From: Macrostomum lignano | Taxonomy: Eukaryota | Direction of reading: 5' to 3' | Length of the DNA: 64,000 bases | Assembly (NCBI GenBank): GCA_002269645.1 | Contig: NIVC01000359.1 | Location: forward strand, 372,001 to 436,000 | Shown: piece after piece, positions 1 through 64,000 of the stretch | How positions within the stretch are numbered: the first letter of the stretch is position 1 | Layout: every line of letters begins with the position of its first letter | Program-made: the position numbers and the translations under genes | Notes under the pieces: model-generated | The model's database searches: none | What the model saw: only the letters and a program-made list of their open reading frames with translations | Told to the model about the DNA's origin: nothing

Positions 1-160
1 AGTGAGTGAAGGGGGAAGAATTGGAAACGAAAAATTTGCTTAGGAATTGAAAACATTCCTGCGAGAGCTTTCACTGAGAGTGGATGCCTTCGCAAATGGA
101 TTCGTCAGGGGCGCTTGGGGTGGCCGATCTAGCGATTTGATAGATAGCTCTGAGGCATGC

Positions 161-613
<453 letters not shown>

Positions 614-1370
614 GCCTCACCAGCAGGCAAAGCTGTGCAGTAGTTGACAATCAACTGCAGCCATTGGCATTAGTTTTGCTAGCTATTATATATTTGCACG
701 AACAGCTTACAGTAGCTCAACAAAATTTAATTATTTATAAAATTGGGTCACGTGATGCAGCAGCAGAGCAGATTACTGAGGGCTAAAATTGTAACCAAAT
801 CGGGGGTCAAAAATTGCAACACTTGGATTAGCAAAACGCTGAGAGACAGTTTATTCAGGTTTGTGGCTAGAAAAAATCCCTGAGGCAAAAATCATGGCTG
901 ACAATGAACCTTTGGATTCCAGCATGGATTGCACTGTTGCGCAACCATTGTTTGTCTGCATGGCTAGCAAAATCTGCTCAGCCCGTGTTTGTGGTCTCAA
1001 AGTCAGTTTGGGGAAGAAATTAAGCAACATTTCAATCAAAGGTTGTGTGGATTTACAGGACAGAAGAGTAAAGGAATTCAACTGTAAAACAGCTGCAATC
1101 AGGTGTGTGAAGGGAGCAACAGCTGACAGACAATGATTATAGCGATCGTACAAGAGAGTTCGGTCTTTGAGACGCAAAAGGCTGAGGACAAGGAAATGTA
1201 CAAATAAACATTAAAAACAGTTTGTTCAGTAAAGAAAAGTAGAAAACATTAGTGGTGGAAAGGAACACGGCACCTACACAAGTGTTATGCTAATTACTGG
1301 TATTATTAAATAGATCGCCAATGCGTGTCCAGCTACTTGCAGTAGCGATAACAGCTCCTGCAATCCGCCG

Positions 1371-3619
1371 CTAGGGCAGAACCGGCCTGCAGACTCTGCG
1401 CCCGTCGCCAAGGCAGTTGAAGGCGTCGGCGAATCCCGGGAGTCGCGCCAGCAGGCGGCCGACGCGGTCAGGCAGCGGCCCCGCCCGGCCCCACCGGTGC
1501 CCCGGCACCGCCTTCTGGCAGTACAGCTGGCTGACCGACACGAAGAATTCCCGCCTGGCTGCTGGAAATGCCGGTGATGTCGGAGATGTCATTCTCAGCG
1601 CCGCGGCGGCCGCGGTGAACTCGACGAAGTCTCGACGGACGGTTGCCGTCTCGGCGTCCAGACAGTCGGCAGCTGAGCGGTTCAGGGCGGCTGGCGGCGC
1701 CTGGGCGGCGGCCCGGCTGGCCAGCTCGTAGGCCAGCAGGAAGTCGAGCTGGCGCGGCCGCGGCAGCAGCGCCGGCAAGTAGAAGGCCAGCGGATACGGG
1801 AACCGGCGCCCCTGGTCGTCGAGGGCGTCACGGAAGAATCGCGGCGGCAAAGGCGGCGCCGGCGTCGGCAGCGGCGGAGCTGCGGAGGCGGCGTGAAAGG
1901 CGAGGCGGTGGGCGGACAGGCGGCGGTGACGCAGGGCATCCAGCAGGCCGGGCAGGAAGGCCGCATCGGCTGGCAGGCGGAGGTCGCCGTACAGGTTCAG
2001 CAGCCGCTCCTCGCCACCGAGGCCGCCGAAGTCAGTCGGCAGTCCCAGGACCGGAACTTCGGGACGGCCGGCCAGGCGAGGGTCGCCGCCGGTCTCAGCC
2101 AGCAGCGCCGCCCTGGCCGCCTCTGTCCGGTCGGCGGCAAGCCGCAGCGGCCCGGCCCCGGGGCTGAGGTGTCTGGCAGCGAAGGTCGCTAGCAGAGCGT
2201 CGGGGAACAGGCGGTGCAGACTGCGCAGGCACCGCTCCGGCCTGTCGCCATCAGCGAACCTGTCGGGATGCTCGCCAGCCGGCGCCACCTCCGTCGGCAG
2301 AGCGTCGAGCAGCTCGTGGAAGTGCGGCCTGAGCGCCACCAGCGAGTTGACGAACGCGTAGCCAACCAGCGTGTCCGGGTCCTGCCGGGACGCCAAGTCG
2401 AAGAGACGCCGCAGCCGGTCGGGCTGCCTGGCGCAGACCCGGCTGTACTTGCCCTCCGCCCAGGCTGGCAGGATGAGGCTGCGGAAGCTGGCCCAGCCGG
2501 TGGCGCCGTTCGGGAACAAGCCGGCAAGACCGGCGGCGTCCAGCAGGTGGTCCTCCGGGGCGGCCCGGCTCTCGCCGTCTAGCAGCTGATGCAGCGCCAC
2601 GTGGTAGGCGGCCATCTTCTCCACGATGAGGTAGGGGACCCCGCGCTTGGCCAAGCGGAAGGCCGCCTCGACCAGGCGGACCAGGCGGTCCCGGCCGACA
2701 CCCGCCAGGCCGCGGGGTGGCGCCGGCGTCAGGCAGAGCGGCAGCGAGTCAGCCGGAATCGCTGACCCCGGCACGGGCGATACCAGATCCACCCCGGCTG
2801 GCAAGTCGTGCACCAGGAACTGGGCGAGGACCCGCTCCGGGGAGTGCTCGAAGCCCCAGACCACCGACTCGGCGCCGAACACTGACATGGGGGTGAAGCG
2901 GGTCGGGTCGGAGAAGGCGGAGACCAGCTGGGTGGCGGTGAGGCCGGCCGAGGAGGCGCAGGCGCGCGTCAGGTTGGCCAGCGCCGCCTGCCAGGCCGGG
3001 CGCTGGCCCGGCGCCGGTGTCAGCAGCGTCTCCAGCAGCGAGTCCCTCAGGCGGAGCTGCAGCTGCCTGATGGCGCTGGTCTCCCGCTCGACGCCCCGCC
3101 CGGTCCAGCGCAGGCTGACGGCGGCGTTGAATCTGCCGCAGGCGGCGGCGTAGAGGCCCCCGTCGGGTCGCAGACGCCAGCCGCTGTCGACGTTGGGTCG
3201 GCGAAATCGGCCGCGTCGCCGCTCGCCGACGCCTGCCGCCAGCCGTCGGACGGTGCAGCCAGCAGCATCGACGAGGACGCGGCAGGGGAGAATCGCCGCC
3301 TGGCGCTGCCGCCGCGGCCGCAGTCGCCGGAGTTGGCGCCGAAGGCTGTCAGGGCGGTGCGGCCGTCCAAGAAGAAATAGAACAGGCAGAGTACGGCAAA
3401 CCCGGCGGCCAGGAGAGTCAACAGGCCGGCCAGCACGCAGGTGGTGGCGCGGCAGCGGCCGCCCTGAAGTCGCCGACCGCAGCAGCCGGTGGATTTGGTC
3501 GCGGCCTCAGCATCCGAAGCCGCAGATGACGAGGCGGCGGAGTTGGCAGCGGTGGCTCCAGACGAGGCGGCGGGGATCAGAGATTCGTCCTTGCCAGCTG
3601 TACCGTTGGACGTTGTCAT
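1371..3619 (-). CDS. M13 (neprilysin/ECE-like) family type II membrane protein, probably catalytically dead; frameshift at ~3157-3161
   Basis: Likely ATG at 3619 (MTTSNG; an upstream in-frame ATG lies at 3913). TM helix CVLAGLLTLLAAGFAVLCLFYFFL. CDPTG/GLYAAACGRF resembles the M13 PCxDFYxYACGxW motif. C-terminal FFVSVSQLYC and RVGRLLARLPGFADAFNC resemble FFLSFAQVWC...RVIGTLSNSPEFSEAFNC. The HExxH position reads YELAS. ORFs 3047..3913 and 1371..2888 join if one G is added to the G5 run. Confidence 0.72.
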
Positions 3620-3954
3620 GGTAACGGTGAAGCCAACGGACGCTTCCGAGCGTTTTCTGGCGTGTTTTTGAATCTTTTCTGCAAAAGAAAGTAGCGGGCG
3701 CCGAAAGCAGAAGACTTGCTTTGAAGTGGGAAGGGTAGCTATTGCTGCTTCTAGAGGAAGGCTTGGTTGAGTTTTTATGCAGGGGAATTCAGTGGCGGAA
3801 GGGCAGAGCTGATTGGACTGGGGAATCGCATGGGGTCGGCTGGATTGGCCGAGGTGGTCACGAGTATTAGGCCGGGGAGACCCAGAGCCGGGGTCTGGAG
3901 CGGCATGGGTCATGTTTCCTGGAAAATGTCTCTAAATTAAAGCTAAATAAACAG

Positions 3955-4335
3955 AACTCCTTGACTTCACCGAGGGTGCTAGCGGCAACTCCAGACTCTG
4001 ATAGTAGATCTCCTTGACTTCACCGAGGTCACTCCAGACTCTGATACTAGATCTCCTTGACTTCACCGAGGGTGCTAGCGGCAATTCCAGACTCTGATAC
4101 TAGATCTCCTTGACTTCACCGAGGGTGCTAGCGGCAACTCCAGACTCTGATACTAGATCTCCTTGACTTCACCGAGGGTGCTAGCGGCAACTCCAGACTC
4201 TGATACTAGATCTCCTTGACTTCACCGAGGGTGCTAGCGGCAACTCCAGACTCTGATAGTAGATCTCCTTGACTTCACCGAGGGTGCTAGCGGCAACTCC
4301 AGACTCTGATACTAGATCTCCTTGACTCCACTGAA
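3955..4335. repeat. 53-bp minisatellite, ~7 copies
   Basis: Unit AGATCTCCTTGACTTCACCGAGGGTGCTAGCGGCAACTCCAGACTCTGATACT; period 53 (3961 to 4014). Confidence 0.95.
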
Positions 4336-5357
4336 GGTGCTGGTTGGTTCGCAAACCAAGTGACAGCAGGGCAACAGACACATGCAAAGCAAAAGTGTTT
4401 GTGTTTCTGCCCGCGTCTGCTGTTGGCATTGAGATATAGGTAACGAGGCCAGCGCTAACGGGAAGTGCGCTTCTGCCCTGGGGCTCTGCTTTTTTGCTCC
4501 CCTCCTTTATCCCAGATTCCGGAGACCGGCGGCTTCAGAACGGGGGTTCGTTCAGAATTATTGACAGCAATGAATTAAAAGACAGGCAGGCATCCTGATA
4601 AAACAGCTTTACAAGAAGTTTTTTGTCATAGTTCACCCCGTCATCTTTTTTTAATAAATCTCCCCTGTTTGTTGATCCTCATGCTCAGGATCACAAAAAA
4701 ATGAAATTGCGACAGTAATCTGGGGATAAATAGAGAAGCAGGGGATATAGCACGAGGAAAATGGAGAAATGATATTGAAGCAAGCATAGCTTCCTTCTCA
4801 CTATAAATCCTAATGTTCCCAATTCCTTTTTTATCTTTATCCCAAAAGATCCCCCCTCCTACAGACAGACGGTTAGGACTCGGCAATGCCCCAATCCCAG
4901 AAAATACAAGAACGTGTCAGCGCATTTCTCGTCTTTATTTTGTTTGTATCCTCAAATGACCCCAGTCTCCTAGATGTCTGCTTCAGGCATTAAAGTTTCT
5001 CGGTCACCAGCAACACAGAGAACTGCTTATTTGCTTTCGCTTTGCTTTTATAGGCGGCTGTGTTCGACTCGACTCCCCACCCAACCCGCCTTGATTGCCG
5101 ATGCGTGATTTGCCGCTGTTCCGATTGTCTGTGCGATTGCGCAACTCCCGATTGCAGACAGACCGCGGCACAAACACTGCACGGAGATACAGAGAATTAC
5201 AAGCTGCATACATCTGCACAAAATAATAAAAAGATTTACGGCACTGTCAAATCTCCTTTATCTTCTGCGTTTCCTGAAGGATTTTCACTTCAACTACGAG
5301 TACCAGGAGAGGAAGTGTACGAATATTGTGCGGGCTTTGACCAAGGGTTGACAAGAT

Positions 5358-5835
5358 ACTCATTTTAGCGCCACAGGCACTCATTTTAGCGCCACAGGCA
5401 CTCATTTTAGCGCCACAGGCACTCATTTTAGCGCCGCAGGCACTCATTTTGGTGCCGCAGGAACTCATTTTAGCGCCACAGGCACTCCTTTTGGTGCCGC
5501 AGGCACTCCTTTTGGCGCCGCAGGCACTCATTTTGGCGCTGAAGGCACTCATTTTAGCGCCACAGGCACTCATTTTAGCGCCGCAGGCACTCATTTTAGC
5601 GCCACAGGCACTCCTTTTGGTGCCGCAGGCACTCCTTTTGGCGCCGCAGGCACTCATTTTGGCGCTGAAGGCACTCATTTTAGCGCCACAGGCACTCATT
5701 TTAGCGCCGCAGGCACTCATTTTAGCGCCACAGGCACTCATTTTAGCGCCGCAGGCACTCATTTTAGCGCCACAGGCACTCATTTTAGCGCCGCAGGCAC
5801 TCATTTTGGCGCTGAAGGCGCTATATTTTGGCGCC
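5358..5835. repeat. 21-bp minisatellite
   Basis: Unit CACTCATTTTAGCGCCACAGG; source of the MSACGAK and APQALIL ORFs. Confidence 0.95.
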
Positions 5836-6129
5836 CTGAAGCAAAATTATTGATTTCAACAACGGGTCACAAGGTGGGATGGGTGGACAAAGCATTGGCA
5901 TGCCCCTCATAGCTTTGGGGGGACATTGGGTTGCCGACACCCCTGGATCGTACTGTTGGTTGTCACGCTGGGCGACTCGAGTCTAGCTGGATGCTGGGAT
6001 GGGAGCAGCTGCGTCATCAAGTTGTCAAGGGAAAGAGATGATAGGCATCTCTGAATAGCGGAGTTGAAAATTTCACAAATTGCTTTTTTTCTGTCCAACT
6101 TATGCGACATAAGAGGCACTTCAGTCATC

Positions 6130-6610
6130 CCCCTCCCATCTCCTCTCCCTTCTCTCCCATCTCCCTTCTCTCCCGTCTCCCTTCTCTCCCGTCTCCCTTC
6201 TCTCCCATCTCCCTTCTCTCCCGTCTCCCTTCTCTCCCGTCTCCCTTCTCTCCCATCTCCCTTCTCTCCCGTCTCCCTTCTCTCCCGTCTCCCTTCTCTC
6301 CCATCTCCCTTCTCTCCCGTCTCCCTTCTCTCCCGTCTCCCTTCTCTCCCATCTCCCTTCTCTCCCGTCTCCCTTCTCTCCCGTCTCCCTTCTCTCCCAT
6401 CTCCCTTCTCTCCCATCTCCCTTCTCTCCCATCTCCCTTCTCTCCCGTCTCCCTTCTCTCCCGTCTCCCTTCTCTCCCATCTCCCTTCTCTCCCGTCTCC
6501 CTTCTCTCCCATCTCCCTTCTCTCCCGTCTCCCTTCTCTCCCGTCTCCCTTCTCTTCCGTCTCCCTTCTCTCCCATCTCCCTTCTCTCCCATCTCCCCTC
6601 TCTCCCTTTC
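6130..6610. repeat. 16-bp polypyrimidine minisatellite
   Basis: Unit TCTCCCTTCTCTCCC(G/A). Confidence 0.93.
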
Positions 6611-7269
6611 TCCCTCGTCCTTTGACCCTCACTCATTCCCTCCTCACTCTCTCCCGACCCCACTCTCACTCTCATGTCCGCTCTCTCTGCCCCATCCAGT
6701 GCTGCAGTAGGCTGCCTGCTTCCATGTCTGCTCTGGCAAACAGTTCTCTCCCTCAGCAGAGTGACACAATTTCATCGATTGCAGAGTGAGCTGTGACAGG
6801 CAGAAGCAGCAGCAGCAGCAGGAGGCCTCAGGTGAAAAAATAATATAAAATAATTGCCACTTGACTGACAGGGAGATCACTGCCCGGGCTGAGATGATTG
6901 AAACAAGTGCCAGGTGAATAGAGAAACGAGCTGAGCCCTTGGCGCAGGTGTGCTAAAAAAAATATGTGCATATTTTAGAAAAAAACTAACTGATAACTTC
7001 TGGTGCGATGAAAAAATTGTTGTCGAATCAAAACCTTCTTGACGTTTCGTCTGAGTGGCTCACAGTGGGATCTCGACGGGGGGTGGCAGAGAATGGGATT
7101 AATTATTCATCTAGACTGAGCAGGGTGGATCGCTTGAGCCTTTTAACAGACAGGTGCTGCCTGCTGTGCGACCCGGAGGAACAGCACACAGAGGATCTGG
7201 ATCTGAAGCTTAAAAACTTCTTCCTGAAAGTCTGTCGCAATCATAATCACTATTATGCGTCCTGAGATG

Positions 7270-7758
7270 ACGCCAAGACATTGAGGGTCTGGCGCCAAGA
7301 CATTGAGGGTCTGGCGCCAAGAAATTGAGAGTCTGGCGCCAAGACATTGAGAGTCTGGCGCCAAGACATTAAGGGTCTGGCGCCAAAGCATTAAGGGTCT
7401 GGCTTAAAGACATTAAGGGTCTGGCTTAAAGACATTGAGGGTCTGGCGCCAAGGCATTGAGAGTCTGGCGCCAAGACATTGAGGGTCTGGCTTAAAGACA
7501 TTGAGGGTCTGGCGCCACGACATTGAGGGTCTGGCGCCAAGGCATTGAGGGTCTGGCGCCACGACATTGAGGGTCTGGCGCCAAGGCATTGAGGATCTGG
7601 CGCCAAGACATTAAGGGTCTGGCGCCAAGACATTGAGGGTCTGGCGCCAAGGCATTGAGGGTCTGGCGCCACGACATTGAGGGTCTGGCGCCAAGGCATT
7701 GAGGGTCTGGCTTAAAGACATTGAGGGTCTGGCGCCAAGGCATTGAGGGTCTGGCGCC
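7270..7758. repeat. 22-bp minisatellite
   Basis: Unit CAAGACATTGAGGGTCTGGCGC; period 22. Confidence 0.95.
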
Positions 7759-8299
7759 CAAACGTTCGGAATCTGGCAGCCGCTACTCTCTCACCTACTA
7801 TCACAATTCCTTAGAACTGCACTCGCGTCCCCAGTTTTGGTCAGAACAAACTAATAACAACCCCCACCCATTCAGTACCGCATCGTGTCTTAGCGCGCAA
7901 AAATTTCTTATAGTAACCATGGCGCAATTTATCGCGTGCAAATTGAGTTCTCGCTTTACATGAGGGATTTCATACTCGTATTTTCCCAAATTAACAATCA
8001 AGGGATATCCGAAACAGCTGCTTACAGTTCAGCATTTTCCTTTTTAGGTAATGCAGCTCGTAATTGTGAACCATCTGTCACAAAAACTGGTACTATTCTT
8101 TGTTTGTTAACCATTATATTCCTAGAAATGAAATAGAAACATTTCGCACTCCATAAAACTGTTTTTTGAAACTTGGGAGAGAAAAAAGCGAGCGGCCAGC
8201 AACAGAAAGGCTGAGCAAAAGAGGGGCTTTGCAAGAATGAAAAAGAGAGTGGTGGGAGAAACACGTGGACTGGATGAGAATGACTGAGGGGGGAGTTAC

Positions 8300-8830
8300 A
8301 GAGGATAGTGACAGGGAGACAGACAGTGACAGGGAGACAGTGACAGGAAGACAGTGACAGGAAGACAGTGACAGGAAGACAGTGACAGGAAGACAGTGAC
8401 AGGAAGACAGTGACAGGGAGACAGAGAGTGAAAGAGAGGCAGACAGTGACAGGGAGACAGTGACAGGGAGACAGTGACAGGGAGACAGTGACAGGCAGAG
8501 AGTGAAAGAGAGGCAGACAGTGACAGGAGGCAGACAGTGACAGGAGGCAGACAGTGACAGGCAGAGAGTGAAAGAGAGGCAGACAGTGACAGGGAGGCAG
8601 ACAGTGACAGGAGGCAGACAGTGACAGGAGGCAGACAGTGACAGGCAGAGAGTGAAAGAGAGGCAGACAGTGACAGGGAGGCAGACAGTGACAGGAGGCA
8701 GACAGTGACAGGAGGCAGACAGTGACAGGAGGCAGACAGTGACAGGAGGCAGACAGTGACAGAGAGGCAAACAGTGACAGGGAGACAGACAGTGACAGGG
8801 AGGCAGACAGTGACAGGGAGACAGACAGGG
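8300..8830. repeat. GACAGT-based degenerate minisatellite
   Basis: Repeated GACAGTGACAGG(A/GA)GGCA variants. Confidence 0.9.
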
Positions 8831-9679
8831 AATAACTGGAACTGGGAGCAGACGCGCCAGCCGCATCCCGGAACCGCTGACTCATGATCTTAATTACGAA
8901 CACAAAAGCTTTGCTGCCCCTCTCACCTGGAGGCTACGCAGATGCCAGCCAAGACCCGCTAATGACTGAAGCAGGCAAAAGCAGCTAAATAAAGCGCGCG
9001 GAGACCACAACTGCTGGGCCCCTAAGGCGAGAAAAGGCAGGCACTGAAGGGCGAACGGGGCTCGCGTGCGACCGCCCCCCCCCCTCCTAGTTTCCGTCTC
9101 GAGATGAGATCTCAAAGGTCTCAACTGTGTCAGTGGCTCCGCCTTGCGCCTGGCAACTGGGACCTGAGAAACCTTACGACTAAAAGACGCCAAAATCTTG
9201 GCAACCGCATCGAGCGCCCCCCCCCCCAGACATTCTGAGCCGCTCTCGCCCACGCCGCCCAGTTATGCCGTGATCTATGGCATTGGCACTGGGAAAAGGG
9301 GAGTGAGCTAGGGAGATGAAGATGGATGAAACTGGGTAAGCAGAAAATCGCATCCTTCTCTCTTCTTTCTGTCTACCCCCCATACTCTGGCGGCTGCATT
9401 GAGCCAGCAATCTAATCTAAGCCTGCTTCGCTGGCCGCGCAGATGGAATCGGGGCTGAGCTGAGGTCTTCTCAACTGACTAGCGGACCGAATTGAGAAAT
9501 AACAAACGAGTGGCGACCTTGGGGGACTGGCGACTTTCACTCGGGTTTTGCCTGCGTCCCGGCTGTCTTACAAGCTTTAAACTTTGTGTGTCTGTCTTGC
9601 ACTGGAGGATTCTGGACTCAAGCCGCGACTGTTGGTTTCTCCGCTACATCATTATCTCTCTGGGTGAGTCATACGCTAC

Positions 9680-10740
9680 CTTACTCTCTTATCTCCCCTC
9701 TCTTATCTCTCCCCTCTTTTATCTCCCCTCTCTTATCTCCCCTCTCTTATCTCCCCTCTCTTATCTCCCCTCTCTTATCTCCCTCTCTCTTATCTCCCTC
9801 TCTCTTATCTCCCCTCTCTTATCTCCCTCTCTCTTATCTCCCCTCTCTTATCTCCCTCTCTCTTTTCTCCCCTCTCTTGTCTCCCTCTCTCTTATCTCCC
9901 TCTCTTTTATCTCCCTCTCTTTTATCTCCCTCTCTCTTATCTCCCTCTCTCTCTTATCTCCCTCTCTCTTATCTCCCTCTCTCTTATCTCCCTTTCTCTT
10001 ATCTCCCCTGTCTTATCTCCCTCTCTCTTATCTCCCTCTCTCTTATCTCCCCTCTCTCTTATCTCCCTCTCTTTTATCTCCCTCTCTTTTATCTCCCTCT
10101 CTCTTATCTCCCTCTCTCTTATCTCCCTTTCTCTTATCTCCCCTGTCTTATCTCCCTCTCTCTTATCTCCCTCTCTCTTATCTCCCCTGTCTTATCTCCC
10201 TCTCTCTTATCTCCCCTGTCTTATCTCCCTCTCTCTTATCTCCCCTCTCTCTTATCTCCCTCTCTCTTATCTCCCTCTCTCTTATCTCCCCTGTCTTATC
10301 TCCCTCTCTCTTATCTCCCTCTCTCTTATCTCCCTCTCTCTTATCTCCCTCTCTCTTATCTCCCTCTCTCTTATCTCCCTCTCTCTTATCTCCCCTCTCT
10401 TATCTCTCTCTCTCTCTTATCTCCCTCTCTCTTATCTCCCCTCTCTTATCTCTCTCTCTCTCTTATCCCCCTCCTCTTTTATCTCCCTTTCTCTTATCTC
10501 CCTCTCTTATCTCCCTCTCTCTTATCTGTCTCTCTCTCTCTTATCTATCTCTCTTTTATCTCCCCCTCTTTTATCTCTCTCTCATCTCCCCTCTCTTATT
10601 TCCCTCTTTCTTATCTCTACTCTCTCTTATCTTTCTCTCTCTCTCTCTCATCTCTCTCTTTCTCTCTCATCTCCCCTCTCTTTTCCCCCTCTCTTATCTC
10701 CCCTCTCTCTCTCTCCAATCTCTCTCCCAATTTCTCTCCC
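9680..10740. repeat. CT-rich TCTTATCTCCC minisatellite
   Basis: Tandem TCTCTTATCTCCC variants over ~1 kb. Confidence 0.93.
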
Positions 10741-11550
10741 AGTGATTTCAATGTTGTAGCTGATTGGGCAGGGACTGCAGCTGTCTCTCCCTCTCCATCT
10801 CTCTCAAACTCTTGCTCTCCCTTTCGCTCATCAGATGGCCAAAGCAATCGACCGTTTCTCTTCTTCATTCTCATTTTCCTTATCCGACTTTGCTCGCACG
10901 CAACCTGGTTGCCGAAACGTTTGTCTCGGCATTTCTATTTTATCAGCAGAATCAAGCTTCATCAAGGTGTAGGAATGAGCTCATTATCCGAGACATACAA
11001 AGACCACCAGCTAGGATTTTTTATAAAAACAAAGACCATGTTCGCTTGAACAATTAGAAAATCCCTTTAGGCGAGAAATTATAACAAAAAATCAAAAGGT
11101 TAAGACTGAAACATCTTGCAAGAAAAAACAAGGCAAGGAAATTCGATGAAGCCGGGGAGAGAAACAGGAACAAAGACCAGCCTCTGTAGGTGACATCGGG
11201 TACTTGAGTGTCACTTCTTTATGAAACTTAAGGAGAGAAAAACCGGCTGCATTAGCATGAAGAGGCTGAGATGGGTTCCTCATCAGTCCTGCCATCTCGC
11301 TTTGCAAGGTGACACGTGGCACTCCGACAGGCGGCTCAATGGGGCCGACTCATGAACTGCAGGGTTTGGTAGATTGATAGCTTATAGATTAAAGACGATT
11401 ATTTATTAAGATTGAGATTTTTATTTAATCCGCGGTAGGCATCAATTTTTACTCACTGATTTACGGCAATAAAAGATTGATGCTGGAGGCTGGCGGCGAG
11501 TGAGATTTTGGAAGGTGGAAGTAGCGATTGCAGAGCGGGGAGATACATGT

Positions 11551-11558
11551 CAGAGAGA

Positions 11559-11620
<62 letters not shown>

Positions 11621-12170
11621 GTAAGTGAGTGTGAGTGTGAAGTATGTCAGGAAAGAATCACTCAGAGAGGAAGAGTGACGGTCAAAAGTCACTCAGAGAG
11701 GGAGAGTGACGGGAAAGAGTCACTCAAATGGAGACGGAGAGTGACGGGAAAGAGTCACTCAGAGAGGAAGAGTGACGGTCAAAAGTCACTCAGAGAGGGA
11801 GAGTGACGGGAAAGAGTCACTCAAATGGAGACGGAGAGTGACGGGAAAGAGTCACTCAAATGGAGACGGAGAGTGACGGGAAAGAGTCACTCAAATGGAG
11901 ACGGATAGTGACGAGAAAGAGTCACTCAAATGGAGACGGAGAGTGACGGGAAAGACTCACTCAAATAGAGAGGGAGAGTGACGGGAAAGACTCACTCAAA
12001 TAGAGAGGGAGAGTGACGGGAAAGAGTCACTCAAATAGAGAGGGAGAGTGACGGGAAAGACTCACTCAAATGGAGAGGGAGAGTGACGGGAAATACTCAC
12101 TCAAATGGAGAGGGAGAGTGACGGAAAAGAGTCACTCAGAGAGGAAGAGTGACGGGAAAGAGTCACCCAG
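11551..12170. repeat. (GA)n microsatellite followed by a ~35-bp palindrome-containing minisatellite
   Basis: (GA)n at 11551-11617, then units GAGAGTGACGGGAAAGAGTCACTCAAATGGAGACG with the inverted repeat GAGTGAC/GTCACTC. Confidence 0.9.
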
Positions 12171-12611
12171 GGAGACGCAGCAGAGATGAAGAGGGCAGCA
12201 AAGTGCTCAAACAGGATCATGGGATTTAGCATCGAGCCAGAGGACACTCCCAGAACTCGCCAGTCTCCATTATTTGCGCTCAATTTCATATTTAGATATT
12301 TTCTTAAGGCATCGAATAACTGGGGCCCCGAGATGATTGCGTCACGATTCAGCCTCGTCCGTCATCTCGACGACCTACCCCCACCCAGCTGCTTAGCTCG
12401 AAGCTGGTTGGAACTCGGGGGTGGGGACAAAAATTGTCTGTCAAAATCTCCCGCCCTGGCAAACACAGCTGCGGCCCGGTTTCTGGGACGGAAACGGCTC
12501 TGACGTGTGGGGCCGGATGCTCAACTAACCGCTGGGCTTGTGACTGCCTGCGATTATCTGCCTGTGTCAGCTGCCGAAACTGAAGAGTGTTGAGGTTGCT
12601 TAAGTAATTGG

Positions 12612-12856
<245 letters not shown>

Positions 12857-13507
12857 AGCGTGTCAGCCTGTCAAACCTGATGTTATCTAAGCCTTTCCCC
12901 ACAATTGCACTCGTTGCCACTCATTCGCATTATTAAGGCAGGAGAGTGACAGCAGCAGCCCCACAGGATCCTCGGATGCCAAACTTCGCTGTGAGAGCAA
13001 AAATAAGCGGCGCTGCTTCAACGGAGAGGGCGAGAGCGCAGTCGAGGGCCCGGCCAGTCAGGGCCAATGTCGATAATGCACAGCAGCAATATTTGAGCTG
13101 CCAAAACTGACTGAGACAGGCGGGGGGGGGGGTCGCCCCACTTACTCGAGTTCCTTCTTCTTCTAAAATGGCTCCTCCTAATATAAGCTCCCTCCAGCCA
13201 CTGCCACTACACCTCTGCTCCCATACTTGACGGGTGTCAGCTCAGAGGCCCGCTGCTGCCTATTCTGCGGCTATTTGGGCTAAAATGGGGAATATTATTT
13301 TCGAGTGCGGCCGCGTGCTGGGCGGAACCCCCCCCCCCCCAACCGGGGTTCCAGTCGTCGGTAGGCGTGGCTCTTTCCAATTCTCGCCTAGTCAAGGAGA
13401 TCGTCAACCAGAGTCTGGGGAGAGCCAATTCCCCCCGGACCCTAAAGATGCCAGTTTGACAGAGCCTTCGGCGGCATTGTGGTCCCGCAGCCAGCGCTAA
13501 AGCACTA

Positions 13508-13783
<276 letters not shown>

Positions 13784-14254
13784 TTTCTGGCCCAGCAACT
13801 TTTTTGCGTCTTGAAATCACGGAGTTCGTGGAAGAGCCGATGGCACTCCGAACTCTGGCTGGCGGTCTCCTTGCACTGGGGGGTGGAAGGCCCCAGCCAG
13901 AAAATATTTCCCCTTCTCGAGTGCTTTCGGGGCTGGGAAGTGAATAAAGCGGGACTGTGGGCGGAGAGAGGCCTGAGTGCGCCGCTAAATAGGAAGTGAG
14001 TCGATCTGAGATGCCTCAGGGGCGGCCTGTATTCGAGAAGGAGTGGCCCAAACTATTATGGCACACCTCAACCCTTCTAAACACCTTTATGACGTCAACA
14101 AACAGTGACACGGTTCCGGCTCCTTCCCTCCGCACCACTCAACACTCAACTCCTCTTTTGCTTCACGATTTGGCAGCCCCCACTCAGCTGCGTTTGACAG
14201 AAAATGAATGAAATCTCCAGGGCGAAAACTGCTTTCCCTCTGAAAGCTGGGGGA

Positions 14255-14720
14255 AAAGACTCAGAAGACAGTCAGAAGAACCTCAGAAGACAGCAAAAAC
14301 CTCAGAAGACAGCAAAAACCTCAGAAGACAGTCAGAAGAACCTCAGAAGACAGTCAGAAGAACTTCAGAAGACAGTAAAAACCTCAGAAAATAGTCAGCA
14401 AGAACCTCCGAAGAAGCCAGAAGAACCTCGGATGAAGAACCTCAGATGAAGAACCTCAGATGAAGAACCTCAGATGAAGAACCTCAGATGAAGGCCTCAG
14501 ATGAAGAACCTCAGCCGAAGAACCTCAGATGATGAACCTCAGATGATGAACCTCAGATGAAGAACCTCAGATGAAGAACCTCAGATGAAGAACCTCAGCC
14601 GAAGAACCTCAGATGATGAACCTCAGATGATGAACCTCAGATGAAGAACCTCAGATGAAGAACCTCAGATGAAGAACCTTAGATGAAGAACCTCAGCCGA
14701 AGAACCTCAGATGAAGAACA
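14255..14720. repeat. 14-bp GATGAAGAACCTCA minisatellite
   Basis: Period 14 (14431 to 14445), preceded by related GAAGAACCTCAGAAGACAG units. Confidence 0.93.
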
Positions 14721-15443
14721 AGACAAAGCAAAAGCAGAAGTCAGCACAGCCTCCTTGCTGTGCTAACCCGAAACTCCAAAAGACGGCCTGTCTTTTTTTG
14801 CTTTCAAAAAAATCTTTAAGGGCTCAACTCAAAATTTTGACCGTCACCCCAGCCTCTGACTCAGCAACTCGAGAACTACTCTCTGAGTGGGAGCCTCATC
14901 TCTTCACATGTGACAGGGGACTGAATTTGGGCTCTCGTTTCAGTTTGAAATTATTTTTGTTTATCCAGGCCGACACTGGGAAAACAAGTTTTGACAGGGC
15001 GCGCTGTCGCCCTCCCCCGCTCTGCCGTCTGAGTTTCCTTCTTCTCTGGTGAATCAGTTTCTCAAATCTGATGCAGCTTAAGTTAGCGAACAGTAGGAAT
15101 AACCTTGAAGCCTCTAACTAATACAGCATCAGGTACATTCCAGAGTCAGTTGGTGCTACTAAGGCCTAAGAAGATTTCACAGAAAATTTGAGTCTGCAAA
15201 TTGTTTTCCTAATTAATTAATTAATGAGATATCTCCTCCAACAAATTTCTTCCGAAAACTCAGAAGGGACGAATGAGGTCGTGAATAATGACTTGCGCTT
15301 GGGGTTCGTTAGCAGAACAGCTCAAATTACCTGCACGCTAAAACTAACTGTGACCTGCTGGAACCCGACTACTGGGTATCGAATTCTTCGTGAAATTATG
15401 CAAATCTCTAATGACTTTTTATTTGATTAATATATATATATAT

Positions 15444-16428
<985 letters not shown>

Positions 16429-17204
16429 ACCCGGAGGCAATAAATCTCGCAGTCAGATAATTAGCAGGTGATTCAGTCCCACAGACCAGCAATGCAGATA
16501 ATTAGGCAAGCCAAGTGTTGATTTCTGACTATTCTAAAGAAGCAGAAGCGCCTCTGTCTGGGCCGGTCCTTGCCCCCCTGGTTGGCCATAGCGGAGCCCT
16601 GCCAACTGTTGCATCACAGGCTCCGCCATCCCATCTAGGAGGAATAATCCAGAGAGTGTGGGAGACAGAAAGTCAGTTGTAAAAAATGCCATTTCTTGTT
16701 GCTAAGTCGATCGGGGCTTCCTTTTTTCTCTCGGTTCCCCAGCTTCAAGCAGGGCGCGGCGACCTCAGCTTGTTAAGCTACAGGCCTGGGCAAAGCTCCG
16801 AATTTCGTGGGAAAAGACGCGGAAGAAAGAAAAGTTTCAAAGTCTGCTGCTTCAAGCTGGCCAAGAAATGGAATTAAAAGCAGAGAAGCAGAGAGTAATA
16901 GGTTATTCCACCTGCCGGTCAGCTGCTGACGGGGTCAGTTGGTGCATTACCGTTACCGGATTATCGAGTGGAAACTCGAAAGCACAGAGCAAGGTTCAAA
17001 TGGCGGTTTGGGATTCTTTGAATCTGAAGCAGGGCGTGCTGGAATGGCTCTCCGGCTGCATGGGTGGCCGGCTTCTTGCCCAAGGACCGCTACAGGTCTG
17101 GACGGACAAGGGCTGCGTTTCTTCGAATAATTACATTTAAAGGCTCGCGTTTGCAGCAATAATGCGCTAAAATACACTTGTTTTCTGCTAACTTCAAGGC
17201 TAAA

Positions 17205-18418
17205 GCTATAGAATCTTCACAAACTATAGAATCTTCACAAACTATAGAATCTTCACAAACTATAGAATCTTCACAAACTATAGAATCTTCACAAACTATA
17301 GAATCTTCACAAACTATAGAATCTTCACAAACTATAGAATCTTCACAAACTATAGAATCTTCACAAACTATAGAATCTTCACAAACTATAGAATCTTCAC
17401 AAACTATAGAATCTTCACAAACTATAGAATCTTCACAAACTATACCATACTATAGTTCTAGAAGACTATAGAATCTACCGAAACTATAGAATCTTCACAA
17501 ACTATAGAATCTTCACAAACTATAGAATCTTCACAAACTATAGAATCTACCGAAACTATAGAATCTACCGAAACTATAGAATCTTCACAAACTATAGAAT
17601 CTTCACAAACTATAGAATCTACCGAAACTATAGAATCTACCGAAACTATAGAATCTACCGAAACTATAGAATCTTCACAAACTATAGAATCTTCACAAAC
17701 TATAGAATCTTCACAAACTATAGGATCTTCACAAACTATAGAATCTTCACAAACTATAGAATCTACCGAAACTATAGAATCTACCGAAACTATAGAATCT
17801 ACCGAAACTATAGAATCTTCACAAACTATAGAATCTACCGAAACTATAGAATCTACCGAAACTATAGAATCTTCACAAACTATAGAATCTTCACAAACTA
17901 TAGAATCTTCGCAAACTATAGAATCTACCGAAACTATAGAATCTACCGAAACTATAGAATCTACCGAAACTATAGAATCTACCGAAACTATAGAATCTTC
18001 ACAACATATAGAATCTTCACAAACTATAGAATCTTCACAAACTATAGAATCTTCACAAACTATAGAATCTTCGCAAACTATAGAATCTTCACGAACTATA
18101 GAATCTACCGAAACTATAGAATCTTCGCAAACTATAGAATCTTCACAAACTATAGAATCTACCGAAACTATAGAATCTACCGAAACTATAGAATCTACCG
18201 AAACTATAGAATCTACCGAAACTATAGAATCTTCACAAACTATAGAATCTTCACAAACTATAGAATCTTCACAAACTATAGAATCTTTACAAACTATAGA
18301 ATCTTCACAAACTATAGAATCTTTACAAACTATAGAATCTACCCAAACTATAGAATCTTCACAAACTATAGAATCTTCACAAACTATAGAATCTACCCAA
18401 ACTATAGAATCTTCACAG
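17205..18418. repeat. 18-bp two-variant minisatellite
   Basis: Units ACTATAGAATCTTCACAA and ACTATAGAATCTACCGAA. Confidence 0.97.
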
Positions 18419-18849
18419 GCTTCACAAGAAATACAAGCCAGCTGCAATACAAGAAAGAGAGTCTGGCACGTTATTTCAGCTCCATCTGATCGAAGCGGCA
18501 CCGAACCGAACCGAAATCGAGGTCCTGGTGTCGGAAATCCCATCAAGGTTCGGTCTGCCAACCCCCAGGCACTTTCTGTTTCAATAAAAATATATAGGAT
18601 CTTCTTCCACAATTTCACTATTGACACTTTCGCTTGTTCGCTCATTCCATTGATTGATTTTCCACAAGGCCTTTCTCTGTTCCCCGAGTTCGCTTGATTG
18701 CGTCAAAATCCTGTCCAGGATCAAAGGAGATGAGCTGCTGGGGACAGAAGGAACACAGACTGAAGTGAGGACTTGCTATTGAACTGGGAGCATATTATGA
18801 GATTGGTTCTATGTGGTGACATTATGTTCCACCTTACTAGCTCGTGCAT

Positions 18850-20550
18850 CAGTATGGTAACACTCTGTCCCACACTGCTACACCAGTATGGTAGCACTCT
18901 GTCCCACACTGCTACACCAGTATGATAACACTCTGTCCCACACTGCTACACCAGTATGGTAGCACTCTGTCCCACACTGCTACACCAGTATGATAACACT
19001 CTGTCCCACACTGCTACACCAGTATGATAACACTCTGTCCCACACTGCTACACCAGTATGGTAGCACTCTGTCCCACACTGCTACACCAGTATGATAACA
19101 CTCTGTCCCACACTGCTACACCAGTATGATAACACTCTGTCCCACACTGCTACACCAGTATGGTAGCACTCTGTCCCACACTGCTACACCAGTATGATAA
19201 CACTCTGTCCCACACTGCTACACCAGTATGATAACACTCTGTCCCACACTGCTACACCAGTATGATAACACTCTGTCCCACACTGCTACACCAGTATGAT
19301 AACACTCTGTCCCACACTGCTACACCAGTATGATAACACTCTGCCCCACACTGCTACACCAGTATGGTAGCACTCTGTCCCACACTGCTACACCAGTATG
19401 GTAGCACTCTGTCCCACACTGCTACACCAGTATGGTAGCACTCTGTCCCACACTGCTACACCAGTATGATAACACTCTGTCCCACACTGCTACACCAGTA
19501 TGGTAGCACTCTGTCCCACACTGCTACACCAGTATGGTAACACTCTGTCCCACACTGCTACACCAGTATGATAACACTCTGTCCCACACTGCTACACCAG
19601 TATGGTAGCACTCTGTCCCACACTGCTACACCAGTATGGTAACACTCTGTCCCACACTGCTACACCAGTATGATAACACTCTGTCCCACACTGCTACACC
19701 AGTATGATAACACTCTGTCCAACACTGCTACACCAGTATGATAACACTCTGTCCCACACTGCTACACCAGTATGGTAACACTCTGTCCCACACTGCTACA
19801 CCAGTATGGTAGCACTCTGTCCCACACTGCTACACCAGTATGGTAACACTCTGTCCCACACTGCTACACCAGTATGATAACACTCTGTCCCACACTGCTA
19901 CACCAGTATGATAACACTCTGTCCCACACTGCTACACCAGTATGATAACACTCTGTCCCACACTGCTACACCAGTATGATAACACTCTGTCCCACACTGC
20001 TACACCAGTATGGTAACACTCTGTCCCACACTGCTACACCAGTATGATAACACTCTGTCCCACACTGCTACACCAGTAGGGTAACACTCTGTCCCACACT
20101 GCTACACCAGTATGGTAACACTCTGTCCCACACTGCTACACCAGTATGATAACACTCTGTCTCACACTGCTACACCAGTATGATAACACTCTGTCCCACA
20201 CTGCTACACCAGTATGATAACACTCTGTCCCACACTGCTACACCAGTAGGGTAACACTCTGTCTCACACTGCTACACCAGTATGGTAGCACTCTGTCCCA
20301 CACTGCTACACCAGTATGATAACACTCTGTCCCACACTGCTACAACAGTATGGTAGCACTCTGTCCCACACTGCTACACCAGTATGGTAGCACTCTGTCC
20401 CACACTGCTACACCAGTATGATAACACTCTGTCCCACACTGCTACACCAGTATGATAACACTCTGTCCCACACTGCTACACCAGTATGGTAGCACTCTGT
20501 CCCACACTGCTACACCAGTATGGTAGCACTCTGTCCCACACTGCTACACC
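18850..20550. repeat. 34-bp minisatellite, ~50 copies
   Basis: Unit CCAGTATGATAACACTCTGTCCCACACTGCTACA. Confidence 0.97.
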
Positions 20551-21084
20551 ACTCATCAAACTGATAATTCAAAATTATCTCAGAAACCGGAATTGGATGC
20601 TGAAAATAAATTTAAAAAATGATGCAGATTTTTTGAAGAAAAAAAGCACTGATTTTATCATTCTGCGATTCACAGAGTTTGAGACTGACTGCTGGCACGC
20701 ATCATTAATTAAGACTGACTTGAATACAATAAATAAGATACAACAAACAATTCTCATTCAGTCTCATGGTCACTGCGAATGCATGCCGAGAATCTCTCCA
20801 GTCATCATTGTATTCTGAAAATTGTTTCGATACAATCTTTGTTCAGCTTCAATTGTTGGCTCACGCAAAACGTGCAGTCGGTTGGTTGTTTGGTTCATAA
20901 AAAGTTCTACTTTTAATACACGCAGCTTAATGGGTTTGCGTGCTAAGCACCTGATTCACATCCGAGTGGCCTGGCTGACTCAAATAGGTCTCAGACAAAC
21001 TCATTATAGAATCCACTGCTCAGGAGGGAGTCTGTCTGCTTAGCGTTTTGATAATTGATAGCGTTCTGGGAGGGGGAGGGGGAG

Positions 21085-21600
21085 AGTGAGGGTGAGAGTG
21101 AGGGTTAGAGTAAGGGAGAGTGAGGGTGAGAGTGAAAGTGAGGGTGAGAGTGAAAGTGAGGGTGAGAGTGAAAGTGAGGGTGAGAGTGAAAGTGAGGGTG
21201 AGAGTGAAAGTGAGGGTGAGAGTGAAAGTGAGGGTGAGAGTGAAAGTGAGGGTGAGAGTGAAAGTGAGGGTGAGAGTGAAAGTGAGGGTGAGAGTGAAAG
21301 TGAGGGTGAGAGTAAGGGAGAGTGAGGGACAGAGTGAGAGTGAGGGTGAGAGTAAGGGAGAGTGAGGGACAGAGTGAGAGTGAGGGTGAGAGTAAGGGAG
21401 AGTGAGGGACAGAGTGAGAGTGAGGGTGAGAGTAAGGGAGAGTGAGGGACAGAGTGAGAGTGAGGGTGAGAGTGAAATTGAGGATGAGAGTGAGAGTGAG
21501 GGTGAGAGCAAGGGAGATTGAGGGTTAGAGTGAGAGTGAGGGTGAGAGTAAGGGAGAGTGAGGGTGAGAGTGATAAAAGTGATAAAAAGTGAGGTAGAGA
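21085..21600. repeat. GTGAG-rich 18-bp minisatellite
   Basis: Unit GTGAGGGTGAGAGTGAAA and variants. Confidence 0.92.
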
Positions 21601-22084
21601 GTATGAAGTGAGAGAGAGAGGGAGGGTGAGAGTGAAGTAGAGTGGGAAATGGGGATGCAGAGAGAGGTGGGCGAGTGCGGTGGCCTATCCCAGGATCCAT
21701 AGCGCAGTCAACACGGCAATGATTTATTGCATAGTGCCGCTAGTTCGCGCCTGCGCAGATGACCCGCACTGATAAGGAGGTCGGTCGCAGAAATGACAGC
21801 CGAAGCAAGTGCCTGTCACAGGCACAGCCACCCCCCCCCCCGATGCACTGCTGCAGCCTGTGCGGCCTCCCACCAAACAGAAACACTGGCCGTGCGGTCT
21901 CTGGGACCTGCACGTTCGAGGGATGAAGTCGGCACTCAATTCTCCCGATTGGCAACCCCCCCCCCTGTTTACTCTGCGTGTCAATCTCGCGATTTCCCGT
22001 TTCGTTTTCTTATAGTTTCGGTTCTAGTTTGAAAATAAATATATAACTCTCTGCTGCAGTGAAACTTCTGAGGCGCCGCCGCCA

Positions 22085-22560
22085 CTCTGATCCTTCAGTG
22101 GGAATCCGCCCCCTCTGATCATTCAGTAGGAATCCGCCCCCCTCTGATCATTCAGTGGGAATCCGCCCCCTCTCTGATCCTTCAGTGGGAATCCGCCCCC
22201 CTCTGATCATTCAGTGGGAATCCGCCCCCTCTCTGATCCTTTAGTGGGAATCCGCCCCCTCTGATCCTTCAGTGGGAATCCGCCCCCTCTGATCATTCAG
22301 TGGGAATCCGCCCCCCTCTGATCCTTCAGTGGGAATCCACCCCCTCTGATCATTCAGTGGGAATCCGCCCCCTCTCTGATCCTTTAGTGGGAATCCGCCC
22401 CCTCTCTGATCCTTCAGTGGGAATCCGCCCCCTCTGATCATTCAGTGGGAATCCGCCCCCCTCTGATCCTTCAGTGGGAATCCGCCCCCTCTGATCATTC
22501 AGTGGGAATCCGCCCCCTCTGATCCTTCAGTGGGAATCCGCACCCCCCCCCTGATGCTTC
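22085..22560. repeat. ~28-bp minisatellite
   Basis: Unit CTCTGATCCTTCAGTGGGAATCCGCCCC. Confidence 0.94.
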
Positions 22561-23208
22561 AGTGAAAGAAGAAATCTCTGACTTCAAATAAGATGGTACA
22601 GGATAAAGTGTGACAAAATTCATTTTTGCATGGCAACACGGCCTCGGAGATCCCAGATGAGATAACTAAAAAAGCCTTGCATTCTTCTGCATCGTAGAGA
22701 GACTTCGACCTGGAATATTTTATGTCACCAATATGCTACACTAAGAATTAATTAATACTTTCCCAAAATGTACCGAAACTCCTACATAAAAGTGCCTTTT
22801 CGATGCATATCGGATTATTAGGGGGCCAGGCAAATAACTAACTTGAAAAAAGACACAACGGGTTTAAAGCCAGGCTTATCTGGACGTCGATCAGATAAAC
22901 CCTTGCCATTACAAAACGCTGTTACGTCACCCTCCAACTTGACTTGGCAGTCACTAGGCAATTTTTTTCACGACTTCGCGCAGATGCATCACCCGCCACT
23001 CAGTTTCCTAAAAATATTTTTTTCTCAAGATTTACTACTTATAAACTAAATATAATTAGTATGACGCAAATATACAGGGAAATAATATAAATGGATAGGT
23101 GTACAAATATTCACAATTTAGCTTATCTAACCGCGGTCAATTCTGCTTAACTTGAATCTCTAGCCAATTCCCTTACATAAAGCAAGTGTTCATCCACCAA
23201 TATTACAG

Positions 23209-23214
23209 TTTATT
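23209..23214 (-). terminator. Candidate AATAAA polyadenylation signal of the NPDC1-like gene
   Basis: TTTATT on plus, ~180 nt downstream of the stop codon at 23392, in an AT-rich 3' region. Confidence 0.35.
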
Positions 23215-23391
23215 ATAATAAAAAGATCTTTACAATCGAAACAATTATAACAATTGAATACAGGTACGCGTGCATCGAGCGGACCTGGAGTCAAATCATG
23301 TACGATTCTGTCAACCTGTCATTCAAGTTCTGAATTTCGACACTGCACAGCTGAATTCATTCTCTCTTAAAGTCCTTGCGGCGACCTCAGG

Positions 23392-26300
23392 TCACTCTTC
23401 ATCGCTGTCCGGCCCAGCGAAGATCGGGTTGGACACCTCGAGACCGCTGGTCTGGGGGGGGGGCTGGGTTGCTTATTGAGGCTGCCCTATCTCTCATTTC
23501 TCCCCATATCTCCCTTTTCTCCCTCTCTCTCTACATTTTCTCCCCCTCTCTCCCTTTTCTCCCCCTCTCTCCCTCCTCTCCCTCTCCCTCCCTTTCCTTT
23601 CTCTATCTCTCGTCCTCTCTTTTTTTCTTCATCTATCCTCTCTAAACTACCTTTCTTCTCCCATTCTGTTTGAAATCTCTCCCAGATCTCCACCCTAAAA
23701 AATTGGCAGTCACTCACAGACGCGAGTCCCGGACAGCCGTAGATGTTGGAGTCCTCCTGGTCCGAGTCAGCCTCTTGGATGGGCGACTTAGAGGGGCCGC
23801 TTCTGGTATGAAAGAGAATGGGAAATATTGCTGCTGGAAAATGGGATTGATCAGCTGGGATATGGGATTGTTCAGCTGGGGGATGGGATTGATCAGCTGG
23901 GATATGGGATTGATCAGCTGGGATATGGGATTGATCAGCTGGGATATGGGATTGTTCAGCTGGGGGATGGGATTGATCAGTTGGGGGATGGGATTGATCA
24001 GTTGGGGGATGGGATTGTTCAGCTGGGGGATGGGATTGATCAGTTGGGGGATGGGATTGTTCAGCTAGGGGATGGGATTGATCAGCTGGGGGATGGGATT
24101 GATCAGTTGGGGGATGGGATTGTTCAGCTGGGGGATGGGATTGATCAGTTGGGGGATGGGATTGTTCAGCTAGTGGATGGGATTGATCAGCTGGGGGATG
24201 GGATTGATCAGCTAGGGGATGGGATTGATCAGCTGGGGGATGGGATTGTTCAGCTAGGGGATGGGATTGATCAGCTGGGATATGGATTGATCAGCTGGGA
24301 TATGGATTGATCAGCTGGGGGATGGGATTGATCAGCTGGGGATGGGATTGATCAGCTGGGGGGTGGGATTGATCAGCTGGGGGTGGGATTGATCAGCTGG
24401 GAGATGGGATTGATCAGCTGGGGGATGGGATTGCTCACCACGAGCTTTATGGTAAAAAATAACCAAAACAGTAAACTCACTTTGGTTTAAAAGCGGAAGC
24501 AATATTCTGCTTCTGTCGCTGATAGTAGGACTTCTGCGCATGAACGGCTAATTTTGTATCGCCAGCAACCGCGCCGCCGCCGCTGACTCCGCTAAAGGCG
24601 CTGCCCTGGCTGCCGAACACGATGGGCTGCCGGCCACCCGGGTCGTTTTCGTCAGCGGCTCGGAGGGCGGCAGAATATCTGCAGTTTGGAGTGATTCTCT
24701 GCGGTTTGGAGTGATTCTCTGCGGTTTGGAGTGATTCTCTGCGGTTTGGAGTGATTCTCTCGAGCTTAGAGTGATTCTCTGCGGTGTGTGCGGGATTCTC
24801 TGCGGTGTGTGCGGGATTCTCTGCAGCTTAGAGTGATTCTCTGCGGTTTGGAGTGATTCTCTACAGCTTAGAGTGATTCTCTACAGCTTAGAGTGACTCT
24901 CTACAGCTTAGAGTGATTCTCTACAGCTTAATTAGAGTGACTCTCACAGCTCGCAGTGATATTTTACATTGATAAGATTCATTTGCTGGAGAGGGGTTAT
25001 CGACTGGAAAAGATCAATCCTCTAAATACAGATTGTAAAGTTGAATAAAATATCACAAGCTCAGTGATCCCAGAAGTCATCCTGGGCTGACCAGCTCGGG
25101 AATGCGTGAGCTGTGAGACGAGTCAATTTAATTTTCTAATCTGTCAGTATCCTCCTCTCCGAAGGGGATCAGAGCGCCGATCGGGTAATCCATTAGCTTG
25201 CATGTTTGCTCCAATCAAACTGATTAAAGTCCGCAGTGAGCTTACTTGTAGCAGAACACGGAGCCGACAATGATTAATGTGACAGCAATCAGAGTCAGTA
25301 CGCCGATGGCCACTGGAATGTTTCGAAGTGACTCAGAATGATTTGGTTGATGATTTGTCTATCAATTTGTTAGTTCGCTTGTGTACACATGCTTGACGAT
25401 GAGTCAGGCCCGCTGTACACCCTGTGTAAGCGTGTGCATGCGTACAGTAACCGTGTCATTCAGGGGTCGGCAACTCCGGCCCGCGAGGCCTGTCTATCCG
25501 GTCCTCGGGTGCTTTGACACTTCACAATAGCAATCCTCAAGGCTTGTCTCTTCTCAGCTCCCTTCTCTCTTGTTTTCTCCTCTTCCTCTCACCTCCCCTC
25601 CCCCTCTCTCCCGTCTCTCTCATCTACCTTCTCTCCTCTCTCCCCTCCTCTCCAGTCTCTCTCATCTACCCTCTCTCCTCTCTCCCCTCCTCTACTGTCT
25701 CTCTCATCTACCCTCTCTCCTCTCTCCCCTCCTCTACTGTCTCTCTCATCTACCCTCTCTCCTTTCTCCCTTCATCTCCCATCTCTCCCATCTACCCTCT
25801 CTCCTTTCTCCCCTCCCCCCCAGTCTCTCTCATCTACCCTCTCTCCTCTCTCCCCTCTACTGTCTCTCTCATCTACTCTCTCTCCTTTCTCCCTTCATCT
25901 CCCATCTCTCCCATCTACCCTCTCTCCTTTCTCCCCTCCCCCCCAGTCTCTCTCATCTACCCTCTCTCCTCTCTCCCCTCTACTGTCTCTCTCATCTACT
26001 CTCTCTCCTTTCTCCTCTCCTCTCCCGTCTCTCTCATCTACTCTCTCTCTCTCATTTCCCCCCTCCTCTCCAGTCTCTCATCTATCCTGTCCTCTCGTTT
26101 CCTCTCTCTGTCCCGCAATCATACGCTAGATTCTATATCCGGCCTTTCAGTTAAAAAATTTTACCGACCCCTCAGGAGCCAGCGGAATGGGGCATGACTG
26201 CTCACTGGGCTGAGGGTCCGCTGACGCAGTGCTCAGAGCGAACTAACTTGGTGACAGCTTGTATAAAACTTGCTGAACAAGTGAACGAATGTTGTTCTAA

Positions 26301-29300
26301 TTCCAAGAAATAGAGAAATACACAATGCGTCAGTCCGTACCATAGACAGAAATCTCGGAGCCCGACAGCTCCTGCTGATTCATCATCCTGGACCGCATGG
26401 GAACCACGTAGTCAGTGTCCGTCAGGTACTGCCTGTCGCTGGCTCGGCTGCCCGCTGGCTCGGCTGCAACATTGGAACTCGCTGCTCAAGAGTCTGCTTG
26501 AACATGCTTTATTCAATGGAATCTTGCAAGCTTGCAACCTTCACACCCCTGCAACCTTCACATCCCTGCAACCTTCACACCCCTGCAACCTTCACACCCC
26601 TGCAACCTGCACACCCCTGCAACCTTCACACCCCTGCAACCTGCACACCCCTGCAACCTTCACACCCCTGCAACCTTCACACCCCTGCAACCTTCACATT
26701 ACTGTAAGCTTCACACCCCTGCAACCTTTACACCCCTGCAACCTTCACACCCCTGCAACCTTTACACCCCTGCAACCTTCACACCCCTGCAACCTTCACA
26801 CCCCTGCAACCTTCACACCCCTGCAACCTGCACACCCCTGCAACCTTCACACCCCTGCAACCTTCACACCCCTGCAACCTTCACATTACTGTAAGCTTCA
26901 CACCCCTGCAACCTTTACACCCCTGCAACCTTCACACCCCTGCAACCTTTACACCCCTGCAACCTTCACATTCTTGCAACCTTCACATTCCTGCAACCTT
27001 CACATCCCTGCAACCTTCACATTACTGTAAGATTCACACCCCTGCAACCTTCACACCCCTGCAACCTTCACACCCCTGCAACCTTCACATTCCTGCAACC
27101 TTCACATCCCTGCAACCTTCACATTCCTGCAACCTTCACACCCCTGCAACCTTTACACCCCTGCAACCTTCACATTCTTGCAACCTTCACATTCCTGCAA
27201 CCTTCACATCCCTGCAACCTTCACAACCCTGCAACCTTCACATCCCTGCAACCTTCACATTCCTGCAACCTTCACACCCCTGCAACCTTTACACCCCTGC
27301 AACCTTCACATTCTTGCAACCTTCACATTCCTGCAACCTTCACATCCCTGCAACCTTCACATTCCTGCAACCTTCACATCCCTGCAACCTTCACACCCCT
27401 GCAACCTTTACACCCCTGCAACCTTCACACCCCTGCAACCTTTACACCCCTGCAACCTTCACATCCCTGCAACCTTCACACCCCTGCAACCTTCACATCC
27501 CTGCAACCTTCACCCCCTGCAACCTTCACATTCTTGCAACCTTCACATTCCTGCAACCTTCACATCCCTGCAACCTTCACATTACTGTAAGATTCACACC
27601 CCTGCAACCTTCACACCCCTGCAACCTTCACATTCTTGCAACCTTCACATTCCTGCAACCTTCACATTCTTGCAACCTTCACATTCCTGCAACCTTCACA
27701 TCCCTGCAACCTTCACATTACTGTAAGATTCACACCCCTGCAACCATCACACCCCTGCAACCTTTACACCCCTGCAACCTTCACACCCCTGCAACCTTCA
27801 CACCCCTGCAACCTTCACATCCCTGCAACCTTCACAACCCTGCAACCTTCACATCCCTGCAACCTTCACACCCCTGCAACCTTCACATCCCTGCAACCTT
27901 CACATCCCTGCAACCTTCACATCCCTGCAAACTTTACACCCCTGCAACCTTCACATTCTTGCAACCTTCACATTCCTGCAACCTTCACATCCCTGCAACC
28001 TTCACATTCCTGCAACCTTCACATCCCTGCAACCTTCACACCCCTGCAACCTTTACACCCCTGCAACCTTCACACCCCTGCAACCTTCACACCCCTGCAA
28101 CCTTCACATCCCTGCAACCTTCACACCCCTGCAACCTTCACATCCCTGCAACCTTCACATTCCTGCAACCTTCACATCCCTGCAACCTTCACCCCCCTGC
28201 AACCTTCACATTCTTGCAACCTTCACATTCCTGCAACCTTCACATCCCTGCAACCTTCACATTACTGTAAGATTCACACCCCTGCAATCTTCACACCCCT
28301 GCAACCTTTACACCCCTGCAACCTTCACACCCCTGCAACCTTTACACCCCTGCAACCTTTACACCCCTGCAACCTTCACATTCCTGTAACCACATTCCTG
28401 AAACCTTCACATTCCTGCAACCTTCACACCCCTGCAACCTTCACACCCCTGCAACCTTCACATTCCTGTAACCACATTCCTGCAACCTTCACACCCCTGC
28501 AACCTTCACACCCCTGCAACCTTCACATTCCTGTAACCACATTCCTGAAACCTTCACATTCCTGCAACCTTCACACCCCTGCAACCTTCACACCCCTGCA
28601 ACCTTCACATTCCTGTAACCACATTCCTGCAACCTTCACACCCCTGCAACCTTCACACCCCTGCAACCTTCACATTCCTGTAACCACATTCCTGCAAACT
28701 TCACATTCCTGCAACCTTCACACCCCTGCAACCTTCACATCCCTGCAATCTTCACATTACTGTAAGCTTCACATCCCTGCAACCTTCACACCCCTGCAAC
28801 CTTCACACCCCTGCAACCTTCACACCCCTGCAACCTTCACATCCCTAAAATAAAATTCCTATCCCTACAAATAGATCCTGCAACTGATCCCCCTGAACCC
28901 CCCAGTCTCCCCTCCTCATCACCAGCCGGCTGTGGCGGGGGCGACAGAGGACCCTCCTTAACGCCGGTCATATTCCTGAACTCCGCGGCCGAGTTGGGTG
29001 CGCCAGAGGTGGCCAGCTGGTCAACGAGGCCGTCCTCAGCGGATGGCCCGGGGTCCACGGCTACCGCGGTTGCGACTGTAACGAAAGTTCACTGATCCAA
29101 TTCGCTTAAATTGTTTATGCTTTCCAAAATTACGCCTATCACTAATGCTCCCCACTGAGGCACCGAAACACTCCCCACACGGGCACTGAAACACCCCCAC
29201 AGACACTAAAACACCCCCAGACACTGAAACACTCCCCCCCAGACACTGAAACACCGTACAGACACTGAAACACCCCCACAGACACTGAAACACCGTACAG

Positions 29301-30114
29301 ATGCAGAAATACGCCACAGACACTGAAACACCCCCCACAAACACTGAAACACCCCAGAGACACTGAAACACTCCCCCACAGACACTGAAACACCCCCACA
29401 GACACTGAAACACCCCCACAGAAACTGATACACCCCAACAGACACTGAAACACCCCCACAGACACTGAAACAAATCCCACAGACACTGAAACACCCCCAC
29501 AGAAACTGAAACACCCCCACAGACACTGAAACACCCCCACAGAAACTGAAACACCCCCACAGACACTGAAACACCCCCACAGACACTGAAACACCCCCAC
29601 AGACACTGAAACAAATCCCACAGACACTGAAACACCCCCACAGAAACTGAAACACCCCCACAGACACTGAAACACCCCCACAGAAACTGAAACACCCCCA
29701 CAGACACTGAAACAAATCCTACAGACACTGAAATACCCCCACAGACACTGAAACACCCCACAGACACTGAAACACCCCCACAGAAACTGAAACACCCCAC
29801 AGACACTGAAACACCCCCACAGACACTGAAACAAATCCCACAGACACTGAAATACTCCACTCACAGACACTGAAACACTCCCCCCCCCAGACACTGAAAC
29901 ACCCCCCCACAGACACTGAAACACTCCCCCCACAGACACTGAAACACTCCCCCCACAGACACTGAAACACCCCACAGACGCTAACACTCCTCATAGACAC
30001 TGAAACACCCCCACGGACAAGCACCAGTCAATACTCACAGCCGTGAAGCGCAACCGCCGCCAAACAGAGCCAGAGGAATATTAGCCGGCCGTAGCAGTCA
30101 GTTGCAGACTGCAT
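23392..30114 (-). CDS. NPDC1: NPDC1 / C. elegans CAB-1-like type I membrane protein, 253 aa, 7 exons
   Basis: complement(join(23392..23451,23718..23802,24481..24678,25246..25312,26341..26463,28923..29075,30039..30114)); all introns GT-AG and phase-compatible, 762 nt total (the 26463 acceptor has a nearby in-phase alternative). Signal peptide MQSATDCYGRLIFLWLCLAAVALHG; TM VAIGVLTLIAVTLIIVGSVFCY. GDTKLAVHAQKSYYQRQKQNI and DSDQEDSNIYGCPGLASTSGLEVSNPIF match, as I recall them, NPDC1 GDRRLAQSAEMYHYQHQRQQM and DFTVYECPGLAPTGEMEVRNPLF. Confidence 0.9.
23840..24432. repeat. 21-bp intronic minisatellite (NPDC1-like gene)
   Basis: Unit GGGATTGATCAGCTGGGGGAT. Confidence 0.95.
24682..24945. repeat. 20-bp intronic minisatellite
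   Basis: Unit GCGGTTTGGAGTGATTCTCT / ACAGCTTAGAGTGATTCTCT. Confidence 0.92.
25550..26110. repeat. CT-rich intronic minisatellite
   Basis: TCTCTCATCTACCCTCTCTCC variants. Confidence 0.88.
26525..28846. repeat. 17-bp intronic minisatellite, ~135 copies
   Basis: Unit CCCTGCAACCTTCACAC. Confidence 0.97.
29150..30015. repeat. ~20-bp intronic minisatellite
   Basis: Unit CAGACACTGAAACACCCCCA. Confidence 0.95.
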
Positions 30115-30564
30115 TGCTGCTATAACCGTATGTGAAATCGCCGATAAACACAAGCCTGCGTTTCGCATGCAGATAAAGCATGCAGACCAGTGCAGTTTAA
30201 GAGCCTATCATCCGTCACTGCTAGTTGCAGCTGCTCTCATTTGATGGTTGGCATGCCGAGGACGGGAGGGGGCCGGCACGAAGGGAGGCTTTCAGCTTCC
30301 GGACAGTCGGAGACCAACTCCCCCATGGGACCGAGGGAGAAGGGAAAGGCAGGAGGACCTGGTCCGATTCTGCAGCCAAAATAAATCGATAGCTCCGTGC
30401 ATAACACTGCAAATGGCCCACAGCCCAGCTCCAAATAACCGTATGAAAAAATTTCGAATCTGAACTACATATAGTGTTTTTTAACTAAATAGAGAAATCA
30501 ATAGCAGCTCAAGCGAAGAGCCACTCGTATTCCAGTCATTTTTTAGGTATTAAATAGTCGTACT

Positions 30565-31445
30565 TGATACTGAACTGACAAGGCTGTGGTAGATACTGAA
30601 CTGACAAGGCTGTGTTAGATACTGAACTGACAAGGCTGTGGTAGATACTGAACTGACAAGGCTGTGGTAGATACTGAACTGACAAGGCTGGTTGGAACTG
30701 AACTGACAAGGCTGTGGTAGATACTGAACTGACAAGGCTATGGTAGATACTGAACTGACAAGGCTGTAGTAGATACTGAACTGACAAGGCTATGGTAGAT
30801 ACTGAACTGACAAGGCTATGGTAGATACTGAACTGACAAGGCTGTGGTAGATACTGAACTGACAAGGCTGTGGTAGATACTGAACTGACAAGGCTATGGT
30901 AGATACTGAACTGACAAGGCTATGGTAGATACTGAACTGACAAGGCTGTGGTAGATACTGAACTGACAAGGCTGTGGTAGATACTGAACTGACAAGGCTG
31001 TGGTAGATACTGAACTGACAAGGCTATGGTAGATACTGAACTGACAAGGCTGTGGTAGATACTGAACTGACAAGGCTGTGGTAGATACTGAACTGACAAG
31101 GCTATGGTAGATACTGAACTGACAAGGCTGTGTTAGATACTGAACTGACAAGGCTGTGGTAGATACTGAACTGACAAGGCTGTGGTAGATACTGAACTGA
31201 CAAGGCTGTGGTAGATACTGAACTGACAAGGCTATGGTAGATACTGAACTGACAAGGCTGTGTTAGATACTGAACTGACAAGGCTGTGGTAGATACTGAA
31301 CTGACAAGGCTGTGGTAGATACTGAACTGACAAGGCTGTGGTAGATACTGAACTGACAAGGCTATGGTAGATACTGAACTGACAAGGCTGTGTTAGATAC
31401 TGAACTGACAAGGCTGTGGTAGATACTGAACTGACAAGGCTGGTA
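30565..31445. repeat. 26-bp minisatellite
   Basis: Unit GATACTGAACTGACAAGGCTGTGGTA. Confidence 0.97.
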
Positions 31446-31977
31446 GATAATTGGGCTGACAATGCACGATCCCCACTTAATTAACACTTTGAAACAGGTG
31501 GAAGAAACGGTATTGACAACTGTCGAAGTTAAATAAATAAAACACAAAGAGAGCAGCATGGTCCAATTATTTACTATCAGTGGAATATCAATTAACTAAA
31601 TAATAGTAATAAATATTTTATAAGGAATCTGAATTCAGTCTGTGACAGTTTGCTACAGAAAGAGAACTTAGACTTCGAGTTTAATTATCACTTGTGTTGC
31701 TATGTTTAACTTGTCAATGCAATTGAAAGCAGATAAAGATGAAGCCACTTAGGTTAAAAATAGAGTCACAAACTATTGCCAGATTGCAGGTATCGTTAAG
31801 TAATAAAACAAAAAAATCGAGGATTGCAGAAGAATTTCATGCAATCCGAGTAGCCTCATCAGCGTTTTTGTGTCTAGAAAATAAATGCCGAAGACACAGC
31901 AACAACATTTAACTAGAATAAAATGACAACTGGTACTACACAGAACACATTTTAGGGCAAAAATTCCCAAGCGATAA

Positions 31978-33130
31978 GTTGCACTCCTACCCCACCAGGA
32001 CAAACACTTCCCTATCCAATGTACACTCCTACCCCACCAGGACAAACACTTCCCTATCCAATGTACACTCCTACCTCAGCTGGACAAACACTTCCCTATC
32101 CAATGTACACTCCTACCCCACCAGGACAAACACTTCCCTATCCAATGTACACTCCTACCCCACCAGGACAAACACTTCCTTATCCAATGTACACTCCTAC
32201 CCCACCAGGACAAACACTTCCCTATCCAATGTACACTCCTACCCCACCAGGACAAACACTTCCCTATCCAATGTACACTCCTACCCCACCAGGACAAACC
32301 CCTCAATATTCCAATGTACACTCCTACCCCACCAGGACAAACCCCTCAATATTCCAATGTACACTCCTACCCCACCAGGACAAACCCCTCAATATTCCAA
32401 TGTACACTCCTACCCCACCAGGACAAACCCTCACTATTCCAATGTACACTCCTACCCCACCAGGACAAATCCCTCAATATTCCAATGTACACTCCTACCC
32501 CACCAGGACAAACCCCTCAATATTCCAATGTACACTCCTACCCCACCAGGACAAACCCCTCAATATTCCAATGTACACTCCTACCCCACCAGGACAAACC
32601 CCTCAATATTCCAATGTACACTCCTACCCCACCAGGACAAACCCTCAATATTCCAATCTACACTCCTACCCCACCAGGACAAACCCCTCAATATTCCAAT
32701 CTACACTCCTACCCCACCAGGACAAATCCCTCAATATTCCAATCTACACTCCTACCCCACCAGGACAAACCCCTCAATATTCCAATGTACACTCCTACCC
32801 CACCAGGACAAACCCTCACTATTCCAATGTACACTCCTACCCCACCAGGACAAACCCCTCAATATTCCAATGTACACTCCTACCCCACCAGGACAAACCC
32901 CTCAATATTCCAATGTACACTCCTACCCCACCAGGACAAACCCCTCAATATTCCAATGTACACTCCTACCCCACCAGGACAAACCCCTCAATATTCCAAT
33001 GTACACTCCTACCCCACCAGGACAAACCCCTCAATATTCCAATGTACACTCCTACCCCACCAGGACAAACCCCTCACTATTCCAATGTACACTCCTACCC
33101 CACCAGGACAAACACCTCACTATTCCAATG
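31978..33130. repeat. 42/43-bp minisatellite with two subarrays
   Basis: CCAATGTACACTCCTACCCCACCAGGACAAACACTTCCCTAT (42 bp), switching at ~32300 to ...ACAAACCCCTCAATATT (43 bp). Confidence 0.96.
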
Positions 33131-34310
33131 CACATTTGAAAGAAACTTATCTAATGTAGCATAACTTCCATGGTTTGGAAAAAGACATTTGCTTCCTAAA
33201 AAATGAAAATATAACCACACACAAAATACCACAATTGATAAAAATTAAATCCCCCCCATCAATTCCATATGGTATGGTTTACTTGATTTTAACTAAATCA
33301 AAGGAAACGATAAACAATACAAAAAGACGTCGTACGCTTCTAGCAGCTACACGCTACACACACATGTAAGACTCGGAATGCAAGCGCAAACTACTCGAGC
33401 TAAGAAGCAAATGATAAAAATAGCTGGCATTAACGGGGTAAAGAAACGTAACAGCAAACTGCAATCAGCTAGTGGATCAGTTTAGATCGCAAAGCCAGAA
33501 ACGAATCGAGCTGATTTGGTCACAAAATACAAATATACGAAAAGCCAAAAGATAAAGCCCGTGTTACGAGTGTATCTGCTCTACCGTATATACATCTCAG
33601 GAGATTCTGTAGTTCATTAGCAAATTGATAAATACAACAGAGCTTTTAAAAACTGATTAAGATAAAAGTTGCCCAGACTGGCTTCTGCGCTATTAGCCTA
33701 GCCTAGATTTGATGCAAGTGACAGCCAATTATTGATTGAACGCAACAACTGTTCTTCAGAGTTTCAATATACCAATTAACTTCTGGAACGAGATAGAAAA
33801 AAATATATTTTGCTTAATTCAGTGCTTAAATTTCAGCTTCATCAGGTTGACAGAACAAAAGCAATCGAGAATTTACTGGCGAGCCTACCGTCAGAGGTTG
33901 GTTCTGCGCACTCTGTTTATTGCTGCTTGGTGAAATCTGCGTTTAATTTGGTGCGTATTCGCCAGTAGGCCGACTTCTCAGCCACTTAGGGTTTGGCCAT
34001 AAACTTAGCAGAAAGCAATTTAGAAGTGCACTTATTCCCGGCACTTTCCCGATGTCATTATTCCACACTTTTTTATCATGTTTCAATTGGCGGTTTTGAG
34101 AGTTAGGTTTGGTTACTCTGCGATGAATGTGTTTGAATCTAAATGTCGGTGTAATATTTGAAGTGTAATAATGATCACAACTTGTTTCAATTGTGTGCAG
34201 GTGTAAGTATATGTACAATGATTAATCAATACCCAGCGAAAGCTTTAGACACAGAATATACACAGAATGTCAAATCGAGCGATTTTCATGAAGCCGAATT
34301 AAAATTGCAG

Positions 34311-35098
34311 GTGCATGTTGGCAGACTGTACCGAACCATCTTGGACGGACGCGGAGGCGACTTGGATCTCGTCATCGATGATGAGTCGTACTTCCACATG
34401 TCCAGCCAAACGATTCCTGGCAACAGCTTCTACTATGCCACTGCGCACGCGGCGACGCTCCTGTTGAGAAGCGCGTTTCACCTCAAAAGAAGTTCGGCGA
34501 CAAGATCCTGGTGTGGCTGGCCATCAGCAGGCATGGGGCTTCGCGAGTGTACATGTGTCACTCCAAGACGATGAACAAGGAGCTGTACGCAAACGAGTGC
34601 ATTCGCAAGCGGCTGGTGCCATTTCTCAATGAGCAGCACAGCGATGGCAATTACCTGTTCTGGCCAGATCTGGCCTCCTGCCATTACGCCAAGGACGTGA
34701 TCGAGGTGTTCCAGCAGCTGGACATCAACTTTGTCTCGAAGGAGCAGAATCCTCCCTGCGTGCCTCACCTTCGTCCAATCGAGCACTTTTGGGGCATTTT
34801 GAAGCAGCAGGTGTACCATCATAGTTGGCAGGCTCAGACACTTCAGCAGCTGGAGAACAGAATCAAGAAATGCCTGAGGGAGATGGACTGGTCCGTTGTA
34901 CATCACATGATGGGACAGGTCAAGTCGCAGATTCGCAGGGCGCGCGCTGATGGCTTTTAATCGGCTTATTGTTAACTCTATGATGATTCCTGTTTCTTGT
35001 TGAATACTTTCCCTGTTAAAAAGTTTGGTTATCCTGTTTATAACGCCACGAAATATAAACATTTAGAGACGTCCAGATTTTAAGTGTTCACCCACGTA
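34311..35098 (+). mobile_element. 5'-truncated Tc1/mariner DNA transposon, DD37E (ITmD37E-like) transposase pseudogene
   Basis: Catalytic motifs VIDDESYF (34377), LFWPDLASCHYA (D at 34667) and NPPCVPHLRPIEHFW (E at 34781) give D-37-E spacing. Frameshift near 34445; stop at 34960. Candidate 3' TIR ends ...AGTGTTCACCCACG+TA at 35098. No N-terminal HTH or 5' TIR seen. Confidence 0.9.
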
Positions 35099-35620
35099 TC
35101 AAAGCTTTACAACAAGAGTAGGCTGGTGGGATTTTAATGCTTGTACCGATTTTTTAAACAAAAATACTCGAATCGGCATTCTGTGTATATTCTGTGGCTT
35201 TAGATGCGTTTAAAGATATTTCGGCTAAAATAAAACAGCCAACAGCAAGAAGACAAGTCATATAGGTTTTTGCAAGGATCTGGGAGGGTTGCCCAGCAAC
35301 TGAGGATCTGGGAGGCTGGCTCAGGCAACTGATCGTGGATCTGGAAGGCTGACAGCCAACCGGAAGATTTTACCCGTCGGGAAATAATTGTCCTTTAACT
35401 GTGTCAGTTGGCACATGAAAAAGAGATTAATTAATATGCTGATTGTTTCATAAATGTGCCAATTGACAGTTGTGGGCACAGTTGGCAGAACTGCAGATTT
35501 TGCTAGGACAATTATTTCCCACCGGGAGAGTACAGCACGCAAAGGTTGTCGGACAACAGACTGATAGAAATAAGCGTCCTAAGGGCGCAGTTGGCACACT
35601 TAAGAACGGGTGACAGGCCT

Positions 35621-38600
35621 CTATGTAGGCTTAGTTTTCTTCACCAGCGTGGAATTGCCGTACAGTACGTAGCGGAACATATCGCCAAGAGTGGAATCTA
35701 CATACTTAATAGTCTCCATATTGTACTGTTTGCCGTGAAATCTGTACCAGAGATGCATAACGTAGTTCTTCTTACGCCAGTCCCATTTCCGCACGGGGCC
35801 ATAGATCAAAGGCAGCTCGCCGCCAGTCCAATTGGGTCGGTCCATGCTCTCCTGCTCGATGTGGCAGTGCTCGGAGTACATGGGGCACAGGGTGTTGGGA
35901 TAGGTGACGGAGTGGGCAGCCCATATGCCATCGTCGAGAACCTGGTAGGTGACGTACCACATGCACATGAAGGTGGAGTTGGCCGCGGCCAGAAAGACGC
36001 CGTTGCAGAGTCCGCCGCCCGTCTCCCTGCCGATGGTGAACGGGTAGCGGCGCAGCGGCTCCAGCGGCTTCAATGTGATCACGTCGATGTCGAAATAGGC
36101 GCCGCCAAGTACCAGCACGGCTTCCATGCGGATCACATCGGCCTGGTGCTCCTTCACGCGCATCGGCACCGAATAGGACTGCGGTTGGGGAGACGCGGGA
36201 GCACTCGGTGTTGGGGTGACCTGCCATTAGCCCTACTCACTCAATAGCTTGCCCATTAGCCCCATTCACTCAATAGCTTGCCCATTAGCCCTACTCACTC
36301 AATAGCTTACCCATTAGCCCCATTCACTCAATAGCTTGCCCATTAGCCCTACTCACTCAATAGCTTACCCATTAGCCCCATTCACTCAATAGCTTGCCAA
36401 TTAGCCCCATTCACTCAATAGCTTGCCCATTAGCCCCATTCACTCAATAGCTTGCCCATTAGCCCCATTCACTCAATAGCTTGCCCATTAGCCCCATTCA
36501 CTCAATAGCTTGCCCATTAGCCCCATTCACTCAATAGCTTGCCCATTAGCCCCATTCACTCAATAGCTTGCCCATTAGCCCCATTCACTCAATAGCTTGC
36601 CAATTAGCCCCATTCACTCAATAGCTTGCCCATTAGCCCTACTCACTCAATAGCTTACCCATTAGCCCCATTTACTCAATAGCTTGCCAATTAGCCCTAC
36701 CCACTCAATAGCTTACCCATTAGCCCCATTCACTCAATAGCTTGCCCATTAGCCCTACTCACTCAATAGCTTACCCATTAGCCCCATTCACTCAATAGCT
36801 TGCCCATTAGCCCTACTCACTCAATAGCTTGCCCATTAGCCCCATTCACTCAATAGCTTGCCCATTAGCCCCATTCACTCAATAGCTTGCCCATTAGCCC
36901 CATTCACTCAATAGCTTGCCCATTAGCCCCATTCACTCAATAGCTTGCCCATTAGCCCCATTCACTCAATAGCTTGCCAATTAGCCCCACTCACTCAATA
37001 GCTTGCCCATTAGCCCCATTCACTCAATAGCTTGCCCATTAGCCCCATTCACTCAATAGCTTGCCAATTAGCCCCACTCACTCAATAGCTTGCCCATTAG
37101 CCCCATTCACTCAATAGCTTGCCAATTAGCCCCACTCACTCAATAGCTTGCCCATTAGCCCCATTCACTCAATAGCTTGCCAATTAGCCCCACTCACTCA
37201 GTTACCCTTTCCATTGGCTCCACTCACTCAATAGCTTGCCAATTAGCCCCACTCACTCAGTTACCCTTTTCATTGGCTCCACTCACTCAGTAGCCTTTCC
37301 ATTAGCCCCACTCCCTAGCTTCCCTAAATCAACTCCATCCACTCAGCAGCTTTCCGTATTAGTGGAATCAGTGAATTTAGGTACGAGTATTCAGCAAATT
37401 ATATCAATACCTTTGTGGGCACGGGCCGATTAATCATGATAACGTTGCTCTCCCAGATGCCAGAGTCGGTGAGATTCTTCTTAAACGCTTCCCAATGCTC
37501 GCCATAAGGCTGCTTAGCGTACCAGATAACAGTAAATTTGGGCCGCATCACCCAGACTCCGCTGAGCATACAGACTAGATGATGAAATTGCAGTTGAGGA
37601 TTCACAAACGGCAGTACATAGTGAGCAACATTGGGCACAAGATACGGAGCGGTAGGCTTAGTCATAGCCTGCACTTCGGCAACAGTGTACTGCTTGCCGC
37701 TAGGAGAGTGCAGGCGCCATCCGCTCGTGTCAACAATTGGCAGTTTGTGCACCATCAGCTCGTTGATTCGAGACGCGTATTTGCCGGAGAATGGACGCAC
37801 TGAGCTCTTCAGCTTGTCGAATTGGCTAATAATGTAGCTCTTATTCATGGGGGCGTACACGTAGTCTCGGCCGGCCACCTGGTCGGCGACCTTCACCGGC
37901 GTTGGCTTGACAGCAGCAGACGTGGACGAGACGGCAGTTCCTGCCAGAGGTCGGGAAGAGATGAGGGTGATGGTACAGGGTAGCGGGGAATCAAATCTTA
38001 GCGAGTCAAATCTCACTGAGAGGGAGTTGAATTTTCACTGAGAAGGAGTCAAATCTCACTGAGAGGGATTTAAATCTTTACTGAGAGGAAATCAAATCTC
38101 ATTGGGAGGGAGTCAAATCTCACTGAAAGTGAGTCAAATCTCACTGAAAGTGAGTCAAATCTCACTGAGAGGAAATCAAATCTCATTGGGAGGGAGTCAA
38201 ATCTCACTGAGAGGGAGTCAAATCTCACTGAGAGGGAGTTGAATTTTCACTGAGAAGGAGTCAAATCTCACTGAGAGGGATTTAAATCTTTACTGAGAGG
38301 AAATCAAATCTCATTGGGAGGGAGTCAAATCTCACTGAAAGTGAGTCAAATCTCACTGAGAGGAAATCAAATCTCATTGGGAGGGAGTCAAATCTCACTG
38401 AGAGGGATTTAAATCTTTACTGAGAGGAAATCAAATCTCATTGGGAGGGAGTCAAATCTCACTGAAAGTGAGTCAAATCTCACTGAGAGGAAATCAAATC
38501 TCATTGGGAGGGAGTCAAATCTCACTGAGAGGGAGTCAAATCTCACTGAGAGGGATTTAAATCTTTACTGAGAGGGACTCATATCTCACTGAGAGGGATT

Positions 38601-40050
38601 TAAATCTTTACTGAGAGGGAGTCAAATCTCACTGAGAGGGAGTCAAATCTCACTGAGAGGGAGTCAAATCTCACTGAGAGGGAGTCAAATCTCACTGAGA
38701 GGGAGTCAAATCTCACTGAGAGGAAATCAAATCTCATTGGGAGGGAGTCAAATCTCACTGAGAGGGAGTCAAATCTCACTGAGAGGAAATCAAAGCTCAC
38801 GAATAGGTAATGAAATCTCACAGAAGTGAATCAATTAGAAGGAATAAAATCCACTCACGCGCAGCAGCAATGGGCTGTATGCTAGAATTGCCAAACAGTA
38901 TATGCCTAGCGATTTGGCCAAAAGCAGAGTTCAACTGTTTAACCGAATTGAAATCAACTGTCAAAGTCGCGCCCGGAGATTGCAGCTCCCGCTGCCTGCG
39001 CCACAGGTTAATAAGCCAGTTATCTCGCCAGTTCCAAGCGGGCGGAGAGCCCGGCGGCCCGTAGATCAGCCGCAAGCCGGCCGCCTGCCAGCCGGGCTTG
39101 TGCATGCCGCCAATCTCAATTTTGGCCAAGTGCGGGAAAGCCGATTGCAATGCGAACGGCAGCAGAGTGGAATGCTGATCAGGCAGAGAATCGTCAAGCA
39201 GCTGGTAGCACAGGTGCCAGGCTAGCAGGAATCGAGAGTTTCGCTTAGCCAAGTAAGCGGAGCTGCCAATGCCGCGGTCGTGCTGCAGGCCCAGCACGGT
39301 CTCGGCTGAACGAAGCGCCTGGCTAGCCGGCCGCATGGGCAGCACGTCAGTGTCCAGCCTGAGGCCGCCGAACAGTAGCACAGCCTCCAGGCCGATCAGA
39401 TCCGATCGATGACGCCAAGAGTTGATTGGCATATTGTACACAGATGCTGGAGGCTGGCGACGAGCCAGTACAACTGTGCGCTCCCAGACCGGCTCGGTGA
39501 CATTGGCAATGAGATGAGACCAGTAGCCGCCACTCACAGGCTGCTGATGCCATAGAAACACGCGCACCGGCTTAGCCAGGTGAAATGCGGCCAATAAGCT
39601 GAGCAGCTCGTGAAATTGCAGCTCAGCCCGACGGAATGGCAGCACATAGTGGATAATGTTGGGGGCCAGGCCCGGCTCCGTAGCGTTGGCTATGCTAGTC
39701 CGCAGCTGCTCATAGTACAACTGATGGCCTCCGGGTGTCTGCAGTTCGAGTTGACTCAACGTGAGCACGGGCTCCTTGGCGGTGAACAGCTGATGGGCTA
39801 GGCGAGTATTAGCTCCGGCAAACTGTACAGCCACAGATCGAATAGTTTCCCAATTAGTCAGCGTGAAATTTCGCGCCTCGGACAGTTCAGACGGGCTAGT
39901 CCGGCCACCGTAATCGTACTCGTACGAGTAGGACAGATTCAAGAATTTGCCAATGTTGCCGCTCCGGCTGGCGTATGCGAGCACCAGAGCGATGGTGACC
40001 AAGCATAGGATTGCCACTGCCCGGCGATAGAGCAGAGCTCGCTGCGTCAT
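35621..40050 (-). CDS. Type II membrane glycosyltransferase with two tandem GT32-like (alpha-1,4-GlcNAc/Gal transferase-type, DxD) domains, ~759 aa
   Basis: complement(join(35621..36178,37411..37940,38859..40050)); GT-AG introns, phases 1 and 0 compatible. N-terminal TM AVAILCLVTIALVLAYA. Domain 1: PNIIHYV...HRSDLIGLEAVLLFGGLRLDTDV. Domain 2: PNVAHYV...HQADVIRMEAVLVLGGAYFDIDV. A 50-bp 5'UTR intron is predicted at 40062-40111. Confidence 0.85.
36225..37300. repeat. 29-bp intronic minisatellite
   Basis: Unit GCCCATTAGCCCCATTCACTCAATAGCTT. Confidence 0.97.
38000..38800. repeat. 21-bp intronic minisatellite
   Basis: Unit GAGTCAAATCTCACTGAGAGG. Confidence 0.96.
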
Positions 40051-40654
40051 TGGCCCCCAGGCTGCGGATGGTCAAGTGCGCGGGCTAATTTGAATGGTTA
40101 TTAATACTCACCTCTTAGAAGACACTAAACTGGCTCTCTTGAGTAAGAGTCGTGTGAAACAAGAGCAGAAAGATGAAGTCGTGAATGATAAAATTCCGGA
40201 TTTTGTACAGCCTGCAAGAGAGTCAACAGACCTCCTACCCTCCCTACCTACCTACCCAATGGCAGTCTCTACCAAGGAGGCCCATTGTCTGGGCTAACAC
40301 CGACCCTCAAACTATTGGCGCGTGCACACCCATACACGCACAGCATAGCTACTTGAGAACCCAACCCTATTGGCTGTCGAGCTTGGCCCTAATTGAAGCT
40401 AGCTAAGCATAAAGTACAGCAGCGCGCAGCAATTCTGCCCCTCTTCCCGTTGTGACTATCATCACCAAAAAGGTAATGGAATTGAATTCTAGCAGCTAGC
40501 TTTGACTGAGCCACTTACCAGACGGGAAAATTCCTATTCAAACACATTAGTATTTGCTTTAATGACGAGGTGCTGGGAGGTTTATTACTAATAATCAAAA
40601 GTACTTTTAAAATTGTTACTTAGAAACTGCCTCAGTTTAATCACTTCAGTAGCT

Positions 40655-41150
40655 AATCAGGAACCATTCTAAGAGGGAATCAGGGACCATTCTAAGAGGG
40701 AATAAGGAATCATTCTAAGAGGGAATCAGGACCATTCTAAAAGGGAATCAGGGATCATTCTAAGAGGGAATCAGGGACCATTCTAAGAGGGAATCAGGGA
40801 TCATTCTAAGAGGGAATCAGGACCATTCTAAGAGGGAATCAGGGACCATTCTAAGAGGGAATCAGGGACCATTCTAAGAGGGAATCAGGGATCATTCTAA
40901 GAGGGAATCAGGGATCATTCTAAGAGGGAATCAGGGACCATTCTAAGAGGGAATCAGGGACCATTCTAAGAGGGAATCAGGGACCATTCTAAGAGAGAAT
41001 CAGGAACCATTCTAAGAGGGAATCAGGGACCATTCTAAGAGAGAATCAGGAACCATTCCGAGGGAATCAGGGACCATTCTAAGAGGGAATCAGCATCAGG
41101 GACCATTCTAAGAGGGAATCAGTATCAGGGACCATTCTAAGAGGGAATTA
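40655..41150. repeat. 22-23-bp minisatellite
   Basis: Unit GGGAATCAGGGACCATTCTAAGA. Confidence 0.95.
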
Positions 41151-41929
41151 ATGACTGCTCTAAGAGAGCCGCCGGGAACATTCTAAGAAGAATCAGTGAC
41201 TCATTTAGAAGGTAATCAGGGAGTCCAAAAGACCTTTCTAGGAGAGAATTCAGAGACAGTTAGTAATGGATTAGGGCAATTTAAACACCACGGTACAAAC
41301 ACTACAACGGCAGAAAATTTCTTAGTTGCTCGGAAGCATAAGTGTAAAACTCTCACAGGCAGAGTAGAGGTACAGAAAAATTGCTAAGGTGGAATTTTCT
41401 AATCGTCTTAGATAGCAGGAGCAGCAGAAGCAGCAGAAAAATGGGTAAGTTATCCACGCAGACCCAATATTTAGTCAGGTTGGAATTTCAGAAACGAGCC
41501 AGTCAGTGTTTTGCCCCACCCACAGACCAAGAAATTTAACTATATTTCTTGGTCTGTGGCCCCACCCCAACACCCTAGCAACAGACCTGGGAAGTCACAG
41601 CTGCGAAATATCTGGCAAAAATATCCCCCCCCATCCACTCTTCTTTCCCTCTCCTCTCTGACGACTCTCCCACACTTGAGAGATCTGATCCCATAGACCC
41701 GAAGCCGGCTTGCTTTCTTGATCCAAGCGGTAGGGCTAGTAAGGAAGGACAGTAGAACAGAGGGGGGGGGGTTCCGGCAATATTCAGGGAATTAATACTT
41801 GATCTCCCGTGAACAAAAAAAAACTGGATGAGTCAACTCTAGGAATTCCTCGCTCTCTTGATAAAAAATGAATTTCTAACTAAGAAGAAATTCCTCACTG
41901 ACTCAAACGGAAATCCCCACTAACTTGGG

Positions 41930-42580
41930 TGGGAATTCCCCACTAACGCAAAGGGAATTCCTGACTCACGCTGAAGGGGATTCCTGATTCACGCTGAAGA
42001 TAATTCCTCACTCGCACTGAAGCGAATTTCTCACTCACGCTGAAGAGAATTCCTGACTCACGCTGAAGAGAATTTCTCACATCACGCTGAAGAGAATTCC
42101 TGACTCACGCTGAAGAGAATTCCTCACTCACGCTGAAGATAATTCCTCACTCACGCTGAAGATAATTCCTCACTCACGCTGAAGAGAATTCCTCACTCAC
42201 GCTGAAGAGAATTCCTGACTCACGCTGAAGAGAATTCCTCACTCACGCTGAAGAGAATTCCTCACTCACGCTGAAGAGAATTCCTGACTCACGCTAAAGA
42301 GAATTCCTCACTCACACTGAAGGGAATTACTAACTCACACTGAAGGGAATTCCTCACTCACACTGAAGGGAATTCCTCACTCACACTGAAGGGAATTCCT
42401 CACTCACACTGAAGGGAATTCCTCACTCACGCTGAAGGGAATTCCTCACTCACACTGAAGGGAATTTCTCACTCACGCTGAAGGGAATTCCTCACTCACG
42501 CTGAAGGGAATTTCTCACTCACGCTGAAGGGAATTCCTCACTCACGCTGAAGGGAATTCCTCACTGACACTAACGCTGAA
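41930..42580. repeat. 23-bp minisatellite
   Basis: Unit CACGCTGAAGAGAATTCCTCACT. Confidence 0.95.
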
Positions 42581-42987
42581 AAGAATTCCAACTCTCAATT
42601 CATTTGCCAAATAAGGAAATTTTATCCTTAGCTACAAAAATAATAAAGAAAAAAGAAAATAAATGCGGACTAAACATAACAAGAATACCTTGCAGTGGAG
42701 AAATGCAAACGCGTGTATATATTTAATAACAAAGCGAATAATTGAACTTATTGACACGCTCGGCAAAGTAAGCAGATGCTAAAAGGAAAAGATTTATTGT
42801 AAAGCTGATAAATAGCGGAAGCTAAGCTTGACTGGTTTAACAAGCTGTTGATATTAACTCCGTCTGCTTTCGATACTGACAAGATTCAGGTGCAATAAAA
42901 AGCAAAAAAGAACAACAAAGCTCGCATTCAATAAAGATTGCCTTATTTTCATAGGTAAGTACACAATGGCAGCGATGCAGCAGCTTT

Positions 42988-43500
42988 TTAGGTACAGTAA
43001 GGGCCGGTATTAGGTAGAGTAAGGTAATGTTAGGTACAGTAAGGGCCGGTATTAGGTAGAGTAAGGTAATGTTAGGTCCAGTAAGGGCTGGTATTAGGTA
43101 GAGTAAGGTAATGTTAGGTCCAGTAAGGGCCGGTATTAGGTAGAGTAAGGTAATGTTAGGTCCAGTAAGGGCTGGTATTAGGTAGAGTAAGGTAATGTTA
43201 GGTCCAGTAAGGGCCGGTATTAGGTAGAGTAAGGTAATGTTAGGTCCAGTAAGGGCCGGTATTAGGTAGAGTAAGGTAATGTTAGGTCCAGTAAGGGCCG
43301 GTATTAGGTAGAGTAAGGTAATGTTAGGTCCAGTAAGGGCCGGTATTAGGTAGAGTAAGGTAATGTTAGGTCCAGTAAGGGCTGGTATTAGGTAGAGTAA
43401 GGTAATGTTAGGTCCAGTAAGGGCCGGTATTAGGTAGAGTAAGGTAATGTTAGGTCCAGTAAGGGCCGGTATTAGGTAGGGTAAGGTAATGTTAGGTCCA
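42988..43500. repeat. 42-bp minisatellite, ~12 copies
   Basis: Unit GGTCCAGTAAGGGCCGGTATTAGGTAGAGTAAGGTAATGTTA. Confidence 0.97.
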
Positions 43501-43975
43501 TGAAAGTACAATAAGATACAGCATATACATAATAAGTCAGCTTAAGCTTACCAATTTACACAAATAAGGAAGAATATTGATAGGCTTAGTTGCGGGAAGG
43601 CTTTTAGATTAGGGACTAATGCATATTTGGAAAAAAAGATTATTTGCAGAGTATGGAAGGATTGATTAAAAGTAAGTCAGCTGGACAGATATGCATGCAG
43701 CTCGTATTAGAAGCTCAAATCTTAGCTCTTTGAAAAGCGAATCAAGAGTCAAGAGTGCTACAGTACGGATATCGGATTGATTAATAAACACTTCACCAAC
43801 CCTAAAATAACAAAAACTAAAAAGTCTGTAAATAAATATGCTCATAACTTTATCGCAAAGAAAATGCTTGTTCATATTGGGTTTAAACATTATAAACGAA
43901 TCAACGGTAATTAATATGTTGCATAACAACTAATTTGTTTACCTCGGATACCAGAAAAATGACTAATTATTACAG

Positions 43976-44155
43976 GCTTGTTTACCCTGGGTACGGACCA
44001 TTATTACTAATACGAATACGAGAACCAGCTGCGTGACTAGCTGCATAGCAACGGGCTTGTTTACCTTGGATACGGCCTATTATTACTAATACGAATACGA
44101 GAACCAGCTGCGTGACTAGCTGCATAGCAACGGGCTTGTTTACCATGGATACGGG
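43976..44155. repeat. 79-bp tandem duplication, ~2.3 copies
   Basis: GCTTGTTTACC recurs at 43976, 44055 and 44134 with near-identical intervening sequence. Confidence 0.88.
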
Positions 44156-44263
44156 TTCAATGTACTATTGCGATAACTACTATTGCGATAACTGGCTCAA
44201 TTATAACAAACGATTGTCCAAAACAAGTCGATGTGTTTAGCTGAGGTAACAAGCAATGAGAGA

Positions 44264-47136
44264 TCAATGCTCGAACAGGCTGACCAAGGTGCAACCGTTG
44301 GCGGTGACAAAGAACTGCACAGCCGGCAGCAGACAGTTGGCAATAGAGGCCAACTCGGCTGAGGCGTCAAAATTGTCCGGCCCGGCTTTGTTAAACAGCG
44401 GCGCGCAGGCGACGGACAGAACCGGCGCCGCTCTGGCCGCGTCGGGGATCAGGGCGAACAGGCGTCGGTCCTGGCACGGCGCCGGCACGCGCACCATGGC
44501 GCCGAGATCAACCAGGCGAACGATGACGCCAGCGGCTGCACCGCTGCTGTCGTTATCAACGGCGAGAATTCGAGCCCGATAGCACTGGCCGTCGTCTAGT
44601 TTAGCTACGCAGTTGGCGCCAATTCGAATGTCGCCGGCGCGAAGCGGCAGCGCCATCTGGCTAAGCTCGCTATACAGGTACTGCAGCCGCGAGTGCAGCG
44701 CCTCGAACTGGCCGGCAAATTCGGCCAGCGGCAGAACTCGAACTCGATCGGCCGTGCCGCCGGGTAGCAACACGGCTGCGCGCCGTTTATTGTCAGTCAG
44801 GCGCAGGCTGGCCGGCGCTTCGCTGACATTACAGTCGGCGCCAATTTGAAGCAACTTCTTGACGGTGTAGCGCAGCCGGCGCGGGCTGGCAGAGTGGGGG
44901 AGGCGCTCGCCGCTGCCGCCGCCATTGGAAGCAGCCTGCAGTACGCCGCTGCGCACCCGCTGCCGGTGCTGCTCGCTGAAAAACTCGGCCAACTCCGGCC
45001 GGTCCAGCGGCAGGCCGTCTAGCAGGCCGGCCGGGGAGATGAGCTGCACAGGCCAGGCTGAATCGTCTGCGGACATGCAGCCGAATTCCACCAGCACCTG
45101 CGGGCGGACAGGGTGTGGGCAAGGGTTTATTATTATTAGCCTCAGGTAGTTAACTATTAGCCTTACAGGTAGCTAATTATTAGCCTCACAGGTAGTTAAC
45201 TATTAGCTTCACAGGTTGTTAACTATTAGCTTCACAAGTTGTTAACTATTAGCCTCACAGGTAGCTAATTATTAGCCTCACAGGTAGTTAACTATTAAAA
45301 TCACAGGTAGTTAACTATTAGCTTCACAGGTTGTTAACTATTAGCCTCACAGGTAGCTAATTATTAGCCTCACAGGTAGTTAACTATTAAAATCACAGGT
45401 AGTTAACTATTAGCTTCACAGGTTGTTAACTATTAGCCTCACAGGTAGCTAATTATTAGCCTCACAGGTAGTTAACTATTAAAATCACAGGTAGTTAACT
45501 ATTAGCTTCACAGGTTGTTAACTATTAGCCTCACAGGTAGTTAGCTATTAGCCTCACAGGTAACTATTAGCATCACAGGTAACTATTAGCCTCACAGGTA
45601 ACTATTAGTCTCACAGGTAGGTAGCTATTAGCCTCACAGGTAGTTAGCTATTAGCCTCACAGGTAGTTAGCTATTAGCCTCACAGGTAACTATTAGCCGC
45701 ACAGGTAGTTAGCTATTAGCTTCACAGGTTGTTAACTATTAGCCTCACAGGTAGATAGCTATTAGCCTCACAGGTAACTATTAGCCTCACAGGTAACTAT
45801 TAGCCTCACAGGTAACTATTAGCCTCACAGGTAGTTAGCTATTAGCCTCACAGGTAACTATTAGCCGCACAGGTAGTTAGCTATTAGCTTCACAGGTTGT
45901 TAACTATTAGCCTCACAGGTAGATAGCTATTAGCCTCACAGGTAACTATTAGCCTCACAGGTAGTTAGCTATTAGCCTCACAGGTAACTATTAGCCGCAC
46001 AGGTAGTTAGCTATTAGCTTCACAGGTTGTTAACTATTAGCCTCACAGGTAGATAGCTATTAGCCTCACAGGTAACTATTAGCCTCACAGGTAGTTAGCT
46101 ATTAGCCTCACAGGTAACTATTAGCCTCACAGGTAGTTACCTATTAGCTTCACAGGTAGTTAGCTATCAGCCTCACAGGTAGCTAATTATTATCCTCACA
46201 TGTAGTTAACTATCAGCCTCACATGTAGCTAATTAGTCCTACAAATGGCCACTTATTTTATTAGCCCCACTAAATGGCCACTTTTTAGCCGCAAAAAGGT
46301 CCTTCATTAGCCATATATACAGTTGCAAGGCAAGAACTAACCTCGCGTTCCATAAGCCGTTTGGCCAACCAAGCGGCGGCCACCTCGCCGTACTGTCTAT
46401 GGCACAAACCGGCCAGCTGACAACGATAGGAACGCGGCGGCGGGCCGTCATCTTCGGCCAAGTCTAGCGGACAACAGCGCAACAGGCAGGCGGGCAGACA
46501 GCACCTATTGCCAAAGTCCACAAATTCAACTAAGCCAAATCCGCCAGCCAGTACGCGCAATAACTTAGCCCGAAAATAACCGGCTTCAGGCGGGAAGTAA
46601 GCTACGCAAGCGACGTCGCTGCCAACGTTGTCAATAGGCAGATGAGGCAGAGAGTCTGCAATCCGACGCAGATAGCTGTGCATGCTGGCTAGCTCAGCGC
46701 GACATTCAATCGGTACTAAGCAGATCTGTTTAGTGCCCTGGGTGTGCAGCACAACGCACCGAGTCGGCTCGCTTGGTGGAGGCGGCTGACGACAGTAAGC
46801 TGTGGCGTAGCCCTGCTGGTTGTCAGGCTTTGAAACGCTATTGTTGTTGTTGCTTAAACTGCTAATGTTGTTGTTATCGCGATTGCGCGTATCATCTTTG
46901 TGACTAGCAAGATCGGCGGAAAGTCCGTTATGGACATTGTTAACATTGTCAACTATTCCACTGTCAAAATGTATTGGCGTTGTATTTCTTGGCGTTTCCG
47001 ATTGCTGCTGCTGCTCAGCTGCTTCCTGCTCCAATTGTTGGCACGATAAACGACGACGTTCGAGAAAGTCGCGCCTAACCCGGTAGTATAATCCTCTGCT
47101 ACTAGTGGAAGACCTTTCGATGATGTTCATGGTCAT
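44264..47136 (-). CDS. Tudor-domain protein (TDRD-like) with two extended Tudor domains, ~542 aa
   Basis: complement(join(44264..45097,46342..47136)); donor GAG|gttagt, acceptor ccgcag|GTG, phase 0. Tudor 1: CVAYFPPEAGYFRAKLLRV...VEFVDFGN. Tudor 2: GANCVAKLDDGQCYRARILAV...VRLVDLGA. Confidence 0.85.
45130..46240. repeat. ~19-23-bp intronic minisatellite (Tudor gene)
   Basis: Unit CTATTAGCCTCACAGGTAGTTAA and variants. Confidence 0.96.
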
Positions 47137-47227
47137 GATGGTGTTCGCGTGTCTCAGACCGCACTTCTCTCCGCCAGCTGAAATATAGCAATGCGAATAT
47201 CCGGGTTAATTAAGCGCAGGTAAAACA

Positions 47228-47520
47228 CCTATACGTTAGCTTTTTTACCTGTTAGGCCAAGGCTCAATGTGGAGTTGCTGAGATGTTCAATGGGGAGTTG
47301 CTGAGATGCTCAATGTGGAGTTGCTGAGATGTTCAATGGGGAGTTGCTGAGATGCTCAATGGGGAGTTGCTGAGATGCTCAATGGGGAGTTGCTGAGATG
47401 CTCAATGGGGAGTTGCTGAGATGCCAATCGGCTTAATGGGGAGTTGCTGAGATGCCAATTGGCTCAATGGGGAGTTGCTGAGATGCCAATTGGCTCAATG
47501 GGGAGTTGCTGAGTTGCCAA
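47228..47520. repeat. 23-bp minisatellite
   Basis: Unit CTCAATGGGGAGTTGCTGAGATG. Confidence 0.93.
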
Positions 47521-48157
47521 GCCTCTCATTTGTCTATCTGTACTTTTGTACCTGCTTGTATATCCTGATCTTCCCGTAGGGACACTAATGGATTGCTAAC
47601 TACTAGATAGAGGAGACAAAATTGAATGAAAGTCATCAAACAAGATAGTAATTAACATAAGAGACAGCGCATGCATAGTATAACACGATACTGTAGTGTT
47701 GGCCAATGCTTTTTATGCTTCAATGGTTTTTAGTGCAGTGCATAGGAGTACAGGCAGTGCAAGTCACGAGCGTAAAAGTAATAGGGTTTTGTATTTTTCA
47801 TAATTAGAAGAAAAGAGCGCGCACATGACAAAATTTAAGATTATTAACAAGGAAATTAATGACTCAGTAAAAAACTAAAACCGGAACAGGTAGACCTATT
47901 GTCGTAGCACAACACGTACATATAGCAACTATTATAACACGCAGTAATTAATGATAACGTTATAGTCGTACGAAGATTACAGTATCAAATATAAATTTTT
48001 GAAAAAATGTTCCATTAGCTGCAAGCATGAATAATAAATTATTAATTAACAATAGCAAAAAATGCCAATTAGACAATAAAATAAAAATGTTCGCAAAGTA
48101 CTTCAAACAGAGCAGCAAAAGTGCAGCAGTAGCATTCGGATTTTATAATAAATGAAC

Positions 48158-51100
48158 TCAGGGCATCTCGGGCAGCAGCAGGGCACTCTGAGAGCCGCAG
48201 GCGCCGGCCTCCAAATGCTCAGCCATATTGTCGCCAGAGTCGGTTGCAAATCCGCAAGTCGGGCAATAGAAATCGCCCAAGCCGTCTTCATTCTTGTCGG
48301 CGCTGTCGTCAGTTTCCATGGCAACCGGCGGTGTAGCGGCGGCGGAAGCGTGGCTAGCAACGTGCCGCTGGTAGGCGGGCCCGCAGCAGGTGGCGTAGCG
48401 GCACTGACCAGCAGTGCAGGGCACATAGTGCCGATGGTCGGGGCCGTTCAGAGGCCGGCGACACTCCAGACAGAGCATGGCGCTGTCCAGGTGAGGCGGC
48501 AAAGCGACGCCGCTGAGATCGCGGGCCGTTTCAGCTGGGGCGGCGTTCAGCGACTTCAGCTGCTGCGACGAGCCGGGGCCTTTCTGCAGAGCGAGTAGAA
48601 TGTCAAGAAAGAGACCTTCTTTGACACTCACCAAGATTCTAACTAATTATCTCAGTATTATAACTAACAACCTCAGTATTGTAATCGATAATCTTAGTAT
48701 TCTACTAATCGATAATCTCAATATCCTAATCGATAATCTCAGTATACTAATCGATAATCTTATTATCCTAATCGATAATCTCAATATCCGAATCGATAAT
48801 CTCAGTATCCCAATCGATAATCCCAGTATTCTAATGGATAATCTCAGTATCCCATTCGATTATCTCAGTATCACAATTGATAATCTCAGTATCCCATTCG
48901 ATTATCTCAGTATCACAACTGATAATCTCAGTATCCTAATCGATAATCTCAGTATCACAATCGATAATCTCAGTATCCTAATCGATAATCTCAGTATCCT
49001 AATTAAATCTTAGTGTCCTAATCGATCATCTCAGTATCCTAATCGACAATCCAAGGATTTAATCTACTATACTCAATTATGGAGAATCCGATGATCCTGA
49101 TTAATAATTCAATATACAAATCTAAGAGTCTAATTTGTCAGTTCATCGCAGGGGCACTAATACTCTTACTTGGCTGGCCATACGTGAAAAGCTAAAGTTA
49201 GAGCTCTCAAAGAACAGCCTTAGATCATTTAACAGAGGAAGTGAACTGCTGCAAGTGAAAATGCGCACAACATGCATAAGAATTCTATTTGGACAGCTGA
49301 TTTGGCACTTAAATCTGACGTTAAATCCAGCTAACTCGACAGAGTTGAGGTGGGGGGGGGAGAAAGTTAGGAATAAATTGAGAAATTTTTTGAAATGCAA
49401 TATAGAGTAAACTAACTCTAAAAACTGTAGGAGAAAATTAATTACGTTTTTTTACGTTAAGAGAATTAATTACGTTAAGAGAATTTCTAATTCTCTTTAT
49501 TGAAAGCCTAGTGGTTTAATAAGCTGATAAAGTGCAGTGCTTTTCATGTCAAAGACAAAGGCAAGAGTGAGGCAGAACGGAACTGTAACACCCAAGGAGG
49601 ACCAGTAACACCCAGGGAGGAACTGGAACACCCAATATGGAACTGTAACACCCACCAAGGACCTGTAACACCCACCAAGGACTTGTAACACCCACCAAAG
49701 ACCTGTAACACCCACCAAGAACCTGTAACACCTACTAAGGACCTAGCGCAGAAGCAAGCAACCAACCTGAGGCGAGGCAGACTGCTGGTGCTGTTCCAAG
49801 TCCTCGAGCTGCTGCAGATCGCCAGGCCGATGGTCCAGCTGCTGGTGCATGTTCAAATCTGATTTAGTAACAAAGCTCAACTGGCACTGGTTGCACCGTT
49901 TGCCGCTACTAGAAGCAGCAGCAGCAGAAGAAGAATTATCGTCGTCAAAGTGGCGCTGCAGATGCTGGGTGAACACGCCGGTGAGGCCGCTAGAATCGCC
50001 GCCGATCGCCCCAGGTGCGTAGGCCGCGCCAGACGAGCTGGGGAAAGTGATTCGGATAGCTTTGAGACAGAGCGGGCACAGCAGGTGTGGCGAGGCGGCG
50101 TGCATCCGGCAGAAGTGAGTCAGGATGTCGCGCAGTACGCTAGTCCGGAAGCTGCACAGCTGGCAGGCGTAAGGCATCTGCCTGCGCAGGTGGCGAGTCC
50201 GCATGTGCCTGGCGAACTGCTCCGTATTGGCGAACTCTCTGTCGCATACGCGGCACAGTTTTCGGCCAGCCGGAGTCAGGTGCGAATCCGCTCGATGCTC
50301 GGCCAGCTGGTAGTGTCCGGCAAAGGTGGCCGGACAGGCCGGACAGCGGACAATCTCGGTCGAGCAGTCTTGCAGCAGAGCCGAAACCGACTGCGAAGCC
50401 GGCTCAAAATGGCCGAGAATGTGCCGAACTGTGCTCAAATTCGAATATAGAATCTTTGAGCACAGGTGGCAACGGAAGCGAAGGTCCTGACGTGGCTCCG
50501 GCTGGGAGGCCTGCTGGCACTCCTGTCTGGCGAAGTAGTACACGTCTAGGGCCACCAGCACCTGCGAGAGGTTGGAGAATATCATTTCGAATCGATAGGC
50601 CTAAAATTACTGCCAGAATCCTTCCTACCCATGATTGTACATGACATTTACGTCGTATTCCATATTTGTATATGGCTTTCACATTATATCTCAGATCTGT
50701 ACATGACTTTCACATTATATCCCATAATTTTACATGGCTTTTACATTACATCCCATAATTTTACATTTTTTATATTATATCCCATATCTGTACATGACTT
50801 TCACATTATATCCCATATCTGTACATGACTTTCACATTATATCCCATATTTGTACATGGCTTTTACATTATATCCCATATTTGTACATGGCTTTTACATT
50901 ATATCCCATATTTGTACATGACTTTCACATTATATCCCATATCTGTACATGACTTTCACATTATATCCCACATTTGTACATGAATTTCACATTATATCCC
51001 ATATTTGTACATGACTTTCACATTATATCCCATATCTGTACATGAATTTCACATTATATCCCATACTCGTATTTGTACATTACTTTTACATTATATCCCT

Positions 51101-52439
51101 ATTTGTATATGACTTTCACATCCTATCCTGAATGCATTTGAAAAGTTAGCCGCAGACCATTTATTGACATACAGTCGCACTCACCGTATTGCCATCCTGA
51201 TCGCACGGATTCTGAGAGTCGTGCACGTACAATTGATTTGGATCGTCGCCAAAAGTGACAATTTCGATGCCTTCTTCGAGTAGGGGAAGGCCCTCTTCGT
51301 CAGCTGCCGATTCCGCTTGTGTAGCAGCGACAGCCTCCGAGCCCTGCGGGGAGGGAATGCAAGATTCGGGTTGGAGATTCCAAGATAGAGATCCCAAGAT
51401 TCCGGATAGAGGTCCCGAGATTCGGATAGATATCCCAATATTCGGGATAGAGATCCCAAGATAGAGATCCCAATATTCGGGATAGAGATCCCAAGATTCC
51501 GGATAGAGATCCCAAGATTCCGGATAGAGGTCCCGAGATTCGGATAGATATCCCAATATTCGGGATAGAGATCTCAAGATAGAGATCCCAAAATTCGGGA
51601 TAGAGATCCCAATATTCGGGATAGAGATCCCAATATTCGGGATAGAGATCCCAATATTCGGGATAGAGATCCCAATATTCGGGATAGAGATCCTAATATT
51701 CTGGATAGAGATCCCAAGATTCGGGATAGCGATCCCAATATCAGATTTGTTGACAAACCTTTGCGGCAGACTGAGCAGCAGCGGCGGCAGCAGCGGCGGC
51801 AGCGGCGGCAGCAGCGGCGGCAGCGGCGGCGGCTGCAGCGTCAGCCTCGGCGCTGGCGAGCTGGCGGAGCTCAGCCGCGGTGGCAACCCGAACTCCGGGC
51901 GGCAGCGGATCGGTGAGGCCGGCAACCCGGCCCTGGACCAGCAAGCCGTTATGCTTGGGCCGCTGCACGCAGCTGGAGATGTGAATGGCTCCCTGATCCC
52001 TATGCTGGAAGGCGGATTCGGCCAAATCCAGAGCCTGGTGCTCTTCATCGCCGACGCCCAGTCCGGCTAGGGCGCCTTTGACCGGGCTGGACCGCTGCGC
52101 TTGTCGCTGGCAGATGACGGCTGGCGCGCCATCTTCAGTCAGCAGCCGGTCCAGTCGCCAGTCCTGCTGAGCTAGAGCTTCGTGAGCAGCTGCTACGCCA
52201 GCGTGAGCTAGTACGCCAAGCGAACTAGTCAGCAGAAGGCCGTTGGCATCTGTGGCGGCCTCCTCGGCGGTGCCGACAACATTCACAGCCTCGGCTAGGG
52301 GTCGCATGCCGGATTGAAAACGCTCCAGATTGGCTCTGCGCCTATCCAGCTCTTGCAGTTGAATGTCTGACAGGGGCTCCTCTTCGCATGTCATTGTGAG
52401 ACTGCGGCCAACGCCGCGTAGCACCTGCGGCAGCAGCAT
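48158..52439 (-). CDS. ZNF280/POGZ-like C2H2 zinc-finger protein, ~686 aa, 4 coding exons, no transposase domain
   Basis: complement(join(48158..48583,49767..50561,51185..51343,51759..52439)); all introns phase 0, GT-AG. LTMTCEEEPL resembles LFMECEEEEL; MPYACQLCSFRTS..ILTHFCRMH..PHLLCPLCLK resembles MPYVCQVCQYRSS..HFRMIH..RHLLCPYCLK; CRYATCCGPAYQRHVASH resembles CRYSTCCSRAYANHMINNH of POGZ/ZNF280 (comparison from memory). Confidence 0.85.
48645..49045. repeat. 21-bp intronic minisatellite
   Basis: Unit ATCGATAATCTCAGTATCCTA. Confidence 0.94.
49570..49745. repeat. ~21-bp intronic minisatellite
   Basis: Unit CCTGTAACACCCACCAAGGA variants. Confidence 0.85.
50630..51125. repeat. 31-bp intronic minisatellite
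   Basis: Unit ATTTGTACATGACTTTCACATTATATCCCAT. Confidence 0.95.
51375..51742. repeat. 21-bp intronic minisatellite with an internal palindrome
   Basis: Unit ATTCGGGATAGAGATCCCAAT (GGGAT/ATCCC stem). Confidence 0.94.
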
Positions 52440-52569
52440 GGCTGTGCTGAGCTAGCAGTGCTGAGATGGGGAGAGATATGGAATATGAGGACGGTTTTAT
52501 GGTCTTATAACATACGTGCAATGGGCATAAATAAATAAATAACCTAATGATTCTAGAAGAGTAGGGATA

Positions 52570-53690
52570 TACCCCATGGTGCTAATAGAGTAAAGTATGG
52601 CAATACCCATGATCCTAATATAGTACAGCATAGCAATACCCCATGAAGTATAGCAATACCCCATGATTCTAATATAGTAGAGTATAACAATACCCCATGA
52701 CCGAAAAAAGTGTGGCAAAATACTCCATGATCCTAAAATTGTAGCAAAATACCCTATGAGCCAGAATAGCATGGCAAGAATGCTCCATGATCCAGAATAG
52801 TATGGCAAGAATACCCCATGATCCAGAATAGTATGGCAAGAATGCTCCATGATCCTGATTAGTATGGCAAGAACACTCCATGATCCAGAATAGTATGGCA
52901 AGAATGCTCCATGATCCAGAATAGTATGGCAAGAATGCTCCATGATCCTGATTAGTATGGCAAGAATACTCTATAATCCAGATTAGTATGGCAAGAATAC
53001 CCCATGATCCAGAATAGTATAGCAAGAACACTCCATGATCCAGAATAGTATGACAAGAACACTCCATGATCCAGAATAGTATGGCAAGAATGCTCCATGA
53101 TCCTGATTAGTATGGCAAGAATACTCCATGATCCAGAATAGTATGGCAAGAATACCCAATGATCCAGATTAGTATGGCAAGAATACTCCATGATCCAGAT
53201 TAGTATGGCAAGAACACTCCATGATCCAGATTAGTATGGCAAGAATACCCCATGATCCAGATTAGTATGGCAAGAACACTCCATGATCCAGATTAGTATG
53301 GCAAGAATACCCCATGATCCAGATTAGTATGGCAAGAATACTCCATGATCCAGATTAGTATGGCAAGAATACCCCATGATCCAGATTAGTATGGCAAGAA
53401 TACTCCATGATCCAGATTAGTATGGCAAGAACACTCCATGATCCAGATTAGTATGGCAAGAATACCCCATGATCCAGATTAGTATGGCAAGAATACCCCA
53501 TGATCCAGATTAGTATGGCAAGAGTACCCCATGATCCAGATTAGTATGGCAAGAATACTCCATGATCCAGATTAGTATGGCAAGAACACTCCATGATCCA
53601 GATTAGTATGGCAAGAATACCCCATGATCCAGATTAGTATGGCAAGAATACCCCATGATCCAGATTAGTATGGCAAGAATACCCCATGCA
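52570..53690. repeat. 31-bp minisatellite
   Basis: Unit CATGATCCAGATTAGTATGGCAAGAATACTC. Confidence 0.96.
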
Positions 53691-55634
53691 ACATAAACAG
53701 TATGTCATTTACCCATACTACTAAGTTGGCGTGCACCACGCATGAAAATAAGCGAAGGCAAAGGCCAGTATTTTAAGGATAAATAGACAGTCAACTCTAA
53801 TTTATTTAGTTATTATGATTACTAATGTAGTCCTTCGGCGAGGCAAAATAAGAATTATTCGGTACTAAACTATACAAATTAATTAGCGGGTTAGGAAAAG
53901 GAAATCATTAATTGATTAATTGATTATTGCTAAACTATGCTGCTGTCTATAGGTAGAGCGGCTACTACGTTAAAAAAAGTTAAACTAAATTATAAATTAT
54001 AACAAATTCTAACGGGCGCGAAAAAGATGATTGGATGAACTATCATAAAAAAATGTTTTCAAAAAATCACACACTCTGTTTAATAGATTATAATCATAAT
54101 AGGGGGAAAGCGATTCATAAATAGATATTCTACATATATTATAAGCTACAACATGAGCAGTGTGAGCACACTAGAGTTTTTCTACCAATTTAAATTATCT
54201 GTTCAACCCAACAAGCCGCTACTCAGAATTTGTTATTCGTAAGACATGCCAGCGGAGAGCCGATTCTTGCATAGAAAGAAAAGAAAAAACACACAATATT
54301 ACTTAGGAAAACACAACTTATACGAGTAGATTATATATACTACTAAAGACCACAAGCCAATGAGTAGTGTATAAGAAAGTGCGATTTTTTTGTTTAAAAA
54401 TGGCTAATTGTTTTTATAATGAAAAAATGTTAAATTGAACAATTTTTTTGTTTTAATCGATGGATGTAAAATGAGGATAATGTTTTTTTCGATAACAGAA
54501 GAGACAAAAAATGATTTTGATTTATTATAAAAACAGTATTTAAATTTCACTGGTCAAATGTTCATCCGCTCGCTAGCGACAGTTTCTGCTTTAGAAACCT
54601 CAGTTTAGCGGGCACCGGGCAGTGTGGTCTGTTGAAATTTGTAGCTTATAATTGTTCTAATGATTGAATTAAATAGATCAAGATTAGTTAAGCCTCGTGC
54701 GTACATTTATGAGAACAGTAGATGAGTTACCAAGAAGAAGTTATTGAAAAAATGACTTTACTTGGCAATGTCTTTCAAAAGTGTCCTCAATAATCTTATT
54801 AACACCTGTAATTTTGTCTAGAGAGAATTCCAACCTGTGCTCACAACTGAAGTTGTTAAAAAAACGAACAAAAAACACACAACAGAAGAAAATTTGCAAA
54901 TCCTACAGATATTTACTAATTAGTAAGGTGAATAAATAATCACCATTATATGATACGCACTCTAGCTATAATCTACGAGTATGAAATCTAAGCAAAACAA
55001 CTACAACTAAAATGTGCCAATCAAAAGGTTGACAGGCAAGCAGGAAATAAAAAAGCAACACTATGGATGAAATATGAAAGATAGAAACTATTGTATGAGC
55101 GTAGTTATACGCGATAAACAAATGGGGGAAGCAAGGCTCAAGTTAGGATGCCGTATAGACATGACCAATTACATTTTTGTAAAAATTCATAACCTAAAAA
55201 GCTATTTTTCGAAAATTTTATTGAACTAAACTACAAGTATATATTCATTAGTACTAGGAGAGGTGGTAAGACACGTGGTGCTCCTATAGATTTCAGACTG
55301 GGAGTTGATAGGTTAGCAAGTTTTAGAATTAGAGAAAAAAACCACAGATCCTAAAACACTCGATTGGTCCCGATTTATGCTACTTTCTTTAGTCTATAGC
55401 AGCATATAGAGTGCAAATAGCTGTCGGATTTTGCGACGAGACCTCAGACTTGTCACAGTTAGAGCAGGAAGCTCGTTGGACCAACGCTGGTTTTAGTATC
55501 TGTGATGAAAAAAACACTAATTGAAATTACTTTTATAGGGCCAAGTAGAGGCGCTAAAGTTCAAAACTGAAAAAGTGTTCTATTCTACCGCAAAGCGTCA
55601 ATTTCTAGCCGACAAAAAAGAGCTTGTCGTCCTT

Positions 55635-58600
55635 TTACTTCGCCCCTTTCTTGTTGCCAGCGGCGGCAACAGCGGCTGCGGCAGCTTCGTCGCTAAGCGG
55701 CTTCTCGTGCGGGGCCGGCAGCTTAATGCCGTGCGGATCAACGCCCCAGATGTCCTTGGCGTACTCCATGATGGTGCGATCAGACGAGAACTTGCCAGAC
55801 GCGGCAATATTGAGCAGGCTCATTTTCGCCCACTTGTTCGTGTCCTGTCGGTGATTGGTGTTTTTGGTTGGGAACTAAATCGTGTATGATTTACAGTACA
55901 TACTACTTCTCTTGTAAACAAGAAGTAATGTATAGCGAAAGTGGAATTTGCACAATTGATGCAACATAGACGTTAAAAGATATCAAAAACAGCCCATTTA
56001 ATTTCTATTTACTGGCACTGGAATCTGGTTCCGTTGTGCCTGTCCATATGCTAGATAAACAAGATCACAACTGTATCAAGACACAAAAATACAAACACAC
56101 ATAAACAGTATTATCACTATATCAGCAGTAGAAAAGACAATTGTGTACTTTAAAAAGTAGCGTGGAGCCATGCAAACGTTAAATGTCGTGAAAGGCTGTT
56201 CGTTGGCTTGCAGGTACAGATAGAGAGAGAGAGGAGAGAGATAGAGGGGAGGAGGAGCGAGAAAATAGAGCGCTGGCTGTATGTACTGTTTAAGCTACAG
56301 TCGAGGTAAACTGCATTAGCCTAGACAAGCAATGAATTCAGTCTGCGATGCCACCCGTAGGCTTGGCAGAATAGAATAAGAAGAATATAAGAGAGAGAAT
56401 TTGCAATGTTTTGGAATTATGAGAGCAAAAAATAAGCATTGCATACAGCACTATAAACTGCTGATGGCTGACATGTTAGGGTACCTGGCTGGATAAGATG
56501 AGACTAAAACACATGCGTCGTACAGTGCGCACTAGTAATGAATGAACCGCAACTTGTGTGAATTTGTCATTTGTAGGCTTTTTATTAGCAACATTAACCA
56601 ACTCTAGCCATAACTATTTACTCTCTCCTCGCCGGTCTAAGCTGGGGCATTGCCGACCCCCAGTTGAGACGAGAAGAACCACTGGCTTAGTGTGAATTGC
56701 GTCACTTGGGGCTGAGATCTGAGCAAATTTGACCACTGGTTTCGAGGTGGAAACTTTAACAGGTTGCCGAGTGTACACAGTAACTATCTGTGTTTAAAAG
56801 CATAACAGGGTCTCCAGTTAGCCAATATATGGTTTTGGCAGTCAAACAGTTCAATAATCATGAAGGGATGTACTTAATGACCTTGAAGGGGTACTCAGCT
56901 ACTATGAAGGTGTACTCAATCATCATGAAGATGTACTTGTTTATCATGAAGGGTACTCAATGATCATGAAGAGGGAGTCAATGATCATGAAGGGTACTCA
57001 ATGATCATGAAGGGGCACTCAATGATCATGAAGGGACGAAACAGGATGCGTTAGAACTCACCATGTAGGCGGCGGACACCTCTTCCTGAGCCCGCATATA
57101 GTCCTCATAGTCGGCCAGGAGCATGAAGCGATCGTGGTTCACCAAATTGTTGTAAATTTCTTGAAACAAAGCAGGATTCTCCGGCGAGAAAGCGCCATCC
57201 CGGATCATGTCCAGGCAGCGGCGCAGCTCGCCATTCTTCTCGTAGTACTCACGCGGTTTATAGCCGCGCTGGCCTAGCTCCTTGACTTGATCAACTGACA
57301 TGCCGAATACGAACATATTCTCGCGGCCCATCTCTTCGCACATTTCAACATTGGCGCCGTCCATTGTGCCAATAGTCAGGGCTCCGTTTAGCATGAATTT
57401 CATGTTGCCGGTGCCAGAAGCCTCGGTGCCGGCCGTGCTAATCTGCTGGGACAGATCGGCTGCCGGGAAGATCTTCTCGGCCAGACTGACTCGATAGTTT
57501 TCTAGGTATACAACCCGAAGTCGCTTGCCAACAATGGGATCGTTGTTGACGACCCGGCCGACCGAATTGATGAGCTTGATGATCAGCTTGGCCATGTGGT
57601 AGCCTGGAGCGGCCTTGCCGCCGATCATGACAGTCCTGGGCGCGTGCTTGCCCTGCGGATTGTCTCTGATGCGATTGTACTGCGTGATCACGTACAGGCA
57701 GTTGAGCAGCTGGCGCTTGTACTCGTGAATGCGCTTCACCTGCGAATTAAGGGCGGCGGATGAGGCATCAAATGCTGCTGAGATTCTCAAGGGTTTCAAG
57801 GGAATTTCCAGGATCAACTATGGCTTCTACGGGAATTTCTATGATTGATTATGGCTTCATGGATATTTCTATGATCGATTATGGGGTTATGGCTTCATGG
57901 ATATTTCTATGATTGATTATGGCTTCTACGGGAATTTCTATGATTGATTATGGCTTCTATGGGAATTTCTATGATTGATTATGGCTTCTACGGGAATTTC
58001 TATGATTGATTATGGCTTCTACGGGAATTTCTATGATTGATTATGGCTTCTACGGGAATTTCTATGATTGATTATGGCTTCTATGGGAATTTCTATGATT
58101 GATTATGGCTTCATGGATATTTCTGGGATCGACTAGGGCTTTAGTGGAATTTCTGGGATCCACTAGGGCTTCAGGGAAATTGGTGAGATAAGCTAAAACT
58201 TCAGCGTTCTCAGGAGATTGGTTTCCAAGTTTCCAATTGTTTTGTCTATAAATAACAAGATTTATAGAACAGGGAACTTGAGCACATTGAGAACAAATGG
58301 CGGCTATAAGATTATAAGTAAAACAAACCTGTATGTCAAACATGCTCGAAGGGTCGACCTTGATCTTGAACTCGCGGTCAATATATTCGGCAAACTTGCG
58401 CTTATTCTGATCCTTAACCTTCATTAGTTCGCGCAAGAAATTCTGATCATTTTGCAGCGACTCCAGGCCGCGCAGTTTGAACAGATCGGTGACCCAGTCG
58501 AATCCAATCTTCTCAGTGATAAGCTCAGATAGGTTGGGGTTGCACAGCAGTAGCCAACGCCTAGGCGTGATTCCGTTAGTCTTGTTCTGAAACTTCTCTG

Positions 58601-61251
58601 GCCACATGGCGTAGAAATCGCGGAACACGTCAGATTTGATGAGCTCAGAGTGGATCCGGGCAACGCCATTCACAGCGTGGCTGCCAACCACGCACAGGTA
58701 GGCCATGTTGATGCGCTTGTCGCCGTCCTCCTCAACTAGGCTCATCCGGCGAACGCGGTCCATGTCGCCGGGGAATTTTTCCAGCACAAGATGGATGAAG
58801 CGCTGGTTGATATCGTAGATAATCTCCAGGTGACGGGGCAGGCAGTACTGCAGGGTGGCAACTGGCCAGCGCTCCAGAGCCTCGGGCAGGATAGTGTGAT
58901 TAGTATAGGCGAAGGTCTTCACGCAGATGTCCCAGGCCTCCTCCCATTTCAGGCCTTCAATGTCAACAAGCACCCGCATGAGCTCGGGTATGGCCAGGCT
59001 GGGATGCGTGTCATTCAGCTGGATGGCCACCTTGTCCGGGAAGGCGGTAAAGTCCGTGCGCACGTGAGCGGTTGAGCCAAATTTCGAGGCCTTGAATCGG
59101 CGAATGATGTCCTGCAGGGTGGAGGCGACTAAGAAGTACTCCTGTTTGAGACGGAGCTCCTTGCCTTCGAAGAAGTTATCGTTTGGATAGAGCACTCGGC
59201 TGATGTTCTCGGCTTCGTTGCGGTCGCACACGGCCGAGATGTACTCACCGGAGTTAAATGAGTGCAGATTGAAGCTCTGCGGAGCTTTGGCTGTCCACAG
59301 GCGCAGCGTGTTGCAGTTGTTATTGCCGTAGCTGGGAGGGGTGGAGGGCATTTATTATTAGCCAATCAGTTTTTATCACCAAGGATTTCTAAAGTATTCA
59401 GATTTTACTTAGGGAGTCAATGGGTTTTTTGTTAGTCAATGTACTGAGGGAATTTATCAGATATAGTCAAGGAACCAAGGGGAATTTATCAGATATAGTC
59501 AAGGAACCAAGGGGAATTTATCAGATATAGTCAAGGAACCAAGGGGAATTGATCAGATATAGTCAAGGAACCAAGGGGAATTGATCAGATATAGTCAAGG
59601 AACCAAGGGGAATTGATCAGATATAGTCAAGGAACCAAGGGGAATTAATCAGATATAGTCAAAAGGAACCGAGGGGAATTGATCAGATATTGTCAAGGAA
59701 CCAAGGGGAATTAATCAGATATAGTCAAAAGGAACCGAGGGGAATTGATCAGATATAGTCAAGGAACCAAGGGGAATTGATCAGATATAGTCAAGGAACC
59801 AAGGGGAATTGATCAGATATAGTCAAAAGGAACCAAGGGGAATTGATCAGATATAGTCAAAAGGAACCAAGGGGAATTGATCAGATATAGTCAAAAGGAA
59901 CCGAGGGGAATTGATCAGATATAGTCAAGGAACCAAGGGGAATTGATCAGATATAGTCAAGGAACCAAGGGGAATTGATCAGATATAGTCAAGGAACCAA
60001 GGGGAATTAATCAGATATAGTCAAAAGGAACCGAGGGGAATTGATCAGATATAGTCAAGGAACCAAGGGGAATTGATCAGATATAGTCAAAAGGAACCGA
60101 GGGGAATTGATCAGATATAGTCAAGGAACCAAGGGGAATTGATCAGATATAGTCAAGGAACCAAGGGGAATTGATCAGATATAGTCAAAAGGAACCAAGG
60201 GGAATTGATCAGATATAGTCAAAAGGAACCAAGGGGAATTGATCAGATATAGTCAAAAGGAACCGAGGGGAATTGATCAGATATAGTCAAGGAACCAAGG
60301 GGAATTGATCAGATATAGTCAAGGAACCAAGGGGAATTGATCAGATATAGTCAAGGAACCAAGGGGAATTGATCAGATATAGTCAAAAGGAACCAAGGGG
60401 AATTGATCAGATATAGTCAAGGAACCAAGGGGAATTGATCAGATATAGTCAAGGAACCAAGGGGAATTGATCAGATATAGTCAAGGAACCAAGGGGAATT
60501 GATCAGATATAGTCAAGGAACCAAGGGGAATTGATCAGATATAGTCAAGGAACCGAGGGGAATTGATCAGATATAGTCAAGGAACCAAGGGGAATTGATC
60601 AGATATAGTCAAGGAACCGAGGGGAATCGATCAGATATAGTCAAGGAACCAAGGGGAATTGATCAGATATAGTCAAGGAACCAAGGGGAATTGATCAGAT
60701 ATAGTCAAGGAACTGGGGGGGAATTTATGCGTGTTTTAACGCATCAATCTGCACCAGAATGAGTAAATAAAACAAGCAGGGTTCCAAACTCACCCAGGCA
60801 CAGGCGTATCGTAGGGCATAGCAAAGATGACCTGGGTGTCCACCCACTTCTTGGCACCGTTGCGCGCAGTCTCCACTCGGCCATAGAAATTCACAGGCAG
60901 CAGGTACTCAGGCCGGGCCTTCTCCCACGGATTTCCGAATCTCAGCCAGTCGTCTGGCTCTTCGACTTGCCAACCGTCGGCAATCTTCTGCTGGAAGATG
61001 CCATAGTCGTAGCGAATGCCATAGCCATAGGCGGCCAGGCCCAAGGTGGCCATGGAGTCCAGGAAGCAGGCGGCCAGCCGGCCGAGACCGCCATTGCCCA
61101 GCCCGGCGTCCTCTTCAATCTCTTCGAGTTCCTCGAGCTCGAGGCCCAGTTGATAGAGCGACTCGTCAATGGCCTGGGTCAGGCCCAGATTAGTCATGGT
61201 GTTGGTCAGGGTGCGGCCCATGTAGAACTCCATGGACAGGTAGTAGATGCG
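55635..61251 (-). CDS. PYG: Glycogen phosphorylase (GT35), 5'-partial; first coding exon lies beyond the window
   Basis: complement(join(55635..55844,57062..57739,58329..59331,60794..61251)), 782 aa in window. Motifs [70 protein letters not shown] (PLP lysine) and [10 protein letters not shown]. Splice sites and phases are consistent. Confidence 0.98.
56855..57035. repeat. ~20-bp intronic minisatellite
   Basis: Unit ATCATGAAGGGTACTCAATG. Confidence 0.85.
57812..58165. repeat. 31-bp intronic minisatellite
   Basis: Unit ATGATTGATTATGGCTTCTACGGGAATTTCT. Confidence 0.93.
59448..60715. repeat. 32/34-bp intronic minisatellite, ~39 copies
   Basis: Unit GGGGAATTGATCAGATATAGTCAAGGAACCAA, with a +AA variant. 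Confidence 0.97.
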
Positions 61252-63490
61252 CTGATTAAGGGGGAAGGAAGAGTTTTTAGCTGTTACATTTTTTTAGAAT
61301 TAATTACCTTTTTAATAAAGTCACCATTTATATAGACTTTCCCTAGGGTAGAGCTTTAATCTGCTAGCCAATCTAGGCACTAGCTAGTATGAATTGTGGT
61401 AGACCAAGATTAAATGACAAAGTTAATAACTTTTTGGACCCAATTTTTGATATGACTATACAGATATGACATAATAGCTTCCTACTCTAGTGTTGTAAGT
61501 AGGCACTTCAGTGAGAAAATTAAATTTCAGAAATTGTTATAGGCTGCTATTTCACTAGATAGATCTTACTTTCCCATTTCCAAAATGGCCAAACTTTAGT
61601 GATTTGGTTGAGTAATAAGGAAACTACAGCTATTTTAGTAACCCCGATTTGTGCCTTTAGCCAATGGAATTTTTACATTACGGTTTGTGATCATTTTTGG
61701 CCAAAAAGTTGGCTTTTTGTCTTTGAACACTTGTAATTAATTTTCTAGCCAACCAAAATGACTGTGCTTGGTGTCATTTTGTTCAGTTTTTTAGTGTTAA
61801 TTGTATGAATTATATATTTTAATATTATTTTATATGCCCAAGTTGCTAAGCTAATTGAAACAGGATGGGTGTATGAAATTTTGACTATTTTAACCAGATA
61901 CGCAATGATTGCAATTTTAAAAATACAATAGCATCTGTTCTGCTTGCTTAATTTATACAAGGCTAGTGTCATTTTGTTCAGGTTTTTACCTACTATAATA
62001 CTATTCTACTTCTTGCCCTAAATTTTTAATGCATGACAGACACCCCAACTGCAATGTAATGTGCTGTACAGGCTTTGCGCATGGGTTTATTAAAAAACGG
62101 TTTTGCCTATCGTGTTCAGCATAGCAGAATTAGTTAAATGACACAGAGAACTAGTTTGCCGGAAGGCAGAGTCTCACAAAAAACACGAAATACACGTTTC
62201 AATGGGTATTTTACATGTAAACGTATCAAAAAAAGAAACCTCCACAAAATTTTTGCGCCTATAGCTATTGGCAAGCGGTTTTTTTTACTGTGCTTGTATT
62301 GTCAATAGGTAATGAAAAATATAAAGAGAAACAATGCAGGAAAAGGATTTCATGGAAAATTTTGGATTTGAAATTTTGCATAGAGCCATATGGGCATTAA
62401 AAGAAAAAAAAATTTTTTTTAACACCAGAAAAATGTTTCTAAATTATCCCTTTACACTATAAAACCTTTGTTTCCATTATAAGAAACACATTGCAGCTAA
62501 GAAAAAGCATTTTCTGAACCACTGTTTTTTTATTCATTTTGGCTTCAATTTTATATTCCTCCTAAAAAATGGTCAACTTTAAAAATAGACAGTGCAAAAA
62601 GTATAACAAAGCTAGACTTGCAGTTGGTGTCATTTGAAAGAGCTCCTTTTTACCTTTTAAATGCATATTTTACTTTCATCCTGGCTTCTATAGTTTCTTT
62701 AAAATCGCCCTTGAAAAATTGGACTTTTTTCTTACTTTTTTGCCATTGGCACGCACTTCTTATAACTCACTGAAGTCCCTATTGTAAGTGCTTAATTGTC
62801 TATTCAATTTATCATTGTCTTCTAAAAATAAATGGGAACTAATATAGAACTTACTAGAAAAAAAGTAAGTAAAAAAGCAAACTAAGAAAAAAATATATAG
62901 AAAAAACTAATGCTCAGGACTTCTAGTGAGGGTTTCATGACTTTATTATGTGAATGGAAGGCAACTTTGAGGAAAAGTAGGTTTTTTGCAAATGCATAAC
63001 TTTGCAATATAGTTATACAGATAGAATAGCAAATACAAACTAGAAAAAGAAAAGAATATTTTGTCAAATAAAAAACCTTTCAAAACATTTATCTAGCTTT
63101 CACTGGGATAATAACAAACTAGGTTATCTTTTTTATAGGAATTGGCCTTTAAAAAACAGTGATACTTTCAAAAAGTGCTTTTATATTTTAAAACTTTAAA
63201 AAATTGGTGAGTTCTAGTATAAAAGTCAATATAAAATACAAAGTCAGTATAATAAATGATTTTTTTAAATCTTCAAATAATCTTTTGCTTTTTAGATACA
63301 CTTGACATTTTTGATAAATTATATTGACTGTATTTTTTTCAACAGGCTAGCTTTGATGTCCCAAATTGAGAAACAACTTTTAACATGCTAAATCATGTCT
63401 ATTATAAGAAAAAGGGAAATTAAAAGCAAAAGTTATAGTTAAAAGTGGCAACCTTTTTTGAGGTATAGTTTGTTATATTCATACATGCAC

Positions 63491-63638
63491 AACCTTTGGA
63501 ATCACCCAGCCATTTCTATTGGCAACACATACATGTAAGTTGCTATTGGCCAAGAGCAGTCATGTGACTATTATTCTGTCTAATAGCAACTTACATGTAT
63601 GTGTTACCAATAGAAATGGCTGAGTGAATCCCTAGGTT
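63491..63638. other. ~50-bp-arm inverted repeat (hairpin) in the AT-rich upstream intron of glycogen phosphorylase
   Basis: 63498-63547 GGAATCACCCAGCCATTTCTATTGGCAACACATACATGTAAGTTGCTATT is the reverse complement of 63582-63631 with 3 mismatches. Confidence 0.9.
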
Positions 63639-64000
63639 GCGCTTAAGCATAGTTATATTTCAAAAATATATGCCAAAAATAATAGTAAAGCCTTAGGATA
63701 GACCTATATAGCCTGAGTATGAACTAATTTAATGATAAATTTGGCAGTAGAAATTTTCCATAAAAATGGCAAAAGCATAGGGACTATCAACTTAAGCTCA
63801 TAAAGTGGAACCCAGGTAACCTAAATACACAAAAAAGTGATACATCATTTTGCTCATAGTTGCAGTGATACAACAAAGCTAGGTTTGACAAAAAGAAATG
63901 AAAATTAGACTTGGAATAGGTGAAACAAGCAAGGAGATATTTAGGGACTTTTTATGTCAACTTAAGCTAATAAAAGAGTCCCTAATTATCCCCTTGCTTG

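What the first reader, a model, noticed from the sequence alone, without database searches (positions are those of the whole stretch)
35621..40050. Two GT32-type glycosyltransferase domains spliced into one Golgi-type protein
The ORF track shows three separate ORFs. A GTGAGT donor just after ...IQPIAAA (38858) and a CTCTGGCAG acceptor (37941) are phase-compatible. A second phase-0 intron (37410-36179) gives an ungapped alignment of the two domains (RQPPASVYNMPINSWRHRSD vs RPVPTKSYSVPMRVKEHQAD). The product is TM-[GT32 domain 1]-S/T/A/P linker-[GT32 domain 2]. Animal GT32 enzymes I know (A4GNT, A4GALT) are single-domain. A tandem enzyme could build a two-sugar unit processively, as EXT/LARGE-type bifunctional enzymes do, possibly for a lineage-specific mucus or adhesive glycan. 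The functional idea is inference.
Basis: partly seen in the sequence, partly recalled or inferred. Interest (0 to 1): 0.72.

Follow-up and report, generated by a model that had tools for sequence, protein, structure and literature searches.

The report
Flatworm glycosyltransferase gene with two domains
This is a real, already annotated but unstudied three-exon gene of the flatworm Macrostomum lignano. It encodes a membrane-anchored sugar-transferring enzyme with two related catalytic-type domains in one chain: one textbook, one clearly degenerate.

Summary
Three minus-strand ORFs join through a phase-1 intron (38858-37941) and a phase-0 intron (37410-36179) into a 759-aa protein. That protein is an exact substring of GenBank PAA84848.1 (Macrostomum lignano, BOX15_Mlig026117g1), an RNA-seq-derived gene model.

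Two homeologous loci keep identical splice sites, although their intron lengths differ.

The protein has one N-terminal signal anchor, then two paralogous GT-A domains (30% identity, E 2e-61).
- Domain 2 is canonical. It passes Pfam PF04488 and keeps 35 of 35 family-conserved positions.
- Domain 1 keeps the DXD motif and a confidently predicted GT-A fold. It gets no Pfam hit and keeps only 25 of 35 positions, fewer than any of 127 single-domain relatives.

Both domains fall inside a Macrostomum-type paralog clade. Intron 1's acceptor matches the stem intron of a single-domain paralog. This points to a fusion of tandem duplicates.

Tandem or triple-domain relatives also exist in amphioxus, hemichordates and abalone, usually with the same canonical/degenerate asymmetry. 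So the architecture is not unique.

This is a new variant of a known kind, of moderate interest.

The parts
38859..40050 (-). Exon 1. It runs from the ATG at 40050 and encodes a short Arg-rich cytoplasmic tail, the signal anchor, the stem and the whole of domain 1 (residues 1-397 plus the first base of codon 398).
   Evidence: 100% identical to L002
39970..40020 (-). The only hydrophobic segment (AVAILCLVTIALVLAYA, residues 11-27), a type II signal anchor.
   Evidence: Kyte-Doolittle scan: the only 19-residue windows scoring above 1.6 start at residues 4-13
39343..39414 (-). Domain 1 nucleotide-sugar and metal motif, RHRSDLIGLEAVLLFGGLRLDTDV. The DXD (DTD) lies at 39346-39354. The family-conserved Arg is replaced by Gly and the Tyr by Arg.
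37941..38858 (-). Intron 1: phase 1, GTGAGT...CTCTGGCAG. About 89% of it is a 21-bp minisatellite (38003-38821). It contains no AATAAA or ATTAAA. If it is left unspliced, the frame ends 13 codons later, at the stop codon 38818-38820.
37411..37940 (-). Exon 2: the S/T/A/P-rich linker/stem and the N-terminal half of domain 2 (residues 398-574). It includes PNVAHYVLPF at 37606-37635.
36179..37410 (-). Intron 2: phase 0, GTATTG...CCGCAG. About 88% of it is a 29-bp minisatellite (36224-37310). It is absent from paralogs P0173 and P0009.
35621..36178 (-). Exon 3: the C-terminal half of domain 2, including EHQADVIRMEAVLVLGGAYFDIDV (36080-36151, DXD at 36083-36091) and the HLW motif (within MHLWYR, 35741-35758). 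The stop codon TAG is at 35621-35623.

Best explanation
The region is one three-exon gene of Macrostomum lignano, GenBank BOX15_Mlig026117g1 (protein PAA84848.1). It encodes a 759-aa type II membrane protein, presumably of the Golgi.

Layout: a short cytoplasmic tail, one signal anchor, a stem, a divergent GT-A domain (d1), a Ser/Thr/Ala/Pro linker, and a canonical GT32-type (PF04488) GT-A domain (d2).

Proposed origin (inferred): two tandemly duplicated single-domain paralogs fused within the macrostomid lineage. The upstream copy uses a GTGAGT donor 13 codons before its own stop. It splices into what looks like the pre-existing phase-1 stem-intron acceptor of the downstream copy, so the whole upstream protein replaces the downstream copy's TM exon.

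Proposed function (inferred): d2 is the working enzyme, a Mn2+/DXD-dependent retaining glycosyltransferase that uses a nucleotide sugar in the secretory lumen. d1 keeps the fold and the DXD but has lost many family-invariant residues. It most likely has an altered or auxiliary role, such as acceptor binding, spacing or scaffolding, rather than the ancestral activity.

Shown: gene structure, homology, topology signals and the asymmetry of conservation. Inferred: donor sugar, acceptor, localisation, whether d1 is active, and the fusion route.
For: Gene model:
- The junctions are phase-compatible.
- The product is identical to PAA84848.1.
- The same model is annotated at two further homeologous loci. 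Splice sites are identical, exons are 99-100% identical, and intron lengths vary (734/918/811 and 395/1232/1219 bp).
- The GenBank annotation was built from RNA-seq with StringTie/TACO. It was cut at experimentally mapped trans-splice and poly(A) sites (PMC5730564).

Topology:
- There is one hydrophobic segment, at residues 11-27.
- Ten N-X-S/T sequons are spread over both halves.

Family:
- d2 scores 29.3 bits against PF04488 (cut-off 23).
- 54 of the 55 sequences in alignment A1 hit PF04488. The exception is d1.
- 1822 relatives have E<=1e-3, most of them 330-420 aa with a single domain.

Asymmetry between the domains:
- d2 keeps 35 of 35 conserved columns and d1 keeps 25 of 35. The 127 single-domain members have a median of 32 and a minimum of 26.
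- d1 shows R->G, Y->R, H->K and H->N at signature positions.
- pN/pS between homeologs is 0.5-0.7 for d1 and 0.15-0.3 for d2 (counts are small).

d1 fold:
- The AlphaFold2 model has pLDDT 82.4 and pTM 0.84.
- Its best PDB matches are retaining GT-A transferases.

Origin:
- Both domains sit in an 18-member Macrostomum-type clade.
- Paralog P0173 has a TM exon followed by a phase-1 stem intron. Its position and phase are the same as those of intron 1's acceptor here.
- P0173-type genes lie in tandem genomic arrays.
Against: - I did not see junction-spanning reads directly. The transcript support is second-hand, through the published annotation pipeline.
- d1 retains DXD, GG, the N-terminal His and the H..SD motif. 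It stays open in all three homeologs with pN/pS below 1. It could therefore be an active enzyme with a new specificity.
- The conserved-column test uses relatives retrieved mainly by similarity to d2. This biases the single-domain set toward canonical sequences.
- The pN/pS values rest on 1-10 substitutions.
- The NJ tree has no support values, and d1 sits on a long branch.
- No member of this invertebrate subfamily has been characterised, so donor, acceptor and Golgi localisation are extrapolated from GT32 enzymes.
Confidence: 0.7

Rival explanations
1. True bifunctional enzyme. Both domains are catalytically active retaining transferases with different donor or acceptor specificity, and they build a two-sugar unit or repeating glycan on one chain.
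For: - Both domains keep the DXD in the GGx(Y/R)xDxD context, the N-terminal PN(I/V)xH motif and H..(S/A)D.
- d1 folds confidently as GT-A.
- d1 is kept open in three homeologs with pN/pS below 1.
- Tandem architectures recur and are conserved across amphioxus and hemichordates, which suggests selected function.
Against: - d1 lost 10 of 35 family-conserved positions, fewer retained than in any of 127 single-domain members. The losses include two conserved His and the Arg and Tyr adjacent to the DXD.
- d1 has no Pfam hit.
- d1 has a higher pN/pS than d2.
- Known bifunctional polymerising enzymes, such as LARGE and EXT, combine different GT families (own knowledge). Here the two domains are paralogs.
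Confidence: 0.25
2. Two separate genes. One version is an operon in which the d1 gene ends at the 38818 stop and d2 is SL trans-spliced at 37941. The other is that the fused mRNA is only a minor read-through chimera of tandem duplicates.
For: - About 15% of M. lignano genes are estimated to lie in operons. Repeat-adjusted intergenic distances peak near 100 bp (PMC8629364).
- The gap from the 38818 stop to 37941, minus the 819-bp minisatellite, is about that size.
- The unspliced exon-1 frame closes after only 13 more codons.
- Annotated models in this family can splice across tandem copies (P0173).
Against: - The annotation pipeline cuts transcriptional units at mapped SL and poly(A) sites. 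It left all three homeologous models fused.
- Exon 2 has no in-frame ATG before d2 residue 31 and no hydrophobic anchor.
- The AUG at the 3' end of the published SL is out of frame with exon 2 and meets a stop after 16 codons.
- Intron 1 has no AATAAA or ATTAAA.
- The consensus GTGAGT donor is conserved in all copies.
Confidence: 0.05

Closest known systems
Vertebrate GT32 enzymes A4GALT (Gb3/CD77 synthase) and A4GNT
   Same: - Type II membrane topology, GT-A superfamily, and an essential DxD (DTD in human A4GALT, as in domain 1 here) (PMC11546571).
- Both match PF04488.
- UniRef auto-names the single-domain Macrostomum paralogs 'alpha-1,4-N-acetylglucosaminyltransferase'.
   Different: - The vertebrate enzymes have a single domain of about 340-353 aa. 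This protein has two domains and 759 aa.
- The C-terminal region here matches no other Pfam family. In particular it does not match the Gb3_synth region that I recall as typical of A4GALT and A4GNT.
- The similarity to PF04488 covers only about 39 residues around the DXD.
- This is a separate invertebrate subfamily, not an orthologue.
Multi-domain members of the same subfamily: Branchiostoma XP_066281009.1 and relatives (3 domains), Saccoglossus XP_006824871.1 and XP_077863513.1 and Ptychodera XP_070554338.1 (2 domains), Haliotis asinina XP_067649921.1 (3 PF04488 stretches)
   Same: - Two or three tandem copies of the same GT32-like domain in one predicted chain.
- In most of them one domain, usually the C-terminal one, is canonical and the others lack the same signature residues.
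   Different: - They have an independent origin. The deuterostome C-terminal domains cluster together, and so do the N-terminal ones. Both Macrostomum domains cluster with Macrostomum-type single-domain paralogs.
- All are uncharacterised predictions.
Two-domain animal glycosyltransferases LARGE1/2 and EXT1/EXT2
   Same: They are type II Golgi proteins with two GT domains in one chain. LARGE is bifunctional (PMC5137251, listed). From my own recollection of the cryo-EM work on the EXT1-EXT2 complex, one domain of each subunit is catalytically inactive. That would be a precedent for a canonical-plus-degenerate design.
   Different: Those enzymes combine domains of different CAZy families and mechanisms. 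Here the two domains are paralogs of one family, and no polymer product is known.
Fungal Och1 (GT32 alpha-1,6-mannosyltransferase; PDB 9n3s)
   Same: It matches the PF04488/DXD region in the profile search and shares the GT-A fold.
   Different: The match is weak (E 0.057 by sequence; TM about 0.25). Och1 has a single domain and is fungal.

Membership tests
Pfam PF04488 Gly_transf_sug (the GT32-type DXD region) | Score above the Pfam gathering threshold (23 bits): domain 2 | tested here: met
   29.3 bits, E 1.4e-6, residues 182-220 of d2; 37.6 bits for the full-length protein
Pfam PF04488 Gly_transf_sug (the GT32-type DXD region) | Score above the Pfam gathering threshold: domain 1 | tested here: not met
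   No Pfam family is reported for d1 even at E<=10. d1 is the only one of the 55 sequences in alignment A1 without a hit. Its homology to d2 is nevertheless certain (E 2e-61).
GT32-type retaining GT-A transferases | DXD motif in the conserved (S/A)D...GGxYxDxD context | tested here: met
   d2 has EHQADVIRMEAVLVLGGAYFDIDV and d1 has RHRSDLIGLEAVLLFGGLRLDTDV. Both Asp align to columns that are invariant in the 16-sequence alignment A2 and about 97% conserved across the wider domain set. d1 has Y->R and R->G.
GT32-type retaining GT-A transferases | GT-A fold | tested here: met
   The d1 model has pLDDT 82.4 and pTM 0.84. The best Foldseek PDB hits are retaining GT-A enzymes (GT8 LgtC and glycogenin, UGGT catalytic domain, Och1, bacterial glucosyltransferases), at TM of only 0.3-0.4. 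The d2 fold is inferred from homology; its single-sequence model failed.
GT32-type retaining GT-A transferases | Type II membrane topology with a lumenal catalytic domain | tested here: met
   A single N-terminal hydrophobic segment at residues 11-27 follows an Arg-rich tail, and there are 10 sequons. Localisation itself was not tested.
GT32-type retaining GT-A transferases | Transfer of a sugar from a nucleotide sugar with retention of configuration | not testable with these tools
   Needs enzyme assays.
A4GALT/A4GNT subfamily | C-terminal Gb3_synth-type conserved region in addition to PF04488 (feature recalled from my own knowledge of Pfam) | tested here: not met
   Only PF04488 (plus a sub-threshold TcdA_TcdB hit) is reported at E<=1-10.
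Bifunctional two-family glycosyltransferases (LARGE/EXT type) | Two domains from different GT families with distinct mechanisms | tested here: not met
   The two domains are paralogs at 30% identity, E 2e-61, and both lie in one Macrostomum-type clade.

The most novel reading that the evidence does not exclude
The pairing of one canonical GT32-like catalytic domain with one or two degenerate paralogous domains has arisen at least twice: in macrostomid flatworms and in the deuterostome lineage, and possibly again in molluscs. In this reading the degenerate domains have become non-catalytic, glycan- or acceptor-binding modules, analogous to the lectin domain of GalNAc-transferases. That would define a new class of pseudo-glycosyltransferase-assisted enzymes that build lineage-specific alpha-linked glycans in marine invertebrates.
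Probability: 0.3. Interest if true: 0.55.

Novelty: new variant of a known kind. Interest (0 to 1): 0.35.

Why it matters
Animal GT32 enzymes are known as single-domain Golgi transferases (A4GALT, A4GNT). This gene and its amphioxus, hemichordate and abalone counterparts show something different: an uncharacterised invertebrate GT32-like subfamily repeatedly builds multi-domain chains in which only one domain stays canonical.

That gives a natural system for asking how a duplicated catalytic domain is re-used, whether for a second activity, for acceptor recognition or as a scaffold.

It also gives a clean example of gene fusion by splicing an upstream paralog into a downstream paralog's stem-intron acceptor.

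M. lignano supports RNAi and transgenesis, so the question can be tested. The practical impact is modest. The gene model is already public, and no link to adhesion or mucus glycans is shown.

Tried and rejected
- Word-indexed protein searches were nearly uninformative. The full-length query returned only its own cluster. The domain 1 query returned nothing, not even itself, so that negative says nothing about d1 orthologues in other species.
- Single-sequence AlphaFold2 of d2 failed (pLDDT 31.5) and was not used.
- The PDB sequence search with d2 gave only chance hits to fructose-1,6-bisphosphatase. The family profile matched only about 25-60 residues around the DXD of bacterial glucosyltransferase domains, SetA and Och1. 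There is therefore no close solved structure.
- A literature search for the locus names found nothing. Searches for tandem GT32 enzymes and for GT32 evolution in invertebrates found nothing relevant.
- No further copy of the domain lies elsewhere in the window.
- I considered a separate first exon for domain 2 hidden in intron 1 and rejected it. That interval is almost entirely a 21-bp minisatellite, and its only ORFs are repeat-encoded.
- I considered the SL-supplied AUG as a start for a stand-alone domain 2 and rejected it, because it is out of frame.
- M. lignano P0007 (918 aa, named 'reverse transcriptase domain-containing') looked like a second tandem gene. Its first domain is a fragment separated from the second by about 340 residues. 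I treat it as a probable merged gene model.
Full report
**Observation**

The three minus-strand ORFs are present at 38818..40050, 37399..38016 and 35621..36169.

Reading the minus strand gives two introns:
- Intron 1 runs from ...GCT GCT GCG C|GTGAGTGG (donor G at 38858) to ...CCTCTGGCAG|GA ACT GCC (acceptor G at 37941). It is phase 1, and the split codon c|ga encodes Arg.
- Intron 2 runs from ...CCC ACA AAG|GTATTG (donor at 37410) to ...CCAACCGCAG|TCC TAT TCG (acceptor G at 36179). It is phase 0.

Joining 40050-38859, 37940-37411 and 36178-35621 gives an uninterrupted 759-codon frame.

**Identity of the locus**

- The spliced product retrieves a Macrostomum lignano cluster at 99% identity and 100% coverage. 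The members are UniRef A0A1I8JBU2 and GenBank PAA59563.1, PAA84848.1 and PAA57727.1.
- The 759-aa product is an exact substring of PAA84848.1.
- The exons are 100% identical to contig NIVC01000359.1 of assembly GCA_002269645.1.
- The window is therefore the BOX15_Mlig026117g1 locus, annotated as a 'hypothetical protein'.
- Two homeologous loci, L001 and L003, carry the same gene. Splice-site sequences are identical and exons are 99-100% identical. Intron lengths differ (734/918/811 bp and 395/1232/1219 bp) because both introns are mostly minisatellite.

**Transcript support**

I could not see reads. The GenBank annotation of this assembly, however, was generated from RNA-seq. It used StringTie/TACO plus a de novo transcriptome. 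Transcriptional units were then cut into genes at experimentally mapped spliced-leader and poly(A) sites (PMC5730564). All three homeologous models remained fused. This argues against a trans-splice or poly(A) site between the two domains.

Independent sequence arguments point the same way:
- Exon 2 has no in-frame ATG before residue 31 of domain 2 and no hydrophobic segment.
- The AUG at the end of the published 35-nt SL (PMC8629364) would be out of frame with exon 2, with a stop after 16 codons.
- Intron 1 has no AATAAA or ATTAAA.
- Across junction 2 the product aligns without a gap to single-exon paralogs: RPVPTK|SYSVPMRVKEHQAD against RPIPTSVYSVPVHGKEHQSD.

The operon rival deserves mention. 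M. lignano operons often have repeat-filled spacers whose repeat-adjusted length is about 100 bp, which is similar to this gap. The points above make it unlikely.

**The protein**

- There is one hydrophobic segment, at residues 11-27, after an Arg-rich tail.
- Ten N-X-S/T sequons are spread over both halves.
- The two halves are paralogs: 30% identity over 334 residues, E 2e-61.
- Domain 2 passes Pfam PF04488 Gly_transf_sug (29.3 bits, cut-off 23). Domain 1 has no Pfam hit even at E<=10.

**The family**

An exhaustive HMMER search of 1.84 billion representatives found 1822 relatives at E<=1e-3. Most are 330-420 aa with a single domain. Named members come from nemerteans, annelids, bivalves, abalone, hemichordates and amphioxus, and there are several Macrostomum paralogs.

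In a 55-sequence alignment, 54 sequences hit PF04488. The exception is domain 1.

No solved structure is close. The family profile matches only the DXD region of bacterial glucosyltransferase domains, SetA and fungal Och1.

A model of domain 1 built with a 16-sequence alignment is confident (pLDDT 82.4, pTM 0.84). It resembles retaining GT-A transferases, at TM of only 0.3-0.4.

**Asymmetry of the two domains**

I defined 35 columns that are at least 80% conserved among 134 single-domain representatives:
- The 127 single-domain members with few gaps keep a median of 32, with a minimum of 26.
- Domain 2 keeps 35 of 35.
- Domain 1 keeps 25 of 35.

Domain 1 retains the DXD (DTD), the GG, the N-terminal His and H..SD. 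It has R->G and Y->R next to the DXD, H->K, and H->N in the HLW motif.

Between homeologs, pN/pS is 0.5-0.7 for domain 1 and 0.15-0.3 for domain 2. This rests on only 1-10 substitutions per class.

**The architecture is not unique**

Scanning the retrieved proteins with the family HMM shows other multi-domain members:
- two near-full-length domains in Saccoglossus (two genes), Ptychodera and several unnamed assemblies;
- three domains in Branchiostoma (an 838-840 aa protein conserved in several species, plus a 1388-aa protein);
- three PF04488 stretches in a Haliotis asinina protein.

In most of these, one domain is canonical, usually the last, and the others lack the same signature residues.

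In a distance tree of 258 core columns, the deuterostome C-terminal domains group together, and so do their N-terminal domains. Both Macrostomum domains fall in an 18-member clade of Macrostomum-type single-domain proteins. Domain 2 sits next to P0173, and domain 1 sits on a long branch. The flatworm fusion is therefore an independent event. The tree is NJ without support values.

**Origin**

- Paralog P0009 is a single exon.
- Paralog P0173 consists of a TM exon (residues 1-60), a phase-1 intron in the stem, and a body exon.
- In the alignment, that intron falls at the same residue and phase as the acceptor of intron 1 here: K61|SNSLLMAVQAAK against R|TAVSSTSAAVK.
- P0173-type genes lie in a tandem genomic array.

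The simplest history is tandem duplication, followed by use of a donor near the end of the upstream ORF. That donor joins the downstream copy's existing stem acceptor and replaces its TM exon. This is inference.

**Mechanism**

I commit to the following.
- Domain 2 is the active enzyme: DXD/Mn2+-dependent and retaining. This follows from membership of the GT32-type family, whose DxD is essential in A4GALT (PMC11546571).
- Domain 1 is a fold-preserving but functionally shifted module.

Whether domain 1 is inactive or has a new specificity cannot be decided here. Nothing here links the gene to adhesive or mucus glycans.

**Comparison and novelty**

- It is not an A4GALT/A4GNT orthologue. It has no further Pfam region, and the match to PF04488 covers only about 39 residues.
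- It is not a LARGE/EXT-type enzyme, which combines two different families.
- It is a two-paralog-domain variant within an uncharacterised invertebrate GT32-like subfamily.
- The gene model is already public, and I found no paper discussing it.
- Interest is moderate to low. The notable point is the recurrent canonical-plus-degenerate design.

Noticed in passing
window 36179-37410: Intron 2 (phase 0) is absent from the paralogs P0173 and P0009, which are contiguous across this point. About 88% of it is one 29-bp minisatellite (36224-37310). Its length is 395, 1232 and 1219 bp in the three homeologs. It is a candidate recently gained and expanding intron.
   Followed up: partly
window 36179-36222: An upstream AG at 36222-36221 (GGCTAATGGCAG|GTC) would be an in-frame alternative acceptor. 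It would add 14 residues (VTPTPSAPASPQPQ) inside domain 2. Homology and the annotation favour the downstream site.
   Followed up: partly
L004 (NIVC01000572.1) 6001-16535: There are three tandem genomic copies of a single-domain paralog: 6001-6684 (partial), 10365-11675 and 15474-16535. The annotated P0173 model splices the TM exon of copy 1 to the body of copy 2, skipping the rest of copy 1.
   Followed up: partly
P0018 (Branchiostoma lanceolatum XP_066267614.1, 1388 aa): The predicted protein has an N-terminal nucleotide-sugar transporter domain (PF04142, residues 66-327) followed by three GT32-like domains. It is either a transporter-transferase fusion or a merged gene model.
   Followed up: no
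window, whole length (e.g. 18850-20551, 26533-28846, 31982-33134, 59448-60713): More than 30 high-scoring mini- and microsatellite arrays fill introns and intergenic DNA. They explain most long 'ORFs' and the strong GC-skew blocks at 26-30 kb.
   Followed up: partly
window 34158-34960 (+): A Tc1/mariner-type DDE_3 transposase remnant lies about 660 bp beyond the 3' end of the gene's coding sequence. It is split over two frames, and a straight translation has 5 stops.
   Followed up: partly
window 40051-40112: A CCGCAG acceptor-like site (AG at 40063-40062) lies 11 nt upstream of the ATG. A GGTGAGT donor-like site lies about 45 nt further upstream. The G-run between the acceptor and the ATG is 5 G here and 6 G in the two homeologs. 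This may be a small 5'UTR intron or an SL acceptor.
   Followed up: no
window 44264-47136 (-), 49743-50585 (-), 57026-59351 (-): The neighbouring genes on the same strand are a Tudor-domain protein, a C2H2 zinc-finger protein and glycogen phosphorylase exons. The order is syntenic with L001. None has an obvious functional link to the transferase.
   Followed up: partly
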